Part shown: positions 1-64,000 of the stretch, one piece after another
Layout of the letters: the number at the start of each line of letters is the position of its first letter
How positions within the stretch are numbered: the stretch's first letter is position 1
Assembly (NCBI GenBank): GCA_973895155.1
Contig: OZ316892.1
Coordinates: 30,667,328 to 30,731,327 of the forward strand
DNA from: Marsupella aquatica
Lineage: Eukaryota; Plantae; Marchantiophyta
Direction of reading: 5' to 3'
Length of the DNA stretch: 64,000 nucleotides
The notes under the pieces: generated by a model
What the model saw: only the letters and a program-made list of their open reading frames with translations
What the model was told of the DNA's origin: nothing
Databases searched by the model: none
Translations under genes and position numbers: made by a program

Positions 1-35
1 CCGTCCATCTGTACTATGTTTTTAGATCGTAGCAG

Positions 36-248
36 TTGACCCGAGTGTTTGTCCTTAACGCAGTTACCAGACAGATGCTCTTGTGTTGGTCTGATTCGGA
101 GTTGAGAATGCAGCAGGTCGAAACTGGTGCAAATTTATGGATCAAAGGATACCAGGTTTGGAGTCGAGGCAATTCGAGGGCTCTTACACTCCAAGGTGTT
201 GATGAATTACCGAATGCTGAGAAGGTTACCATGGGCCCAAAGGTGTAG
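36..248 (+). pseudogene. Possible OB-fold-like coding fragment
   Basis: LLCWSD..VETGANLWIKGYQV..RGNSRALTL fits the OB-fold beta3-helix-beta4-beta5 pattern by eye; short and truncated by the window edge. Confidence 0.25.
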
Positions 249-1254
249 AAGACATCTGCTTAACGTAATTATTGTCCGTCCCTCATAAAATTATGTCTAG
301 GTGTGTCGTAGGTGCGTGACATCCTTGTACCAGTCACTCATTGCTTTGTGAATCTGTAACTCTTTTCCAAGGTCAAAATGTGGTTACAGAGCAAAGTTTT
401 GGTTATCGTGAAGTTAAGAAGGATGGTGTGACGGTGGCAAAGGCCTTTTGCAAACTTGCCTATGGATCCTTGTCCTCCTATTTCACCTCACTGAAATTCT
501 CGTTGTTCTTTCTTCTTTAACGTATAGATGAGTGCTATGTTGGAGGACGGAAAGAATCTTTACAATGAAGACGCTCCGTTAATCTTATTTGGTTGCTGCT
601 CTAGAGCCTTTTCATCCAAATTAATGAAAACATGACTACCTCTGTTTAGTATATTTGTCCAAACACGCTGCAGGATTGGAAGCTCGGTTACTATGGTGAG
701 AGAGACACCACGGTCCCCCAGGTGCTCTTGATTGCTTCCGTCTGTCGTCTCCCCCTCTGTAGTTATAGCATAGTGTTGTGAATCAGTGCAGCAATGATGT
801 GAGAAAATTATTGGTGTCACGTTGATGGGTGGGCGGCAGTGGGATAATCGATTAGGCACCGAAGGAACGAAATGAAAGAATGCCGTAAGGGCGCAATCGG
901 ATCTCTCTCACTCTCTCTTTCAACGCCAGGGGTCCAGGATCTTTGCATGCGACCATAACTATACCCAGAACTGTATGATCCAAGGGCCGCCAGAATGTTG
1001 TACAATGATGGTGGACCACCTGGTGCTGTGGTTGACGAAGAAAAGAACGTGCCCTGCTTAGACACTCTTCGCGCACACAGCCCTTTTGCCATCACAGGTT
1101 GGTCTAGTTGTGCAATTCTGCAAAAATTTCAGACAACAAATGCGGTCCTTGCCGAACACGATGCTCAACAGGATGGTGGAAGTTGCAAGAGTCTCCTAGA
1201 AGTAGTGGAAGGCATGAAGCTTCAAAGCATTCATAGGATTGACAAACCGGTCTA

Positions 1255-1487
1255 GCTGTATGCACACTAATGTAGTGTATAACCAAGCTGTACGCACACT
1301 AATGTAGTGTATAACCAAGCTGTAGATATTTCTAAAGGAAACTGTGGCCCAAATGCTAATCCCTTGACTTCTGGAGGTCACCTGTCTACAAAGCTGTACG
1401 CACACTAATGTAGTGTATAACCAAGCTGTAGATATTTCTAAAGGAAAATGTGGCCCAAAATGCTAATCCCTTGACTTCTGGAGGTCA
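1255..1487. repeat. Local tandem duplications (~31 bp and ~100 bp units)
   Basis: GCTGTAYGCACACTAATGTAGTGTATAACCAA three times; GCTGTAGATATTTCTAAAGGAAA...GGAGGTCA twice. Confidence 0.9.
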
Positions 1488-2187
1488 GGAGATCTTATTT
1501 TGGTTGTTATAGCCAGCCGCATATTATTCCTTTTTTGATGTGAATTTTTACATTCCTGTAATCTGCCTATTCAGCTTGTCTTTCTTCAATCTTGGTGTAT
1601 TTTACGATGGATGTAATTGTTTCTCCCAAAGAGTTCTCCTTCAGATATCTTGTCTGTCTGAAATCTTTTACTTCCATGCCGGCTTTGTAAATTCTTCACC
1701 CCCATGGGTCTTGTCGTTTCGGAATTTGGGGGCTTCCATATGCTTGACTATTCAGCTCTTAGTGCAGATGGTTTTCTCTTGACCATCAGCATTTGGCCAA
1801 AGGGTGTCTTTGCAATCACAGTAGATACGTGTACAGTCTTGAATCAGAGTCAATGCGTTTTGGTGCCTGACTAAAACATTGTTGATGCAGAAAAAGAGAG
1901 GAGGTTCGCCACTTGCTACAAGAATCACCGCAGTCGCTTGATGATCAAATGAATGATGCAATGCAAGATGGCGGGATTCCTGGGGATCCTAATATGATCC
2001 TGCAGTGAGTTTGTGTGACATGAATAGTTCAATGTGGCACTGAAATTGTGATTGTATTTTCATATTGGAATGTTGCAGAACCACAGAATTTTCAAAGAAA
2101 CGAAAGGAGTATGCAAGAAGGGTGTCCAACACTATCTCTGGGCGTGTGCGTCGGAGTGAAAGGTTGAGCAAGAAGGTGGTACCTACA

Positions 2188-5100
2188 ATGGCAGAATGTG
2201 GAGATGACATGGATGCTGCACAGGTGGGTGCAGACACTAGACAAGAAGATGCAGATGATGAGTATTTTCCAGAGGAAATGGATGAGGATGGGGGTTATGA
2301 AGATGAATACATTGCAGAGCAGCCCCAAAAGAAACAGGTAAGTAGTTTTCCCAACAAGGTTTTGAGTTAAAAACTCTTATTTGGAGGTTTCATATGTTCA
2401 GTACTACACATATGTACCTTGCTTAGTTCCTGACATTGTAGTTGGTGATGTGATGCAGCGTCCTGCCAGTTCTGTTTTGCCTTCAAAGCCTGTGCATGCA
2501 CCATACCAGCAGGGGGGGCTGACCTTTGATCAAGGTTGGCAAGGTGGTAGTAGTGGTAGATCCCAGGCTGGTGCCCAATACTATGGCAGGGGGCAAGCTC
2601 TAGGTTATGCCCATGGTAGAGGCAGAGCAGGTCCAAACCCACAGTCTCGTGGGTTTGGACGTCCACCTCAACCATGGGGATGTGAGTATATATCTATATG
2701 CCAGTTCTTTGTGAAGGCATGACACTCCTGAATTTCAGACTGCATATCAATTTTTGACATTGTTTGGGATGTATTGGATTCAGACAACATGAAATTTTGT
2801 CCACCTACCATTGCATGCAGATTCTGCCCAACCTGATTGGGCAAATGCTAGTAATGATCAGTTCCAATGTCCACAAGGACAAACATGGGTTGAACCAGGT
2901 TGGGAGGATGGTGGTGGGTCGTGGAATGAACAAGGTTGGGAAGGTGGTGAAGGTAATTGGCAAGGATATCAAAATACAGTACCTACAAACGTTGGAAGAG
3001 GGGCAGGTAATGTCTGATCTTGTCAGCAATGGAAGAACCCATTATATCTGGAGTCCATTCACGTGGGGGGGGATTCTGCACATGTATAATGATAGAAAAT
3101 GTATGTGTGTAGGTTGGACAGTCGAACCATCGACTCAAGTATTCACTAATGCCCCTATGCAGATGCAGCACGGAAGGGGGACAGGTATGTCGGTGAATGT
3201 TCAGTTGTTTTCCTACAGTTTGTACTTAGTTTTCAGTACATATGTTTGCACACACATACCTAGAAAGTGACATCATTCGGCCCCTGTACTAGGCTGGACA
3301 GGTGGTCCAGGGTCGCAACAATTTCAGAGTGCAGTCCCTGCACAGGCATCTACAGGCAGAGCTACAGGTATGTATGTTTGAAGAATTCTTCTTGAAGTGA
3401 AGCATTGAATGTTGCCGTCATCCATTCTGCTGTATGTAGTTCTCAAGCATGAATGGCATTGTATTTTCCCAGGTGGCTTCAGAACCCCAGGTAGGGTGAA
3501 TGAAGGGGTGGCCAATACAACGCCCAGTACTACCGAGAGCAGTGCACGAGGGGAGGTGACAAAGAAAGGGAACGTAAAGTTGAATGAGAGACAATGGGTG
3601 GATGCTGAGTGTCCTCGCAAGAACCGATGGCATGCTAATTTGAAAGCTGAAGTATTGCGTTGGTTAGATGTGAGTGTTATTAATTTTAAAAAACAGCATC
3701 CAAAAGATTGGAAGACTGTATGTGAAAATGTTGCTGGCAAATGGAATTATGTGGGCAGTGATGATGGCGTGGACATAGGTTGCCTAGAGAGTACAGCAGG
3801 TAAAATCATCAAGCAAGAGAGGTGGAGAATGCATAAGGCTTGGAAGGAAGGTGGGGAGAAGCCAGATATGCCTCCACCAGCCAGTTGTGATGATAAAGTG
3901 TGGGCAAGGTTAGTAGCTTATTTTGTAACAGATGCTTCAAAAAAGAAGAGTTCACAGATGACCGAGGCCAGGTTGAGTGTTCAGAACCCTAATCTGACAG
4001 GAAGGACCGGCACTGCACCGACAGCTAAACGTTTGGTAAGAATGAATGGCCTAGCTATGTAATTTATGCTACACTATGTACTGTTTTTTAGTGTAAACCC
4101 ATACATGTAAACTTTGTTTTTTAGTGTACATTCCCTGAATATTGATCGATAACTTGTGTTTGCCATGCATGTGCAGAAACCCCAATTGGGGCAAAGCCCT
4201 TCAAAAGAAGAGTTGAGGGCCAAAATTGTGAACACCCGAGCTCAAGAGGGTGTATCTGAATCCTCCAAGCATGTAAGTTATATGAGTTCTGATTGGTAAT
4301 TGAATGACCTGCGTTGAATTTCAGGTGTACACTGTATATAACATTGATTGTGCATATATTGCCCAACATTTCATATGGAGTGATTGAACCTATACCCATG
4401 TGTCATGTAGGGAGGTGGATCTTTACTTACAGAGATAAGTGGTCGTTTGAAGGCTGTCGAAACATGTCTTCCAGAGATCAATGAACGTTTGAATTCATTG
4501 ACTGACTTGTTCCATGTGAACTTCAAGACATTAATGGAAGCTGTTGTGTCGGTGAGAGATAAAATTGATTCCAATTCTGCAGGAGTTCCACCATCACCAC
4601 TTGAGGTGGCAAAGTCGATGCACTCTTCTGGCATGCCAACGACATGTAGGCTTGAAGGTAAGGCCTTTACAACTGTGTGGGATATGATTATTAAATGTAT
4701 AGTTTGAATTGACATTGTTTGTTGAATGTGTTATTTTTAGTAACATATATTGTGGTTGTTGTGTCCATAGAGAATAAGACAGGTGCTACAGAGAAGAAAT
4801 ATGAGAACCTGGCAAATACTCGCTGTAATTTAGAGGCAACAAAGTTGCAGTTTGTACAAGCAACTTGTTTGACAGAGGGCAGTCAACCATGTTTGGATAA
4901 GGATGACATTGGCAAGGGAGTGGATGATATCAATGTTGGGGCAAATGAGGATATCAGCAAGCATGACAAGGATACCATTGAGCCAGATTCATGCTATGTA
5001 GATCTTGACTCCATTGCAGAGATAAATGATTTGCAGAATGTATCATTCTCAATGATAGGTGTGCCTCTTGTTGAGATAAATCCAACCAAAGAGTTAGTTG

Positions 5101-5567
5101 GTATGACACTCCCAGGTGATGAACCTGCTACTGTGACAGTCCTAATAGAGGAACCTACTGAGCCTAGCTTCACTACTGTGAAGAGAGGAAGCATGCGCAC
5201 ACGAAGCAAGTCTGCTGGTGGGAGCAAAGCCACGTCAAAGGTTTCATACAAACCTCCAAGAACAGTGCTGGCAGAAAGATCTAAAGTGGAAGTGGGGAAA
5301 GCACCTAATGCTGAGGGACAAAGTGGCTTGTTAGCTATTGATGAGAGTGGAACACGAGTAGGATTTGGCAGAGTGCAGGTTGGTTCCACAACGTTCCATG
5401 GCAAGAGGATTCCCCCAAGTTATTCAGTAGTGTTAGTCACATTACTAGTGAAACCTAAAGTTGTCCTTCCCATTCCAAACACAAATGATGATCCTCCTCA
5501 AAAGACACTTGGAGATGCTGCAGGTTCTTTGGTATTATGGCCAAGCAAGTTCATAGAGGATCCATAA
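2188..5567 (+). CDS. Multi-exon CACTA TnpA/ORF2-like protein (Ptta/En/Spm-like and TNP1-like C-terminal domains)
   Basis: Exon ~3472-4035 encodes PPPASCDDKVWARLVAYF..KKSSQMTEAR..NLTGRTG. Last exon encodes VGFGRV..FHGKRIP..VLPIP..TLGDAAGSLVLWP. GT-AG introns are visible; exon limits are approximate. Confidence 0.75.
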
Positions 5568-6067
5568 CAATGTCATGCCATTATTTGTTTGTAGTGTGAG
5601 TCATGTCATGTAGATTTTAGATGTCAAGAAGCAGTACAAGAATCATGTCCTCTTGGAGATTCATAGTATCATGCATGTGCTTTCAGTTATCTCATCCTGC
5701 AGTCATCAATTATGAGTTCCTGTTTTGTCTGAATTACATTGATCACATTGTAAACTATTCCATTGGAATTTAAATGATCTTCATTTTTTAGCAAGATTGT
5801 GATTGTGTTTAATTCTTATGAATGTTTTATGTAGGATCTGCTTATATGATGCTTTGTTTCATGTGGATGTCATTCATGCTATGTTCATTTCTTGTATTCA
5901 ATGTGTTATATTTCTAAAGTTAGAACATCAGTTTCTATGTATTGTAATGTGGAGTGCTCTCTCTCCTTATGAACTGTCCCTCTCTGTTCATTAGTCATGG
6001 TTATAACTTGCATGTGAACCTTATTAGTTATAAACATGAGTATATAGAGTCCCAAATGGTTTTGTTG

Positions 6068-6421
6068 TGTGACGCGGGCCAGGGTCTCCATTGGTCTCTC
6101 CTGTGACACTAAATGGTCACACGCTAGTCGTTGTTGAATGCGGGTAAGTCATGTATGTGACTTACTATGTGACTCGCTGAAGTCATATTGCAGTCACGTA
6201 GAAACAAGGCTAGACTCCACAATAAAGTCACAGATCAGTCACAAATGGGTATCAAGCAAGTTGCAAAGCCCAGTATCAATAGTGACTTCCATTTTTTGGT
6301 CTCAACTTTTGCAACTCCAAGGGTCACAGCGTGGGTCAAGTCACGTTGAGTCACAATGAAGTCACATGAGCCAAAATGAGTCACATATTGCGGTCTCAGT
6401 TCACCTCGGATTCTTCTAGTG
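6068..6421. repeat. CACTA subterminal repeats and terminal inverted repeat
   Basis: More than a dozen GTCAC/GTGAC cores in both orientations, ending in TAGTG. Confidence 0.85.
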
Positions 6422-6629
6422 TAACCTGAGCCCGAGTTTAGGCTAACCCGAGTTAAGTCTAACCCGGGATCAATCTAATCCGAACCCGGGTTAAGCCTAA
6501 GCTGAAGCCGTGCTTACCTGAGATAAGCTGAAGCCGTGCTTACCTAAGATAAGCCGTGGCCGAGCTTGGGTTAACCCGAAACTGAAGCCGAACCCGCTAG
6601 TTCCGGCCATAAGTTAACCCGTCACACTA
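6422..6629. mobile_element. End of an older DNA transposon (hAT/MITE-like) interrupted by the CACTA
   Basis: Dense AACCCG/AAGCCG repeats ending AACCCGTCACACTA (reverse complement TAGTGTGACGGGTT). Confidence 0.4.
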
Positions 6630-6933
6630 ATTAAACCGTATCTTCCTTAATACACCTCCGTTTCCCGAGTGTCTTATATCGATTTTACTCGCCTTGACCA
6701 GATCTTTCCAATGCTCTTTACAGATCCAGATTTGGTGACATATTGAAAGAGATATGGTCGTCGACCACCCGCGACATAGCTTTTATTTCCCTACTCTTAA
6801 CGCCATGATTGCCCTTATTCTTGCCATCTTGCTAATTGTTATGCAATATCAATAGCTACTCCTTGCATACAGCAACCTACTTAATCAGATTACAAAATAA
6901 GGACCATGTCATTGGCGTCACACCATCCAAATG

Positions 6934-8499
6934 GTGGACAGGGATCATCCCTATCCAAAAGCCGGACAGGGATCATCCCCATCCAAACGGTGGACAGACA
7001 TCATTCTTATCCAAACAGCACATAGGGATGATCCCTATCCAAACAGCTAACAGGGATGACCCTTGTACGGACAGTTAACCTATACACACTAATTTAATGT
7101 TTGACCAAAGAAAGGTTGGATTGAGATGATCCCAATTGTGAGTTGGGCTGGATACCCCAACCTTAAGTAACTTAGATAATTATACAATTCCTCCTAAATT
7201 TGATACCAATGGAATATTCTATAATTAAGTTGAAAGTTACCTGTAATGGAAACGATTCTTGAACACAAAACTCACTTAGTTTATGTTGCCAAACCAAGTA
7301 ATAAAATACTTTGTTGAAGGGGTAGTTATCAGTAAGCTGGTAAACTAAATGCTTCAGGGGTGTGGAAGAAATTGAAACTAGATGTTCTGTCTAGAAAACA
7401 AGAGTGGCTCAATGGGGCTCCGTAATGAATGGACCTGGTTGAGAGACTGAATGAAAATCTAGAAATGAAAATACCAAATGAGGACCAGCCAGACCAGCCC
7501 AAGTATCTTATACCATTTGTTCAAGATCGCTCTTATGGATAAGGCGATGCGTGATCAGCCTTAAGCAACGACGAAGTTTAGGGTCGAGTGGATGAGGTTA
7601 GGGTTTGCCTCGCACGGCTGTCTTGCCTCGCCTCGCACCTCGGCCTCACCTTGGAGAGGGGGGGGGTAAAGGAGGCAAGAGGTCCCACTTGGGCCTCATT
7701 CTTCTTCCCTCCTCCTCTTCTTCGCTCCTCCGCTTTTGCGCCTCCGCTCTCCTCCGCTCCTCCGCCTCATTCGCTTCCAATCTCCCTAGGCCCCACTCCA
7801 CCTCCGCCTTCACACTAGAGTTTCTGCGCTAGCCACCACGTTACTTGCCCTAGATCTAACGCTCTGTGATCCTCCACGTGTCCATACGGCCACGTGTCAT
7901 AATATGGATCCATCTAGACCTATTCATGTATCTTTGGTCGTTGAGCCAACAGAGGAGATAGACCTCTCCTCCATTGAGGATGTGATAGACACGACCCTCG
8001 AGGATTCCAGAGCCTTCCAATTGCTCAATCCAAGTGAGTATCTCAGTAACAAGTTGAATATTTGTGTAGTGGACAGAGATCATCTCTGTCCAATTGGATA
8101 GAGATGATCCCTGTCCAAGTAGAGTCCAAGTAGAATATAGTGATCTTTATTAGGAATTGGATAGAGATGATCTCTGTCCAAACTGAGGATAGAGATGATC
8201 TCTGTCCAAACTGAGGACAAAGATCATCCCTGTCCAATTGGATATGGATCATCTATTATTTTCCAAAATGACGATAGAGGATGTCCAACCAGACGATCAA
8301 AACTGTCATATTAGAGGATGCTGAGGATCTTTATTTGGAATTGGATAGAGATGATCCCTATCCAAGTAGAGGATAGAGATCATCCCTGTCCAATTCCTAA
8401 TAAAGTTTGTTAGTATCCTCTGATCGAACAGAGATGATCTTTATTAGGAATTGGACAGAGATCATCCCTGTCCAATTGGATAGGGATCATCTCTACCCA
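6934..8499. repeat. Palindrome family A cluster, consensus TGGAYAGRGAT-N-ATCYCTRTCCA (23 bp)
   Basis: About 14 copies here, e.g. perfect TGGACAGAGATCATCTCTGTCCA at ~8070; more at 10185-10442, ~24108 and ~24910. Confidence 0.9.
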
Positions 8500-8559
8500 A
8501 ACTGTGAGAGAACCTCATCTTTGTCGATTACAAAATTAAGATTTTCCAAACTAATATGC

Positions 8560-11500
8560 ATGGATGGGACTATTGCAGGGAGCGATCTAAATGGATTGAA
8601 ACCAGCAATTTCAAAATCAGATTGCTCCGAGGGAGTCTTGTTGGAGCAGAGCAAACAAGATTTTTGTTGGGGCCTTGAGTTCTCTCGAGTTGATTTTGAT
8701 TTCCTTAGCACGTCAAAGAAATGGGATCCCATTTTGTGCATAAAGGTTAGAACAGGAGATCAAGAGACTCTTGTACTCGGACCTGTAGTCTTCATTGGAA
8801 TTGAAGGAAGAGGGTTTGTTTCCGTCATTCTTGAGCTCCATGAAAGGATACGATGGGTTAAGCTACATCTACCATCAAAGGCGTATTCTTCAGAGTTCAA
8901 TGTTGAGTGGTCTGCTGTTGGAGAACTTGGCGTGTTAGCAATGGGCTTTTTCCCTAAGTTGTATTCAACTCAAAAGGTGATTGCTGGAGTGAAGGGGATT
9001 CTTCCACTTGACATCATGTATGGGTTTCAATATGTGAAGCTGAATATCCATAAACACCAAGGGAATTATACATTTCCGGTGACATGGATTTTAAATAATT
9101 TGCTTGACAAGGCAGGATTCCTATCTTTGGAATCAGGTGTTTGCCTTGACAAGAAAATTGCATTTGCGGAGGAGTTTGCGATGGATAATGCAAAAAAGTG
9201 GGTAGAATCATTACCCAAGCCTACAAATGTTGCACCAGTAGCGGTGAACGAGCTTCCAGTAGTTGCTAACAAAGAAGTTCCCAAACCTAGAAAAATTTCT
9301 CAAGAGACAACAACAGGGATTGCAGGAACAACGGCTGGGACAAGCACCAAACAAGTGGTTGGGAAGCGAAGACTAAGAGAGAGGAAGGAGCGCAAGAAAT
9401 TTGAGACATTGCCGAAGGAACCCGCGAAGAAGCCAGTAGCGAAGAAACAAAAAATTGACAAGTCTGTTGTGCAGTCAACCCCTACGGACGTACAGATGCT
9501 CCCAGAAGATGAGGGAGACAAACTTGACGCCCCTGAGGAGAAGAAGGTCTTAGAAGGAAATGATGTTCTCCAGAGAATAGAGCAGTACTATACTTTTGGG
9601 ATAAATGAAATGTTTTCTATTCCTGTGGAGAAAATTATGCCTGCACCTGCAAGATTATGTTACAGGATGCTCAGTAGTACCCATGTGAAGCACATAGCTG
9701 AATCCATGGTCAAAAATCCTGGACATGATCCTCACGTCGCAGACCTGCTTCCTTACAGTCTGAAGCTTAGAAAGTTGCTCCATTTTGACAGCACGGAGAA
9801 CGACCACAAAGACTTTCTTGCAGGAGTGAAGAAAGGCAAGATTGGTTTCTTTGCCATCAGTGGGCAACATTCGGCTAGGGCGGCCAAGTGGGTTCTTGAA
9901 TGGGCTAAAACTGATGCCAAGCTGACAGTGTTGGCAAAAAAGTTAAAATACAAGAAGTCTAGATTATTGTCAGACCTTACACCATCGGCTGTATTGGTTG
10001 AGCACTCAATGAGATCAAATGCCATCAATTCGACGATGGTGTTTCAATCGTGCTTCAAAGATACAATTGTTCATGCAAGGAAACAATTCCTTGAATGCAG
10101 AGCACCAAGAAAGCCAAAGCACGGGGACAACAAGTCAAACGCCCAAGAGAGTCAAAAATTTCAGGTGAGAAACATTTTTCTTGTTTGGACAGAGATGGTC
10201 TCTGTCCAAGAGTGTGACTGTCCGTTACATTGATTTTAGTTCAATATGTTTTTGGTTATGACTTGGATGGAGATGGTCTCTGTCCTAGAGTGTGATCGTC
10301 CATTCCAGAGATTTCTCTTCCTTTTACTTTTGGTTATGACTTGGATGGAGATGGTCTCTGTCCTAGAGTGTGATCGTCCATTCCAGAGATTTCTCTTCCT
10401 TTTACTTTTGGTTATGACTTGGATGGAGATGATCTCTGTCCAACAAGCAAGTGATAGTTTGTTGTCAAATCTCATTGATTGTAGATAACTTATTTTTGAT
10501 TGTAGGATTATTTGGCATTGGCAAGGATGACCATGGGGAGAAAGGACTTGAAAAATGTATATTGGTTGCTTTTTGCCGAGAATGATCTTTTCGAGCTCTG
10601 GCGGTTAGTATGCCAAATGTGGATTGATGGACATCTTCCTGATGGAGCTGGTACATAGGGAAACAAAAGGTCCGAAAAGGGTATAACGGTCGCAATGTTT
10701 CGTTGTTTTGATGGTGAAATCTCAAATAGAGATTTGACCAGAATTTTGAACAAGGTGAAGTCAGGTCAGGTTTTATTGAAGAAGGATCCGACAAATAAGT
10801 CAGATGTTCCAGCAATGGAGGAATTTGCAAAGGAGGTGAAGATATTGATCAAACTGAAGTCTCTTATTGGAGATTACTACTTCAAGAAGGATCCAAAAAA
10901 CTTCCCAGCAGATAGTGATTGGGTTAAAGTAATTGAGGTCCTCCCATTGTTAGGTGCCGAGTCGGAGTTGAACAGGTGCCGTAGAGCGGCTGGTGAAGTA
11001 TGGTTGACAAATTTATTGAAGTCTAATCATACAAAGGAGAGTGAGATATTGCCAATGACATTGGTGATGCGTCTAGATGATATTTACTATCAGAAGTTTG
11101 GCGGTGGGACAAGTTCTTGGACCCAACCGTGGGTCATATTTTTTAGTAATTAACAACCTAATGAAGACAGTGGATCCGGAGTCGCTGGAAGAACAATCTC
11201 CAACATGCCCTCTTGCAATTGTTGATTTCAGCCGACTTCAACAGAAGGAGTGGACCGAAGCAAAGATTTTGGTACTCTTCCAATACACAGTAGAGCTACC
11301 ACAAAATCCCACCATTGTTGTGATGATAATTGTCCATCCGGGTTACCTTGTACTGAATGTCCTAAGCGCCCTTCGTAAATTAGGACATTCAAAAACTCTA
11401 ACTATTCACATTGAGTATGGGAGTTATTCTCGAGATGATCAACCTCACCCTCATGACGGGTATAGCGACGGAGACAGGAAACAGGTAAACAGGTAAACAG

Positions 11501-12670
11501 GAATTTTTTTCCTGTTTTTAATATGCTGTTACTAGGAAAAAATCACTGTTACCAGGAAAAATGACAATTTAAAAATGTCTCCAAAAACATGTTATTTCCA
11601 AAAAAAATTAACAATACAACATTTTTGGCTAGCTTTGGGCGCTACTATTAGCAGCGCCGGGCGCTAGCAAAAAAAACTGGTCGACCGAATTTTTATTTTT
11701 ATTTTCTCCTAAAAAAAAATATTCAAAAACAAATTCCACCCATTTTCTTGTTACCCATTTTCTTTCCTATTACCAGTTTCTGTTATTTAAATCTTGTTTC
11801 CTATTTGCTGTCTTTTGTAAACACCTCCTCATGACTCATGTTGGAAGGGAGGAATAGAAGAAGTTATCTTTGCGGGAATTTCTTGCGAAGAGAACGTCAG
11901 CTGGGATGAAGTGTTCAAGCCCAACCAGATGAAGCCAAAATGGGTGTACGGTGAAAAGGATATTGATTTCGTGGTTGAGAAGGTCAAGGGAAAGGGAAAG
12001 GCAAAGACGAGGAGTCATTGCATGAAGATCTAAGAAATATGATGACCCCAAAAGAGGCGGCAATACTTCTGCACATGGCACCTCGATTTGAGACTATCGG
12101 CGCTCGGGGTGGGTGGGTGAATCCTCACGCCAAACCCACACGGATATCCAAAAGATCATCCAAACACTATCCGAGCCAGGGGATTTGATTCTTGACTTTT
12201 TCTCTGGCGGTCAAGTCATGAAGGCATCCATTTTTTCTCAATGTGAATGTTTTGTTTATTGTGACTCTCAACATGAGAGACATTTTGTGGAAGCATACAC
12301 TTTGTTCCTTTGTGAGAAGGTTCCCACCATCAAAGATCGTTATGATCACTATGTCGGTGGAAGTTCTAGACATTGGGAACCCTCTTCTGCCGCTGTTGCT
12401 ATTGAGGATGAATCAGATGGTGATCAAGAAGATGGAACTGACCAATCAGTCAAAGACGATGGGCCATCGGAGGGGGCATACGTGAAGAATTTGGATGACC
12501 AAGTTGGCAAGGGTGAAAATATTGACCTTGTTGAAGACGATATGATTGTTGGATCTGCACCTTGCAGTTCACCAATTACAGATGTTGCCCCCATGAGCCC
12601 CAAGGGTATGATAGCCATGATAGAAAACAAAAAACAGAAAACCTGTTACCAGGGGTTTATTTTCTGTTAA
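8560..12670 (+). pseudogene. ParB/Srx-like + N4/N6 DNA methyltransferase-like fusion gene 1 (disrupted, spliced)
   Basis: IPVEKIMPAP..YRMLSSTHVKHIAESM..FAISGQHSARA is ParB-like; IQKIIQTLSEPGDLILDFFSGG is MTase motif X/I-like. Intron 10165-10505, in-frame TAG at ~10656, frameshift at ~11140, second intron from ~11485. Confidence 0.65.
10250..10442. repeat. 78-bp intronic tandem repeat (~2.5 copies), each unit carrying a family A palindrome variant
   Basis: TTTTGGTTATGACTTGGATGGAGATGGTCTCTGTCC... repeats with period 78. Confidence 0.9.
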
Positions 12671-13316
12671 CAGGGAAATTGTACCTGTTACCAGTAAGCT
12701 TGTCCCTGTTACCAGTTTTGCCTGAACCATAACGTGCATATCCACCACTCTAAGGTGCATATCCACCACTCTAATGGCATAATTTTTTGGGGGGCAATAA
12801 AGTTTAAAACAAACAATTATTTTGTGCCATCCGATGGATGAAGTGTACTATCAATCCTCCATTGACACAACAATTTATTGTAGAAGATAAAAAACATGGT
12901 ATTAGGAGTGTGCCTAAAGAAACATTCATGCAAATCAATCTATTTTCATCGCCAAATAGTGACCCTTAGAGTGGGACCCACCATAGCACATGTCAATCGT
13001 GGAGTCCAAATCAACCCAATCTAAAGGAGTTGATTAAATGGACCTTGTAACGTCACAAACAAATGACAAATCACATCCTCGAGGCTTTGAAGACAGTAGA
13101 CAATTTAATCAACTTACACATTTTAAATAAAACAAGAGGTCATTCTTCCACAATGCACGTACATAATGAAGCAATGAATATCCGGTTTCCTAGAACCAGC
13201 GCCCGACGCTAACCAACAAAGTCTCAATAAAACAACTAAAATATCCGTTGGAAAAAGACAAAATAGGGAATAACCGTTATATTGAACGATAACCTATTGG
13301 GCAGTTTTGATCTCTC

Positions 13317-16300
13317 TCATAAGCCATTCAAGTTCTGCCTCTCCAGCACAAGCCTGACTTCGCCTAAAGTCAAAATAGGTTGGCTACAAAGACTCGACTC
13401 CTCAATCTCAAGTTTGAAAACATTTATGTACACCCAGTATAGATGTTTGCAAGGCATGTACGACTTGCCACGCGAATGTCGGAGGAAGAAGTCTTCACAA
13501 GAGCAAGCGGGGAAGATACAAATTTGGACAAAGTATGTGCTTGGTGATCGATGGTTCTCATGGGTTCAAAATGAAATTGCTTTCCAAAAGCATTTCCGGT
13601 CTGAACATTCCATTCCCCATCCAAACTCATCACTTCTTGTCGTGCAGACTCCATTCGCTTCGTGTGACCCACAGTGAGATTAGACCGAGGCCTTGAGTTC
13701 CTCCCATTCCGACTACCAAGTCGGAGATTCAGCTCCAAAAACCTTATTGTTTCTGGGAACACGTTAACATTTATCCTGAGGTCAAAAGCAGATGGCGCAG
13801 ATCGACTCAATCTTGTTGTTCGCGCTAAGACAAGTCCTTGCTCTTCCAGGAATGTAATTTCAGAAGGAGACAGGCTCGTACCCTTCAGAACAGGCAAAAT
13901 GTCAGGAAAAGGAGGAAGCTTCTGAACACCACGACGCGGATGACTCTTGTAACACGCTTGGTTCGGGCAAAACCAAATCATTTTGGAGATGGGTTCGCCC
14001 CTGAAGAGACGATGGCCCTTCACGACAATTCCGACAACACCTTCAGACAAATGGAAGCCAACCTTCTTGATACGATTTCGACACTCATCGCGATCCGAAC
14101 TCCCATTCAGTGTACCATTGCATTGCAGACCTGCTCCATACTTTGATGTCCGTCGCAACTGCCACTGCCCCGAAGGGACATCCTTCTCTAGCACAATCAT
14201 GCGTGGAAGTTGATTCTGAAGTGCTGCTGGGGCACTGAGCGGAGGTTTTGAGGATCTTGTTGTTCGGGTTGTTTGAGGAGTATAGTCCAGTGAATCAGTA
14301 TCACTCTCTGATGTGACCATACCTGAGAGATTCACCGCCTTTGTGACAGGATGATCAGAACTTGAGGGAATAGAAGAAAAGTCAGTTCTGTTCAGGTTCT
14401 TCCTTTTCAAACCACGAGTATTTGGTGTGGTTATTAGAACGGTGTCATGCCGATGGGAATCTTGTGGAGAGACAGTCCCAGTTGCATGTCCCTTCCTCTT
14501 CATTGACTTCGTCATTATATCTCCATTCAGGGAGTACTTCTTTCCAAATCGAATTTTGCTGCGTTAGATAGAAGCATATTAGTCGCTTCTTCAAACAATC
14601 TTGGCGAACCTGCTTGATTGGCGGAACGGAACACCAATTCCCATATAGTTGGCCCCTTCCCCCGGTTCAAGCCTTTACGGTATGCACTGTATCCGGCAAC
14701 TTGAGACAGAGCACGGTTTTGGTCAACTTCGCAAGCTTCATAAAGACCGACCTTTTTCTTTGTAGCCAAGGCTTTCATGGACGCATGCCTTGATTCTGAT
14801 CCTGTACAGTTGGGGATCAAGGCACCTTCCTCAGCGCTTTTGCTCTGCCATACGAAAATGTCAACCGTAAGTAGTATTCTATTACCAGCGCCCGGCGTTG
14901 GCAACATAAATATGTAGAACAGGCCTGAAATACAATTTCAATGTTTAATACTGAATTCTAACTACATATTGGCTTCAATTTCTTGTACTACTTGTTTTGA
15001 CGTGTATGGAGAAAATAACCAGCGCCTGGCGCTAATATGAAGTTGATGAACATTACAGTCTAGATAGATGGATGCCTTACCACTCGAATAAAATTGCCCC
15101 ACTGGCGCCAGCGAACAACCCACCAAGATATCCAGCTTTGCAGCATCTTTAGCTTTCCGGGGACACAGTTTCCTGATTGCCACCACACAACAATCTCTCG
15201 GGACACCCGGTATGCTGCCACAAATGATGGAGCATTTCTCAGTTTCTCCCAAAGTCTCCGATGCTCCGATTGACATTCTTCCAGTACTCCTTCCTTGGAA
15301 TGACGATGAAAAGATTGATAAAAGTGAAATGCATCAGAGCGCTCCCTCTCCGGGTCCGGGTGTCCACCAAAAAAACATTTCGCACTGCATTCCATCCAGC
15401 TTGTGCATTGTCGGCCATAAATCCTTGGATGACAACCTCCTGAAGTTCATTTTCTTTGCAAACCTCAATCATCACTCTCCATGCCTTTTCAAAAGACTCA
15501 GTGTCTTCACCTTTCAACTCGCATGTGAAAATTGTACACAGTGCACGGAAATTGTGGTCGTAGACGTGTGCGCTGAAAGTAAACCAATCCGTGGTGACAC
15601 GCTGCATCACATCAAAACTTACCCAGGCTCCTTCGAGTCTTCCACCCGGTTGCATCTGCCTCAAAAGATCCACACCGGAACCGTGACCTTTCACGGTCAT
15701 TTTAAAGATGTGAGGCCTATCGTTTTGACATCCCTGACCTAGAAGCAAATACTTATGGAGAAATGACACATGAATCCTCCTCTGCATTTGCGAGAGAAAA
15801 TCTAATTCACCCCGACCTTTTTGGTCTATCCTAACGCTCCGACAAAGAGATGCAAACTTCTGCGGAGTGGAAAGGACCATCAGAGACTTCCATATTTCAG
15901 TTTCTTCAATATCGACCATGTCGTCAACATGTTCGCAGAGAGATTTCACTAAGGACCCTGTAGCAGAATTCAAGATCCCTGCCGGTTTTGACAGAGGATT
16001 GGCTTCATGTTTTTTTTAATTAGATCCTTAGCTATCTTCTCCGCACTCCTACAGAAGGTTTTTCTACCTGGATGGTTGTGCTCACCTATATGAATTGCCA
16101 GGCGGGACATATGACTACATGTTTCCGCATCAAGTAATACTTGGGGGTACATGTAAAACAAACGGGCAGGGGAGTACTTCACACAAAAAGGAATCTGTTC
16201 GCATAATGACAAACAACACCTCCCTCTTCGATGAAAGATCCCACAACATACTGACCACTGAGCTTTGGAGTACCCTGCCATGCCTTAGCATTTGCCTTCT

Positions 16301-17018
16301 TCTTCCTTTGGAAATAGTCGTAGGACTTGTTCCTGCATTCAATGAATCCCGTACAAGTAACCTTCCCAAACTGCCAAAGGTTTTTAGGATGAACAGTTGC
16401 AGTTGTTGGAAATATGCGTGTCCAAATGTAACAATCTTTGGCACGATCCATGTCCCTAAGCCTAGAGCCTTTAGAGAGCATCTTATCAATGGGCGGCAAC
16501 TCAAACACGACGTTACCATTGTACTTAGTTGGCAGACAGGACACTTGTTCATGCCTGAAATCACCCGTTGATATGAACCGTGACAACTCACTATGATCAG
16601 TTGATTTGAGTAACGTATCCATCGCACTACGCCGGTACACGACCTCCAACTGCTTAGAGCTTCCCGGAGTCTCAGCTTTCACGACAGCAAGGAGCGGGCT
16701 TTTCTTCTTCGACGGTGGACTTAGAGTACGATCTCCATCCTCACTTGAAGAAATCTCAACCACATCACATGGAACCGGCGGGGAACTGGACAGTCCTGCA
16801 TGCTGTCTTAAACGAACCGAGTACGAGATCCCTGCGTAGAGATGCCAAAACCGTTCACCGTCATCGACATTGAACGTTGCAGCATCCTCAATATCATCAA
16901 TGGATTCGAGCTCTCGAACAATGGCCTCAATGTCATTCATCTTCAAATCAAATCTCCCGCAGAGATACCTCTCCCGGACCTGCTTGTACGTATCTTCCAT
17001 GGGGACGGGGATAGTCAC
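13317..17018 (-). pseudogene. Mutator-like transposase with GCM-type N-terminal Zn domain, DDE core and C-terminal SWIM finger (frameshifted)
   Basis: GCM-like: CTGFIECRN...RLAIHIGEHNHP. Core: SFD...FMADNAQAGWNAVRNVF...SDAFH...ESRHAS. My translation of 13530-13420 gives PACSCEDF..PCKHLYWV (SWIM). Probable intron ~14845-15080; several frameshifts and stops. Confidence 0.8.
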
Positions 17019-17980
17019 AATATCTTCAGAACCAAATCAAGAAAGAACGATAGACCGAGACATGGTGAACAAAAACAAAAACCGAGGGCTATAGCGTTTG
17101 AAAGAAGAAAATTTCATGGTATTGTTCAGCTTATATCTGTCGAACCTGGGAATTTGACGTTAACCAATCCGTTTGTATACAACATAAAACATTGACGATG
17201 GAGGATCCGTTGGCACCATAAATGATTTTTGTCGTTTTTCCCCGAGAAGTTCGGATGTCAGACACAAACATATTGCTAAAAAGATCACCAACCTTACTTA
17301 AACAGACCATAAGATATGACAAGGTATTGTCAAATTTTAGTAGCGCCTGGCGCTAACTAAAATACGCCACTAAAAATGTGTCTGAAATCTCGACATTCCA
17401 AACTAGCGCCCGGCGCTAGTATAGAATAAATTCCCTGAAAATGAACATTATGACCACATAATTGGGAATAAATGGTGCCTTCAAAGGATGGTTTTGATGG
17501 ATTATGGATGATAAATGAACATTTATACTAGCGTCGGGCGCTAGTATTACATTTGAGAAATATTTCTCCGTAAACGATGTACTGAAGGATACTTTAATAA
17601 AATATGGGGGTGGAAAGGCCAAAATTTATGTCATAGCTCCTTCAAAAAAGACCTCTAAATTTCTTCCAGTTTATACTAGCGCTGGGCGCTATTATAAGCA
17701 TACTCTAAATTGTTCACCTTTATGGTCATCATTAATGCTAGCGCCCGGCGCTAGTATTGATATGATGTTAGGAAATGTCTTTAACGGTAACATTCAACGG
17801 TAACTTATGACTTCCGTGTGTGTTACGCATCTTCTACCGTTTGATTTTGGTAATTAAACCTTCCGTATACAGACGTTGGAAACCGCCAAACATCAGAGCT
17901 AATGGCTTTCCTCTAGGTTATGTCATCCTCCCGCTAGAATATATTACACGTTCAGAGATGATTATAGTTCCATAATTTCA

Positions 17981-20900
17981 TTGTACGATAGTTCGTACGC
18001 TTCTAGAAGGAAGACGATGGAGGTATTCCCCTCTTCTTCCAGAGGGTATAGTGCGGTTCCTGACCAGGAGCGAGCTTATTCTGAATCTTCGCAGTCTTTG
18101 TTTACTGGTTCAGTCTATACACGTCGTGTAACTCGTTCCTCAAAGTTGTTGCCGCTCACTTCTGTCAGCGGTGTTTTGGGTCCAAATCCTTTGCGAAGAA
18201 AGATGGACAACGTAGACACAATTGCGATCCAGGATGTTGCGGATTGCGCGCTTGCTGAGACTGATCTCATTTCGAAACATGTCATGTCTTTTGGAAAGGA
18301 TTCTCGTGGATTTGACAAGGAGCCGCCTCGAATCCCTCTGTGTCGATTGGTTCACATGGAGGTGGTTCGTACTCTGCAGAAAAACAGCTCTTCCATCGAG
18401 AAGCTGAAAGACTCTTTTCGTAGTATGGGTTACAACTCTTCGATAGGTTGCGTTTCTATGTGCAGCCAACGGATGAGAACGGAATTGTTCTGACCTGTAC
18501 CTAGGACATTTGTGATTCATGGGATCCAATATGGCAATTGGAGAACAAGAAGTTTGAGGCTGAATGCGAGGCTGACCCGGATTTTTTTGTCTTGAAGGAT
18601 AAGATGTTCTCTATATTCGATGGAAATCACAGGCTGTACTCCTGGACGCTTGTAACAGAGGAGAACCCGGACAATCCAAAATATCATCCTCGTGTGCTCT
18701 GTACAATATTTAAAGGAGACAAGGGATCTCTCATTGAAATTGAGGCAGCTATGCACACCGTGAATCAGTAAGTTCTCATGATTTCCAGTTCTTTCCTTAA
18801 ATCTTGCGAGTGTTGTATTTACTAGCGCTCGGCGCTGCTTATACATGAATTGTTTTTCATTGACTCTTACTCTCAATGTTTGTTCGTGTAGGCTTGGCCA
18901 AGCAGTTGTAGAGCCTTCCTGGATCCTGGATGTGGACAGAATCAAACAAATTCTGGCGCATGACCTTGAGTATTACAGTAAACTAATTGACCCAGGTAAT
19001 TTCAAGAAGTTTGAAAGCATTCGGCTGAAAACTCGGAAGGGGTCATGGTATACGAAGAAGATGCCACAAGAAGCACTTGTTTACATTCTTTGTGAGAATA
19101 AGATAAAGTCGTACTCGCATCAATTCAAACTCGACATGGAGGCAGCGGAGGCTCAAGGGAGTCCATGGTCGGCGGACAAGATTTCAAAATGGCATGCGGC
19201 CATGATGAAAGACGCAACCAAAGATTGGGCAGTGAAGTCTTCAAAAATTATGCCCTTATTAAGTCCTGAATTTGAAGATTTCCTCAGTACATGTGCAGAA
19301 ATGTACTGTCACAGAGAGAAACAAGAGAGAGAAGAAGCCTGACACCGTTGTATGTACGATGGACCGCGCACGATTGTTCACCGCTGTTTCTGCTCTAGAC
19401 CCAAAGTTACGAAGCACTTTACTTGTGGCACATTGCAATCCTGAGCTGCGGAGACAGTTTTTTCACCCAGCAAGTGTTAACGATGATCCAGTCAAACAGT
19501 GGTGCCACACTTGGATCACTTGGAATAGTGTGGAGGGAATTGCTGCTGGCATGTTACATTCATGTCTACGTGAAGTTGAGCAAACCATGCCCGCGAATAG
19601 ATTGGAAGAGTGGAATTGTAGTTCGTTTGATGATCTAGTTCAGTTTGTTACAAATGAATTCAAGAGATTTGGTGATTCCGTGAAGAATAAGTTCTTTCAC
19701 ACTATGTGGCCTTCAAAGTACCCTGACAAAGAAGATTACACCCAAAGAAACCAGAAGCGAGCGAAGAGGTTTGTGTATAGGTTCTACATGCACATGGAGG
19801 TAACCAAACCTGATTACTTCTGGGCATATCCTGCAGCTTTTATGAAGTGGATTTCAATAAGTGAAGATGATGCCTTGGCTGATTTGTACTCTATGTACCC
19901 CACGGAGGGCATATTTCCTCCGAGACCAATGACAGAATGGGAGAGAACTCACTGCCCCTGGTATCTAGATACAGATAGATGGGATTCTCCTTTTGATCAA
20001 AGGGAAAAAGATGCCTTCCATAAGCTTTCAAAGTCTTAGATGCCAGCAAAACTTGTGTCCGACATGAAGCAGGGTCTACTTGACAATGTAGACAAGTCTG
20101 CCACAAACTTGCAAACTATCTGTGAAACAACTGTTGTGCATGTGGACCGGAGTCGCAAACCTCGCGCGAAAGCCAAAGCAGAGCTAGCAGCACCGACCGA
20201 GTCTACTAAATCTGGAAAGAAGAGTAAGTATTGCTATCCATGATTTTGCCAGCGCCAGGCGCTGGCAAAAAATATTCTGTTGAGGGTTGTTCTCTTTCTT
20301 GGTTATTAGGCTTCGGTTGCGACTTAAGTGAATTGCATTTGGTTAGCGCCAGGCGCTAGCTTCTTTCAATACTTTAAAAGTACTTATTCTAACTACGAGT
20401 TGGTTATATTTTAGGAGGGAGGAAGTCTAATACGGTGGGAACGGGAGATACAAAAAAGGATGCTACACCTGAAGTTTCCGAGGCAAACACGGGAGCTCGA
20501 TCGGACCCCATTACTCCAGTCGACAAAGGGAAGGTTATAGTTCCTATCGACGCCACGAGTACCAGGAAGAAACAAAAGAGAGCTATCGAAGGTGGACAAT
20601 CTTTAAGGGAGAGTGTTATAGCTTCTGGTTTCCAACGTGAAGTTGGAAACTTCAAAAAAACTGTGTCTCGCCATTGCATGGTTGAGACAAGCCTTTCTGA
20701 ATTTTTTGACTCGACGTTCAACAAGGAGGAGAAGCCCGAGTGGGTTAGTGATGTGGAGAAATGGGGAAAAGACCTCGTTAAGTTGGGATTTAAAGAGAAG
20801 GGAGTTGTTCGGGGGGGAAAAGTAAGATCGTTTGGAGTGGATGCCGACTTCATTTACCTACCGACCGGGTTCAAACCATCTATCATTGATAAGAAGGTTC

Positions 20901-21691
20901 CTAAATGGAACATTCCAGATCACTCAATGGCTAGATCTTTTTTCAAATCCACGGATCCATTTTTATCAGATGATGGGTTCCTTGTAATTCTACACAATGG
21001 GGAGTACGATCCCATGTCGCAAGTCATTGCTGCCTGTCAGGAGTCAAGGAAATTTCAGTGTATATGCTCGCATAATGTTGTGATGTATGACCCAATGTAT
21101 GCGGCAAAGACAGACCGAGAGATGTTTACCCTCAGGCTCGACATATTTGGCCGAATTAATGGGAAATGTAAAATTCCCAAAGACCCCAAATTTTGGCCGC
21201 TGTCCATCAGTGAGGACCCTTCGGTTACCAATTTGATCGGACTCTCTTCGCTCAAATCAGATCCATTCCCGCAAATGGAGTTTGCTGGAAATGCTCGTCT
21301 GTCTATGGGTTTTATGCAATCTGTTATAGAGCTTGTCACACGGCCTCGTGATATTTTTATGGATTGGACTGCTGGGGCTGGAAGCTCTTACATTGCTGGC
21401 GACTTCTCTGGACGATTTGTACTCGGGATAGAACACCGGAAAGAATTTATTGAAACCGCTTCAAAGGTTTTCATGGATTTGTTGTCTCCCAAAGAGATTG
21501 CAGTGTTACCTCCACCTGTTCCTACTGCCGACAGAAAAAAGAGAGATAAGCTTCGGTCGGTTCTCAATTTTGATTCTGATGATGAATCGAGTGAAGGTGG
21601 AGAGGAACAAGGTACAAGAAACTCCGAGGACGAAAAGGGAGAGCGTCGTGCAACTGCAGATGAAACCGATAGTGATGACTCTTCCGAGTAA
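17981..21691 (+). pseudogene. ParB/Srx-like + beta-class N4/N6 DNA methyltransferase-like fusion gene 2 (disrupted, spliced)
   Basis: RIPLCRLVHMEVVR..IEKLKDSFRSMGY..IFDGNHRLYSW contains the ParB GxxR signature. The C-terminus has FLSDDGFLVILH...VIELVTRPRDIFMDWTAGAGSSYIAGDFSGRFVLGIE (SAM motif after the catalytic region, i.e. beta order). Introns ~18768-18891 and ~20224-20414; frameshifts ~18450 and ~19330; TAG at 20037. Confidence 0.75.
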
Positions 21692-22379
21692 TGTTCATAA
21701 ACTCGTAAGCTTCTTTCTCCATTCCCGTCAATTCATAACATTTCTTTTGTTGTTTTGGGGAAAGGCGCCTTACAAAATGGACTTTGTTATATCAGGTCAG
21801 AGTGGAATGCAAGGAGACGATTCAAACTGCGGAGGAAGATCGCGAGACACAACGTAGAAACATCGGAAAAACCGTTTGTTCTTCCCTCCTATGCAGAGAA
21901 AGCCGCAAGGAAAGCAGAAAGTGCAAGGACACTTTGCTGGGAAAACAAAGGTCTTCGGTTACGAAGGGGTGTTGACCAAAAGTTCATTAAACATCCTTAT
22001 GTTGATGACTTCTCCCGCAGCCAGTACGTAGATGATGAGGCTGTGTCCACGGACAGATCCCAGAGTACAGATTCTGGTTCCGACTCAGAATCTTCATAAC
22101 CGTGAGAAGTAGTGGGTAGTTGAGGCTAAATCTTTTAGCAGCACCCGACGCTTGTAACATCTGTATTATTTCCCTCTGCTGAGGGTCCTTTTAAATTGTT
22201 GATTTCTCTCTACTTGTTGATTACTTTTGACTTCTGTTCTTTACAAGCGTCTGGCGCTCGCCAAATGGAATCTCTAAATGGTCGTTTAGTCTTTGTCATT
22301 TCCTGTCAACGGTCATCATCATTGGATACCAACTACCATTTGGATTGTGTTCTTTAGTCAGTCGTCGGAAAGTCGTTTG

Positions 22380-22752
22380 GGACCATAGTTTCGGGACGAT
22401 GATTCCATAGTTTAGGGACCGGGCGGAAGGGACGACTATAGTTTCAGTTTAGGTTTGTTCGGGACAACGAGAGTTGGGGACGTCGATAGTTGAGGACGAC
22501 GATAGTTGAGGACGACGATAGTTGAGGACGACGATAGAACGGGATGATAGAACGGGACAATAGAACGGGAGGGGAGACTTTGTTTCGGGAGGACAATAGA
22601 ACGTGATGATAGAACGGGACGATAGTTCGTTTGGGAAGACTTTGTTTCGGGAAGACGATAGAACGGGACGTTAGAGCAGGGCGATAGAACGGGACAATAC
22701 CTGTTACCAAGGCGAAGATAGTTTCCGGAGGCAATAGAACGGGACGATGATA
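22380..22752. repeat. Degenerate 13-16 bp minisatellite (GATAGAACGGGAC / GATAGTTGAGGACGAC)
   Basis: Directly visible tandem units. Confidence 0.9.
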
Positions 22753-22905
22753 GTTTGATGGTCATTTCGGAACGGTAGTGTACGCGGACCTTTATCTGGC
22801 GTCTTAGTCTTCGCGGACCTTTCTTTGACCTTTGTCGGCTATAGCACTCACGGACGACGTTCTTACGGGAGGAGAGGTTATATTTTAGATCGGGATCTTT
22901 GAAAC

Positions 22906-23367
22906 ATGCCGAGTCAATATGAGCCAATGGATTGGGAGGCAGCTTTTCGTCCTTCTCGTGTGCGTCCGGAAGAGAGCCATTTCAGCTCTTTTGAATCGCG
23001 GATGGAAACTGAAGAAACTGAAACTTCCACTTTTTGGAACCGTCATGCTCTCCCGTATGATGAGGCTATTAGTCCTGGAGAGAAGAACATCCCTTGGATT
23101 GTCGATTCCCCTACGCCTCCGTTCTCTAGTCGGTTTTCGTCTCACCCGGGAGTTCTTGTTGATGGGGTACTCCCAATCGATCGAAGAGTACAAGAAATGT
23201 TCGGGCGAGTTGATTTTAAGGACAATAATATTCCTATTGAACATTTTACAAGGGCTGTTCGTCGAGGACCTTCAAAGGGATACTTTCGTTTGCGTGGTCT
23301 CGGCTTCAAGAAAGATCGGCGGAGAGAAGCAGCAGGAGTGGATGATGATTGCAACTCGGAAAGCTAG
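22906..23367 (+). CDS. Hypothetical 153-aa ORF
   Basis: ATG-initiated intact ORF between the minisatellite and family B palindromes; no motif recognised. Confidence 0.3.
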   Translation: MPSQYEPMDWEAAFRPSRVRPEESHFSSFESRMETEETETSTFWNRHALPYDEAISPGEKNIPWIVDSPTPPFSSRFSSHPGVLVDGVLPIDRRVQEMFGRVDFKDNNIPIEHFTRAVRRGPSKGYFRLRGLGFKKDRRREAAGVDDDCNSES

Positions 23368-25574
23368 ATGGAAATTTCATTTTGCTGATCGCTTTAAGCT
23401 AGCGCCGGGCGCTGCTAAAGTTTTCCGGATTTTGTGGCATTGAAGTTGACCTCAGCTCTGGCGTTAGAGTTTTCCCGGTTGTCTACTATTTAGGTTTTGG
23501 CTAGCGCCGGGCGCTATTGAAACGACAACGGATTTTGTGGGAGGGAATGGATCTTGACTATGTTGTCTGTGTTTGGACGCATCTTGTCTCCAAGAAACGA
23601 CTAGTTTTCTAGTTAGTTTTTGGCTAGCGCCGAGCGCTGTTCATGTATTAGTCGAAAACCTCCAACGGTGTCGACTGTGACTTCATGGATGGGATTTTTA
23701 GGCCAGATTGTTGATGTTGATAACTGCATTTTGTATCACTTAAGCCGAGCGCGTTTTCTATTTTGCGATAATATATGCGAATGTTTTTTCCGGCCTTTCT
23801 TTTCTACTTGTATTTGTCTTGGATTTTGTGTATCTCAATTGGCAATCGTCTTTTATGTTTCAAAAAATTGTTTCCGTGTTGTTCTTTTATTTATCACGAG
23901 GGTTTGGTGGTTTTGTTTTCTATTCTTGTACTTTCAAATGGAGATTTTGAGACCTTTTTTTAAGATCATTGTTCACGACCATCCAAACACTGTTCACTGG
24001 TAACAGCTCCTTTTAACTGGTACCAGAATCTGTTTCCTGTTATTGTTATCTGTTTGCTGTCGTTTGTAAATTCCCCGGCCCCAACAAGGGCCAGTATGAT
24101 GATAACTTGGATAGAGATGGTCTCCATCCACAAGTGCCTGGACAAGAGATGGAAGTTGATACTTTTGAAAAACTTTCTTCAAACAACCTTCTCAATCAAG
24201 GTGCGGAGAGGCATGGTGAGTCCAATGAACTCAACACATTGGGATTGAGACCACAGCCCATCCAAATAGCTGACATTCCCATGAATGAAGCAAGTGCATC
24301 CACGACTGCTGACAACCAGGCAGGTGCTTCAATTTGTCCCGATACACTCTTTTCCGCTTCTGATGACAAATTGGTGTTTGTTTGATCACAATCAAAAAGT
24401 CCCGTTATCCTTCCACTCTCAAAAAAGAAAGGGAAGAGAGTAGGATCAACGGGATATAAGTCACTTGAATATGATTGTCGATGTTACGTGTGGAAAAGTG
24501 GACCCGATGTAGGAACTGAAGTTGCATTGGATGCTGCTCAATCAATTTTGAACAATGACTTGTACAAAAAGCACAAGAAAGATCCAACTTATAGAAGTGG
24601 AGAATTGGGATTGATAACTCCGGTTTGGTTTGCACCTTATTGGGTAGAGGAGAGTACCTCCGATGTCAATTATGAGATCCAACAAGAACTCGGTGATGAT
24701 ATCTTGATTGATGAATATGGATCGCATTGTTAGCCAAGGTCTAGATTGAGCAATGTGACCTTATCAATTTGATATAATATAGTCTGTATAATTATACTTC
24801 AAGTTTAACAATTAGGGCATCAGTATCAATATCCATCTCCTCTTTACGGTTTCTCAATGAATCTGATCAGTATGCAGATATATTTTCTTTGTGGTTGGCC
24901 ACTTGTGTTGGATTGACAGAGATGATATCTATCCAAACTTCAAATGTGGTTTTATCTCTAAGATTGGTATTTGTTGCACTTGCAGAACCAAGACCTTGTT
25001 CCATCAGGTGGATTGCATGATTGAGGACTACCAAAGGAGGCAAAAAGTCTCCAGTCCTTTCACTAATCCAAAGGACTGTCAACGGCCAAGATTGGCACAT
25101 CTAAAGTCAAAAAGGACTTAAACAAATCAAATGCGTATAAGACACATTCATTAGTATTTCAGCTCCCGAGGTAACCCCTTTCTTGTCGCAACTATAATTT
25201 ATGAGTGAAGGACAACCGGTTCTCTAGGAGAGTGCTGGCGCTATTAGTTCTGCGTGGAGGACTTTTCAAAAACAAGGAGTCAAAGTCCTTTGGGGAAACT
25301 CATTTTTTGTCCCGACATGTAATTTACAGTTGGACAACTAGTTCTGTGGGAGAATGTCGTCGGCGCTACTAGTTCCGCAGGGAATTTTCAAAATCTAGGA
25401 GTGAGAGTCCTTCTCACTTAGGCGCGAGCTACAATTTGTTCAGAAAGTAGCGAAGCCGAGCGCAAAGGTCCATACTTAGCCTCGTGAAGCACAAGATGGA
25501 TGCCTCTGTGAGAATTCATTCAAGAGCAGTCGTGCAATGATGTGAGATTCAAGATGTTCTAATTTGTGTTGCCT

Positions 25575-26570
25575 TCAAAGCATGGGGAATGAGCTCATGC
25601 AAAAAGGAGGGTAGGGTTTACCTAAAGCTCTGCCAAACAGCCAATCAAGCTGCAGATTTAATTTGCGTCTGAAGCTTCACGGATGACATTCAAATCCGAG
25701 CATGAGCAAGGGGAATGAGCGCAAAAAGGAGGGCAATGAAGCTGCAAGTTTTATTAGGGTCTGAAGCATTCCTGATGATGACGGGAACTTTGGGAAAGAG
25801 TGCGAAGGAGGTCTGAAGAGGATCAAAGGGTTGAACATTGACTCAAATCACTCACTAGCAGCCATCATCGGCAGAATTGAGGTAAATATATGCCTCAATG
25901 CTTTTGTTTTCGAAGAGGAGATTTTTCTCTGCACTGAAGAAGCAAGGACGTTGGACAGAGTATGTGATGATTGACAAAATCAGAGTAGCTTAAATTTTGA
26001 AAGGCTTTGTTTGTTAACAAGAGTTCAAGTTGCGTTAAAGTCTGGAATGACCAACAGTGGCCTTTAAAATACCTTATCTGAGCTTTGTGGAACACAAAAT
26101 AGGTAGCAACTCTGGAAAGTTCTATGATTGGGTTAAATTGATTGAAAGAGCAAGATCCGTGGTATGATGTGAGATCCATGCTCTGATAAATCCGTGTTGC
26201 CTTCAGAGCATGGGGAATGAGTGCAAAAAGGAGGTTCAATGAAGCTGCAGATTTATTAGGGTCTGAAGCTTTGCTGCCAACGTACATTTGAATCCGAATA
26301 GGAACTTCAAGAAAGAGCATGGAGAGGAAGGTCAAGCAGTCAATCAAATCAGTATTGGCAGCTATCGTGAACAGAATTGAGGTACATTAAATTAAATTGA
26401 TTTGCTTTTGTTTTGAAGAGGAGAAGTTGCTTTGGACTGGAGAAGCAAGGACACTAGCTAGACAGAGTATTTGATGATCGACACAATTTAGGGAGTTCCC
26501 AGTTTGAAAGGCTTTTCTCAAGGCTTTTCTTTTTCAAGAGGAGAAGTTGCATTGGACTTGATCAGGAAGG
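25575..26570. repeat. Diverged local segmental duplications upstream of the transposase
   Basis: GCATGGGGAATGAG..CAAAAAGGAGG..AAGCTGCA at ~25580, 25705 and 26207; CAGAATTGAGGTA..GAAGAGGAGA..AGAAGCAAGGAC..GACAGAGTAT at ~25872 and ~26372. Confidence 0.75.
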
Positions 26571-26742
26571 GTAGCAAGTCTAGAGATTAAATGTGATGAT
26601 TTTGTGAGGTATGTTCTAAGTCATGAATTGAAATTGGATCCCTGGGACGTAGGTGAATTTGATTCTATGAGGGTGGGCGACCTTTGATTGGTAAAGGAAG
26701 TTGAACACCCCGACGTATTTGATGCTCCATGATTAGGCTGAA

Positions 26743-29700
26743 ATGGCTACTCTTAATCAGGTATCCGATGCCCTAGCAAGAGAGAGGTTGGAGAAGCGAA
26801 GGTTGGCAAATCGCAAATCCAAGTTGAAAAGACAAGAGCAAATAGCAAACGGTCAGCACATAGGTGGTCAACAGGCAGTTTGCACTGATGAAATGATTCA
26901 TGAAACACAACAACAGTGCAATCTCATGATGGAGAGTGCTAAGCAGCAATGTCAAGATTTAGTGATTGATGGCAACCGAAGGCAAAGAGAGTTATTGGCT
27001 GCTGGGCAATCAGAGGCAATGAGAATTACTAGTGAGGCTCATGAAGCTGCCGCTGTGATGTTGCGTACAGCCCGGGAAGAAAGTGAAAATCTCAAGGAGG
27101 CTGCGCATTCATGCCATTTTGAGATTTTAGAGTCTAGGCGGAGGACCCTAAGGGCAAGCATTCCAACACAGGTCAACGCCCACATTCGAATGCCAAGGCA
27201 GAGCACCCCAACTGCTTGCACTCAAGTGCATGCAGCCCACCTTCATCCACTAAATGAAGGTGAGCACGATAATTGTGGTTGTGATGACCAATTGCAGGAA
27301 GGTTCCATTCTTGAGAAGAGGAGGAAGGATGCAGACAGGAAGAGATTTGAGTACCAAAGGAGCAAGCGCTCTGTTCCAGAAGACTGTGTAACTCCCAACC
27401 GAAAGAGAAGGTGCATTACAATTGTGTTATCAGATATAGTTAGGTACATTTTGGAGAAGACCGCTACATTCAATGTAGGTGCAAGGAGGGCAGTACTATC
27501 TAGTATCTGGTTGCACAAATACTTGAAGAAGTACCAGCCTACAAGACTAGGTTTGCCTAAAATGGATTGGGCTGTAGCTGCTGCATTATGTGATGTGAGG
27601 AAAACCTTGAGCATAGTGAAGCAAGGGAAGCGCAAAGACCATCTTGCTGCAAAGTACCAAGTTTTGTCAGCACTTGTAGGAAAGACATGTGTAGATAGAA
27701 GGCAGCAGACCTCTCTAGCTCAAGCTTTGGGTATACAACGGCAAAATCTTCATAGGGCATCTAAGATCAGGATGCAGATTGATGAAGATCGTGAAAAAAC
27801 TTATCCTATGGGGGAAAGAAAGGTACGTCGAGATAAGATTTCTGATGAAGTTTGAAAACAGGTGGAACACTTTTGGGAAACCCACACTCGGATTTCTCCA
27901 TGTAAGAACAATGAAGCCAGATTGCGACTAGGGCGGAAAATGTATGAAACACATCAAGTGCACTGGCTGGAGGATACACAGGTGAGAAATTCTCCATGAT
28001 TGATTTGCCACTTTTGATTTTAACTCATAATACGATCTGCAGATGTTGAGAAGTAGGTTTCCTTCATGTGTGCTTTAGCCATTGTGCTCTGCTGTAACCG
28101 CCTAGTTTTTTCTTTTAAGGTAGGATCTCAATAATTTTGTGAGACCTGACGTCCTATATAGCCTAGCAGGAAGGACTCTGTTCCAGGAAAATTCCTTCAG
28201 GACTGACTATCTAGGCCTTCAGGAAGCACTGTTGAATCCTTGTCAAGTGAAGTCTGGCATGAGAAACGAGTTGAGTCCTTGGCAAAGTACTATCTAGTTA
28301 ATCACTAAGGACTATATAGTCCTTGACTCAGGAGTATGGATAGCAGTGAAGTCCTTAGTCAAAGGACTTTACTCCTTAGCCAAGGGCTTCACTAAGCGTC
28401 AAGGACTATATAGTCCTTATCAAAGGACTTTACTACTTTTTAAAGGACTTTGTAAAGGACTTTACTACTTTGTAAAGGACTATAGTCCTTTCTAAAGGAC
28501 TTAACTCCTTTTTGAAGGACTATTAATAGTCCTTACTCAAGGACTTTACTACTTTGTAAAGGACTATAGTCCTTACTAAAGGACTTTACTACTTTGTAAA
28601 GAACTATAGTCCTTGCTCAAGGACTTTACTCCTTTGTGAAGGACTATTAATAGTCCTTCCTAAAGGACTTTACTACTTCGTAAAGGACTTTAGTCCTTAC
28701 TCAAGGACTTTACTACTTTGTAAAGGACTATAGTCCTTTCTCAAGGACTTCACTCCTTTGTGAAGGACTATTAATAGTCTTTACTAAAGGACTTTACTAC
28801 TTTGTGAAGGACTATAGTCCTTTCTCAAGGACTTTACTCCTTTGTGAAGGACTATTAATAGTCCTTACAAAAGGACTTTACTACTTTGTAAAGGACTATA
28901 GTCCTTCCCCAAGGACTTTACTCCTTTTAACAGGACTACTAATAGTCCTTGGACTTTACTCCTTGGTACGGGCTTTCGTAACTTAGGACTATAGTTCTTA
29001 TTCTTTCAAGAATTGTAGTCCTTTGTAAAGGACTATAGTCCTTACTCAAGTGTTTACTCCTTTGTAAAGGACTATAGTACTTACTTAAGGACTTGACTCC
29101 TTTGTAAAGGACTATAGTCTTTATTCAAGGATTGTAGTCCTTATTGAAGTACTTTACTCCTTTGTCGAGGCCTGTCTTTAGTCCTCATCCGAGGACTATG
29201 TAGTCCTTCGATAAGGACTTTAATCCTTTGTAAAGGACTATAGTCATGGGTTGTGTTACGTCTATAGACTAGTCCTTTGTCAGCGAGTGAAGCGCTTTGA
29301 CCAAATGATTGTAGTACTCCTCCCCGATGGACTTTAGACCTTAAGCTTTGCTGGTAGTCTTCCAATGAGGATTCCAACCCTTGCTGAAGGACTTCAGTCT
29401 AAAAGTAAGTAGTACCCAGATATCTAGGGATTTTTATGGCTGCACATTTGAGGGTGTCTATTTGCTATAGTATTTCTAATAAAACTCTCCTGTATGTTTA
29501 CAGTATCAATTCTATTCAGCATTTCGTGACTGGTGCACAAGGGAGCAGAATGGGGTGTCTGTAGGGATGCGGTCATTCATACACTTCAAGCCATATTATG
29601 TTCGCAAGATGAAGGACCGAAATGTTTGTTGCTGCAAACAACATGTGGAGATGGACTTACTGAAAGAGGCAATTAACAAATTTAGGTGGCACCAGCACAA

Positions 29701-31644
29701 TAAGGACTGTCCTTGTGAATGTGATATCTGTAGACCCTTAGGTGTTGTACCCATTTCTTCTTGTATGGCATCTACAAAGTCCATAACCTCAGTTCGTGGC
29801 TGGATAGAGGAAGCTCTCTGTCCTAGATTGCCTGAGAACGAGTGGCACCAAAAAGCCTGTATTATAGGTGAATGTGACAAATGTGGAGTAGAGAAGTTGG
29901 ATTGGTGCACTCAGGAGTTGGACCCTGCACAGAAACAAATGATCGATTGGCAGTCGTTTGAATATCATGACCTGGATGACACTGCCCAACAAAAGAGAGA
30001 GAAAAAGAAAGGGTCTGAAGAGAGCGCAACAAAGAAGGCTAGGCGATTGAGGATGGTTTATAAGAAAACTCCCATGGTAGATTTTAAGAGGGCGGTGTTG
30101 GATACCATGAAAACATTTATTGTGCATAACTTTCAAGCACATTGGCAGTCGCAACAATTTAGACAATGTCTCAAAACATTTCCAAGAGGGACAATTGTTT
30201 CTTCAATAGATTTTTCAGAAAATTACACTTTTTTGCCTCAAAATGAGATTCAGAGTCAACATTGGGACAATAAGCAAGTGACATTGTTAATCCATGTTAC
30301 CTATAGACATAGGGAAGATGCCGATTCACTTGAAGCTGCAGTGGGTAGGCCTGTGCAAGCAGCACAAAATGCTGATAGGACTCGTGATATTATAGCCGAT
30401 TACCATTTCTACATTAGTGACGATAACTGTCATGACACTCTTTTTGTGCAACATTGCATGGATGCACATTGGGAGTGGATGGCTGATCAGGGCATTCATG
30501 TTGATCAACATTGGGTTTGGTCTGATGGGGCTGCCTCTCAGTTCAAGGCCTGCAGACCGTTTTATTACGTCAGTAGGTACGTACTACTCGAGGTTTGGTG
30601 CACGGATGAAATGGTTCTTCCATGCCTCTGGCCATGGGAAGGGTGTTGCTGTGAGTATCTTTTGAACACACTTTGCAACCAATTCTGTGAATACCCGCCT
30701 TTCAACTGAAGTGTAGTAAGTTTCTAATGGAGTTGGATGTCCAGACTTGCACACCGAAGAGACTTCTAATTTGTGTTTCTGGTATGCTGTAATAGGATGC
30801 TCTCGGAGGTCACATCAAGACCGGGCTTGCAACTGAGCAACTGAAAGGCATCAATGGTCATCGTCTGGAGGGTGCATCAGATGTGGTGAAGTTTTGCAAA
30901 GACAAGTTTGCCGTTGGTCAATTGCAAGAGTATGGTGATGTGCAACTCGTTCGACGTGTTTTTTGGGAAATTCCAGTTGGCACTGTAAACAGAAGGAAGA
31001 AGTGGGATTGTGATCCAATCAAGGATTGTAGATCTTTGCACTGCTTTGATGGATTTAGTAAGAGTTTGTCAACATTGTTGCAAGTTCGAGAGCTCAGTTG
31101 TTTTTGTGTAGCTTGTGTTGATGATGATCCAATGAATTGTGAGAACAAGGAATGGGTGGGCAAGTATCGCCTAGAGATGGTCAAAGGGGTATTGCAGGCA
31201 GATGTCAGACCTAATGTACAGAACATCGGAGAGGGTGAAGGACTGCTTCACAACATCTCTCTGCCAGAATGTGTCCAATTGGGAGATTTCTATGCATGTC
31301 GTGCTTGTCAACCGAATCAAGATAATGTAGATTTCTACATTTATCAGTGCGAAGAGGTGCTCCACACAGTCACAAAGAGTTTTGCTGATGGGTACCAGGT
31401 ACAATTCAAGGCAGGGGACATGGCCTTAAAGGGGAGGTGGTTCCAACCATATCCAGGATCTGAAAACAAGTTTGTCTTCAATTCTGCTTCTCCTTTCAGC
31501 TACTGCCACCCAGGGGAAGTCATTCACATTCGATTTGGTTTGACACCATGTGACGTGCCCAAGGGAGGCAAGGGACGAGGTGCTAGATTTTACACACTAG
31601 ACTCAGACACTATAGAAGCCATTTATGACTCGCTGCAGGTGTAG
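26743..31644 (+). pseudogene. Sola2-like DDD transposase (spliced, disrupted)
   Basis: Cys clusters, DFSENY..EIQSQHW..QVT, WSDGAASQFK and, after splicing, HGKGVADALGGHIK. Introns 27982-29503 and 30651-30795; TGA at 27853; 4-bp GTAC duplication frameshift at 30577-30584. Confidence 0.75.
28170..29395. repeat. Intronic palindromic satellite (AAGGACTATAGTCCTT / AAGGACTTTACTACTTTGT)
   Basis: Dozens of AAGGACT and AGTCCTT half-sites with higher-order periodicity inside transposase intron 1. Confidence 0.95.
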
Positions 31645-32884
31645 GTTCTGTAAGACTCGCTGCAGGTGTAGGTTCTGTAGGTTCTGGATGTGTGTGATGA
31701 GGATATCCAAAGTTTCAGTCTCGTAGGTGAGGCTAGTTTTGTCTTACATGAAGATTTCCAAGAATTCTGTCTCGTAGGCGAGGCTGGTTTTTATGGAACT
31801 GTAAAATTGTTCAGAGATTTAATGTAAGGCGCGCATTGACTTATTTTTCACCTTCATTTCATTTTCTCATCAACAATGGTTGGTCACAACCCGTCAGGCA
31901 GAACCAGTAACATTGTGTAAGTACTGCTGTAATGGTAGTGTCCCTCAAAAGTGTCGGAATGACTAAGTGTCATTATACTTTTTTGACAAACATACAAATC
32001 TATCATCTTTGACTATTTTTCACTTCTAATCCTAAACTCCAAAAGTGGTGAATCTTAAGCCGTGGCTTCTACTATCTACAATCTCTATGCTAACAATTTT
32101 TAAGACTTTTTCTGAGTAGCTAAAGTGCCTCAATAAAATTGCAGAAAAGTGCTTACATAGCACAAACCCTAAATCCATCCATATCCATGAACAGATTCCT
32201 TGTCGCCTAAATACTTGATGTCTTCAGGTTCTTTCCATGGTTTCCCATTCTACTCGTCCGACCCTGAAGGGGCTTTACTAGGACAATATTGAATATCTAT
32301 CCCAGTGGGAGTTTTATTGGTTTTGAGGCACTTTGTCTCTCAATTGAGAGAGTTAAATTATCATTTTTGCATGTACTCAATATTACATATTCAATATTTC
32401 ACCGGCGGGGCAATAATTTTGATCACGTTGGGGACACCCGCATGGTTCTGTTGCTCGCCATGACCAAAGAACAATAGAAAAAATCACACAAACCATAATA
32501 ATGCACTTTGCCAATACTTCAAAGTAAAGCGGGTCTGGAGAAGTGTCCCATGTTGAAGCCAGACATTATCCCGCAAGGAATTTGCAGCACCCACACGTAG
32601 ACAGGATCCTAGTGGAAACAAAAGTCGAAATGTATGGAGCTTTTGTGACCAAACCACTCAATTAAAATAGACATGAATGTGGGCATGAATAACATGTGCG
32701 GTTTTCTTCAAACTCTGTAAATTGTAACCAGGCACCAAATTCTGAGATGAATACATAGTTGGTAAGAAAAAGTCTTACAATGAAAACGAGGCTCACAAGG
32801 CCTCAATCCCTAACAAAGTATCATCCAAAACCAGATGATTTAACCCAGCCATCCGAAACCCTTCCTCTTGTATAGTTTGACTGC

Positions 32885-35800
32885 CTACTTTTTGATGCTA
32901 AAAGACCTGAATGTCTCCAGTATGTCTGACCCTAGGTCAGCAACAATATTCTTAAGCTTGCTAAGGCCAACTTCGGCCACAGACGACTCGTCTGCTGGAG
33001 CCTCGACTTTGATTTCTTCAAAGTACAATGCTCGAGGCAGATCTCCTCCCTTGTCACCCTTGACATACCTGATGATCCAAGTCCTTGCCAAAACCTGATC
33101 CCTGATCTCATCTCTCCTCTCATCATCAAAATCCCTATAGTCCTGGCCCGAGATCCCCATCAACTGCAGACCATTAGCTTCATTCACTTGAAGCACCACA
33201 TCGCCAACCTGCACAGCAAAACAATACATATATGTTCCTTCCCCATCCCTAGAACAAGAGTGCTGGAGTCTGTTGCGTGATCGAGGACCTAAAGGTGACT
33301 CAGGATTCTGCATTCTCAACCTCCGTTTGTGCTTTCCCAAGGTGCAGGGACGGCCGTCACTCAAAACTCCCCCACAGCCTTCATAAGTAAAGGCTCCAGC
33401 ACATAGACCCCATATCTGATCAATCCTGATCTCATGGAGAGTATCATATAGGCTAAGCTTCTCCATCTGCAAAACTGAAGCACCTCATTCTCAAAATCAA
33501 GAATTCAACAATTTGAATCAAACAAACTAACCAAAGACTCTTGCACTTTCTCACTCGACAGACTTTTGCAAGGATTTCCCAAGGACTTCAAGTCCTTCCT
33601 CACTCCAAGTCCTTGGTAAATCCTTAGAGTCCTTACCGAAGGACTTAGCCAAGGACTCAGTGTTCTTGTCGATGGACTAAGTGTCCTTTCCCAAGGACTC
33701 GGGGTCCTTCCCCAAGGACTCCGGGTCCTTCCCCAAGGACTCCGAAGGACTCGGGGTCCTTCCCCAAGGACTCCGAAGGACTCCCTCTCCTTCCCCAAGG
33801 ACTCCGTGTCCTTGCCCAAGGACTCCAAAGGACTCCCTCTCCTTGCCCAAGGACTCCGTGTCCTTTCCCAAAGGACTCCGTGTCCTTTCCCAAAGGACTC
33901 CATGTCCTTTCCCAAGGACTCTTCCCAAGGACTCCGTGTCCTTTCCCAATGACTACTAGTCCTTTCCCAAGGACTCTACCCAAGGACTCCAAGTCCTAGT
34001 CATGGCCGAAGGACTCCCAGTCCTTGCCCCACGACTCCAATAAGGACTTCAAGTGCTTATGAAGGACTTTAAGTGCTCAAGCGAGAACTGAAAGTCCTTA
34101 AGAAGGACTTGAACTCCTTGGCCCTTGTTGTCCGAGTCCTGCTAGTGTGACAAACCATAATGACAACCAAAGGCAAACAAATAAAGGACAAAAGAACATC
34201 ACAAGGTAGGAAACCCATAGTTACCTGCTTGATCTCTACAACTAGTTCACAGTAGTGGCTCTTGTTTTCCGCCCTGATTTAGTTTGCTGCACATAAAACG
34301 ATTTTCTATATTATTCAGTTTACAGCACCCAGAGAAAAACCTTCTTCCTTTTGCTACGGGTCTCTCACAAGAAGTTGCAATCTTTTCCTGGAGTTTGATG
34401 ACTTGCGAGGAACAACTTGGGATTGGATTGCACTCCTGGACTGTGGAGGAGATGTTTCTCCTGCTTCAGTTTGAACAAGGCTCAACAGTTGCCTGAATGA
34501 AACATGAGAGCGAGACTCAGGAGTGAAGGGCAAGGTGCCAAGCTCAAGAGATGTCAATGGGGTACTGGTCACCTTGCTAGCTACTTCACTCTCCTGCTTC
34601 TGTTTCTTCCTCACATGCAGTCCGATGGCTGCTGTGGAATTGAACACTGGCATTTCAGGAGACTCATCCACAGGGGCACCCTGTTCATGCACCACACTAG
34701 TGTGGTCCACATTGTTCAACAACACAGTTGCTTGGACCTCGGCTTGTTCCTGCACACACAATGACGACATTCACTTAATGGCCCAACTAAAAACTCAAAC
34801 TGTCCAACTACCTAAACATGACCTGCAGGCCTAGTCTGGTTATACACATACCATTGCTTGCGTGGACTGCATCTGTTGCAAAAGGTGACGACGTGTGCCC
34901 AATTGGGCACTGTTAGCCCCATATGTTGCCTTCAAATCCTGAATATAGGAGCCTTCACCTGACGGCAGCTTGTCTACCACTCTCTTTGGAAGACCCCAAC
35001 TTCGAATCCAATCTTCACAAAAGGGTTCCCCACAAGCAAAGCAACAACTTGTCCTTGTTTTATCCCCCAACAAGGTAAATAAACAATGCGGATGATAGGC
35101 GTGGCCACAACTTGCTGGAACCCAATTGAAACAATGATACTCGTGGCAACAAACTGGACAATTACTCACGAACACTTCAGTTCCCACTATCGCAGTTGAT
35201 GTGGGAACAAATCGAGGCTGCAATGCTGGACATGGATTGGACAACACAGGCTCCAAAATGGACAATTCAGCCTTTTGAGCTGCTGCAGCCAACTCCAAAC
35301 GCTTCACATGTCCTTCCAACTGTGATTCCACAACTTTCAAACGAGCCACCTTGTGTGGTAACTGTTCAAAGCGCTTCTTCCTGGTCTCAATGAGCTTCTC
35401 AAATGTAGCCATCCCCTTTAGGATAAATGACTCAGATTCCTTCAAAGCCTCCATGGCCTTGTTACCCTCCTCCAACTTCTGTTGCAGGATAACAACATAG
35501 CTTTCCTGCCCACCCCAAAAAATATATGCACACGACAACATTATTTGCAGCTCGTCGTCAATGCATCAATGCCTCGTCCTGCTAAATTGAATCCAACATC
35601 TCAACTAAACATATATATCCAGCCTACAGATAGTTTGATGGACACAGGGACAGGTCTGACATTGTACCTCCTCATCTTGCTCTCCCTTGAGCTCCTCAAG
35701 CTCTATTTCCGTTGACATGTCATCATACAAGGTGTCTGCGGCCTTCACTTTGATTCTCACATCTTGCAATTCTTGCTGTAGTTTATGAAGTTGGTCCACT

Positions 35801-36852
35801 AGATCAGAGCTGAGTTTTGGATGATCCTTGTTTGCTGCCTCCAAGTCTTGCAGAGTCTTCTGAACCTTACTGATGCTCTCATGGGTGTCTCTAAGACTGC
35901 ATTTGATCGTGACTATTTGCCCATCCAGAATAGCAAGCAAAAGACTTCTTGGCACTATAGGGACAACAGGAGAAATAGGCTTGGCAGAGGGAAGCGTTGT
36001 TGTGGGGGCAGAAAGGGCAGCCTCCAATGGTTTGGGATGTGCGCTCTCGTGTGCGCTTCCCTTGCTACCAAAATCCGCTCCTGAATCGGCTGTCCCCGGA
36101 TGAGCTTTGTCCCCTGGCGCTTGATGCTTGATACAAATCTTTTTCCTAACCCGATTCTGAGTATCTTCACTAAATTCCTGAGGCACTGGTGGCAAATACA
36201 GACGCAACCTCCTAACGCAAGGAGGCCCATCTGGCCTACCCTTGCCATCTCGCTCCCATTGTGCAATTTGCCCCTTCAGCTTCGACACCGCATACACACA
36301 CCAGTCCACCTTTCGCCTTTGGATCCTTTCTGCATATGCCCCTTTGATGAAAGTGAAAGACAAGAATCCATTCACTGGTGCATCGTAACCATCCACGACT
36401 TGGGATAGCTGCAAAACCTCCTCAATTGGGAGGCCCACACAGAGACTCAACTTATACCCATTCCTATCTTTCTCTCCAAACACTTCGGCCAATTGCTCCT
36501 TGGAAATGTCTTTGATCTTATGAGGATTAACACCTTCATTTGGAAGACCAAATGTGACATGGAAATACTCTGCGTCCTTCACATAATCTTTAGGATCCCA
36601 TGGCTCTAGAGGCGGCTCCACCTTAGTCTTTGGTTTTGAAGTTTTGATACTCTCTACAAGAGCTGGAGAGTCGGGAGAAGCACGATCTGTAGCTTGGGAG
36701 ACATACGTGGTTGGTTTGCTAGTGGACCGGACTCTACTGCTACGAGGGAGAACAGGGTCTGGGACTGTAACTATCTCCATTTCTCCTAGCTCAAGAGTAG
36801 AAGTTCTAGGAGCTTCTGGATTATCAGTTGAGGCATCCATGACGGCATTCAA
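32885..36852 (-). CDS. Multi-exon cargo gene: unknown N-terminal domain, coiled coil, RING-H2 finger, RPA70-C-like OB fold; possibly disrupted
   Basis: RING-H2: CPVC..SCGHAYHPHC..CFAC. Last exon FTYEGC..C..C..YCFAVQVGD..QLMGISGQDY resembles the RPA1 C-terminal Zn-OB domain. Plausible introns ~35505-35666, ~34751-34851 and ~33467-34224. Confidence 0.55.
33530..34140. repeat. Intronic CCAAGGACTCC..GTCCTT minisatellite
   Basis: About 25 units of 10-23 bp sharing the AAGGACT core with the 28-29 kb array. Confidence 0.95.
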
Positions 36853-37913
36853 AAATACGCTAGTACAGAGGAAAGTTGTGGTGAAAACTCAAAGTATAAG
36901 CAAGCGTATCGGGCCAACACCTACATTATTACCTCAGGACTGCTACGGATTGAAAATGGATGTTGGTTGGATTCAATCACCAACGAATCGGGTAAAATTT
37001 CCTCCGCTGGCTTCAAACAAACCGCCCGCTCGGCCTACATGCATTACACAATGGAATTAGAAGGTTGCATTACTCCAACCAATGCAGCGGATAATCCCAT
37101 GTTAATAGCATGCGAACAGATAGGGGTACATACGACGGTCTATCGAAAAGTCAGCTAAGGAATCAAAAGAATGCTAGCCATCATTTTTGAGAGTTTGATC
37201 ATCATGTGCAAACCAAACCTATGTCACCGACCCGTTGACGTGCTCAGATGTGAAAAAAACAATGAAATCGCTTCCGGAAGTAAGTTGGCCGTCCTCCACT
37301 AGCTTCCCTTTGTTGCCAATAAACTCTGTTGCGACGAGAGCTCTCGGGCTGTAATTATCTCAATGGTTTGAATGGGCCGGGCCAACATGGACAATCTTGC
37401 AATGCGCAACAAAATACCTACTCGTTTGCAATTTCTCGTCGCTCTCTCTTCCTGCCCCAACACTCGAACACTACTGATTTTGGCTATGGACCTCAAGCTG
37501 CTTGGTGTCCACCATGAAACACTTCGTAAAATTTGATAGGCTCAGGCATAAAACTCTCAATAATACTCCTTTGTCCTCGAGTCCTTACTACTGTTGAGAC
37601 TATCGCGCCAAAGTTGGAAGGACTTGGAGTCCTTGTTTTCAAAATGTCCTGGCCGGCGGGGATTGCGAGGACATTTATTGTAGGTTTCCAAGACTTCTGA
37701 GTCCTTTTTTTGAAAAGTAAACGATGGCTACTCGCCTCGAGGACATTAAACACATCATAAGTACTCTATATGAGGATACGAGTGCAAGCTTTACTAGGGT
37801 CCTACTAAATCCAAAAAAGTTCATTTAATGGAATCAGTTCACCAGTTCAAATCTAGCCTTTGATATACGTATCCTCAATCTTGGCCATTGAGGGATATGT
37901 TGCACATTTAATG

Positions 37914-38978
37914 CAAAATGGCAAGGACTCGAGTCCTTTTTGTGGAGAAAAAAGGAGAAAAATGGTAGTCCTCAATCATGCAATGGACCATCAAGCGCAA
38001 ATTGCTGATTTTGGATCCCAAATCCAGGGCAAATCCAGAAATGTTGTGATCCCAAGTGGAGTGCATTGGGATAGAAAAAATGGAATTAGTCGCATGTACA
38101 CAGAGAGGTCAGGGCTCCATGAGTTTCTAAAGTTGGTTTTTGACCGATTTGATGTTGCAATTTGGACATGTGCTGGGGTACATTGAACAGTGAAAATGTT
38201 GAACATGATGTTCACTGCTGAGGAGCGGTTGAAACTTAAGTTTGTATTCACACAGGTGGAAGCCTTTGACACAGGCATTCAAAGGCGTGACATTACAAAC
38301 GGAAAGGCAAATGTGCTACTGAAGGATTTTCGGGTGATATGGAGTGGATTTGGAAATCTATATGATGAAACCAACACTCTCCTTGTGGATGACTCCCCCC
38401 TTAAGGCATTTGCCAACCCAAGCATGACCGGACTATTTCCAGTGCCCTACACGCATGCCAATGGTGGAGATAATTTTCTTCTAACAATTCTTTGGCCTTG
38501 TCTTGAGAAACTATCCCATGCAAGTGACATTAGATGTTATCTTCTTCTTAACTCTCCACTGTGGTCTCTATTGCACATAAAGAGAGACAAGGTAAAAAAT
38601 GAAATTACTTATGATCAACTTAGTAAGAGATGTGCAACAAAAATTTGGAAGTCACACTTTACGCATAGTGTGTTGGACCTCAATAGCAATGAGATTCCTT
38701 GGAGCGTGAAGCATCGTATATGTAGTTTACGTCATGAGGCAGAACTTGACGATGCACTTGTCACGTCACTTGCTAAAGCATTTGTAGGAAGGGACTATTC
38801 AGGTCCGCATAGAGAAAATCCCAGACACTTTTTGCGGGAGATTATAGCCATTAGGAACAACACCACCAAGTTTCAGCTCCCTGAAGATAAAGGGACTTGC
38901 AACCATGACACTAGGGTAGATAGTAAAGGAGACATGGGCACGTGCTCAAATACACATTGTAAGGAGCACATTGTTTAG
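37914..38978 (+). pseudogene. FCP1/NIF-like HAD phosphatase domain gene
   Basis: RSGLHEFLKLVFDRFDVAIWTCA, LLKDFRVIW and NTLLVDDSPLKAFANP; in-frame TGA at 38184; N-terminal DxD motif not seen. Confidence 0.75.
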
Positions 38979-39250
38979 AGATATGACTCATGTTAAGCCC
39001 CTTAGATAGAAGAAATACATTGTAAATTTGGAGATAATTGTGTATTATTTTATAATCTATTTGGAGTTATGTCATTTTGTTCACACATATTCAAGGGTTT
39101 CTTTGTGCCAAAATGTTTTTATAAGTATGATCTCTATCCTACTATTCTTTGTGATTTCATAAATAATTATCTCTATCCTATTATTCTTTGTGAATCAATA
39201 AATGATAATATGTATTATTTATTAATATAATACTAATATGATTCGGCCTA

Positions 39251-39379
39251 TAAAGTGTACATTTAGAGACCAAAAAGTGTACATTTGGGTTTCTTAAAGT
39301 GTACATTTGGGGACATGAAAGTGTACATTTCAAGACTGATTTGTGAACAACAGAAAATACACTTTTAATGAATAGGCTG
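39251..39379. repeat. AAAGTGTACATTT repeats (4 copies), probable subterminal repeats of a DNA transposon
   Basis: Four copies at ~22 bp spacing just before the abrupt junction with gypsy integrase. Confidence 0.7.
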
Positions 39380-39382
39380 ATT

Positions 39383-42174
39383 ATACCTATTCTTCCTCCT
39401 CCTGGTCACAGGTGTAATGGGTCCAATGAAATCAATACCCCACTTCTCAAAAGGCGCTAAAGGTAAAATAAGAGTGAGAGGATGGTTACTTGTCATGGCA
39501 GGTCGGTCTGTCTGTTGGCAAGGATCACATCCCTTCACAAACCCTTGTACATCTTTGTGGAGTGTTGGCCACCAATATCCAGCATCTAGAATTTTCCTAG
39601 AGGTAGTAGCCGCAGCTGCATAGTGTCCACCAGCCTCCTCTTCATGTAGAGCTCTCATCACCACCTGAATTTGTTTTTTCTCCAGGCACCTCCTTAGCCT
39701 TCCGTCTACACCCTCCTTGTGTAAAGCACCTTAAATTACCAATATGTATGGCCTGAGATTCCTCAAAAATACAGCAACAGCTTCTTTCCCCATCTCTCTT
39801 GGTACCCTTGCGGTTTGAAGAAAGTTGATGATTTCCAAGTACCATGTGTCATCCTCAATCTTTACTTGGAACAGGTCCTCATCAGGGAATTGATCATCCA
39901 CCTCAGCCCGATCTGCTGGCCCATCAATCCTTAAGAAAAAATCAGCATTGCCATGACTCTTTCCAGATCTAACTCTTACTTCATAATCAAACTCTTGTAA
40001 AAGCAAGACCCACCTTGCTACCCTACCGGTTACATCAGCCTTGTTCACCATATACTTCAAGGCATTGTGATCAGTATGGAAGATGACTTTGTAACCCAAT
40101 AAATAGTGCCTAAACTTCTTGCATGAGTAGATGATATATACCTAGAGCTTCCCTATCAGTAGGTGAGTAGTTTTTCTCTGCTGGTGCTAGGAGTCTACTT
40201 GCAAAGTAAATTGGATGGTCTCTTCCGTGGTCATCTAATTGGCTTAATACAACACCAATACAAAAACCAGAGACATCCACATATACATGAAACTCTTTAC
40301 TCCAATCAGGTGAGCTAAGAATGGGTGCTTCTGATAATCATTTTTTCAACTCTTTGAAACTAGCCATTCTCTCAACAGTAGGCTCAAACTCTGATCCTCT
40401 CTTTAACATTATAGTCAAGGGTAGGGCTACCTTTGCAAAGTCTTTTATGAACCTCCTGTAGTAGTTCACACAGCCAAGAAAGCCTCTTACCTCAGTCACG
40501 GTAGTAGGAAACATAACTCTTAGCCATACACCAACCTTCTCCTGGTCCACTTCAATCCCCTTCTTGGACACCTTGTGGCCAAGCAGAATACCCTCTTTAA
40601 CTCCAAAGTAACACTTGCCTGGGTGTAACTTCAGTCCAATCTCACGGCACCTCTGAAATGTCATTCTTAGGTTGTCTACATGATCCTCTTTTTTCCCATA
40701 CACCACAAAGTCATCAATGAAAATTTCCAAGAATTTCTTTAGAAAGTCATGAAAAATATTCATCATCAAACGCTGGAACATGCCTGGTGCATTGCATAGA
40801 CCAAAGGGCATCCTCCTAAAGGCAAATACTCCCCATTCCGTGGTGAAGGCGGTCTTGAGCTGGTCTTCCTTCATTATCCATATCTGGTTGTAACCTGAAT
40901 AGCCATCCAAGAAACTATAGATCTCCCATCCACCTACTATGTCAAGTACCATGTCGGTAAAAGGGATAGGGTAATGGTCTTTCTTAGTGGCCTCATTCAA
41001 CTTCCTAAAATCTTGACACACTCTGATTTTTGGTTTTCCATCAGCTCCTGACTTTTTTGGCACAACAACTATAGGTGATACCCATTCACTATGAAGCATA
41101 GGATATATGAAACCAGCCTCCAATAACTTATCAATATCATCTTTCACCATTAATGAATATTTTGGATTTATTCTATATTGCCTTTGGCGAACTGGTCTGG
41201 CTCCCAACATCAAATCAATCCTAATTATGCTCTCCTAGTTCAGGGTTAACTCCAGTGAGATCAATATGACTCCATGCAAACTAAGATATCTACATAGTCA
41301 GCTAGTAGATTTTGAATGGTCTTCTCTTTAGGTGGGCTGAGAGCATACCCCAGATTAAAGTCCTTACCCTCCTTCACTGAAATTTTTATGTATTGCTTGG
41401 ATGTGATCACCTCCATGCGGTTCCTCAAGGTTGGATCCAATGCCTCCTCCAATTGTGCTAGCCTCAAGCCTCCCTGCCAAGGTTCCTCCACTTTCTTCAA
41501 CGGTGTATCCCTGATTAGATTCTTCTTTTTACTGGTCTGGTCCTGACTTGTAAGCTTTTCCTCTAGGTCAATTTTGGCCTTGGCCTCCTTTAATGTAGAG
41601 TTCTCAAGCTCATTATTTTCTTTTGCAGACCCCTCTTTGGTTAGACTTCCCTCCTGGTTGACAATGGTATCTTTCTCTCCAAACACTTCTTCCTCAATCA
41701 ATCTACTCACAAAATCCAGCATAAAAACTTCATTCATCTGATTCTAAGTCGGTGGTAATCTCAGAATCATACTCCTCTTTTTCTAGAGTAGTCTCTCCCT
41801 CATGCTCATCTTGACCCCAAGGTACTGAAATAGACGGCTTTCCAAATCTAAATTCTTTTCTTCCCCAATCAGAAGTCACCTTGGCTCCATAAAGCCATGG
41901 TCTACCAATCAAGACTGGGTAGGTAGAAGGCCTAGCTGGCCTCATTAGCAAATAATTTAGTAAGAATTCTTTACCTCCAATAAGTGTTGGTACCTTGGTG
42001 AGGGTCCCCACTAGCAGCACCCTTGCTCCATTGGCTAACCTCATCGTCTTGGCTGTGTGCTGGAGTTTCTTGAAGCCAAGTTGTTGTGCTGTTGCCTCAA
42101 TCATAATGTTGACTCCCGAGCCTCCATCAACTGGGACATATGAGAGCACACACCCACTTATTTGAATGTCAATT
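39383..42174 (-). pseudogene. Decayed Ty3/Gypsy pol fragment (element D: PR-RT-RH-partial INT)
   Basis: VDGGSG protease, FIDDF RT, TDHNAL RNase H, GH..CDPCQ and WGIDFIGP integrase; stops and frameshifts; truncated at both ends by other elements. Confidence 0.95.
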
Positions 42175-42600
42175 CACTAGTATATTTTGGGGCCTAGTCC
42201 GATTCTCACCTTCCGACGATGCCAAGATTTCCGATTCTATTCTAATTGGATCTACGATCCAACCGTCCAAGCCAAGGCGTATCGGACCTTGCCATTAAAC
42301 TAGAATCGGACTATCACCATTCCAACCCAATCACAAACGGGCCGTCATTACGATGTAGGAAAATTTGGATTGTTTGTCCAAGCCAGAAGCAATTGGACCG
42401 CTTGGTCCGATTCTTCTCCAATGCTAGATGAATTGGAAACCCCTTTCCAAAGAAAAACGTAAGCACGTTTCCAATCAAATTAGAATTGGAAGTTGCCATT
42501 CAATACAAATTGGAAGTTTTTGATGCGCATGGAATTGGATATTCCAAGGTTTTCAGGATTGGACAATTGTTTCCAAGTGATAGGCACTGGGATTCATATT
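42175..42600 (+). mobile_element. Left end of a second CACTA-like element inserted in element D
   Basis: CACTAGTATATTTTGG begins exactly where protease homology stops, followed by CCGATTCT and AATTGGA/TCCAAT repeats. Confidence 0.65.
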
Positions 42601-45600
42601 TGTCGCGTCCCTAACCTGGGCCTTAAATCCAGTTTAGTGCCATGGCGCGACCTTGACCACCAGTAGGGGTGAGGGTTCGGGTAAGGAGGTGTGTAGTGGC
42701 CCCGATTAGCCCTAAGTCGGGCTAAGCCGATATACTTACTGGTATAACGCTTAAGCAATTCGTACTAGTCATAGGTATCTTTTATCTTCCACCGCTGGAA
42801 TCCTCCCTCCGTTAGTGACTCGGACTAACTCCCGGCTTGGGGCTTTTCAAGCCATCGATGCGAAAGAACCTTGTGACATACAATGGGTGGCAATCCCTAC
42901 CATTAGTCCGCACCCGGTACGTCCCTTAAAATGGTGCCTTTTCCCAGACAAAGCATACTCACAACACCAGTTACTTGCGGAAACATTAGAGGGAAAAGAC
43001 TACATTTACTCAGCGAAGCATCAGTTTACATGGTTGACTCGACTTCAAAGGGGGTCAGCAGGCCCAACGGCAGTCGATGCCCAGTCTCTACGAGGCCCCG
43101 CCTCGCACTTGCCCAGCAAGCTCGACTCTGGCTCTCACTCCTTGGTGCGCTCTGACCCTGCTCAGGCCGGGACTCCCCGTGCCTCACCTTTTTTCTGCTG
43201 AGATAACTAAGCCTTCTCCCCTTTCCAAAGCGAAAGGGGAAGCCTAAATACTACAGTTTGCAGAAGAGAACCGGAGGATACTACCTTCCGGGATACTACC
43301 TATTGACTAACTACCTTCTGACTACTGGCCGTGTCGCACTGACTGGTTGACCGTCGACGACAAGGGTGCCGACCAGGATGGCAGCGGCCAAGCCTACTGA
43401 CAAAAATCTAGTCCGTTGATGGACTCCATCCTACGTTGGCTGATCCTAACTGATCCGGCCCTAATTCTTTCTACTGCCGCTAATCGGCGCCTAATGACAA
43501 CCATTCTGTTGTTACACCTAACCAAAAGATGCCGCTGACTTAACTACCTCATGCGGCGCCTGCTTCCACCCTTCGCTAACCACCCCTTAAGTGTGTGCTG
43601 TGGTTGGACCAGGGCTGGTCCCCTTGTCGGGGCGAGACCTCAAGCCGCCTTGATCAGAGGTGGGCCCAGGTTTTCCCCGCTGGAGGACGAGCAGGGTAAC
43701 GCGGTCCTGCAAGGCCTTGTTGTCCCGTACCGCCTCCTCCGCCTCGTTTGCAGCTTCATCGGCCTCGGTCTGGAGCCGCGCTACCTCCAGGTTGAGCTGG
43801 TTAATGGAGTCGCAATGGATCTGGTCCTGCGCCAGCAATTTATCCCGTTCGGCGAAGAGACTAGCCACCTGCTGTGTTGCCTGCAGGAATTGTTTGTTGA
43901 GGTCGGTCAGGCTGGTAACCCAAGCCGAAGATGCTGAGCGTAATTGAAGCACGGTGTTGTCCAGCTTCTTGAGATCTGCTTGTGCTCCGCTTAACTCCTG
44001 GGTTAGTCCGTCCCTCTGTTCGACGGTGCGGACTAACTCCTCACGGCGGGTAGTGGCCTCCTCCTCGAGGTGCTCTACTAGCATCTGGAGGTGCCCGATC
44101 TCATTCCCCTTTGCCATGAGTTCTTCTTCCAAGCGGCTTACGATCCGTGGTTGGTGCTCTAACATGAAGAAGGCTGGTTGAAAGTACGCCGAGACTTGTT
44201 GTCCGATGTACGTCGCCAGCTCCCCAGACATAGTCTGGCTAAACTTCTGGACCAGGTCGTAGGCCATGGTCCCCGGGGCTACTTGGTAGTCCTTCATCCT
44301 CTCGGGTACCGGTGGTTCCTCGGGCGGGGCAACGAGCTCCTCCGTAGTCTGCGCTGGGAAGGGGAAGGTTTCTTCAGGTGGTGGAGGGATTGGGGGTGGT
44401 TGTACTGCGGGTAGCGGAGGCTCGACGGAAGGGGGCGGCGGAATTTCCACAGGAGGAGGTGGCGGAGTATTAGTCGCGGCTTCCGGCTCGGGGTTTGCCT
44501 GAGGGACGGTAGTCCGCGCGCTCGGGGTTGCCTCCTCTGGGGCGGGGGTGACATTAGTTGGGGCTGAGGTGGCCATATTCTTTCCTCTGGCCTCCCTCCG
44601 TGCCTTGTACCAGGCAAGGATAATGGCGATATGACTGCCCAAGTAAGTCTTCCCCCCAATAGCCATACCACCCTGAGCCCGCTTCAGCTCCCCCGAGAAT
44701 CTTTGGTAGAAGAATTGGGCCCAGTTCCGCCGTTTGTACTATTCCACCTGCACGATCGTTCAGAGGGAAATCTCAGATTGTGGCTCAATCATGTGTAGGG
44801 TAGTCCGTATGAAGTTAAGACGCTCCATGCAGATTAAGTTGGTGCACCACCCCTGCTTGTATCCGTTGTCCGTCTTACCCTTGGGTTTGAAGTGTCGTGG
44901 CGTATACTCCTTATCCCGAATTCGGAGTTCAACCGGCACCGGCCGGGGCAGACAGAAGATTTGCGTTAACCGATGCTTCGTGAGTGATAAGGCCTGCCCC
45001 AAAACCTTGGTGGTCGATGTGTCAGTGTCAAAATTGGAGATGAACTCACAAATCTCCTTTGGCCTGGCGGCGCACGGCCTCCATAGCAAGTGAGCAAACT
45101 GCTCCAACTGATGCTCCTTGAGATAGTCCGCGTGTTTGAGTTTCTTGATCGCGATCCAGACTACTTCGGGGACGCGAATTACCTGTAATAAGTTGGACTT
45201 TGGGTTATCTGGGGGCCGTCAGGTCTGGTTGGACGGGGGGTTTGCTGGGGCAAGTGCAGGCGCGGCGTTGGTTTGCATTGTTGATTCGGGGGCCGTCGTC
45301 GTCCTTGGCCGCTTACAAGAACGCTGTTCGAGTTGCGGACTAGCTTGCTCGGAACCTGAGGAACACTCTGTGTTGATCACTGGACGGACTTGGGACCGGT
45401 TTGGCGGTACGCCAGTGGTCATCGGCTGAGGCACTGGTGGTATCGGGGTAGCCATATCCCAGTTGAAGGCGTTGGAGCTTTCCCCGAGGAACGTAAGATT
45501 ACGCGCCGCTTCCCGTTGTCTGTTGATGTCTTCTTGATGCTTTTCGGCTGCGATCTGCTAGTCTAGGTACCCCAGAATCTTGTCGAACTCCGCTTGAGTA

Positions 45601-46450
45601 AGCCGCTGGCTGCCCTTCAGCTTAAAGAACTTCGCTGGGACTTCAAGAATCGCCTCTGCTACCGATCTAAGCCCTTCCTTGCTGAGATATAGTTCGGTGA
45701 TGTAGTCTCGTAGCTCATTGTAGCTGGAATCCCTGGTAATGGCTGTCCTTTTGCAATTAACCAGTGCTACCTTGGTCACCAGCTTCGCGTATCTTCGTTC
45801 GTAAGCGGCTTTCTCGGGACAAGAGTACCAGTAAGTCTCGGAGAACTTAGCACCTACCTTGCCAAACAAGGTCCAGAATCCCAAGGCTGTAAGGGTCATA
45901 CTAACCTCGTAGTCCGGTTCGTTGAGTCCACGTTCCCACCCGGTTGGTCCTTTTTCTCATGGAGGCCTCGCTCGTCCTGACTAAATCTCGCCACATTCCG
46001 CTCTTATCCCTCGATAATCTCCTTGTAAAGGTCGACTTGATTCGATCAAAAAGGCGAGTGAATGGCAACGTCCGCGAATTCCAAAAAGGTGGAAATGAGC
46101 AAATGGCCCCAGCGCCATCGGCTCCTCTCTTATGGGGGTGCCAGGATGAGCCCAAGCGTGAGAAGGCCAGGCCGTTTTGGTCATTGATAATGAGCTGAAG
46201 TCGGTGCCTCGGTCCAAGCGTGATTCTTCTAACTGATTTTTACTCCGCTGCCGCCACCGTACCTCGGTCGCGCGTAATAATCCTCTTTCTGAACTCATAA
46301 TCATTTGGTCATCTTAACCTACTCCTAATCTATTCATAATGGCAACAGACGGCTATACATGCTATTCTACGCTACGGCTACGGTCCTACGTCCGTATAAG
46401 ACCTAATCTACGACCTGGGTTCGGTTAAGTGACACGTTACCCGTGTCACA
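42601..46450 (-). repeat. 3' LTR of element B (3850 bp)
   Basis: TGT...ACA termini; abuts the PPT at 46451; left end shares GGCCTTAA, TGAGGGTTCGGG and CCGGCTT..GGGCTT..AAGCC with solo LTR C. Confidence 0.8.
43587..45960 (-). pseudogene. Disrupted LTR-internal ORF homologous to 50026-52656
   Basis: Collinear fragments FWTLF, HLLWRPC..EFISNFD..IFCLP, DNGY..ERLNF..IEPQSEIS, IGGKTYLGSHIAIILAWY and a C-terminal coiled coil match the 876-aa ORF. Confidence 0.85.
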
Positions 46451-46465
46451 TAGTTCCCCACTCAA
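46451..46465 (-). promoter_or_regulatory. Polypurine tract of element B
   Basis: Minus strand TTGAGTGGGGAACTA|TGTGACAC; context homologous to the PPT region of element A. Confidence 0.75.
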
Positions 46466-46489
46466 GTGTGAAGCGTCCTCGCGAACATC

Positions 46490-49130
46490 ATTACGCTTGT
46501 TGTCCTGGTGAAAGTACCTCTTCACACGGTCGTAACTAACTCGATTGGAAAAGAGGTCGCCGACGTACGTTGATAGCTGGAGGGATCCGTTTGGGTACAT
46601 CTGCTGGACAACGAAAGGTCCTAGCCAGCGTGTGTGTAACTTTCCTGGAAAGTACATGTACCTACTGTCGTACAGAAGGACAAGATCTCCCGTAGTGATG
46701 TCCACCTGGCGTAGTCCCTTGTCGTACTATTTCTTCGTTGCTTCTTGCTTGGCAGTTACGCGTCGCAATGCCCACAATCTCTGTTCTTCTAGACTGTCGA
46801 TCTTATATGCTTGATCGGACGAACTAGCGGCCTCCGGTAACCTATGGCGGATGCGTACCCGCAGGGTCTCGACCTCAAACTCGACGGGTACGAGCACATG
46901 TTGTCCGAATACCAAGAAATACGGACTATGGTTTGTGGTAGTCTTAAACGCCAAGTTGTACAAATAGACCACCGCGAAAAGCTTGTCGTCCCAGTCTGTT
47001 TGTGGGCTGCCACGGTTTTGTTGAGGATTTTCCCTACGATGCCATTAGCCCGGTCTCCTCATCCGTTACATTTGGGGTGATAAGGGGTAGTCTTCCCGTG
47101 CTTGACGAGGTAACGGTCAGTCAGTTTTTCCACCGTTGCGTTCAAAAAATGAGTCCCGCGGTCGCTGACTAATTCCAAGGGAGGTCCAAAGCGGGTGAAG
47201 ATCTATTCGTACAGGAACCTAGCGGTGGTGGCCGTGTCATCCTTGACCGTTGCCCGGGCCTCGACCCATTTAGTCGAGTAGTCGATAGCAAGAAGGATGT
47301 ACCGGCAACGCCGACCTCGGGTTACAGGGGTGAATGGTCCGATATAATCGATGCCCCATTTCTCAAACAGGGCAAGAGGAAAGATCGGGGTAAGAGGATG
47401 ATTACCCGATCTGCGGGGTTTGCCCGCGCGCTGACACAAGTCGCAACCTCGGATAAAATGGGCTACATCGTGATGAAGCGTAGGCCACCAATAACCTGCG
47501 TCCAAGATTTTGTGAGCCGTGGTGACCGGGGCAAAGTGTCCTCCTGCCTCCTCCTCGTGCATAGCTCGCATGACAATGATCGTCTCGTTATAATCTAGGC
47601 ATCTACGGATCTTCCCATCGACGCCTTCCTTATGCAGATGTCCGCGTATCATCATGTATGGTGCGGCCTTGCGCAGAAAGACTGACGCGGCCTCTTGGTT
47701 TATGTTACTTGGAATGCGGGCCGTTAAGAGGAAGGTGATTAGGTCCCCGTACCACGTTGGTTGGTCCGTTTCTACACGGAACAATTCTTCATCAGGGAAT
47801 GCATCATCGACAGGTGCGTCGTCTGATTCCCCTTCAATCCTTGAGAAGAAGTCTGCATTCACGTGTGCTTTCCCTGGTCGCACCCTGACTTCGTAGTCAA
47901 ATTCTTGGAGCAGCAGGACCCAACGGGCTATTCTCCCCGTCAAGTCTGCTTTGTTTACCATGTACTTCAGGCTGTCATGATCAGTATGGAATACTACCTT
48001 ATATCCCAATAGATAATGGCAAAACTTTTTACACAAGTAGATGATTCCCAAGGCCTCCCAATCGGTGGGCGAATAGTTTTTCTCTGCGGCAAACAGTTGT
48101 CGGCTCACAAAGTAAATGGGGTGGTCATGTTTTTCGTCGTCCAGTTGGCTTAGGACTGAGCCGATGCAAAACCCAGACACGTCGACATACACATGGAACT
48201 CCTTGTTCCAATCGGGGGTAGTCAAAATCAGAGCCATAGTTAGCTGTTTTTTTAGTTCGTCAAAGGCTGATTTTCGACGGGGAGTCATTTCTATGACCGC
48301 GTCTTGCTTCATCATTTCTGTGAGGGGTAGGGCTATCTTAGCAAAATCCTGAATGAATCGTCGGTAGTACCCTACGCAGCCTAAGAAGGATCGCACCTCC
48401 TTCTGGTCCGCCGGGTAAGGGACATTCATCCATGCGGCCACCTTTTCTTGGTCCACCTCGATCCCTCGTTTGGATACTCGGTGTCCTAGTAGCACTCCTT
48501 CCGTAACCCCGAAGAAGCATTTGCCCGGGTGTAATTTCAACCCTATTTCTCGGCACCGCTCCAAAGTCCGCCTCAGGTGTTCTGGGTGTTGGGGGATTGT
48601 TCCGAAGATGGCAAAATTGTCTATGAACACCTCCAAAAATTCTCGTAAGAAGTCATGAAAAATATTCATAATGATTCGCTGGAACATAGCCAGGGCATTG
48701 CATAAGCCAAAGGGCATTCGCCTGAACGCGTAGGTTCCCCACTCCGTTATGAACGTGGTTTTGAGCTGGTCCGATAGTCTGATCCAAATCTGGTTATAAC
48801 CCGAATATCCATCTAGGAACGTGTACACCTCATTTCGGGCTACCATGTCAAGGACCATATCCGTGTAAGGAAGCGGGTAATGGTCCTTCCGAGTAGCGTC
48901 GTTGAGCTTCCGATAGTCTTGGCATATTCGAATTTTGGGTTTACCATCAGGCCCTACCTTCTTAGGAACCACCACAATGGGGGACACCCATTCGCTAGAT
49001 AAGACGGGGTAGATTATGTCCGCCGCGATCAGTTGATCTAACTCCTCCTTTACCAAGATGGAATGTCTTGGGTTTAGTCTTCGTTGTCTCTCTTGGACGG
49101 CATGAGCACCCAAGTTTAGATCAATGACGT
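46490..49130 (-). pseudogene. pol (RT-RH-INT) of element B
   Basis: 636-aa ORF with RT (FIDN, mutated), RNase H and INT; downstream stops and frameshift; GPF motif at the end. Confidence 0.95.
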
Positions 49131-50025
49131 TGTCACGTCATCGGCTACGGCCTTAACTCAGACTTCAGCTTAGACGGGCACATCCCTCGTAAATCTGAGG
49201 GTTCGGGCAGGAAGGGAAGCACGTAATGCACCTTATTCTCGTAAACTAGCGCTAAGTGCGCATACTGCTAAATACGGACACCTCCTAGGTATGGTTTGTG
49301 TTCCGCCGCCGGAACGTACCTTAGTCGATAGCAGGATCGACCCCGGCTTAAGGGCTTCTAAGCCTTTGTGCTGTCCGCCTTCGATCCGGATTCAATGATA
49401 CAGGTCCTCAACCCGTGCTCGCAACCACTTACCCGCAGGCTGCACCCTGTGCACGTCTCGGGTAGTGCGTTTGGCCTGGCGCTGCCACCCATATACGAGA
49501 AACCCACACACATACACGCGCACATGCATACAATCTCGATTTACACGAAGGAAAATGATGGGAAAGGATTTTACTACAAAGGGAACATATGCGTACACTT
49601 AGTTGACCCGACAGCCCCGGAATGAACAGGTTCAAGGCCGAGGGTGCACACTACAACGGAGCCCGGCTCCGCACTTGCCCGGCGAGCTTAGTCCTACCCC
49701 CTCCCCTTGGTACTCTTTCATTCCCAGAGGTCGGGACTCCCCGCACATACCGCAGACGCCCAACTCTGCAACTAAAAACCCCCCTGCCTCTACCAAGGGG
49801 TGCACTAAATACTAAGGGCCGAGGGACGGGGTGTCCTCTCGCCAAAGATTCACTGACTAAGGTCTTAACTAAGCTGACAGTCAGGGCGGAAACGACTGTG
49901 TCTTATTAGAAGATCCTGATCTACGCAGGCTGGACAGCATGGCAGCAATGCTGTACCGAAGGCAGGTGCCTGTCCCATGAACCTGACTAAGCTAGTCCTA
50001 ATCCTAATCTATTCCTACTCTGCCG

Positions 50026-52656
50026 CTAATGCCTGGCATGCTTGCCAGAGCCGCCTGAATGGGAGCGGCCATCCCGCTGCCTTCGAAGCCTGTCATTGTC
50101 CGCCTTGAGGAGCTGGACCTGGTCCAGCAGAGATTCGTTCTCTCGCCTCGCCGCATCCGTCTCCTCTGCTGCCTCCTGACAAGCCTCCTCCAACTGCTGG
50201 GCGTCACTTGTCAGTTTACCCGCCAGCTGGTCCTGCTTCTCGGCCTCGGTTTGGAGCCGTGCCACCTCGGCCTGCAGCGTGGCTATCTCCGCCGTGTCCC
50301 GTTGGGCCCGTTCCTCGGCCTCCTCCAGGTCTTTCTGCCAAGTGACAGTTTGATTCTTCAAACTGTCAATCTGGTTCCGGAGTCGTGTAATCTCGGCCTC
50401 GTTCCCAGCTTTGGCCTGTTCGGCTAGGGCGGTAAGAGCGTGCGCCTTTGCTAACAACTCATCGGTGGCTGCAACCTTGGGTCGTAGTTGCCAAAGCTCA
50501 GCCTCTTGAGCCGCAACTTCGTTCTTTAGGTACACGGACTCCACCCGGTACCGCTCTATCCTCTGAAGGGCCTCTGACTGGGCCCGTCCTGCCTTTACTG
50601 CGGCAACCAACTCCTGATTGAAGAAACAGGCTACCTTCTGGGCCATGAACTCCCCGGTATCCCGGGCAATCTGATGAGAGAAATCTCCCAGAAGCCCGTT
50701 CAGAAATGTACCCGGTACGAAGAGTTCCGGGTGGTCCAGGTTGTGCCTGTCCGGAGTTGGGCACGGGCAGACGTCAACACGCGCGGGGTCCGGGGCAGTG
50801 ACGTCCAGCCCTGGGGACGTAACGTTGGAAGGGGCTGGAGCGTCCTCCTGTAGCAATGTCCGGTTCTCCGGAATAGCCACTGGTGGGTCTTTGGGAGAAC
50901 CGGGCTCGGGTAAGACCTCCGCCGTACCGACTTCTGTACTTAGCCCGGCCTGTTGGGTCGCATCAACGGTTGCGACACCCGACCCATCCGGTACCCCCTC
51001 GGTTACGACTACAGCTACTTGTGGAGGTGGGGTCGGTGAAGCTGGCGTGTCCGCTGGACTTCGGGCCTCGGGTTGGGGCCGTCTCTCCAAGGCCGGGAAA
51101 ACCCACCTAGCTGGGACGAGCTTTGTAACGTTGACACGGGGAAGGGTTCGTCGATCAAACCGGGCGTACCACTCAAGAATGATCTCGATGTGGCTAGCGA
51201 AATACGCCTTCCCGCCAATGTACAACGTCTTCCTTCGCCGCTCCATCTCTTCATGGAATTTCTTAGCGAAGTACGACGCCCACCTCCTAGGTCGATAGTT
51301 CTCGACCTGGATAACCTGGGCGGCGGAGATCTCCCCCCGGGGTTCCATCATGTGGAGGGCGTACCTCTGGAACTCCAGCCGCTCAGCTATCTCGGGGATG
51401 AGGCAGGTCTTCATCACGAACCCGTTGTCCACTGCTCCCTCTGAGGGAAAACTTGAAGATTGGTACTTGGCTCCCTTGCCCCCGGGAGCCCGTGATTCGA
51501 CTCGGTGGTCACCTTCGGGTAACCCAAAGATCATCCTGAGCCGTTCTTCCGTGAGGGACATACTCCTTCCCCGTAGCCAAGTATGTTGACGCGCGTCGTC
51601 ATAATTCCTGACGAACTCCGTCATGTCCTCCCCGTAGTACCTGCAAGTGTTCCAGGGGAGGGAGGCGAGGTGCTCGAATCCCTGAGTCTTCAGGTACACC
51701 GCATGCTTGGGATGGAGGATGTTTTTGTGAACGTTTTCCCCCATGCGGTGCATCGTCACCTTGGCCACGGCTACCGTGGCCAACGGTAACCCGGATGCAG
51801 TGGCGGATTCCTTCCTCTTCTTCCCCCGTGACTGGCTTGGGGAAGGTGACACCTCCCCATCCTCCCGATCGGGCCTGGGTAGTGCCACTGCCGTTAGTAA
51901 CAGGCCCGGGTCGGCCACGGTCACCATGTTGTCTACCGGGGCCTCTCCTGGGGTCAGAGCAGGGGGTGGGGACGATATAGTGTCGGCCCCCTGAGCGCTT
52001 GCTCCTCTGGGCCGCCTGGTCAAGGGTAGGGTAGCCTCGTCGTCATCGCTAAGATCCACAACGTTGATGACGGAGCGTACTTGTGCTGGCTGGGCGATCG
52101 GTGGTGGGGTTTGGCTAGGCTGAGGCTGAAGCTGAAGCTGAGCCTGAGGTTGTATGGATACGGGTACGGGTACGACTGAGTTGGTCATGTTGGTTGCTGG
52201 CCAAGTTCCTATGAAACTCTGTAGGTGCTGGTAAAAGTTCTCCGAAGTGAGTGTAGACGACCTTGTCGAACGGGTAGTGCTGGACTCGCTGTTGATGATA
52301 GCCCAAACCTGAGCAGGGATGTGGTCAAAGTGATGTCGCTGCAAGTCGATCGTACCCGGGATATTGAAGACCTCGTCCGGAAGCCGAAGCAATGCTTCCC
52401 AGAACCCGATATATTTGTCTCCGTTGAAGAAGTACCCGGATACCTCTGCAGGTCGGTAAAGCTTGCTCTGAGACGGGTAGTCAAAGTTAAGGATGTAGTG
52501 GTGTCGTCCTGCTAGGCGGATGGCTCTCTCGTACTCGCGTTCGATTTCATATCGGCGCGGGTTGGCGTGTTTCAATGAGTCGGCCAAGTGCCTTCCGGTA
52601 GATAGGAACTGCGTCCAGAATCGAATGGCCGAGCTGGAGAGGATCGCGTGCGACAT
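50026..52656 (-). CDS. Intact 876-aa LTR-encoded protein: plant-transposon (Athila ORF1/PMD-like) domain, Pro-rich linkers, C-terminal coiled coil
   Basis: Uninterrupted ATG-initiated ORF; EFVRNYD..WLRGRSMSLTEERLRMIFGLP resembles retrotransposon accessory domains; homolog in LTR B. Confidence 0.85.
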   Translation of the reverse strand: MSHAILSSSAIRFWTQFLSTGRHLADSLKHANPRRYEIEREYERAIRLAGRHHYILNFDYPSQSKLYRPAEVSGYFFNGDKYIGFWEALLRLPDEVFNIPGTIDLQRHHFDHIPAQVWAIINSESSTTRSTRSSTLTSENFYQHLQSFIGTWPATNMTNSVVPVPVSIQPQAQLQLQPQPSQTPPPIAQPAQVRSVINVVDLSDDDEATLPLTRRPRGASAQGADTISSPPPALTPGEAPVDNMVTVADPGLLLTAVALPRPDREDGEVSPSPSQSRGKKRKESATASGLPLATVAVAKVTMHRMGENVHKNILHPKHAVYLKTQGFEHLASLPWNTCRYYGEDMTEFVRNYDDARQHTWLRGRSMSLTEERLRMIFGLPEGDHRVESRAPGGKGAKYQSSSFPSEGAVDNGFVMKTCLIPEIAERLEFQRYALHMMEPRGEISAAQVIQVENYRPRRWASYFAKKFHEEMERRRKTLYIGGKAYFASHIEIILEWYARFDRRTLPRVNVTKLVPARWVFPALERRPQPEARSPADTPASPTPPPQVAVVVTEGVPDGSGVATVDATQQAGLSTEVGTAEVLPEPGSPKDPPVAIPENRTLLQEDAPAPSNVTSPGLDVTAPDPARVDVCPCPTPDRHNLDHPELFVPGTFLNGLLGDFSHQIARDTGEFMAQKVACFFNQELVAAVKAGRAQSEALQRIERYRVESVYLKNEVAAQEAELWQLRPKVAATDELLAKAHALTALAEQAKAGNEAEITRLRNQIDSLKNQTVTWQKDLEEAEERAQRDTAEIATLQAEVARLQTEAEKQDQLAGKLTSDAQQLEEACQEAAEETDAARRENESLLDQVQLLKADNDRLRRQRDGRSHSGGSGKHARH

Positions 52657-52757
52657 TCAGAGGAGATAGTAGTGGCGACTTAGAGCGAACGAGAGAGCTG
52701 GGGTCGAAGCTGGCGCGTGGACTGATGGACTGGTGTACTACAAAGGGTTGGCTCCCC

Positions 52758-52764
52758 TTTTATA
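52758..52764 (-). promoter_or_regulatory. Candidate TATA box for the LTR-encoded ORF
   Basis: TATAAAA(GGG) on the minus strand ~100 nt upstream of the ATG at 52656. Confidence 0.5.
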
Positions 52765-53128
52765 CCTTGAGGGCTTGTCGATCCCCCGACGTCTCCTCGA
52801 CGCCCATAGGCTGAACCGCTCACGCTTGTGGTGTGCCGGCCACTCCGCCGTTCTGAGTCAGCGCGTGTCAGTGGCTGCTTCCTTAAGTTCGTTATACGGA
52901 CCCGAGGGAGGGGCCCCTCCACGCTCGTAACCCGGGTGTGCGAATAGCGACCAGCCGCCAGTCCGAACCTGAATTCCCCCTTATTGCCTAATGATATCCT
53001 ACCCATAATGATTACCTAAATACTGTCATTATGCTAATAATAGCGGTCTAAGACACTCCTAACGCGCGTGCCGAGCGCAGTTAGACTGAATCACTCATTA
53101 ACCGCCGTACCGGCGGCGTCACAGACGT

Positions 53129-53365
53129 GTTCACCGTAGGCCGGTGAAATCCCGATTAAATCTCGGTGACTCTCTGCGAAGACGTCCTCATATTCCGATA
53201 GGAGTTCTTGGATGGCCTTTTCCTCTGGCGCTCGTAGGCCATAACCAACGTTGAATGTTCTCTCCCTCTTTGTGGTGTATTTGCTATAGTGTTCCTTGCG
53301 GATTACATCCACATGGTCTCTGGTGGCCCGGTCAAGATGAGCCTCCAATTCCTCTAGTCTGGTGC
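53129..53365 (-). pseudogene. Upstream continuation of element B pol (PR-RT linker)
   Basis: TFNVGYGL..EEKAIQELLSEYEDVFA.SH.DL.G aligns with element A TFNLGNAL..EEKTIQDLLGEYVDVFAWSH. Confidence 0.9.
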
Positions 53366-56300
53366 TGTCAAACACTTGCCAAGGAGCTTAAGCGGCTTTT
53401 CTCCCCAAAAGACTACCTAATACCTGCTCCATGTCATACCAGGGTCACAAAGGATTGACAAAACTTCTGAAGTGTGCTTACAATGTCCAATCACTCCATA
53501 CATAAGTAGTTTCAACTCTCCACTTCTAGAGAGGTAGTCCCCTTGACTACTTTTGTACTCACCCCTTCCCCTCTCCTCTACTCCAAGGATCAGCAAGGGG
53601 GATCTCCGCTCCAAGCTGTCACCTTAGAGTAGATTCTCACACAAACACCCAAGAACCCAAAGTACTTTCCTCTTCAAGCTTAAGTCTCCTCAAGACCCTC
53701 AAAGTAGTGTTACCCCTCAACCTTGCCCCCCTGGCCTTGGTTTGGGTCCACACATCCCCTTTGAGCCCTAGAGAAGGCTCCTCTATCTAAGGACTCTTCC
53801 TCTTGTTCTTACTTCTTGTTAACACCACACACCAAGCAAAGTACTTTCCACCCTCAAGCTATAATCCTCTCTAAGTCTCAAAGTAATGCTATACCTTAAC
53901 CTTGCCTCCTTGGCCTTGGTTTTGTACTAGCACATCCCCTTCAAGCTTAGACCAAGATTATACCATAGCATGGACTCTTCTCTTGCTCTCATATACTTCA
54001 AATGCACTCACACTTAATGGTCACAATGAAGATTGGTAAGTCTCCTTTTATTGCATCACCTTTACAACAAAAGTTCACTACACATTCTCCACACTAAGCA
54101 TGGACCACCTCTCCTTTCTCAAGCTTAGCCCTACCTTGGCAAGGTAGAGATTTCACTTAAGAGATGAGACTCCCGGTCCCTAACAAATGAAAACTTCCTC
54201 CTTATATACTATCTCCTTCCACATCACACCAAGCTTGACCTGGGGTCCAACTATACCTCCCCCAAGTCCTCCTAACACACAAAGTCCAACTCTATAGTTC
54301 ATAGCCCACCCTACTACTTGCTATTTTGCCTCCTTCCAAGCCCTGGAATATGCCACACATGAGTGGTATGCTTTGACTTCCAAACCTACTCCCACTTATG
54401 GTCCTCCTCACCAGCTTACCAACCCACTTGAAAGCTCGCAAAAAGAGTGAGTGAGTCTCAAGTTGTGCCTAGTCAAAGTTGGCCTTATTTTACTTGTAAC
54501 CCCTTTACTACCCTAAGTAAACTACCCCCTATATTTACTTTTCTTAACTTGATGGCCTTACACCTTTGGCCAAAGGTAAGTACCCTTCTCTAGAGCCTAA
54601 CTCAAGTGGTATGGGTGCAAGAAAGGTCAGCCCCTAAATCTGGTATTCATTCCCCTATGCCGACTTTGGTTTGCAAGTTGTCGGGACTCCCTCGTGGCCT
54701 CGGTTAAAAATATATTTGAGTGATTACTTTTCTGGGGTTCCACCTTCACCAGGGGGTGCCTTATCTTCCCCTAACTCAGCACAAAAAAAAAATTTGGGCC
54801 CCAACGGATACCTCTAGCCAAAGTTATGCCCATTCTCCCAAGGCCTGTTTTTGGTGTAAAGCGGGTGTAAGCGGCGGCCCGATTACACTTACCTTACATG
54901 CCCCTTATGGGGATTCCACGTGTCATGAGGGGAGAGCACTCTCATTATACTCATGTTTCTTATGAAGAATTTGTAAGGACAGCAATGTTTGCAGCCATTT
55001 CTCTCTCGTGAATTCAATCTAAAACCACAACATTCTCTATTGGATTCTTTCTTGTGCAGCAGTCCAGCTGATCAGCCGCCAGCCCCTCAATTTCACAGCC
55101 ACCATAGCTCACAGCCAGCCTAGTCAATTTCGCAGCTAGCCCACCTCTTCAATTTTGCCGCTAGCAACACAGTCAATTTCGCAGCTAGCAGCACAGTCAC
55201 ATCAGCGCATTTACAGCACAACAACAGCAGATTTGAAGCACAGCAGCAGCAACCATAGCTTGATTCCTTCTCAGTCAAGCAGGTCTCTCTTCTCAATTTC
55301 GTAGCTGCCCACCTTTGCAATTTCGCAGCTAGCAGCAGCATCATTCAATTCAGCAGCATCAAGGCAGCAGCCAGCCAATTCTCATGAGCATCTCGTGCCT
55401 GATTAGTAGGAGCACCTCTAATCTAGTGTGCAGCTGTCATAGCAGCAAGCAGCCTTCCCAATTCAAAGCCAGCAGCGATCCTAATTTGCAGCCATAGCTC
55501 TTTTCCTTCTCAGCAGCCATAGCTTCTTCAATCAGCAGCAGCCATTTCAATTCAGCCGCCCTTCCTTCAATTCAGCCGCCCTTGTGCTCAATTGATTCCT
55601 CAAGTAATCATGCAGCACCTTTGGACAGCCTCCCGGTGCTTGACGTCCTCACCAGCCTCGTGCTTGCTCCTCCTTGCCTCGTGCTCGCTCCTCCTTGCCT
55701 CGTGCTCGCCGCGTGATCGTCGCCCACGCGGTTTACACTTAGAAAAAAATACATTTTTTTTTTGGAAAAACAGCATTTTGGGGCGATTTTGGACCCCCCT
55801 CCAAAACTCACACATAAGTCCAAAAGGACTTCTGAGTAGCTCCACTGATTCTATGGACATAGGACTATGTCCGGGTTTACTAAGATATAAACAAAACCCT
55901 ATAACAACTTTTCTAAAATTAGGCAAAGAGGGTCAAGTCTTTATGTCTTCCAAAATTCTTCTCAACTTTGAGATGCTCCCAAAAAGTAACCAAGTGTGAC
56001 AAAGTTGTCCCACAAGTTTCTAGGGATAGAGGGGACCATACTTAACCCACTTCCAAACTTGGAACCCCTACATTTACCCATCAGCTATTTTTCCCGGGAC
56101 CCGCTATTTGGTAACTTTGATTTTTGCCAAAATACTTATAACTCCTAGGTTAAGACCCCACTTGACTTCATACTTTTTCAGGGTTCCCTAGGGACCTCCC
56201 AGCACCCATGGGGGAAATATCAGCCAAAAATAAGATGTCCGGTGTCGGGTCATTTTTCGGTCCCGACTTAGTCGCCTATTATAACTAAGGACGGACTAGT

Positions 56301-56507
56301 TTCCTGCCCCTCCTATAGTAACTTGCTTACCCCTAGATAACTTTGCATAACTAAATTCCCTCTTACCTCTACTAAGCTTCCCTTCTTACTTAAGTGCCCT
56401 AAACCTAGCTACTCTGATAGCACTAAAACTTTTTCCCTAACTATTTCCTCTTCTAAACGAAAGAATGTCATGTTTCTCTACACTAGCTGACACTGAGCCA
56501 TCCCACA
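53366..56507 (-). repeat. 3' LTR of element A (3142 bp)
   Basis: TGTCAAAC...ATCCCACA; first 1330 bp repeated at 62671-64000; TATATAA on the minus strand at ~54203-54209; no long ORF. Confidence 0.9.
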
Positions 56508-56521
56508 TAGCCCCCTACTTA
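56508..56521 (-). promoter_or_regulatory. Polypurine tract of element A
   Basis: Minus strand AAGTAGGGGGCTA|TGTGGGA just after the pol stop codon. Confidence 0.8.
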
Positions 56522-56547
56522 AGTGTGCAGCGTCCCCGCAAACACAC

Positions 56548-59500
56548 TTATTCCTGATTAAAGTACCTTTTCAACCTATCATGATGCACTCTAGTAGGGA
56601 ACACCTCTCCTTCAAGAGTAGCAAGCTGAATTGACCCATTAGCATAAACCTGGTGAACAACATAAGGACCCAACCACCGAGTATGCAACTTGCCTGGAAA
56701 ATGAGCATACCTACTGTCATAGAGTAATACCAGTTGTCCAGCAAGTAAAGAAGTTGGCTTCTTCAACTTCTTGTCATGATGTTGCTTCACTTGAGCTTGC
56801 TTCTTCTTCACTTGCTTGCTTGCCTCTTCCCGGATTTCCTCCAACTCCTCCAGCTGGTAAGCTCTCTCCATTAAACTCTGGTCAGCCTCCATTCTCTCCT
56901 CCACACTTACCCTCAAAGTAGGCACTTCAAACTCAACAGGTACAAGGGAGTGTTGTCCAAATACTAGGTAGAAAGGACTATGGCCGGTTGTGGTCTTGAA
57001 AGCAAGGTTGTAGGAGTACACAGCTGAGTATAATTTGTCATCCCAATCAGTCTTGTGTGCCGCCACGGTTTTGTTCAAGATCTTGCCAATGATGCCATTA
57101 GCTCTCTCCGTTAATCCATTGGCCTTGGGGTGATAGGGGGTGGTCTTCCTATGCTTAATCAAGTAATGGTTAGTGAGCTCCTCCACAACTTCATTCAAGA
57201 AGTGAGTCCCCCTATCACTAACCAGCTCTAGAGGTGGCCCAAATCTGGTAAAAATCTGTTGATACATGAACCTTGCTACTGTGAGAGCATTATCCTTGCT
57301 GGTTGGTCTTGCCTCTACCCACTTAGTAGCATAATCAGTTGCAAGAAGGATGTATCGATTCCTTCTAGACCTGGTCACAGGAGTGATGGGACCTATGAAA
57401 TCTATACCCCACTTCTCAAAAGGTGCAAGAGGTAAGATGGTGGTAAGAGGGTGATGCCTTGAGTGAGCTGGCTTACCTGTCCTTTGGCAAGGGTCACATC
57501 CCCTCACAAAAAGACTTACATCCTTATGAAGTGTTGGCCACCAATACCCTGCATCAAGAATTTTCCTTGCTGTTGTTGCACTTGCATAATGGCCACCAGC
57601 CTCCTCCTCATGCATAGCTCTCATCACAATGGAGATTTCCTTCTTCTCCAAACACCTCCTTAGTCTCCCATCAACTCCTTCCTTGTGAAGGACACCCTTC
57701 ACCAATAAGTAAGGTCTGATTTTTCTCAGGAAAACAGCAGCCTCCTCTTGGTTCAAATCTCTTGGTAGCCGGGTTGTGAGAAGAAATTGGATGATATCCA
57801 AATACCATGTATCTCCTCCACTTCCCACATGAAAGAGGTCTTCATCTGGAAACTGATCATCCACCTCCTTCAAGTCCTCTTCTCCTTCAATCCTTGAGAA
57901 GAAGTCTGCATTCCCATGCTTCTTACCAGGCCTGACCCTCACCTCATAATCAAACTCTTGGAGCAACAAGATCCACCTTGCCACTCTACCAGTTACATCA
58001 GGTTTATTCACCATATACTTGAGAGCATTGTGATCAGTATGAAAGACCACCTTATAGCCCAACAAGTAGTGCCTAAACTTCTTACAAGAGTAGATGATTC
58101 CTAGAGCTTCTCTATCGGTTGGTGAGTAATTCTTTTCAGCTGGTGCCAATAGTCTACTTGCAAAGTAGATAGGGTGATCCCTATTCTGGTCATCAAGTTG
58201 ACTAAGCACCACACCAATACAAAAGCCAGACACATCCACATACACATGAAATTCTCTACTCCAATCTGGTGCTATCAAGATAGGGGCTTCAACCAACCTG
58301 TTCTTCAACTCCTGAAAACTTGCTAGCCTCTCAACTGAGGGTTCAACCTCAGCCCCCTTCTTAAGCATGCTGGTTAGGGGTAAAGCTACTTTAGCAAAGT
58401 CCTTAATGAACCTTCTATAGTAGTTTAAACATCCCAAGAATCCCCTCAACTCTGTCACTGAAGTTGGAAACTTGACAGCCATCCAAACAGCAACCTTCTC
58501 TTGGTCCACTTCTATGCCCTTCTTGGATACCTTGTGGCCAAGTAGTATCCCTTCTTCCACACCAAAGAAGCACTTCCCTGGGTGAAGCTTCAAACCAACT
58601 TCCCTACATCTTTGGAAGGTCATCCTCAAATGTTCAACATGGTCCTTCCCCCTTCCAAAAACAGCAAAGTCATCTATGAATACTTCCAAGAACTTTCTCA
58701 AGTAGTCATGAAAGATATTCATCATCAACCTTTGGAACATACCAGGGGCATTACAAAGACCAAAAGGCATCCTCCGAAAGGCATAAATCCCCCACTCAGT
58801 AGTAAAGGCTGTCTTCAACTGGTCCTCCTTCCTTATCCAAATCTGGTTGTAACCTGAGTACCCATCTAGGAAGCTATACACTTCCCAACCAGCTACTAAA
58901 TCAAGTACCATATCAGTAAATGGAATGGGATAGTGGTCCTTCTTAGTGGCCTCATTGAGTTTCCTAAAGTCTTGGCAAACTCGGATCTTAGGCTTACCAT
59001 CCAAGCCTGGTTTCTTTGGTACTATGACAATTGGAGAAACCCACTCACTATTCAACACAGGATAGATGAAACCTGCTTCCAGCAATTTGTCTATCTCTTC
59101 CTTCACCATCAAGGAGTACTTGGGATTCATCCGATATTGCCTTTGTCTCACAGGTGAAGCTCCTAGCATCAAGTCGATTCTATGCTCACCAAGTTCAGGG
59201 TTTACACCAGTAAGATCCAAGTGACTCCAAGCAAACACATCCACATATTCACCTAGCAAATCTTGGATAGTTTTCTCTTCACCTGATCCCAGGGCATTTC
59301 CCAAGTTGAAGGTCTTGTCTTGCTGGACAGAGATGGTTCTGTACTGCTCAGCTCGAATCACCTCCATCTTGTTCCTCATTGTGGAGTCAAAAGTGCCCTC
59401 AAGTTGTGCCAACCTCATGCCTCCATAGACGGGTGCATTTTCAGCACTTAACTCCTCCTTCTCCTTGCTTGAATGCTGGTCTTCCTGAGTCTCATCCTCC

Positions 59501-62500
59501 TCTGAGTTTGCAGCCTTCAATTGGTCCTCTAGCTCCTTTATCTTGAGCTTTAACAAGGCTAAGTGCTTAGCCTTTAACCTCTGGTCATTACTCCTTGTCT
59601 TGATCTCAACTTGGGCAGCACCCTTGCTGGTCTGATCAACCTCCTGAGCCATTGTGATAGTGTCTTCTTGGTTGCTCTCCTTGGCTGAGGTCTCAGCCTG
59701 CTTCACCTCCTCGAGACTGGTCACTTCACTGAGACTGGGCAGAGGTGAATGGCTGGTAAGAGCCTCCTGCTCTTGCTCCTCTCCAAACACTTCTTCTTCA
59801 GTCCATTGGCTCACCATGTTCAACATGTATACCTCATCCTCATCAGATTCAGATTTGGTACTCAACTCATCGGAAAGTTCAGAATCATATTCATCCAACT
59901 CATCAGTAGTCTCTCCTTGATGCTTGTCATGACCCCATGAAACTGAAGTGGCTGGTTTGCCAAACCTAAACTCCTTCTTGCCCCAATCAGACACTACTTT
60001 GGCTCCATATAGCCAAGGCCTCCCAATCAAGATTGGGTAAGTAGATGGCCTTGCTGGTCTCATCACCAAGTAATTCAACAAGAACTCCTGCCCCCCAATG
60101 AGAGTAGGTACTTGAGTAAGTGTCCCCACCGGTAGCACTCTTGCTCCATTTGCTAGCCTCATTGTCCTTGCTGTTGGCTGAAGTTTCTTGAAACCTAGTT
60201 GTTGGGCAGTAGCCTCAATCATGATATTCACACCTGAGCCTCCATCAACTGGTACATACGAGAGTACACACCCATTTACTTGAACATCAATCTCAGGTGC
60301 TCCAAGGTCTTCACAAACCATCATCACATCAGCTGGGGTACCAACCTTTGGAAGCTTCCTTCTTCTCCTTCCTACCAACATCTCCTTCAGTTGCCTCCTA
60401 TACAAAGGGTTGTCTTTGATCAGCTGCCCCACTGTAGCAGTAACCAAACAATCTTTCACATCCTTCTTGATGTCATAAGAGGGTACCTTGCTGGTCTCTT
60501 TCTTCTCTTCCACCTCAGCTTTTTCCTTCAAAGCTTTAGCAACCTTCAGGTCTTTGTTGATGGCCTCTTGATGCTCCTTAGCCTCCATCTCCTCTAGTTG
60601 CCTCTTGACTTCCTCATTCACCTTGGGATAGAAGAGCTTCGGATGGTCTCTCTTGTAGTCACTATCTTCAGCTGGTGGGACTTGAACTTCTGCTCCAACT
60701 TCAACTTCGATTGGTGACTCCGTTGAGTGCTCCTTTCTCTCCTTCCTCTTCTTCCTCTCTTCCACTCTTTCCTTCTTTCTTGTGGACCTGGTAGACACCT
60801 TGTAACACACAGCTTCCTCCTCAGGTGTCTCCATTCCTGGTAGATCTGGCTGGTTCTCCCCACCAGCAACTTGTGTCACTCCATCTTTGGCCTCCTCTTG
60901 CCACTCCATACTCAAGAAGTTCACTGTGGCTTCACCGGGAGCCTTGGCAACCGCTGGTGGTGGTGCTTCTATCCTTCCTATCATCATCTTGGCAGCAGAT
61001 CCAATAGGACAGTTGGCTGTGGTATGACCCTCCCTTTTGCACACAGCACAAAGAGGATAGGGAGCTCCTTGTCCCTGCCTCCTTGGTTCGGGGCAACTGT
61101 TGGAATAGTGCCCTGGTTTTTGACAGTTCCAGCAGATCACCACGGTAGTTCTTGCCACTCCCCCAGGTCCTTGAGGTCCCATTTGATCCACCATCCTTGG
61201 TTGAAGACCAGGCATCAGTTGAGGTGCCATGGGTGGAGCTGGTCTTCCTTGCAAAGTTCTTGGGCCTCCTGAAATCTGGTACACCATCTCCGGGGCTTCT
61301 TCATAGAAGTAGTCCACCACTTCACTTGCTTGATAAACATCGTTGGACTCTTCATTGACATACTGAACTTGATTCCTCCAACCTTGACACTCTTGAGGTG
61401 TATGGCCAAAACTCTTGCACTTGACACACCATACATGGGCTCTATTCACCGGCACTTTTCTCCTATCAGGTTGCACACCAGCAAAGTGAACTGATAGGGC
61501 CTTGAGTTGGTTGGTGATCTCACTCATCTTGTTATCCATCACCTTCTTCTCCTTGGTTGCTGGTGTAGAACCTTCCACCAAGTTGAAGGTTGCAGATTTG
61601 TGGTGCTTACCACCTGGCTTCTTCTTGCTGGCTCTCCTCTTCTGGTCGCTTTTTCTCTTTGCCTTCTTCTTCTTCTTCTTCTTCTTCTTCTCGGAGTCCT
61701 CCTCAGAATCAGATTCTGAATCAGAACTGGAACTACTCTCCTCAGATTCCGACTCAGAAGTATCCTCAACTGAACTACTTGATTCACTTGAGCTAGAAGA
61801 AGAATCACTATAAGCAAATCGCTTCTTCTTTCTCCTACTCTTGGAACTAGAGATCTCAGCACTCCTATAAGACTGAGCCGCCTCAATGGCCTCATCCAAC
61901 GTATTAGGGTGAGATTGCCTTACTGAGACACCCATCTTCTTGGGTAGGCTTGCCACAAACCAAGCCAACAACATGGAGTCTACTGGTCTGGGGTCAAGCT
62001 TGGTAGCTAACCTTTGAAACCTTTGCAGAAACCTCCTTACTGACTCCTTGGATCCCATTCTGATCTCTCCCATCTTGATCAGAGCTTCCGATTCTTCTCC
62101 CACCTTCCTAAACTCCTGCAAGAATGCTAGCTTGAAGGCATCCCAATCATTCTTGATGGCATTTGATAGGCTATTGAACCAAGGTCTTGCTTCTCCTCTC
62201 AAGACCCCCGCCAAAGTGGTCAACTTAATATCAAACTCTCCATTGGCTTGGGCTGTCCCAATGAAGTCCTCCAACCAAGCATCAGGATCCTCCTTGGGCT
62301 TGCCATGGAATGTCTTGTACTGAAATCTTGCTCTTTGAGTCACCACCATGGCTGCTTCTTGATCTTCACTTGTGTTGGTAGTGGAAGAAGATGTATCACT
62401 CCACCCTACACCAGGTTCCGCTTCAGCTTGCAAATGAATGTCCACCCAATCTGGTTGCTCCAACTGGTCACCAAAGTTGAAACTAAGAGAGGCTTCTTTT

Positions 62501-62616
62501 AGTGCTTGACTCCTTGTAGTGGGCATGCCACTCACAATCACCTTCTTATCTCCCTTCTTCTCTTGAACAGCAAACCTGCAAACACACCTCCAAGTCTTGT
62601 GGCTCCACTCCAACAA
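56548..62616 (-). CDS. Gag-Pol polyprotein (gag, 3 CCHC knuckles, PR, RT, RNase H, integrase)
   Basis: 2022-aa ORF; three CX2CX4HX4C; VDGGSG; FIDDF; DVSG/TDH; H..CDPC, WGID, SDRG, NGLTER; GPY; no chromodomain. The likely ATG is at ~62526 (MPTTRS). Confidence 0.97.
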   Translation of the reverse strand: MLEWSHKTWRCVCRFAVQEKKGDKKVIVSGMPTTRSQALKEASLSFNFGDQLEQPDWVDIHLQAEAEPGVGWSDTSSSTTNTSEDQEAAMVVTQRARFQYKTFHGKPKEDPDAWLEDFIGTAQANGEFDIKLTTLAGVLRGEARPWFNSLSNAIKNDWDAFKLAFLQEFRKVGEESEALIKMGEIRMGSKESVRRFLQRFQRLATKLDPRPVDSMLLAWFVASLPKKMGVSVRQSHPNTLDEAIEAAQSYRSAEISSSKSRRKKKRFAYSDSSSSSSESSSSVEDTSESESEESSSSSDSESDSEEDSEKKKKKKKKKAKRKSDQKRRASKKKPGGKHHKSATFNLVEGSTPATKEKKVMDNKMSEITNQLKALSVHFAGVQPDRRKVPVNRAHVWCVKCKSFGHTPQECQGWRNQVQYVNEESNDVYQASEVVDYFYEEAPEMVYQISGGPRTLQGRPAPPMAPQLMPGLQPRMVDQMGPQGPGGVARTTVVICWNCQKPGHYSNSCPEPRRQGQGAPYPLCAVCKREGHTTANCPIGSAAKMMIGRIEAPPPAVAKAPGEATVNFLSMEWQEEAKDGVTQVAGGENQPDLPGMETPEEEAVCYKVSTRSTRKKERVEERKKRKERKEHSTESPIEVEVGAEVQVPPAEDSDYKRDHPKLFYPKVNEEVKRQLEEMEAKEHQEAINKDLKVAKALKEKAEVEEKKETSKVPSYDIKKDVKDCLVTATVGQLIKDNPLYRRQLKEMLVGRRRRKLPKVGTPADVMMVCEDLGAPEIDVQVNGCVLSYVPVDGGSGVNIMIEATAQQLGFKKLQPTARTMRLANGARVLPVGTLTQVPTLIGGQEFLLNYLVMRPARPSTYPILIGRPWLYGAKVVSDWGKKEFRFGKPATSVSWGHDKHQGETTDELDEYDSELSDELSTKSESDEDEVYMLNMVSQWTEEEVFGEEQEQEALTSHSPLPSLSEVTSLEEVKQAETSAKESNQEDTITMAQEVDQTSKGAAQVEIKTRSNDQRLKAKHLALLKLKIKELEDQLKAANSEEDETQEDQHSSKEKEELSAENAPVYGGMRLAQLEGTFDSTMRNKMEVIRAEQYRTISVQQDKTFNLGNALGSGEEKTIQDLLGEYVDVFAWSHLDLTGVNPELGEHRIDLMLGASPVRQRQYRMNPKYSLMVKEEIDKLLEAGFIYPVLNSEWVSPIVIVPKKPGLDGKPKIRVCQDFRKLNEATKKDHYPIPFTDMVLDLVAGWEVYSFLDGYSGYNQIWIRKEDQLKTAFTTEWGIYAFRRMPFGLCNAPGMFQRLMMNIFHDYLRKFLEVFIDDFAVFGRGKDHVEHLRMTFQRCREVGLKLHPGKCFFGVEEGILLGHKVSKKGIEVDQEKVAVWMAVKFPTSVTELRGFLGCLNYYRRFIKDFAKVALPLTSMLKKGAEVEPSVERLASFQELKNRLVEAPILIAPDWSREFHVYVDVSGFCIGVVLSQLDDQNRDHPIYFASRLLAPAEKNYSPTDREALGIIYSCKKFRHYLLGYKVVFHTDHNALKYMVNKPDVTGRVARWILLLQEFDYEVRVRPGKKHGNADFFSRIEGEEDLKEVDDQFPDEDLFHVGSGGDTWYLDIIQFLLTTRLPRDLNQEEAAVFLRKIRPYLLVKGVLHKEGVDGRLRRCLEKKEISIVMRAMHEEEAGGHYASATTARKILDAGYWWPTLHKDVSLFVRGCDPCQRTGKPAHSRHHPLTTILPLAPFEKWGIDFIGPITPVTRSRRNRYILLATDYATKWVEARPTSKDNALTVARFMYQQIFTRFGPPLELVSDRGTHFLNEVVEELTNHYLIKHRKTTPYHPKANGLTERANGIIGKILNKTVAAHKTDWDDKLYSAVYSYNLAFKTTTGHSPFYLVFGQHSLVPVEFEVPTLRVSVEERMEADQSLMERAYQLEELEEIREEASKQVKKKQAQVKQHHDKKLKKPTSLLAGQLVLLYDSRYAHFPGKLHTRWLGPYVVHQVYANGSIQLATLEGEVFPTRVHHDRLKRYFNQE

Positions 62617-62632
62617 AAACTGTAAAGAGTTG

Positions 62633-62650
62633 TCCCCGGCAGCGGCGCCA
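62633..62650 (-). promoter_or_regulatory. Primer binding site, tRNA-Asp type
   Basis: TGGCGCCGCTGCCGGGGA, one base from the Athila-type TGGCGCCGTTGCCGGGGA. Confidence 0.85.
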
Positions 62651-62670
62651 AAAACAAGGGTGGGACTCTA

Positions 62671-64000
62671 TGTCAAACACTTGCCAAGGAGCTTAAGCGG
62701 CTTTTCTCCCCAAAAGACTACCTAATACCTGCTCCATGTCATACCAGGGTCACAAAGGATTGACAAAACTTCTGAAGTGTGCTTACAATGTCCAATCACT
62801 CCATACATAAGTAGTTTCAACTCTCCACTTCTAGAGAGGTAGTCCCCTTGACTACTTTTGTACTCACCCCTTCCCCTCTCCTCTACTCCAAGGATCAGCA
62901 AGGGGGATCTCCGCTCCAAGCTGTCACCTTAGAGTAGATTCTCACACAAACACCCAAGAACCCAAAGTACTTTCCTCTTCAAGCTTAAGTCTCCTCAAGA
63001 CCCTCAAAGTAGTGTTACCCCTCAACCTTGCCCCCCTGGCCTTGGTTTGGGTCCACACATCCCCTTTGAGCCCTAGAGAAGGCTCCTCTATCTAAGGACT
63101 CTTCCTCTTGTTCTTACTTCTTGTTAACACCACACACCAAGCAAAGTACTTTCCACCCTCAAGCTATAATCCTCTCTAAGTCTCAAAGTAATGCTATACC
63201 TTAACCTTGCCTCCTTGGCCTTGGTTTTGTACTAGCACATCCCCTTCAAGCTTAGACCAAGATTATACCATAGCATGGACTCTTCTCTTGCTCTCATATA
63301 CTTCAAATGCACTCACACTTAATGGTCACAATGAAGATTGGTAAGTCTCCTTTTATTGCATCACCTTTACAACAAAAGTTCACTACACATTCTCCACACT
63401 AAGCATGGACCACCTCTCCTTTCTCAAGCTTAGCCCTACCTTGGCAAGGTAGAGATTTCACTTAAGAGATGAGACTCCCGGTCCCTAACAAATGAAAACT
63501 TCCTCCTTATATACTATCTCCTTCCACATCACACCAAGCTTGACCTGGGGTCCAACTATACCTCCCCCAAGTCCTCCTAACACACAAAGTCCAACTCTAT
63601 AGTTCATAGCCCACCCTACTACTTGCTATTTTGCCTCCTTCCAAGCCCTGGAATATGCCACACATGAGTGGTATGCTTTGCCTTCCAAACCTACTCCCAC
63701 TTATGGTCCTCCTCACCAGCTTACCAACCCACTTGAAAGCTCGCAAAAAGAGTGAGTGAGTCTCAAGTTGTGCCTAGTCAAAGTTGGCCTTATTTTACTT
63801 GTAACCCCTTTACTACCCTAAGTAAACTACCCCCTATATTTACTTTTCTTAACTTGATGGCCTTACACCTTTGGCCAAAGGTAAGTACCCTTCTCTAGAG
63901 CCTAACTCAAGTGGTATGGGTGCAAGAAAGGTCAGCCCCTAAATCTGGTATTCATTCCCCTATGCCGACTTTGGTTTGCAAGTTGTCGGGACTCCCTCGT
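62671..64000 (-). repeat. 5' LTR of element A (partial)
   Basis: Copy of 53366-54695. Confidence 0.97.

Follow-up and report, generated by a model that had tools for sequence, protein, structure and literature searches.

The window described here, the whole stretch of 64,000 nucleotides analysed from the liverwort Marsupella aquatica, holds several DNA transposons nested one inside another. Element B (12604..24075) is a Mutator-like DNA transposon of 11,472 bp, delimited by GGG...CCC ends and by public contigs with the empty site, where the joints run from 12591/12595/12598 to 24077/24080 (contigs X1, X3, and X5). Its candidate terminal inverted repeats are degenerate: both termini start with GGG and align only loosely, over ~90 bp. 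The 9-bp target-site duplication has a left copy at 12595..12603 (plus strand) that is identical at 7/9 positions to the right copy at 24076..24084 (plus strand), which was placed by the end alignment and the empty sites. A 369-bp non-autonomous relative of B, hereafter the mini-element (11458..11826), has B-like ends and a perfect 9-bp duplication (11449-11457 and 11827-11835; 9/9), and its empty site joins 11448 to 11827 in contigs X1 and X5, nine letters fitting both sides. Both duplications fall within the 8-11 bp given for the Mutator superfamily (PMC6446971). B and the mini-element are inserted in an older element, A, and split its high-copy ParB-methyltransferase gene: the left part of A occupies 6788..12603 (plus strand, left end provisional), and A resumes past B at 24076..25006 (plus strand). 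Element C, a 13-kb DNA transposon (25007..37989) with a 4-bp duplication, ATCA, and a loose contig end at 25006, is also nested in A. The first-pass annotation had treated A and B as one element, and so merged two elements that each have their own palindrome.

Element B carries a transposase gene (13424..17066, minus strand) and, diverging from it, an accessory gene (18017..22099, plus strand). To judge from its reading frames, the copy in the window is broken, with a frameshift in the transposase and a disrupted accessory gene. The transposase has a zinc-finger region and a D..D..DxxH..E core, and the residues expected of a DDE transposase of the Mutator/IS256 type are visible as D (FDV), D (ADN), DAFH, and E (ES.H). 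Its relatives share 49-58% identity with it, and a predicted model of one of them (P0090), of low confidence (mean pLDDT 51), ranked ISCth4 in places 1-5, with a best E of 1.6e-4. No Pfam MULE match was obtained for the window frames or for five relatives, and the lineage may be too distant for one; among 27 candidates in viral contigs, none was a relative of the transposase. A third open frame of 153 aa (22906..23367, plus strand) has no family match. Near the left end, four copies of a 10-bp word, CTGTTACCAG, lie at 12643..12715; two more start at 23997 and 24017, and three occur in the mini-element. Judged by their position, they are likely transposase sites.

Dispersed through B is a second, palindromic word, of which the first-pass annotation had counted about 17 copies, a number borne out by mismatch scans and shuffles. 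In the 64-kb window, TAGCGC-NNN-GCGCTA has six exact matches, with 0 expected, and 16 matches with at most two mismatches, against a shuffle mean of 0.47 (0/100 shuffles reach 16). With three mismatches allowed, 21 sites were found; 17 were kept, and four without the CC-N-GG core were excluded, one within B (22672) and three outside (46825, 49247, and 57099). Searching separately for the 13-mer core AGCGCCNGGCGCT, with two mismatches or fewer, again gave 17 sites, spanning 11653-23638, with 22140 gained and 11630 lost relative to the first list. All 17 core matches lie inside B or the mini-element, which make up 18.5% of the window, and the core scan found none in the remaining 52 kb. In other words, the copies mark one transposon and its small relative, and their proposed confinement to the ParB-methyltransferase region, which would cover both such genes, does not hold. 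As had been claimed, none lies beyond ~25.4 kb: the last full copy ends at 23639, and the sites at 25230 and 25355 are partial look-alikes.

The palindrome has the form YAGCGCC-N-GGCGCTR, 15 bp with a 1-bp centre (7-1-7). The arms are conserved as described earlier, and the variable 3-bp centre that went with them shrinks to a single base (G7 C5 T3 A2 across the 17 copies), since half-site positions 6 and 7 are each C in 30/34 cases. Arm positions 2-5 read A in 34/34, G in 33/34, C in 34/34, and G in 33/34 half-sites; what is kept is sequence, beyond symmetry alone. The 15 copies in B are single, stand 62-2321 bp apart in no detectable tandem array, and all lie outside coding exons (15/15). 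One (13197..13211) is downstream of the transposase gene. Two (14886 and 15020; 14886..15034) are in the transposase intron (15080-14845, minus strand), the ends of which were placed from the sequence and from a distant relative, L001, that has palindromes in the same intron. Five (17341, 17404, 17529, 17677, and 17739; 17341..17753) stand between the divergent genes, just as had been reported for the promoter region 17340-17755. Three are in plus-strand introns of the accessory gene, whose exon-intron structure is likewise modelled from sequence: one (18823..18837) in the first mapped intron (about 18769-18892) and two (20250 and 20344; 20250..20358) in the second (20227-20415). A degenerate copy with three mismatches (22245..22259) lies past the accessory gene, with a weaker one at 22140, and three (23400, 23502, and 23625; 23400..23639) lie past the third open frame. 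The intronic and intergenic placement noted earlier is right for element B, and wrong for the mini-element's two copies (11630 and 11652), which belong to an insertion into the ParB-methyltransferase gene of A and not to an intron of that gene.

Other origins for such a pattern were considered. Independent MITEs, each with its own duplication, are ruled out because none of the 17 copies is flanked by an 8-11 bp duplication (the longest is 5 bp). Excision scars were rejected by reasoning only, since scars mirror their own flanks and these copies have one consensus, and Helitron end hairpins because the positions are not terminal and no Helitron gene was seen by eye.

The accessory protein of B combines a ParB-like domain with a DGNHR motif, a helical middle, and an N6_N4-methyltransferase-like domain; no other family match was obtained for it in the B frames. 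The assignment of a ParB N-terminal fold to the B-type domain rests on the motif, on Atlas features (0.96 to DUF3723, and 0.92 to a cluster with 11% ParB_N), and on weak matches of two of three relatives to PHROG ParB (E 0.054 and 0.27). The fold is clearer in the protein of neighbour A, the predicted structure of which (pLDDT 94) matches Myxococcus ParB with Z 9.9 and an rmsd of 2.3 over 94 residues; helices come after the ParB fold, where bacterial ParB has its helix-turn-helix, and the structural matches cover residues 2-158 only. We read B, too, as encoding a ParB-like protein. The two domains are too distant to align (profile comparison, probability 0.2%), and B-type keeps the Box II arginine (G-N-H-R), which A-type is without (G-Q-H-S). 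Genes of the A type also occur in Riccia sorocarpa. Pfam gave no ParB match for the A or B frames, a PDB sequence search with the ParB domains gave none, and none of 17 candidates from prokaryote genomes had the B-type domain. In viral contigs, A's domain had one weak match (L007, E 2e-4 over 44 residues), without the motif. At the other end of B's protein, the methyltransferase-like domain retains SAM-binding motif I near the C terminus (E 1.9e-4 to 5hek/5hfj) and matches Pfam PF01555 at E 0.0024, under the curated cut-off. The catalytic (D/N/S)PP(Y/F/W) is absent from the translated frames of both B and A, and the likely catalytic position in B appears to read FIYLPTGF. A role in binding SAM or DNA is likelier for the domain than enzymatic activity. 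No homologue of the B methyltransferase exon was found among 4251 candidates of 237-756 aa.

The neighbouring elements provide nested controls. A palindrome of A, GGAYAGRGAT-S-ATCYCTRTCC, occurs in 17 copies at 6936-10441, upstream and in introns, and again at 24109 and 24914; all 19 fall in DNA of A, which flanks B left and right, and B itself has none. Each of A and B, in other words, has a palindrome of its own, centred on 1 bp, in the introns of its ParB-methyltransferase gene and ahead of that gene. Element C has arrays of a third palindrome, AAGGACT-NN-AGTCCTT, with all 35 hits inside C. Because the C motif overlaps the terminal repeat of C and forms arrays in introns, and no ParB gene was detected in C (tblastn, 93 proteins), palindrome arrays can arise without ParB. 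The motifs of A and C are partly tandem, whereas those of B are not.

The distant relative L001 is 2 kb long, with an exon identity of 63%. In the intron that it shares with B it retains three copies, whose arms are the same but whose form is 7-0-7, so that the core CCNGG becomes CCGG. Outside the motifs, the two introns align no better than shuffles (score 21 vs 21.6; 176/300 shuffles reach it). One L001 copy is within a 29-bp perfect inverted repeat, which suggests template-switch origins. Because the palindrome is confined to B and the mini-element, A and C have motifs of their own, and the word is kept in L001, it is a conserved, family-specific cis site. The sites proposed by the first-pass annotation are upheld in that they are element-specific, non-coding, and kept in a distant relative, and they are putative binding sites of an encoded protein. 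Some contigs that match only around the motif at 17333-17364 have flanks that are diverged and still like those of the window. A pattern scan of viral contigs gave five loci with one copy each, taken as chance, and a metagenome scan gave one locus from 72 candidates.

The sites of the B family in the window are decaying by C-to-T changes, unevenly along the motif. The arm CpG shows 0/68 transitions, against 8/68 at positions 6-7 (Fisher p 0.006); in the 34 half-sites, its one change is G-to-T. A CpG transition is seen in 1/6 L001 half-sites and in the excluded copy 22140. Among the variants listed in 17270-17830, 5/15 are inside motifs (13% of bases), all five being C>T or G>A changes that hit position 6, 7, or 10. 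With flanks of 30% G+C, the earlier remark that CpGs are kept in AT-rich surroundings is confirmed. The non-coding DNA of B has a CpG o/e of 0.95 with the motifs masked, and over entire elements the ratio is 0.85 (B), 0.47 (A), 0.43 (C), and 0.30 (a CACTA element). One LTR element of the window matches B in CpG richness (0.88). CpG retention would at most be an indirect sign of methylation loss.

Several known systems invite comparison. The PAG3 accessory gene of red-algal Plavaka transposons likewise encodes an N-terminal ParB-like domain beside inverted repeats, with binding to its own element proposed, and homologues of the accessory genes are described on Chondrus Mutator elements (Petroll et al., 10.1101/2025.02.11.637652). 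In PAG3, as that preprint describes it, ParB is fused to a 2OG oxygenase, the repeats form tandem arrays adjoining the gene, and the host is a Plavaka transposon, whereas in B the partner is the N6_N4-methyltransferase-like domain, single sites are scattered over 10 kb, the introns of either gene included, and the carrier is a land-plant-type MULE. Sola1-1_Ec32 of Ectocarpus has, as in B, a ParB-like protein fused to an N4/N6 methyltransferase opposite the transposase, with self-binding and self-modification proposed (PMC12477816); it belongs to the Sola superfamily of a brown alga, its likeness to B is one of description only, and 'palindrom' is absent from the main text of that paper. B fits the same kind as both, a DNA transposon with inverted repeats in which a nucleic-acid-modifying fold is joined to what appears to be a ParB-like domain.

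The likeness to VANDAL elements and VANC, suggested earlier, has gained from the finding that B is a MULE with degenerate ends. VANDALs and B share family-specific motifs in introns, intergenic DNA, and terminal non-coding DNA, which differ from family to family; VANDAL terminal repeats are short or degenerate, and the loosely aligned ends of B may be of that kind. VANC motifs are 8-9 bp, non-palindromic, and tandem, in contrast to the single 15-bp palindromes of B (PMC5735166). Anti-silencing is demonstrated for VANC (PMC5735166) and only conjectural for B, in whose frames a search against protein families saw no VANC-type protein. The likeness to parS has fared less well. Bacterial ParB/parS, Noc, KorB, and VirB share dispersed palindromic sites with these elements, and a ParB N-terminal fold with A and probably with B. 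A parS site is a 16-bp palindrome without a central spacer, whereas B has a 15-bp site with a 1-bp centre, or 7-0-7 in L001, and A-type ParB is without the Box II arginine. Nor was ParA found for B: none of 35 + 17 scanned frames, all long B frames included, matched it (119 frames in the window reach 100 aa). A true partition role was rejected because ParA was not found and the element is a eukaryotic, chromosomal one. Orphan ParB-N6_N4-methyltransferase fusions are common in phages (10.1101/2025.10.10.680097), and VirB, a ParB homologue, is an anti-silencer (PMC10770331).

On balance, the ParB-fold accessory protein is probably what binds the palindrome, and it would act, by analogy with VANC, as an anti-silencer that keeps B active against host silencing. 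A dimer with two-fold symmetry would recognise the pair of YAGCGCC arms. It would be loaded at the five central sites, in the region from which the divergent genes are both turned on, and would reach further along the element from the intronic and distal sites, which stand 1.1-2.3 kb apart, possibly through loading and sliding of the ParB type. Once bound, it would protect the CpG of the arms and the DNA nearby against 5mC, or bring in an opposing activity, in the manner of VANC on VANDAL elements or of VirB against H-NS, and the mini-element would use the system in trans. The motif's confinement, the controls provided by A and C, and the retention in L001 are consistent with this, as is the link of each ParB-methyltransferase gene, in A and in B, to a palindrome of its own. 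On the other hand, a change of spacer from 7-1-7 to 7-0-7 is unusual for a rigid dimer, and the sites vary within the family, as the variants inside motifs show.

The main rival reader is the transposase, which would use the sites as transpososome anchors or for self-activation, the ParB-like gene being unrelated to them; we regard this as rather unlikely. Transposases can activate their own elements, and that of AtMu1 alone binds and hypomethylates cognate elements (10.64898/2026.08.24.746577). Several observations that weigh against the ParB-like reader favour the transposase: in C, where no ParB gene was found, the terminal-repeat word is amplified into arrays within introns, a transposase is the only gene physically linked to the L001 motif, and the outer arm consensus of B, WTRCYAG, overlaps part of the subterminal word CTGTTACCAG. 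The mini-element, too, keeps two copies. However, AtMu1 binding peaks at the terminal repeats (10.64898/2026.08.24.746577), whereas the palindromes of B are at least 430 bp from its ends and the subterminal zones are occupied by CTGTTACCAG instead, a separate word that could serve the transposase. Moreover, in A it is the ParB-methyltransferase gene itself whose introns and upstream region are filled with the palindrome.

We consider it improbable that the element encodes an active amino-methyltransferase which marks self DNA by writing 4mC or 6mA at the palindrome. CCNGG and CTAG are words used by bacterial methyltransferases, and the core contains the first and often the second. The beta-class SAM-binding motif is kept, with E 2e-4 to M1.HpyAVI-type DpnA chains, 4mC enzymes act in liverwort sperm (10.1101/2021.02.12.428880), and the same idea was put forward for Sola1-1_Ec32 (PMC12477816). 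Yet the catalytic motif is missing from the B and A frames, whereas the liverwort enzymes described have TSPPY (10.1101/2021.02.12.428880), and the CCNGG core is the decaying part of the site and is CCGG in L001.

A small RNA hairpin in introns or untranslated regions, acting as a splicing or RNA-binding signal, is very unlikely. All nine folded window copies and the L001 copy form a stem (z < -2 in 7/10), a change of spacer would do a hairpin no harm, and all five asymmetric B copies read T...G on the presumed sense strand (p 0.03, one-sided), so that a U-G pair is allowed. But every palindrome folds, the arms are invariant and not compensating, five copies stand between the divergent genes, Rfam has no match in 6000-39000, and a C-to-T bias on the sense strand can also arise from transcription-linked deamination. 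Just as slight is the probability that the element captured sites of host factors, or that the copies are scars without function or pieces of tiny mobile elements: read depth in run X1 is higher over the motifs, 31-mers around the motif reach very great depth in run X5 with unrelated flanks, so that the word is abundant elsewhere in that organism, and the inverted repeat around one L001 copy would suit such an origin, but the motif is absent from the other 52 kb, the single copies have no target duplications, each element has a different word, and this one is kept in an intron otherwise without similarity.

The design of a ParB-like protein with inverted repeats is already proposed for algal transposons: in the passages available from two 2025 papers, accessory proteins of this type are proposed, without experiments, to bind their own transposons (10.1101/2025.02.11.637652; PMC12477816), and sulfiredoxin is named as the common eukaryotic member of the ParB fold (10.1101/2025.10.10.680097). 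Our literature searches, which left most subscription journals outside, found no report of land-plant transposons with ParB-like accessory genes or palindromes, nor the land-plant MULE setting, the nested controls, or the spacer shift seen here. To our knowledge, the escape of transposons from DNA methylation is detailed mainly for VANDAL/VANC, Spm/TnpA, and, recently, AtMu1.

The locus makes the idea of ParB self-binding directly testable in land plants, and its two nested ParB-methyltransferase elements with different palindromes, together with a non-autonomous passenger element and a relative whose spacer differs by one base, constitute a system for cross-binding. As a tentative and still doubtful extension of the ParB-like reading, land-plant Mutator transposons might run a nucleotide-switched sliding clamp derived from ParB/parS, in which each family co-evolves clamp and palindrome (7-1-7, 7-0-7, or 12-1-12), loads at promoter and intron sites, and spreads over 10 kb against host 5mC. 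If the clamp were of the CTP type, a ParB switch would be acting on eukaryotic chromatin. If true, eukaryotes would have in this clamp their own counterpart of Shigella VirB, one independent of VANC, and it would be a programmable tool for long-range anti-silencing.

The dispersed palindrome reported by the first-pass annotation is far above chance in a scan of the window, with six exact copies against 0 expected and 16 matches at ≤2 mismatches against 0.47 expected. From 21 matches at 3 mismatches, 17 were retained, those at 22672, 46825, 49247 and 57099 being discarded for want of the CC-N-GG core, and an independent scan with the 13-mer core also gave 17 matches, all within 11653-23638. When folded together, the 34 half-sites give the consensus YAGCGCC; outside it the flank is AT-rich, and a single base at the centre varies. 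In other words, the architecture is 7-1-7 and the variable 3-bp centre (6-3-6) first proposed was wrong, while the AT-rich surroundings proposed with it agree with flanks of 30% G+C. In each of the five asymmetric copies in element B (13197, 15020, 18823, 23400 and 23625), the C-type half points away from the central promoter region. The idea that every copy is an independent MITE is ruled out, as single copies have target duplications of ≤5 bp.

Contigs from four of seven listed public sequencing runs were aligned to 6101-26000. Position ~12,600 is joined directly to ~24,080 in runs X1, X3 and X5, and 11448 to 11827 in X1 and X5, where 9 letters fit either side. These empty-site joints are found because element B and the mini-element are insertions with 9-bp duplications. 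Element B (12604-24075) starts with GGG, ends with CCC and has a duplication identical at 7/9 positions; the mini-element (11458-11826, 369 bp) has a perfect one and ends resembling those of B. Both are inserted in the last coding part of the gene of element A, an older ParB-methyltransferase element. Fifteen palindromes lie in B and two in the mini-element, and the remaining 52 kb of the window contain none. The supposed confinement to the ParB-methyltransferase region therefore holds as regards clustering, but the sites mark B and the mini-element only. By our exon mapping, 0/15 of B's copies fall in coding exons (non-coding share 35%). The palindrome is specific to its element, has a conserved sequence with two-fold symmetry, and lies in non-coding DNA. 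A different 10-bp word, CTGTTACCAG, has 9 of its 17 matches (≤1 mismatch) at both ends of B and in the mini-element, where transposase sites are usual, and is a candidate transposase word of B.

The transposase gene of B runs from 17066 to 13424 on the minus strand. In five longer relatives (49-58% identity), a zinc-finger region accompanies a D..D..DAFH core; the third acidic residue comes after the intron that B shares with the relative L001, described below. The low-confidence model of a relative (pLDDT 51) has as its top match the ISCth4 transposase (E 1.6e-4), which we take to be of IS256/Mutator type. A Pfam search did not recognise B's transposase as a MULE. A target duplication of 8-11 bp is described as defining for MULEs (PMC6446971), and because of the ISCth4-type match and the 9-bp duplication, B is filed as a MULE. 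The divergent accessory gene (18017-22099, plus strand) begins with a DGNHR domain, which has three relatives at 63-78%. Features of this B-type ParB domain (18017-18768; relative P0091) score 0.96 to fungal DUF3723 clusters and 0.92 to a cluster with some ParB_N members, and two of the three relatives weakly match a phage ParB family. This copy carries frameshifts in both genes, at positions where other copies read differently. Also within B, a CpG-rich tandem array of 13-16 bp units (22440-22750; GACGATAGAACGG / GGACGACGATAGTTGA) follows the accessory gene and precedes a third frame.

Every nested element has its own palindrome. Element A, a high-copy unit (6788-12603, 24076-25006 and 37994-38978) with three nested insertions here, carries a ParB-methyltransferase gene and an NIF-type phosphatase gene; this copy lacks its ends and transposase. 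Its gene is older and more deeply covered by contigs. The ParB-like exon has 81 relatives, and among ten looked up, the four with a species name are all from Riccia sorocarpa, which makes a bryophyte-like host likely; one Riccia protein holds the ParB-like and methyltransferase domains in a single chain. In structure comparisons the domain model (pLDDT 94) resembles ParB, Noc and KorB, with a best Foldseek E of 1.9e-3 and a Z of 9.9. All 19 copies of A's 25-bp palindrome, GGAYAGRGAT-S-ATCYCTRTCC, are in A DNA, upstream of the ParB-methyltransferase gene and within its introns, with two past B's right end and none within B. Element C (25007-37989, 13 kb, 4-bp duplication ATCA) interrupts A and holds 35/35 matches to AAGGACT-NN-AGTCCTT. 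Large AAGGACT arrays occupy introns at 28.3-29.3 kb and 33.5-34.1 kb, and the word also occurs in C's terminal repeat. From its DFSENY and SDG..QFK words, the transposase is presumably Sola-like; the second gene has a RING-like finger.

As for the neighbours, 1-6421 is a CACTA element end (reverse terminus at 6421, subterminal GTCAC/GTGAC words and a Transposase_24 fragment). The short stretch at 6422-6787, between this end and A, is rich in AACCCG/CGGGTT words and is covered far more deeply by the X1 and X3 contigs than any other part of the aligned region; it is probably a small element of very high copy number. Three nested Ty3/Gypsy elements occupy 39300-63000; in the one at ~53366-63000 the LTRs match perfectly over 300 nt although its CpG o/e is 0.2, against 0.88 in the one at ~42600-53300.

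The transposase alignment, scanned against metagenomes, yielded one locus (L001) from 72 candidates; the large exon of L001 and that of B share 63% identity. Its intron at the equivalent position holds three copies of ATTGC-TAGCGCC-GGCGCTA-GCAAT, with arms as in B and a spacer of 0, although the motif-stripped introns align no better than shuffles. The full 7-1-7 form was not found in L001, nor the spacerless form in the window. A perfect 29-bp inverted repeat is centred on one L001 copy (1172-1231), possibly a trace of how such sites originate. Among contigs aligned to 17270-17830, many or all other copies have the consensus C at the window's deviant bases 17534 and 17683, and some contigs align solely around the motif at 17333-17364. 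Counting against a frozen site, five of the 15 listed variants are in motifs; each is a C>T or G>A change at position 6, 7 or 10, and the arm CpG has none. In X5 (organism C), 31-mers around the motif (17732-17762) reach a summed depth of >24,000 with unrelated flanks, so that organism carries the palindrome word many times at other places, in a very abundant repeat.

Among window copies, arm CpG transitions number 0/68 bases, against 8/68 at positions 6-7 (p 0.006); such a transition is present in the excluded 22140 copy and in one L001 half-site. With motifs masked, the non-coding DNA of B shows little CpG loss (o/e 0.95), against 0.19-0.47 in A, C, the CACTA and two LTR elements and 0.88 in the third LTR element. 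Our own reading is that the palindrome may be methylation-exposed in silenced copies, its AGCG part being protected or selected.

A dimeric element-encoded protein would read such a site, and we lean towards B's ParB-fold accessory protein as the putative reader. This is because A and B, the two elements with a ParB gene, each have a 1-bp-centred palindrome around that gene, because ParB-family proteins load at palindromes, and because B has a separate end word that would serve its transposase. Moreover, the site layout copies the VANC case, where family-specific motifs in introns and intergenic DNA direct methylation loss (PMC5735166), and a ParB homologue acts as a loading-and-sliding anti-silencer in Shigella (PMC10770331). 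The serious rival, though a good deal less probable, is that B's own transposase reads the palindrome: the AtMu1 transposase is described as activating its own family (10.64898/2026.08.24.746577), no ParB gene was detected in C although it carries palindrome arrays, and the L001 motif is linked to a transposase only. That the palindrome is a methylation substrate seems improbable; the accessory gene ends in a beta-class methyltransferase-like domain in which the SAM motif is present and (D/N/S)PP(Y/F/W) is absent, and Marchantia 4mC enzymes are reported to retain TSPPY (10.1101/2021.02.12.428880). Still fainter are the chances that these element-specific copies act as RNA hairpins or, equally faint, that they are host sites or scars.

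B fits the same kind as the red-algal transposons with ParB-like accessory genes beside inverted repeats, for which self-binding has been proposed (10.1101/2025.02.11.637652). A Sola element of Ectocarpus is described as encoding one fusion of ParB with N4/N6 methyltransferase (PMC12477816); ParB-HTH methyltransferase fusions are reported in chlorophytes and chytrids (PMC4738411), and ParB-N6_N4 fusions as common in phages (10.1101/2025.10.10.680097). B is a member of neither ParABS nor VANDAL/VANC, though its mode of action may resemble that of either. Our literature search returned no report of ParB-like accessory genes in land-plant transposons or of such dispersed intronic palindromes; within that literature, this recently proposed kind of transposon is not previously reported for land plants. 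DUF3723 is a common Starship gene, and the likeness of the B-type domain to it suggests that many mobile elements of eukaryotes carry members of a single ParB-like family.

Follow-up and report, generated by a model that had tools for sequence, protein, structure and literature searches.

Can a plant retrotransposon carry a protein-coding gene inside its long terminal repeat (LTR) and, if so, what might the encoded protein do? The question is raised by a 64,000-nt stretch of the genome of the liverwort Marsupella aquatica (hereafter the window), in which an inserted unit of 3,993 bp, with neither gag/pol nor transposase genes (ORF list and Pfam), is occupied over 66% of its length by a single ORF. 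A first-pass annotation had read this unit as a solo LTR encoding an intact 876-aa protein. The features on which the present analysis is based are collected in Table 1.

Table 1. Positions of the solo LTR-like unit, its ORF and neighbouring elements in the window.
Feature	Position	Strand	Remarks
Solo LTR-like unit	49131..53123	-	3,993 bp; TG...CA; no terminal direct repeats; high-copy, sharp edges
Target-site duplication GACGT, left copy	49126..49130	.	
Target-site duplication GACGT, right copy	53124..53128	.	
876-codon ORF	50026..52656	-	open from ATG; same sense as LTR-type motifs and gag-pol of element B
Candidate promoter TATAAA	52759..52764	-	108 nt upstream of the ATG
N-terminal helical domain, aa 1-127	52276..52656	-	confidently modelled
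Central globular basic domain, aa about 290-502	51151..51789	-	predicted VANC21/PMD-like fold; pI 9.3
Long helical, coiled-coil-like C-terminal part, aa 648-861	50074..50715	-	model and sequence analysis
GGGAGTCCCG motif	49732..49741	-	also in B's unit (43168) and both A LTRs (54682, 63987)
Element B pol (RT-RH-INT), 3' part	46494..49130	-	5' part resumes at 53129-53365
Element B polypurine tract (PPT)	46451..46470	-	abuts TGTGAC; layout as in element A
Inferred 3' LTR of element B	42601..46450	-	3,850 bp; same order as the solo unit, coding and non-coding stretches alike
Homologous ORF in B's LTR	43587..45899	-	single frame with in-frame stops
Element A (comparator), Ty3/gypsy inside B's pol	53366..64000	-	young
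Element A 3' LTR	53366-56507	-	lacks this ORF
Element A open gag-pol	56548-62667	-	
Element A 20-nt spacer and PBS	62633-62670	-	
Element A 5' LTR	from 62671 past window end	-	

Ends, target site and copies of the inserted unit

The unit begins with TGTCAC and ends with GTCACA; its termini form a short imperfect inverted repeat, and the perfect GACGT duplication described together with the TGT...ACA ends in the first-pass annotation is present on both sides. The clean interruption of another pol was likewise borne out: the RT frame of the host element, B, reads through the insertion site once a single copy of the duplication is kept, and a contig joining 49125 to 53124, which represents the empty site, was found in two of the four sequencing runs. 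The unit itself was covered in all four runs and is an abundant repeat; in runs X1-X3 the contig depth summed over it, a measure that gives no copy number, amounted to tens of times the value for the adjoining pol, with steps at both unit ends. Short terminal direct repeats, named beforehand as an outcome that would speak against a solo LTR, were looked for by self-BLAST (word size 7) and none were found; a TRIM/LARD non-autonomous retroelement, in which such repeats surround an internal region, was rejected. The single metagenome match of a 20-mer from the unit's end was rejected as a chance match inside a bacterial ORF, which we take to be thymidine-kinase-like.

Evidence for an ORF-bearing LTR

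The interrupted element B carries a homologous unit that starts exactly at its PPT. The protein of the solo unit matched B by tblastn at 45899-44607 (26% identity, E 2e-36) and 44276-43689, and the matching ORF begins 551 nt behind the PPT, in agreement with the earlier claim of a homologue downstream of this tract. The two proteins, 26% identical, share both position and three-part layout. Outside the ORF, B's LTR and the solo unit are 63% identical over 229 nt (E 6e-12) and 67% identical over 98 nt. This comparison concerns the 3' unit of B only, its 5' end falling beyond the window. The position usual for Athila/Tat extra ORFs, ahead of the PPT or of gag, does not hold here, B's ORF lying behind the PPT, and no loci related to B's pol were found in viral or prokaryote contigs.

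Element A, young and intact yet without this ORF, served as a comparator for LTR-type signals. The 10-mer GGGAGTCCCG, chosen by eye ahead of counting, has four matches in the 64 kb against 0.02 expected, one in each LTR-type unit. Loose contig ends at 49131 (four contigs in run X1, agreement 0.92, median 14 nt, and two in run X3) carry a T-rich spacer resembling the one that precedes A's PBS; this spacer was read in two of the four runs, all from one study, and the contigs end at the first PBS bases. A single occurrence of the 10-mer TTGTTTTTGG exists in the window, where the spacer of A leads to its PBS; this PBS starts with TGGCGCC and may be of the tRNA-Asp type. At the opposite end, 53123, 14 loose ends in run X2 give a mixed majority line (agreement 0.44) that coincides with the PPT of B in 10 of 15 places, a level reached by 0.13% of random 15-mers from the window.

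Pfam analysis of A's gag-pol and B's pol, the neighbours of the solo unit's family, revealed the order RT-RH-INT with neither aRH nor chromodomain, a domain order reported also for liverwort 'zero' Tat elements (PMC13468544). An OTA-like, non-chromovirus Ty3/gypsy lineage is the best reading of the family on these sequences. Very likely, the unit at 49131-53123 represents a solo LTR of such a retrotransposon, and the location of an 876-codon gene inside the LTR appears highly probable; both parts of the original reading are well supported by the ends, the target-site duplication, the empty site, the PPT-anchored homologue in B, GGGAGTCCCG and the PBS-type spacer. This evidence comes from the window and the read contigs, in which no complete element bearing the ORF in each of its LTRs was present. 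A DNA-transposon reading was rejected, given the position of the unit at B's PPT, the motif of A's LTRs and the lack of a transposase.

The 876-aa protein and its relatives

The ORF is intact, as first described, being open from its ATG. A TATAAA motif does lie upstream, as had been noted, but it is absent from the homologous unit of B and is thus weak promoter evidence. Relatives of the deduced protein numbered 42 at E<=0.001, one of them full-length (906 aa, 29% identity); those with a named source are from a liverwort only and are labelled 'unnamed protein products'. A word-index search with the full 876-aa query gave no match among 7,996 candidates scored, and a domain-alignment search gave none among longer proteins and four among near-length proteins, none of which has Pfam labels. 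No ORF-related loci were found in viral or metagenome contigs. The N-terminal domain, searched within the whole protein, matched no known family or fold. Transmembrane segments of env type were also lacking (highest 19-residue hydropathy 1.34; no membrane-helix pattern in the model), and an env-like ORF was rejected.

Among the 11 indels listed across copies, all 10 that break the frame (about six separate sites) fall outside the ORF, the sole listed indel inside it being of 3 nt; larger joints inside the ORF, with unread filling, were left out of this count. Synonymous changes made up 8 of the 19 listed substitutions within the ORF, which is no significant excess (P 0.2) in a test covering those among 40 listed rows, a further 609 rows lying beyond the listing. 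The relatives and the indel pattern suggest that the 876-residue frame is a real gene.

Predicted fold of the central domain

The central domain was modelled with a pLDDT of 89.5. Its top Foldseek match was VANC21 (9lnj_A; probability 0.99, TM 0.53, E 0.013), the runners-up reaching a TM of 0.13-0.15. VANC21 is a DNA-binding factor by which VANDAL transposons of Arabidopsis counter silencing by their host. A VIA comparison with 48,161 chains gave the same protein with Z 8.2 (rmsd 4.2 A, 209 aligned residues), followed by a match at Z 2.1; with the whole-protein model mostly coiled coils were retrieved, VANC21 being second at Z 7.9. The match is moderate, with an rmsd of 4-5 A, 10% identity and a Z of 8.2 near the range that the tool calls common. 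A profile search of PDB sequences gave no match, and a BFVD fold search none at E<=0.001, its best hit being an unnamed protein (TM 0.31, rmsd 19). The model points, with moderate strength, to a VANC-type fold, VANC21 being the only clear structural match.

A relationship to PF20167 and PMD proteins, suggested in the first-pass annotation, is indicated indirectly by fold and not by sequence. No Pfam match to PMD (PF10536), PF20167 or PF03078 was obtained for the 876-aa protein, and PF20167 was matched by one of 33 relatives (E 0.059, below the curated cut-off; 25 of 59 families listed). The putative link runs through the VANC21 match and the structural homology of VANC to the PMD protein MAIN reported in PMC13547354. 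Because the fold family also holds the host silencing proteins MAIN and MAIL1, the fold gives no direction of function.

CpG content and search for target motifs

The CpG observed/expected ratio is 0.87 in the solo unit, 0.83 in B's LTR and 0.98 in B's pol, against 0.33 in A's LTR, 0.12 in A's pol and 0.17 in the pol of a third element, C; the contrast is thus between two ORF-bearing units and elements A and C, the LTR of the latter lying outside the window. Over the same 2.2-kb pol stretch, B has 131 CpGs and A has 9, with GpC alike; although the two pol regions are 73% identical, CpG has been kept in B and lost in A. CpG-rich bins, unassigned and reaching 1.19, occur also at 16-24 kb of the window. 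VANC21 is reported to lower CG methylation only locally (PMC5735166), unlike the CpG retention observed here, which extends over pol. No tandem target-motif array was found in the non-coding parts of the solo unit. The best 6-mer, ACTAAG, has seven copies where 0.8 would be expected (P about 0.01 for this one scan of 14), in mixed orientation, and is not in the top 6-mer list for B.

Comparison with known systems

The superantigen of MMTV, of about 320 aa, is an unrelated membrane protein of a vertebrate retrovirus, whereas the liverwort protein has 876 aa and no transmembrane segment. The two systems are alike in having a protein gene inside the LTR (PMC2118998), which in MMTV is therefore present at both provirus ends.

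VANC21 of the Arabidopsis Mutator-like DNA transposon VANDAL21 (PDB 9lnj/9lnk) resembles the present protein in its central-domain fold and in being encoded by a transposon as an accessory protein and having a coiled-coil part (PMC13547354); an element of its own that is not CpG-depleted would also fit a VANC-like role. The liverwort protein differs in its 10% identity, the lack of a profile match, an extra N-terminal domain and a gene placed inside a retrotransposon LTR, not on a VANDAL Mutator-like element. Its named relatives are from a liverwort, while VANCs are described as dicot-specific in PMC13547354. Binding and demethylation belong to VANC21, the present protein being known from sequence and model.

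The extra ORFs that Ogre, Retand and Athila retrotransposons carry (PMD PF10536, Transposase_28, Athila ORF-1 PF03078 and PF20167) are likewise accessory ORFs on non-chromovirus Ty3/gypsy elements, and likely share a fold superfamily with the present protein, because VANC is reported to be structurally homologous to MAIN. In published descriptions they sit internally, either ahead of gag or in the interval separating pol from the 3' LTR (PMC7264820; PMC6317226), whereas the ORF found here lies behind the PPT and encodes a protein with no Pfam match to their families. The rice Tekay elements Retrosat2, RIRE3 and RIRE8 also have an extra ORF, together with LTRs that exceed 3 kb and numerous solo LTRs (PMC3485330); their ORF0, however, is upstream of gag-pol and described as separate from the LTR, and they belong to the chromovirus lineage.

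Possible function of the LTR gene

If the core fold is VANC21-like, the retrotransposon likely carries its own counter-defence gene in its LTRs. Reverse transcription would place the gene in both LTRs of each new element, and LTR-LTR recombination would then leave one copy, as at 49131-53123. A promoter near the 5' end of the LTR may drive the gene; the basic central domain of its product would contact short LTR motifs, the long C-terminal helix would oligomerise it, and the bound protein would reduce methylation, so that members of the family remain active. The LTR location would double the gene dose, keep the protein's own target sites adjacent and let solo LTRs supply the protein in trans. 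The gene may have been moved into the LTR, and solo copies may survive as an expression cassette, as the first-pass annotation had it. Given the architecture, an anti-silencing role has about an even chance of being correct. The whole reading, a solo-LTR gene whose product has a VANC21/PMD-fold central domain, binds DNA and counters silencing on behalf of its own family, falls slightly short of that; element A, young and intact although it lacks the gene, speaks against it.

A considerable probability, though clearly below one half, is left for the same LTR gene and PMD/VANC-like fold serving another job, be it control of transcription from its own LTR, tethering to chromatin or help in assembly, with CpG retention stemming from recent arrival of the lineage or from unmethylated chromatin. 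The LTR and fold evidence fits this equally; the function of PMDs on retrotransposons is stated in PMC5418596 as undetermined, such roles have been proposed for other accessory ORFs, and the window has further CpG-rich stretches and no clear target array. Another job alone, however, leaves unexplained why CpG is kept in the ORF-bearing units and B's pol and lost in A's similar pol, and the sole solved structural match is a DNA-bound anti-silencing factor.

The unit is unlikely to be a mobile cassette that is non-autonomous, whether akin to a DNA transposon or a retroelement with internal deletions, with a PMD-like gene, the stretch in B being an old insertion behind the PPT. Mutator-like DNA transposons are known to carry genes of the PMD/VANC fold (PMC5418596; PMC13547354), the unit's ends form a short imperfect inverted repeat, a full-length element was not among the data, and an LTR of 4 kb would be long, although lengths reaching about 5 kb have been reported (PMC6317226). 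Against this, the junction at B's PPT has the same layout as in A, GGGAGTCCCG is common to both proven A LTRs, a PBS-type spacer follows the end in other copies, and neither terminal direct repeats nor a transposase are present. That the ORF is a decaying, functionless remnant of an ordinary accessory ORF, brought into the LTR by a boundary shift, is very improbable: B's copy is stop-broken, the listed substitutions are not significantly synonymous and A shows the gene to be dispensable in a sister lineage, but two families this divergent keep its position and layout, frame-breaking indels avoid it and full-length relatives exist elsewhere.

Significance

Extra ORFs are common in plant Ty3/gypsy elements, their function being an open question, and sequence-specific anti-silencing proteins have so far been described for VANDAL DNA transposons. 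What is new here is a confident central-domain model whose only clear structural match is VANC21; such a predicted fold in the LTR of CpG-keeping families makes the function of extra ORFs testable. It is conceivable, at somewhat less than even probability, that a plant LTR retrotransposon carries a VANC-type, sequence-specific anti-silencing gene in its LTRs, with two copies arriving at every insertion, solo LTRs as a trans-acting shield for the family and VANC/PMD counter-defence already used by retrotransposons in early land plants. If true, PMD-type extra ORFs of Ty3/gypsy elements would gain a function and the origin of VANC-like anti-silencing would be pushed far back; annotation pipelines in which LTRs are masked, or such ORFs are taken for host genes, would miss a class of transposon genes; and solo-LTR formation, usually a route by which the host disarms an element, would leave behind a working counter-defence gene.

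Insertion boundaries and nested context

The window consists of nested Ty3/gypsy elements, all lying on the minus strand, and both element A and the 4-kb unit (Table) are inserted in the pol of element B, whose 5' end lies beyond the window. Where they can be compared, over 1,330 bp, the LTRs of A are 99.9% identical; a 20-nt spacer and a PBS follow its 5' LTR and a PPT precedes its 3' LTR. Its open gag-pol of 2,039 codons encodes RT, RH and integrase, with no match to a chromodomain or a second RNase H, and its pol protein shares 73% identity with that of B over 709 residues. According to the excerpted text of PMC13468544, an absent aRH fails to distinguish Athila from liverwort 'zero' Tat elements, and PMC12885004 adds nothing on that separation; since the absence fits both, the elements were not assigned to either clade.

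Table. Coordinates of the features discussed and of neighboring observations in the window
Feature	Coordinates	Strand	Remarks
Solo LTR-like unit	49131-53123		3,993 bp; TGTCAC start, GTCACA end; GACGT flanking both sides
ORF	52656-50026	-	Open, 876 codons; begins 468 nt inside the unit
Inferred 3' LTR of B	42601-46450	-	Homologous to the solo unit
Element A	53366 to beyond 64000	-	Very young, within pol of B; 3.1-kb 3' LTR without ORF
Element C	about 39400-42200	-	Broken pol fragment
Near-palindromic 10-mer GGGAGTCCCG	43168; 49732; 54682 and 63987	-	Inferred LTR of B; solo unit; two proven LTRs of A
400-bp stretch	42200-42600		Separates the LTR end of B from the protease region of C
ORF adjoining end of C	38187-38978	+	NLI-interacting-factor-like phosphatase (PF03031, E 4e-6)
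Two consecutive ORFs	34840-36888	-	427 and 241 aa, then coiled coil and RING-like Cys/His stretch (by eye)
AAGGACT-based arrays	28270-29250; 33630-34060	both	Units of about 20-21 bp; similar to subterminal repeats of a DNA transposon
N6_N4_Mtase match	20393-21691		Weak, E 0.0024, below cut-off
Transposase_24 match	3409-4062

The first-pass annotation had described TGT...ACA ends, a perfect GACGT target site duplication and a cleanly interrupted pol, all of which were borne out by the sequence check, by the host reverse-transcriptase frame continuing through the insertion site, and by empty-site contigs. Parts of the unit are present in eight of nine listed public runs, and between 367 and 13,086 contigs per run were placed on the stretch in the four runs compared (X1-X4). 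In X1-X3 the summed contig depth is tens of times higher within the unit and falls at both its ends, while one contig each in X2 and X3 connects 49125 to 53124 without the insertion; the unit is therefore a mobile repeat that is both real and abundant, and its boundaries are as given here. No terminal direct repeat, short forms of which would speak against a solo LTR, was detected on self-comparison (word size 7).

The unit as a probable LTR

The unit is very probably an LTR, as indicated by its homologue adjoining the PPT of B, the shared GGGAGTCCCG, a candidate PBS-type spacer and a PPT-like line at 53123. After the pol stop of B comes a PPT arranged as in A, then TGTGAC and, 3,850 bp on, an end like that of the solo unit. 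This stretch contains the homologous ORF (26% identity, E 2e-36, a single frame with in-frame stops) that had been annotated 3' of the PPT, and it also aligns with the solo unit in the non-coding part 3' of the ORF. The 10-mer, spotted by eye before counting, has four occurrences in the 64 kb, where 0.02 would be expected; common to the LTRs of three diverged families, it may act as a cis-element for some factor of host or element origin.

Most contigs exiting the unit at 49131 enter unrelated flanks. A T-rich spacer like the one preceding the PBS of A was found in four contigs of X1 (agreement 0.92, median 14 nt) and in two mixed contigs of X3, none of which reads farther than the first PBS bases, and was not seen in X2 or X4; TTGTTTTTGG occurs once in the window, at the spacer-PBS junction of A. 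At 53123, 14 loose ends in X2 yield a majority line (agreement 0.44) that equals the PPT of B at 10 of 15 places, a score that 0.13% of random window 15-mers attain, and that does not match the PPT of A in the register tested. That the unit is something other than an LTR is improbable beside these features, even with no full-length element carrying it at both ends and no related loci among viral and metagenome contigs (for the ORF) or viral and prokaryote contigs (for the pol of B).

As an LTR, it would have its gene copied into both ends with every round of reverse transcription, and the present copy may have arisen via LTR-LTR recombination. Reviews, in their excerpted text, place the extra ORFs of plant elements in the internal region (PMC7264820; PMC6317226, supplementary per-element eORF lists aside). 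Retrosat2 likewise combines long LTRs with an extra ORF, but that ORF lies outside the LTR (PMC3485330, in part), and MMTV offers a precedent for an LTR-borne gene (PMC2118998, in part). Neither a plant retrotransposon with an LTR-internal gene nor a VANC-like gene on any retrotransposon was found among the literature matches listed, all from non-subscription papers.

Coding capacity and predicted fold of the ORF

The annotated open frame and its TATAAA, 108 nt upstream of the start, are both present, but the latter is missing from the unit of B. A HMMER search of 1.84 billion representatives returned 42 relatives at E<=0.001, mostly across residues 300-520; one, a protein of 906 aa, is related end to end (29%), and further relatives have the N-terminal domain or helical tail in common with the ORF protein. 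Species names were attached to eight of the 20 clusters looked up, all of them the liverwort Calypogeia fissa, which makes a liverwort, or a plant near that group, the probable host of the window. Among the 11 indels listed between copies, the ten that break frame fall in the non-coding third (about six separate sites), and the sole one within the ORF is of 3 nt. On the other side, eight of 19 listed in-ORF substitutions, mostly private to the window's copy, are synonymous, no significant excess (0.31 expected, P 0.2). A remnant without function, which the stops in the copy of B would suit, is very improbable for a frame kept open in this manner.

The ORF protein has only weak coiled-coil matches in Pfam and no transmembrane segment. 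In the AlphaFold2 model, residues 1-127 form a helical N-terminal domain; after a disordered linker come a globular domain (about 290-500), another linker and finally a helix of ~200 residues. With a pI of 9.3 the central domain is basic; KKRK precedes it and, modelled alone, it reaches pLDDT 89.5 and pTM 0.86. Coiled coils aside, VANC21 bound to its target DNA was the top solved structure in all four PDB fold searches: with Foldseek, probability 0.93 for the whole model and 0.99 for the domain (E 0.013, TM 0.53; runner-up TM 0.13-0.15); with VIA, Z 7.9 and 8.2, respectively (domain rmsd 4.2 A over 209 residues; second best of the 48,161 chains, Z 2.1). The match spans the entire domain without competitor, although its absolute strength is moderate and sequence comparison does not back it (10% identity; PDB profile search). 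The previously suggested link to PF20167 and PMD finds no Pfam match in the protein itself, and PF20167 appears in one of 33 aligned relatives (E 0.059), but the fold points indirectly the same way: since VANC is reported to be structurally homologous to MAIN (PMC13547354, in part), which contains a plant mobile domain (PMC5418596, in part), membership of the ORF protein in the PMD/VANC fold group is most likely. With an hhalign probability of 17% (E 0.0015), the two consecutive ORFs at 34840-36888 weakly resemble the central domain and are possibly another transposon-borne PMD-like gene.

CpG retention and possible function

With time, methylated CG mutates to TG. The solo unit has a CpG o/e of 0.87; in B the value is 0.83 for the LTR and 0.98 for the pol, against 0.33 in the LTR and 0.12 in the pol of A and 0.17 in the pol of C. 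This contrast sets two units against two, lacks the LTR of C and is limited by a CpG-rich region with several ORFs at 16001-24000 (o/e up to 1.19). A pol stretch of 2.2 kb common to both elements contains 131 CpGs in B and nine in A, with equal GpC ratios; the ORF profile has no match in the LTR of A. Because CpG was kept in the solo unit and B and lost in A and C, the gene-carrying lineages look as if they had long been free of CG methylation.

In the excerpted text of PMC5735166, VANC21 recognises a 9-base motif in the non-coding parts of VANDAL21 and reduces methylation there, its effect on CG methylation being local. Of 14 scans for such target arrays, one gave a candidate, ACTAAG (P about 0.01), with seven copies in mixed orientation in the non-coding parts of the solo unit where 0.8 would be expected. 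Coiled-coil oligomerisation is reported for both VANC and the Athila domain (PMC13547354, in part). The promoter of the gene would lie close to where the LTR begins and the main promoter of the element farther down, as a U3 placement implies, and the encoded protein may bind DNA, oligomerise and counter silencing. A solo LTR carrying the gene for an anti-silencing factor of VANC/PMD fold is our leading, still tentative, reading. The same architecture encoding a protein with a different nuclear role is nearly as probable and ranked second: the CpG contrast and the fold speak for anti-silencing, while the plant mobile domain encoded by Gypsy elements is described as of undetermined function (PMC5418596, in part). 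A 2026 paper, in its excerpted text, leaves for future work whether Athila-type ORFs alter the methylation of their elements (PMC12844716). What appears new is the place of this accessory, most likely PMD-type ORF, which brings a specific, testable functional lead.
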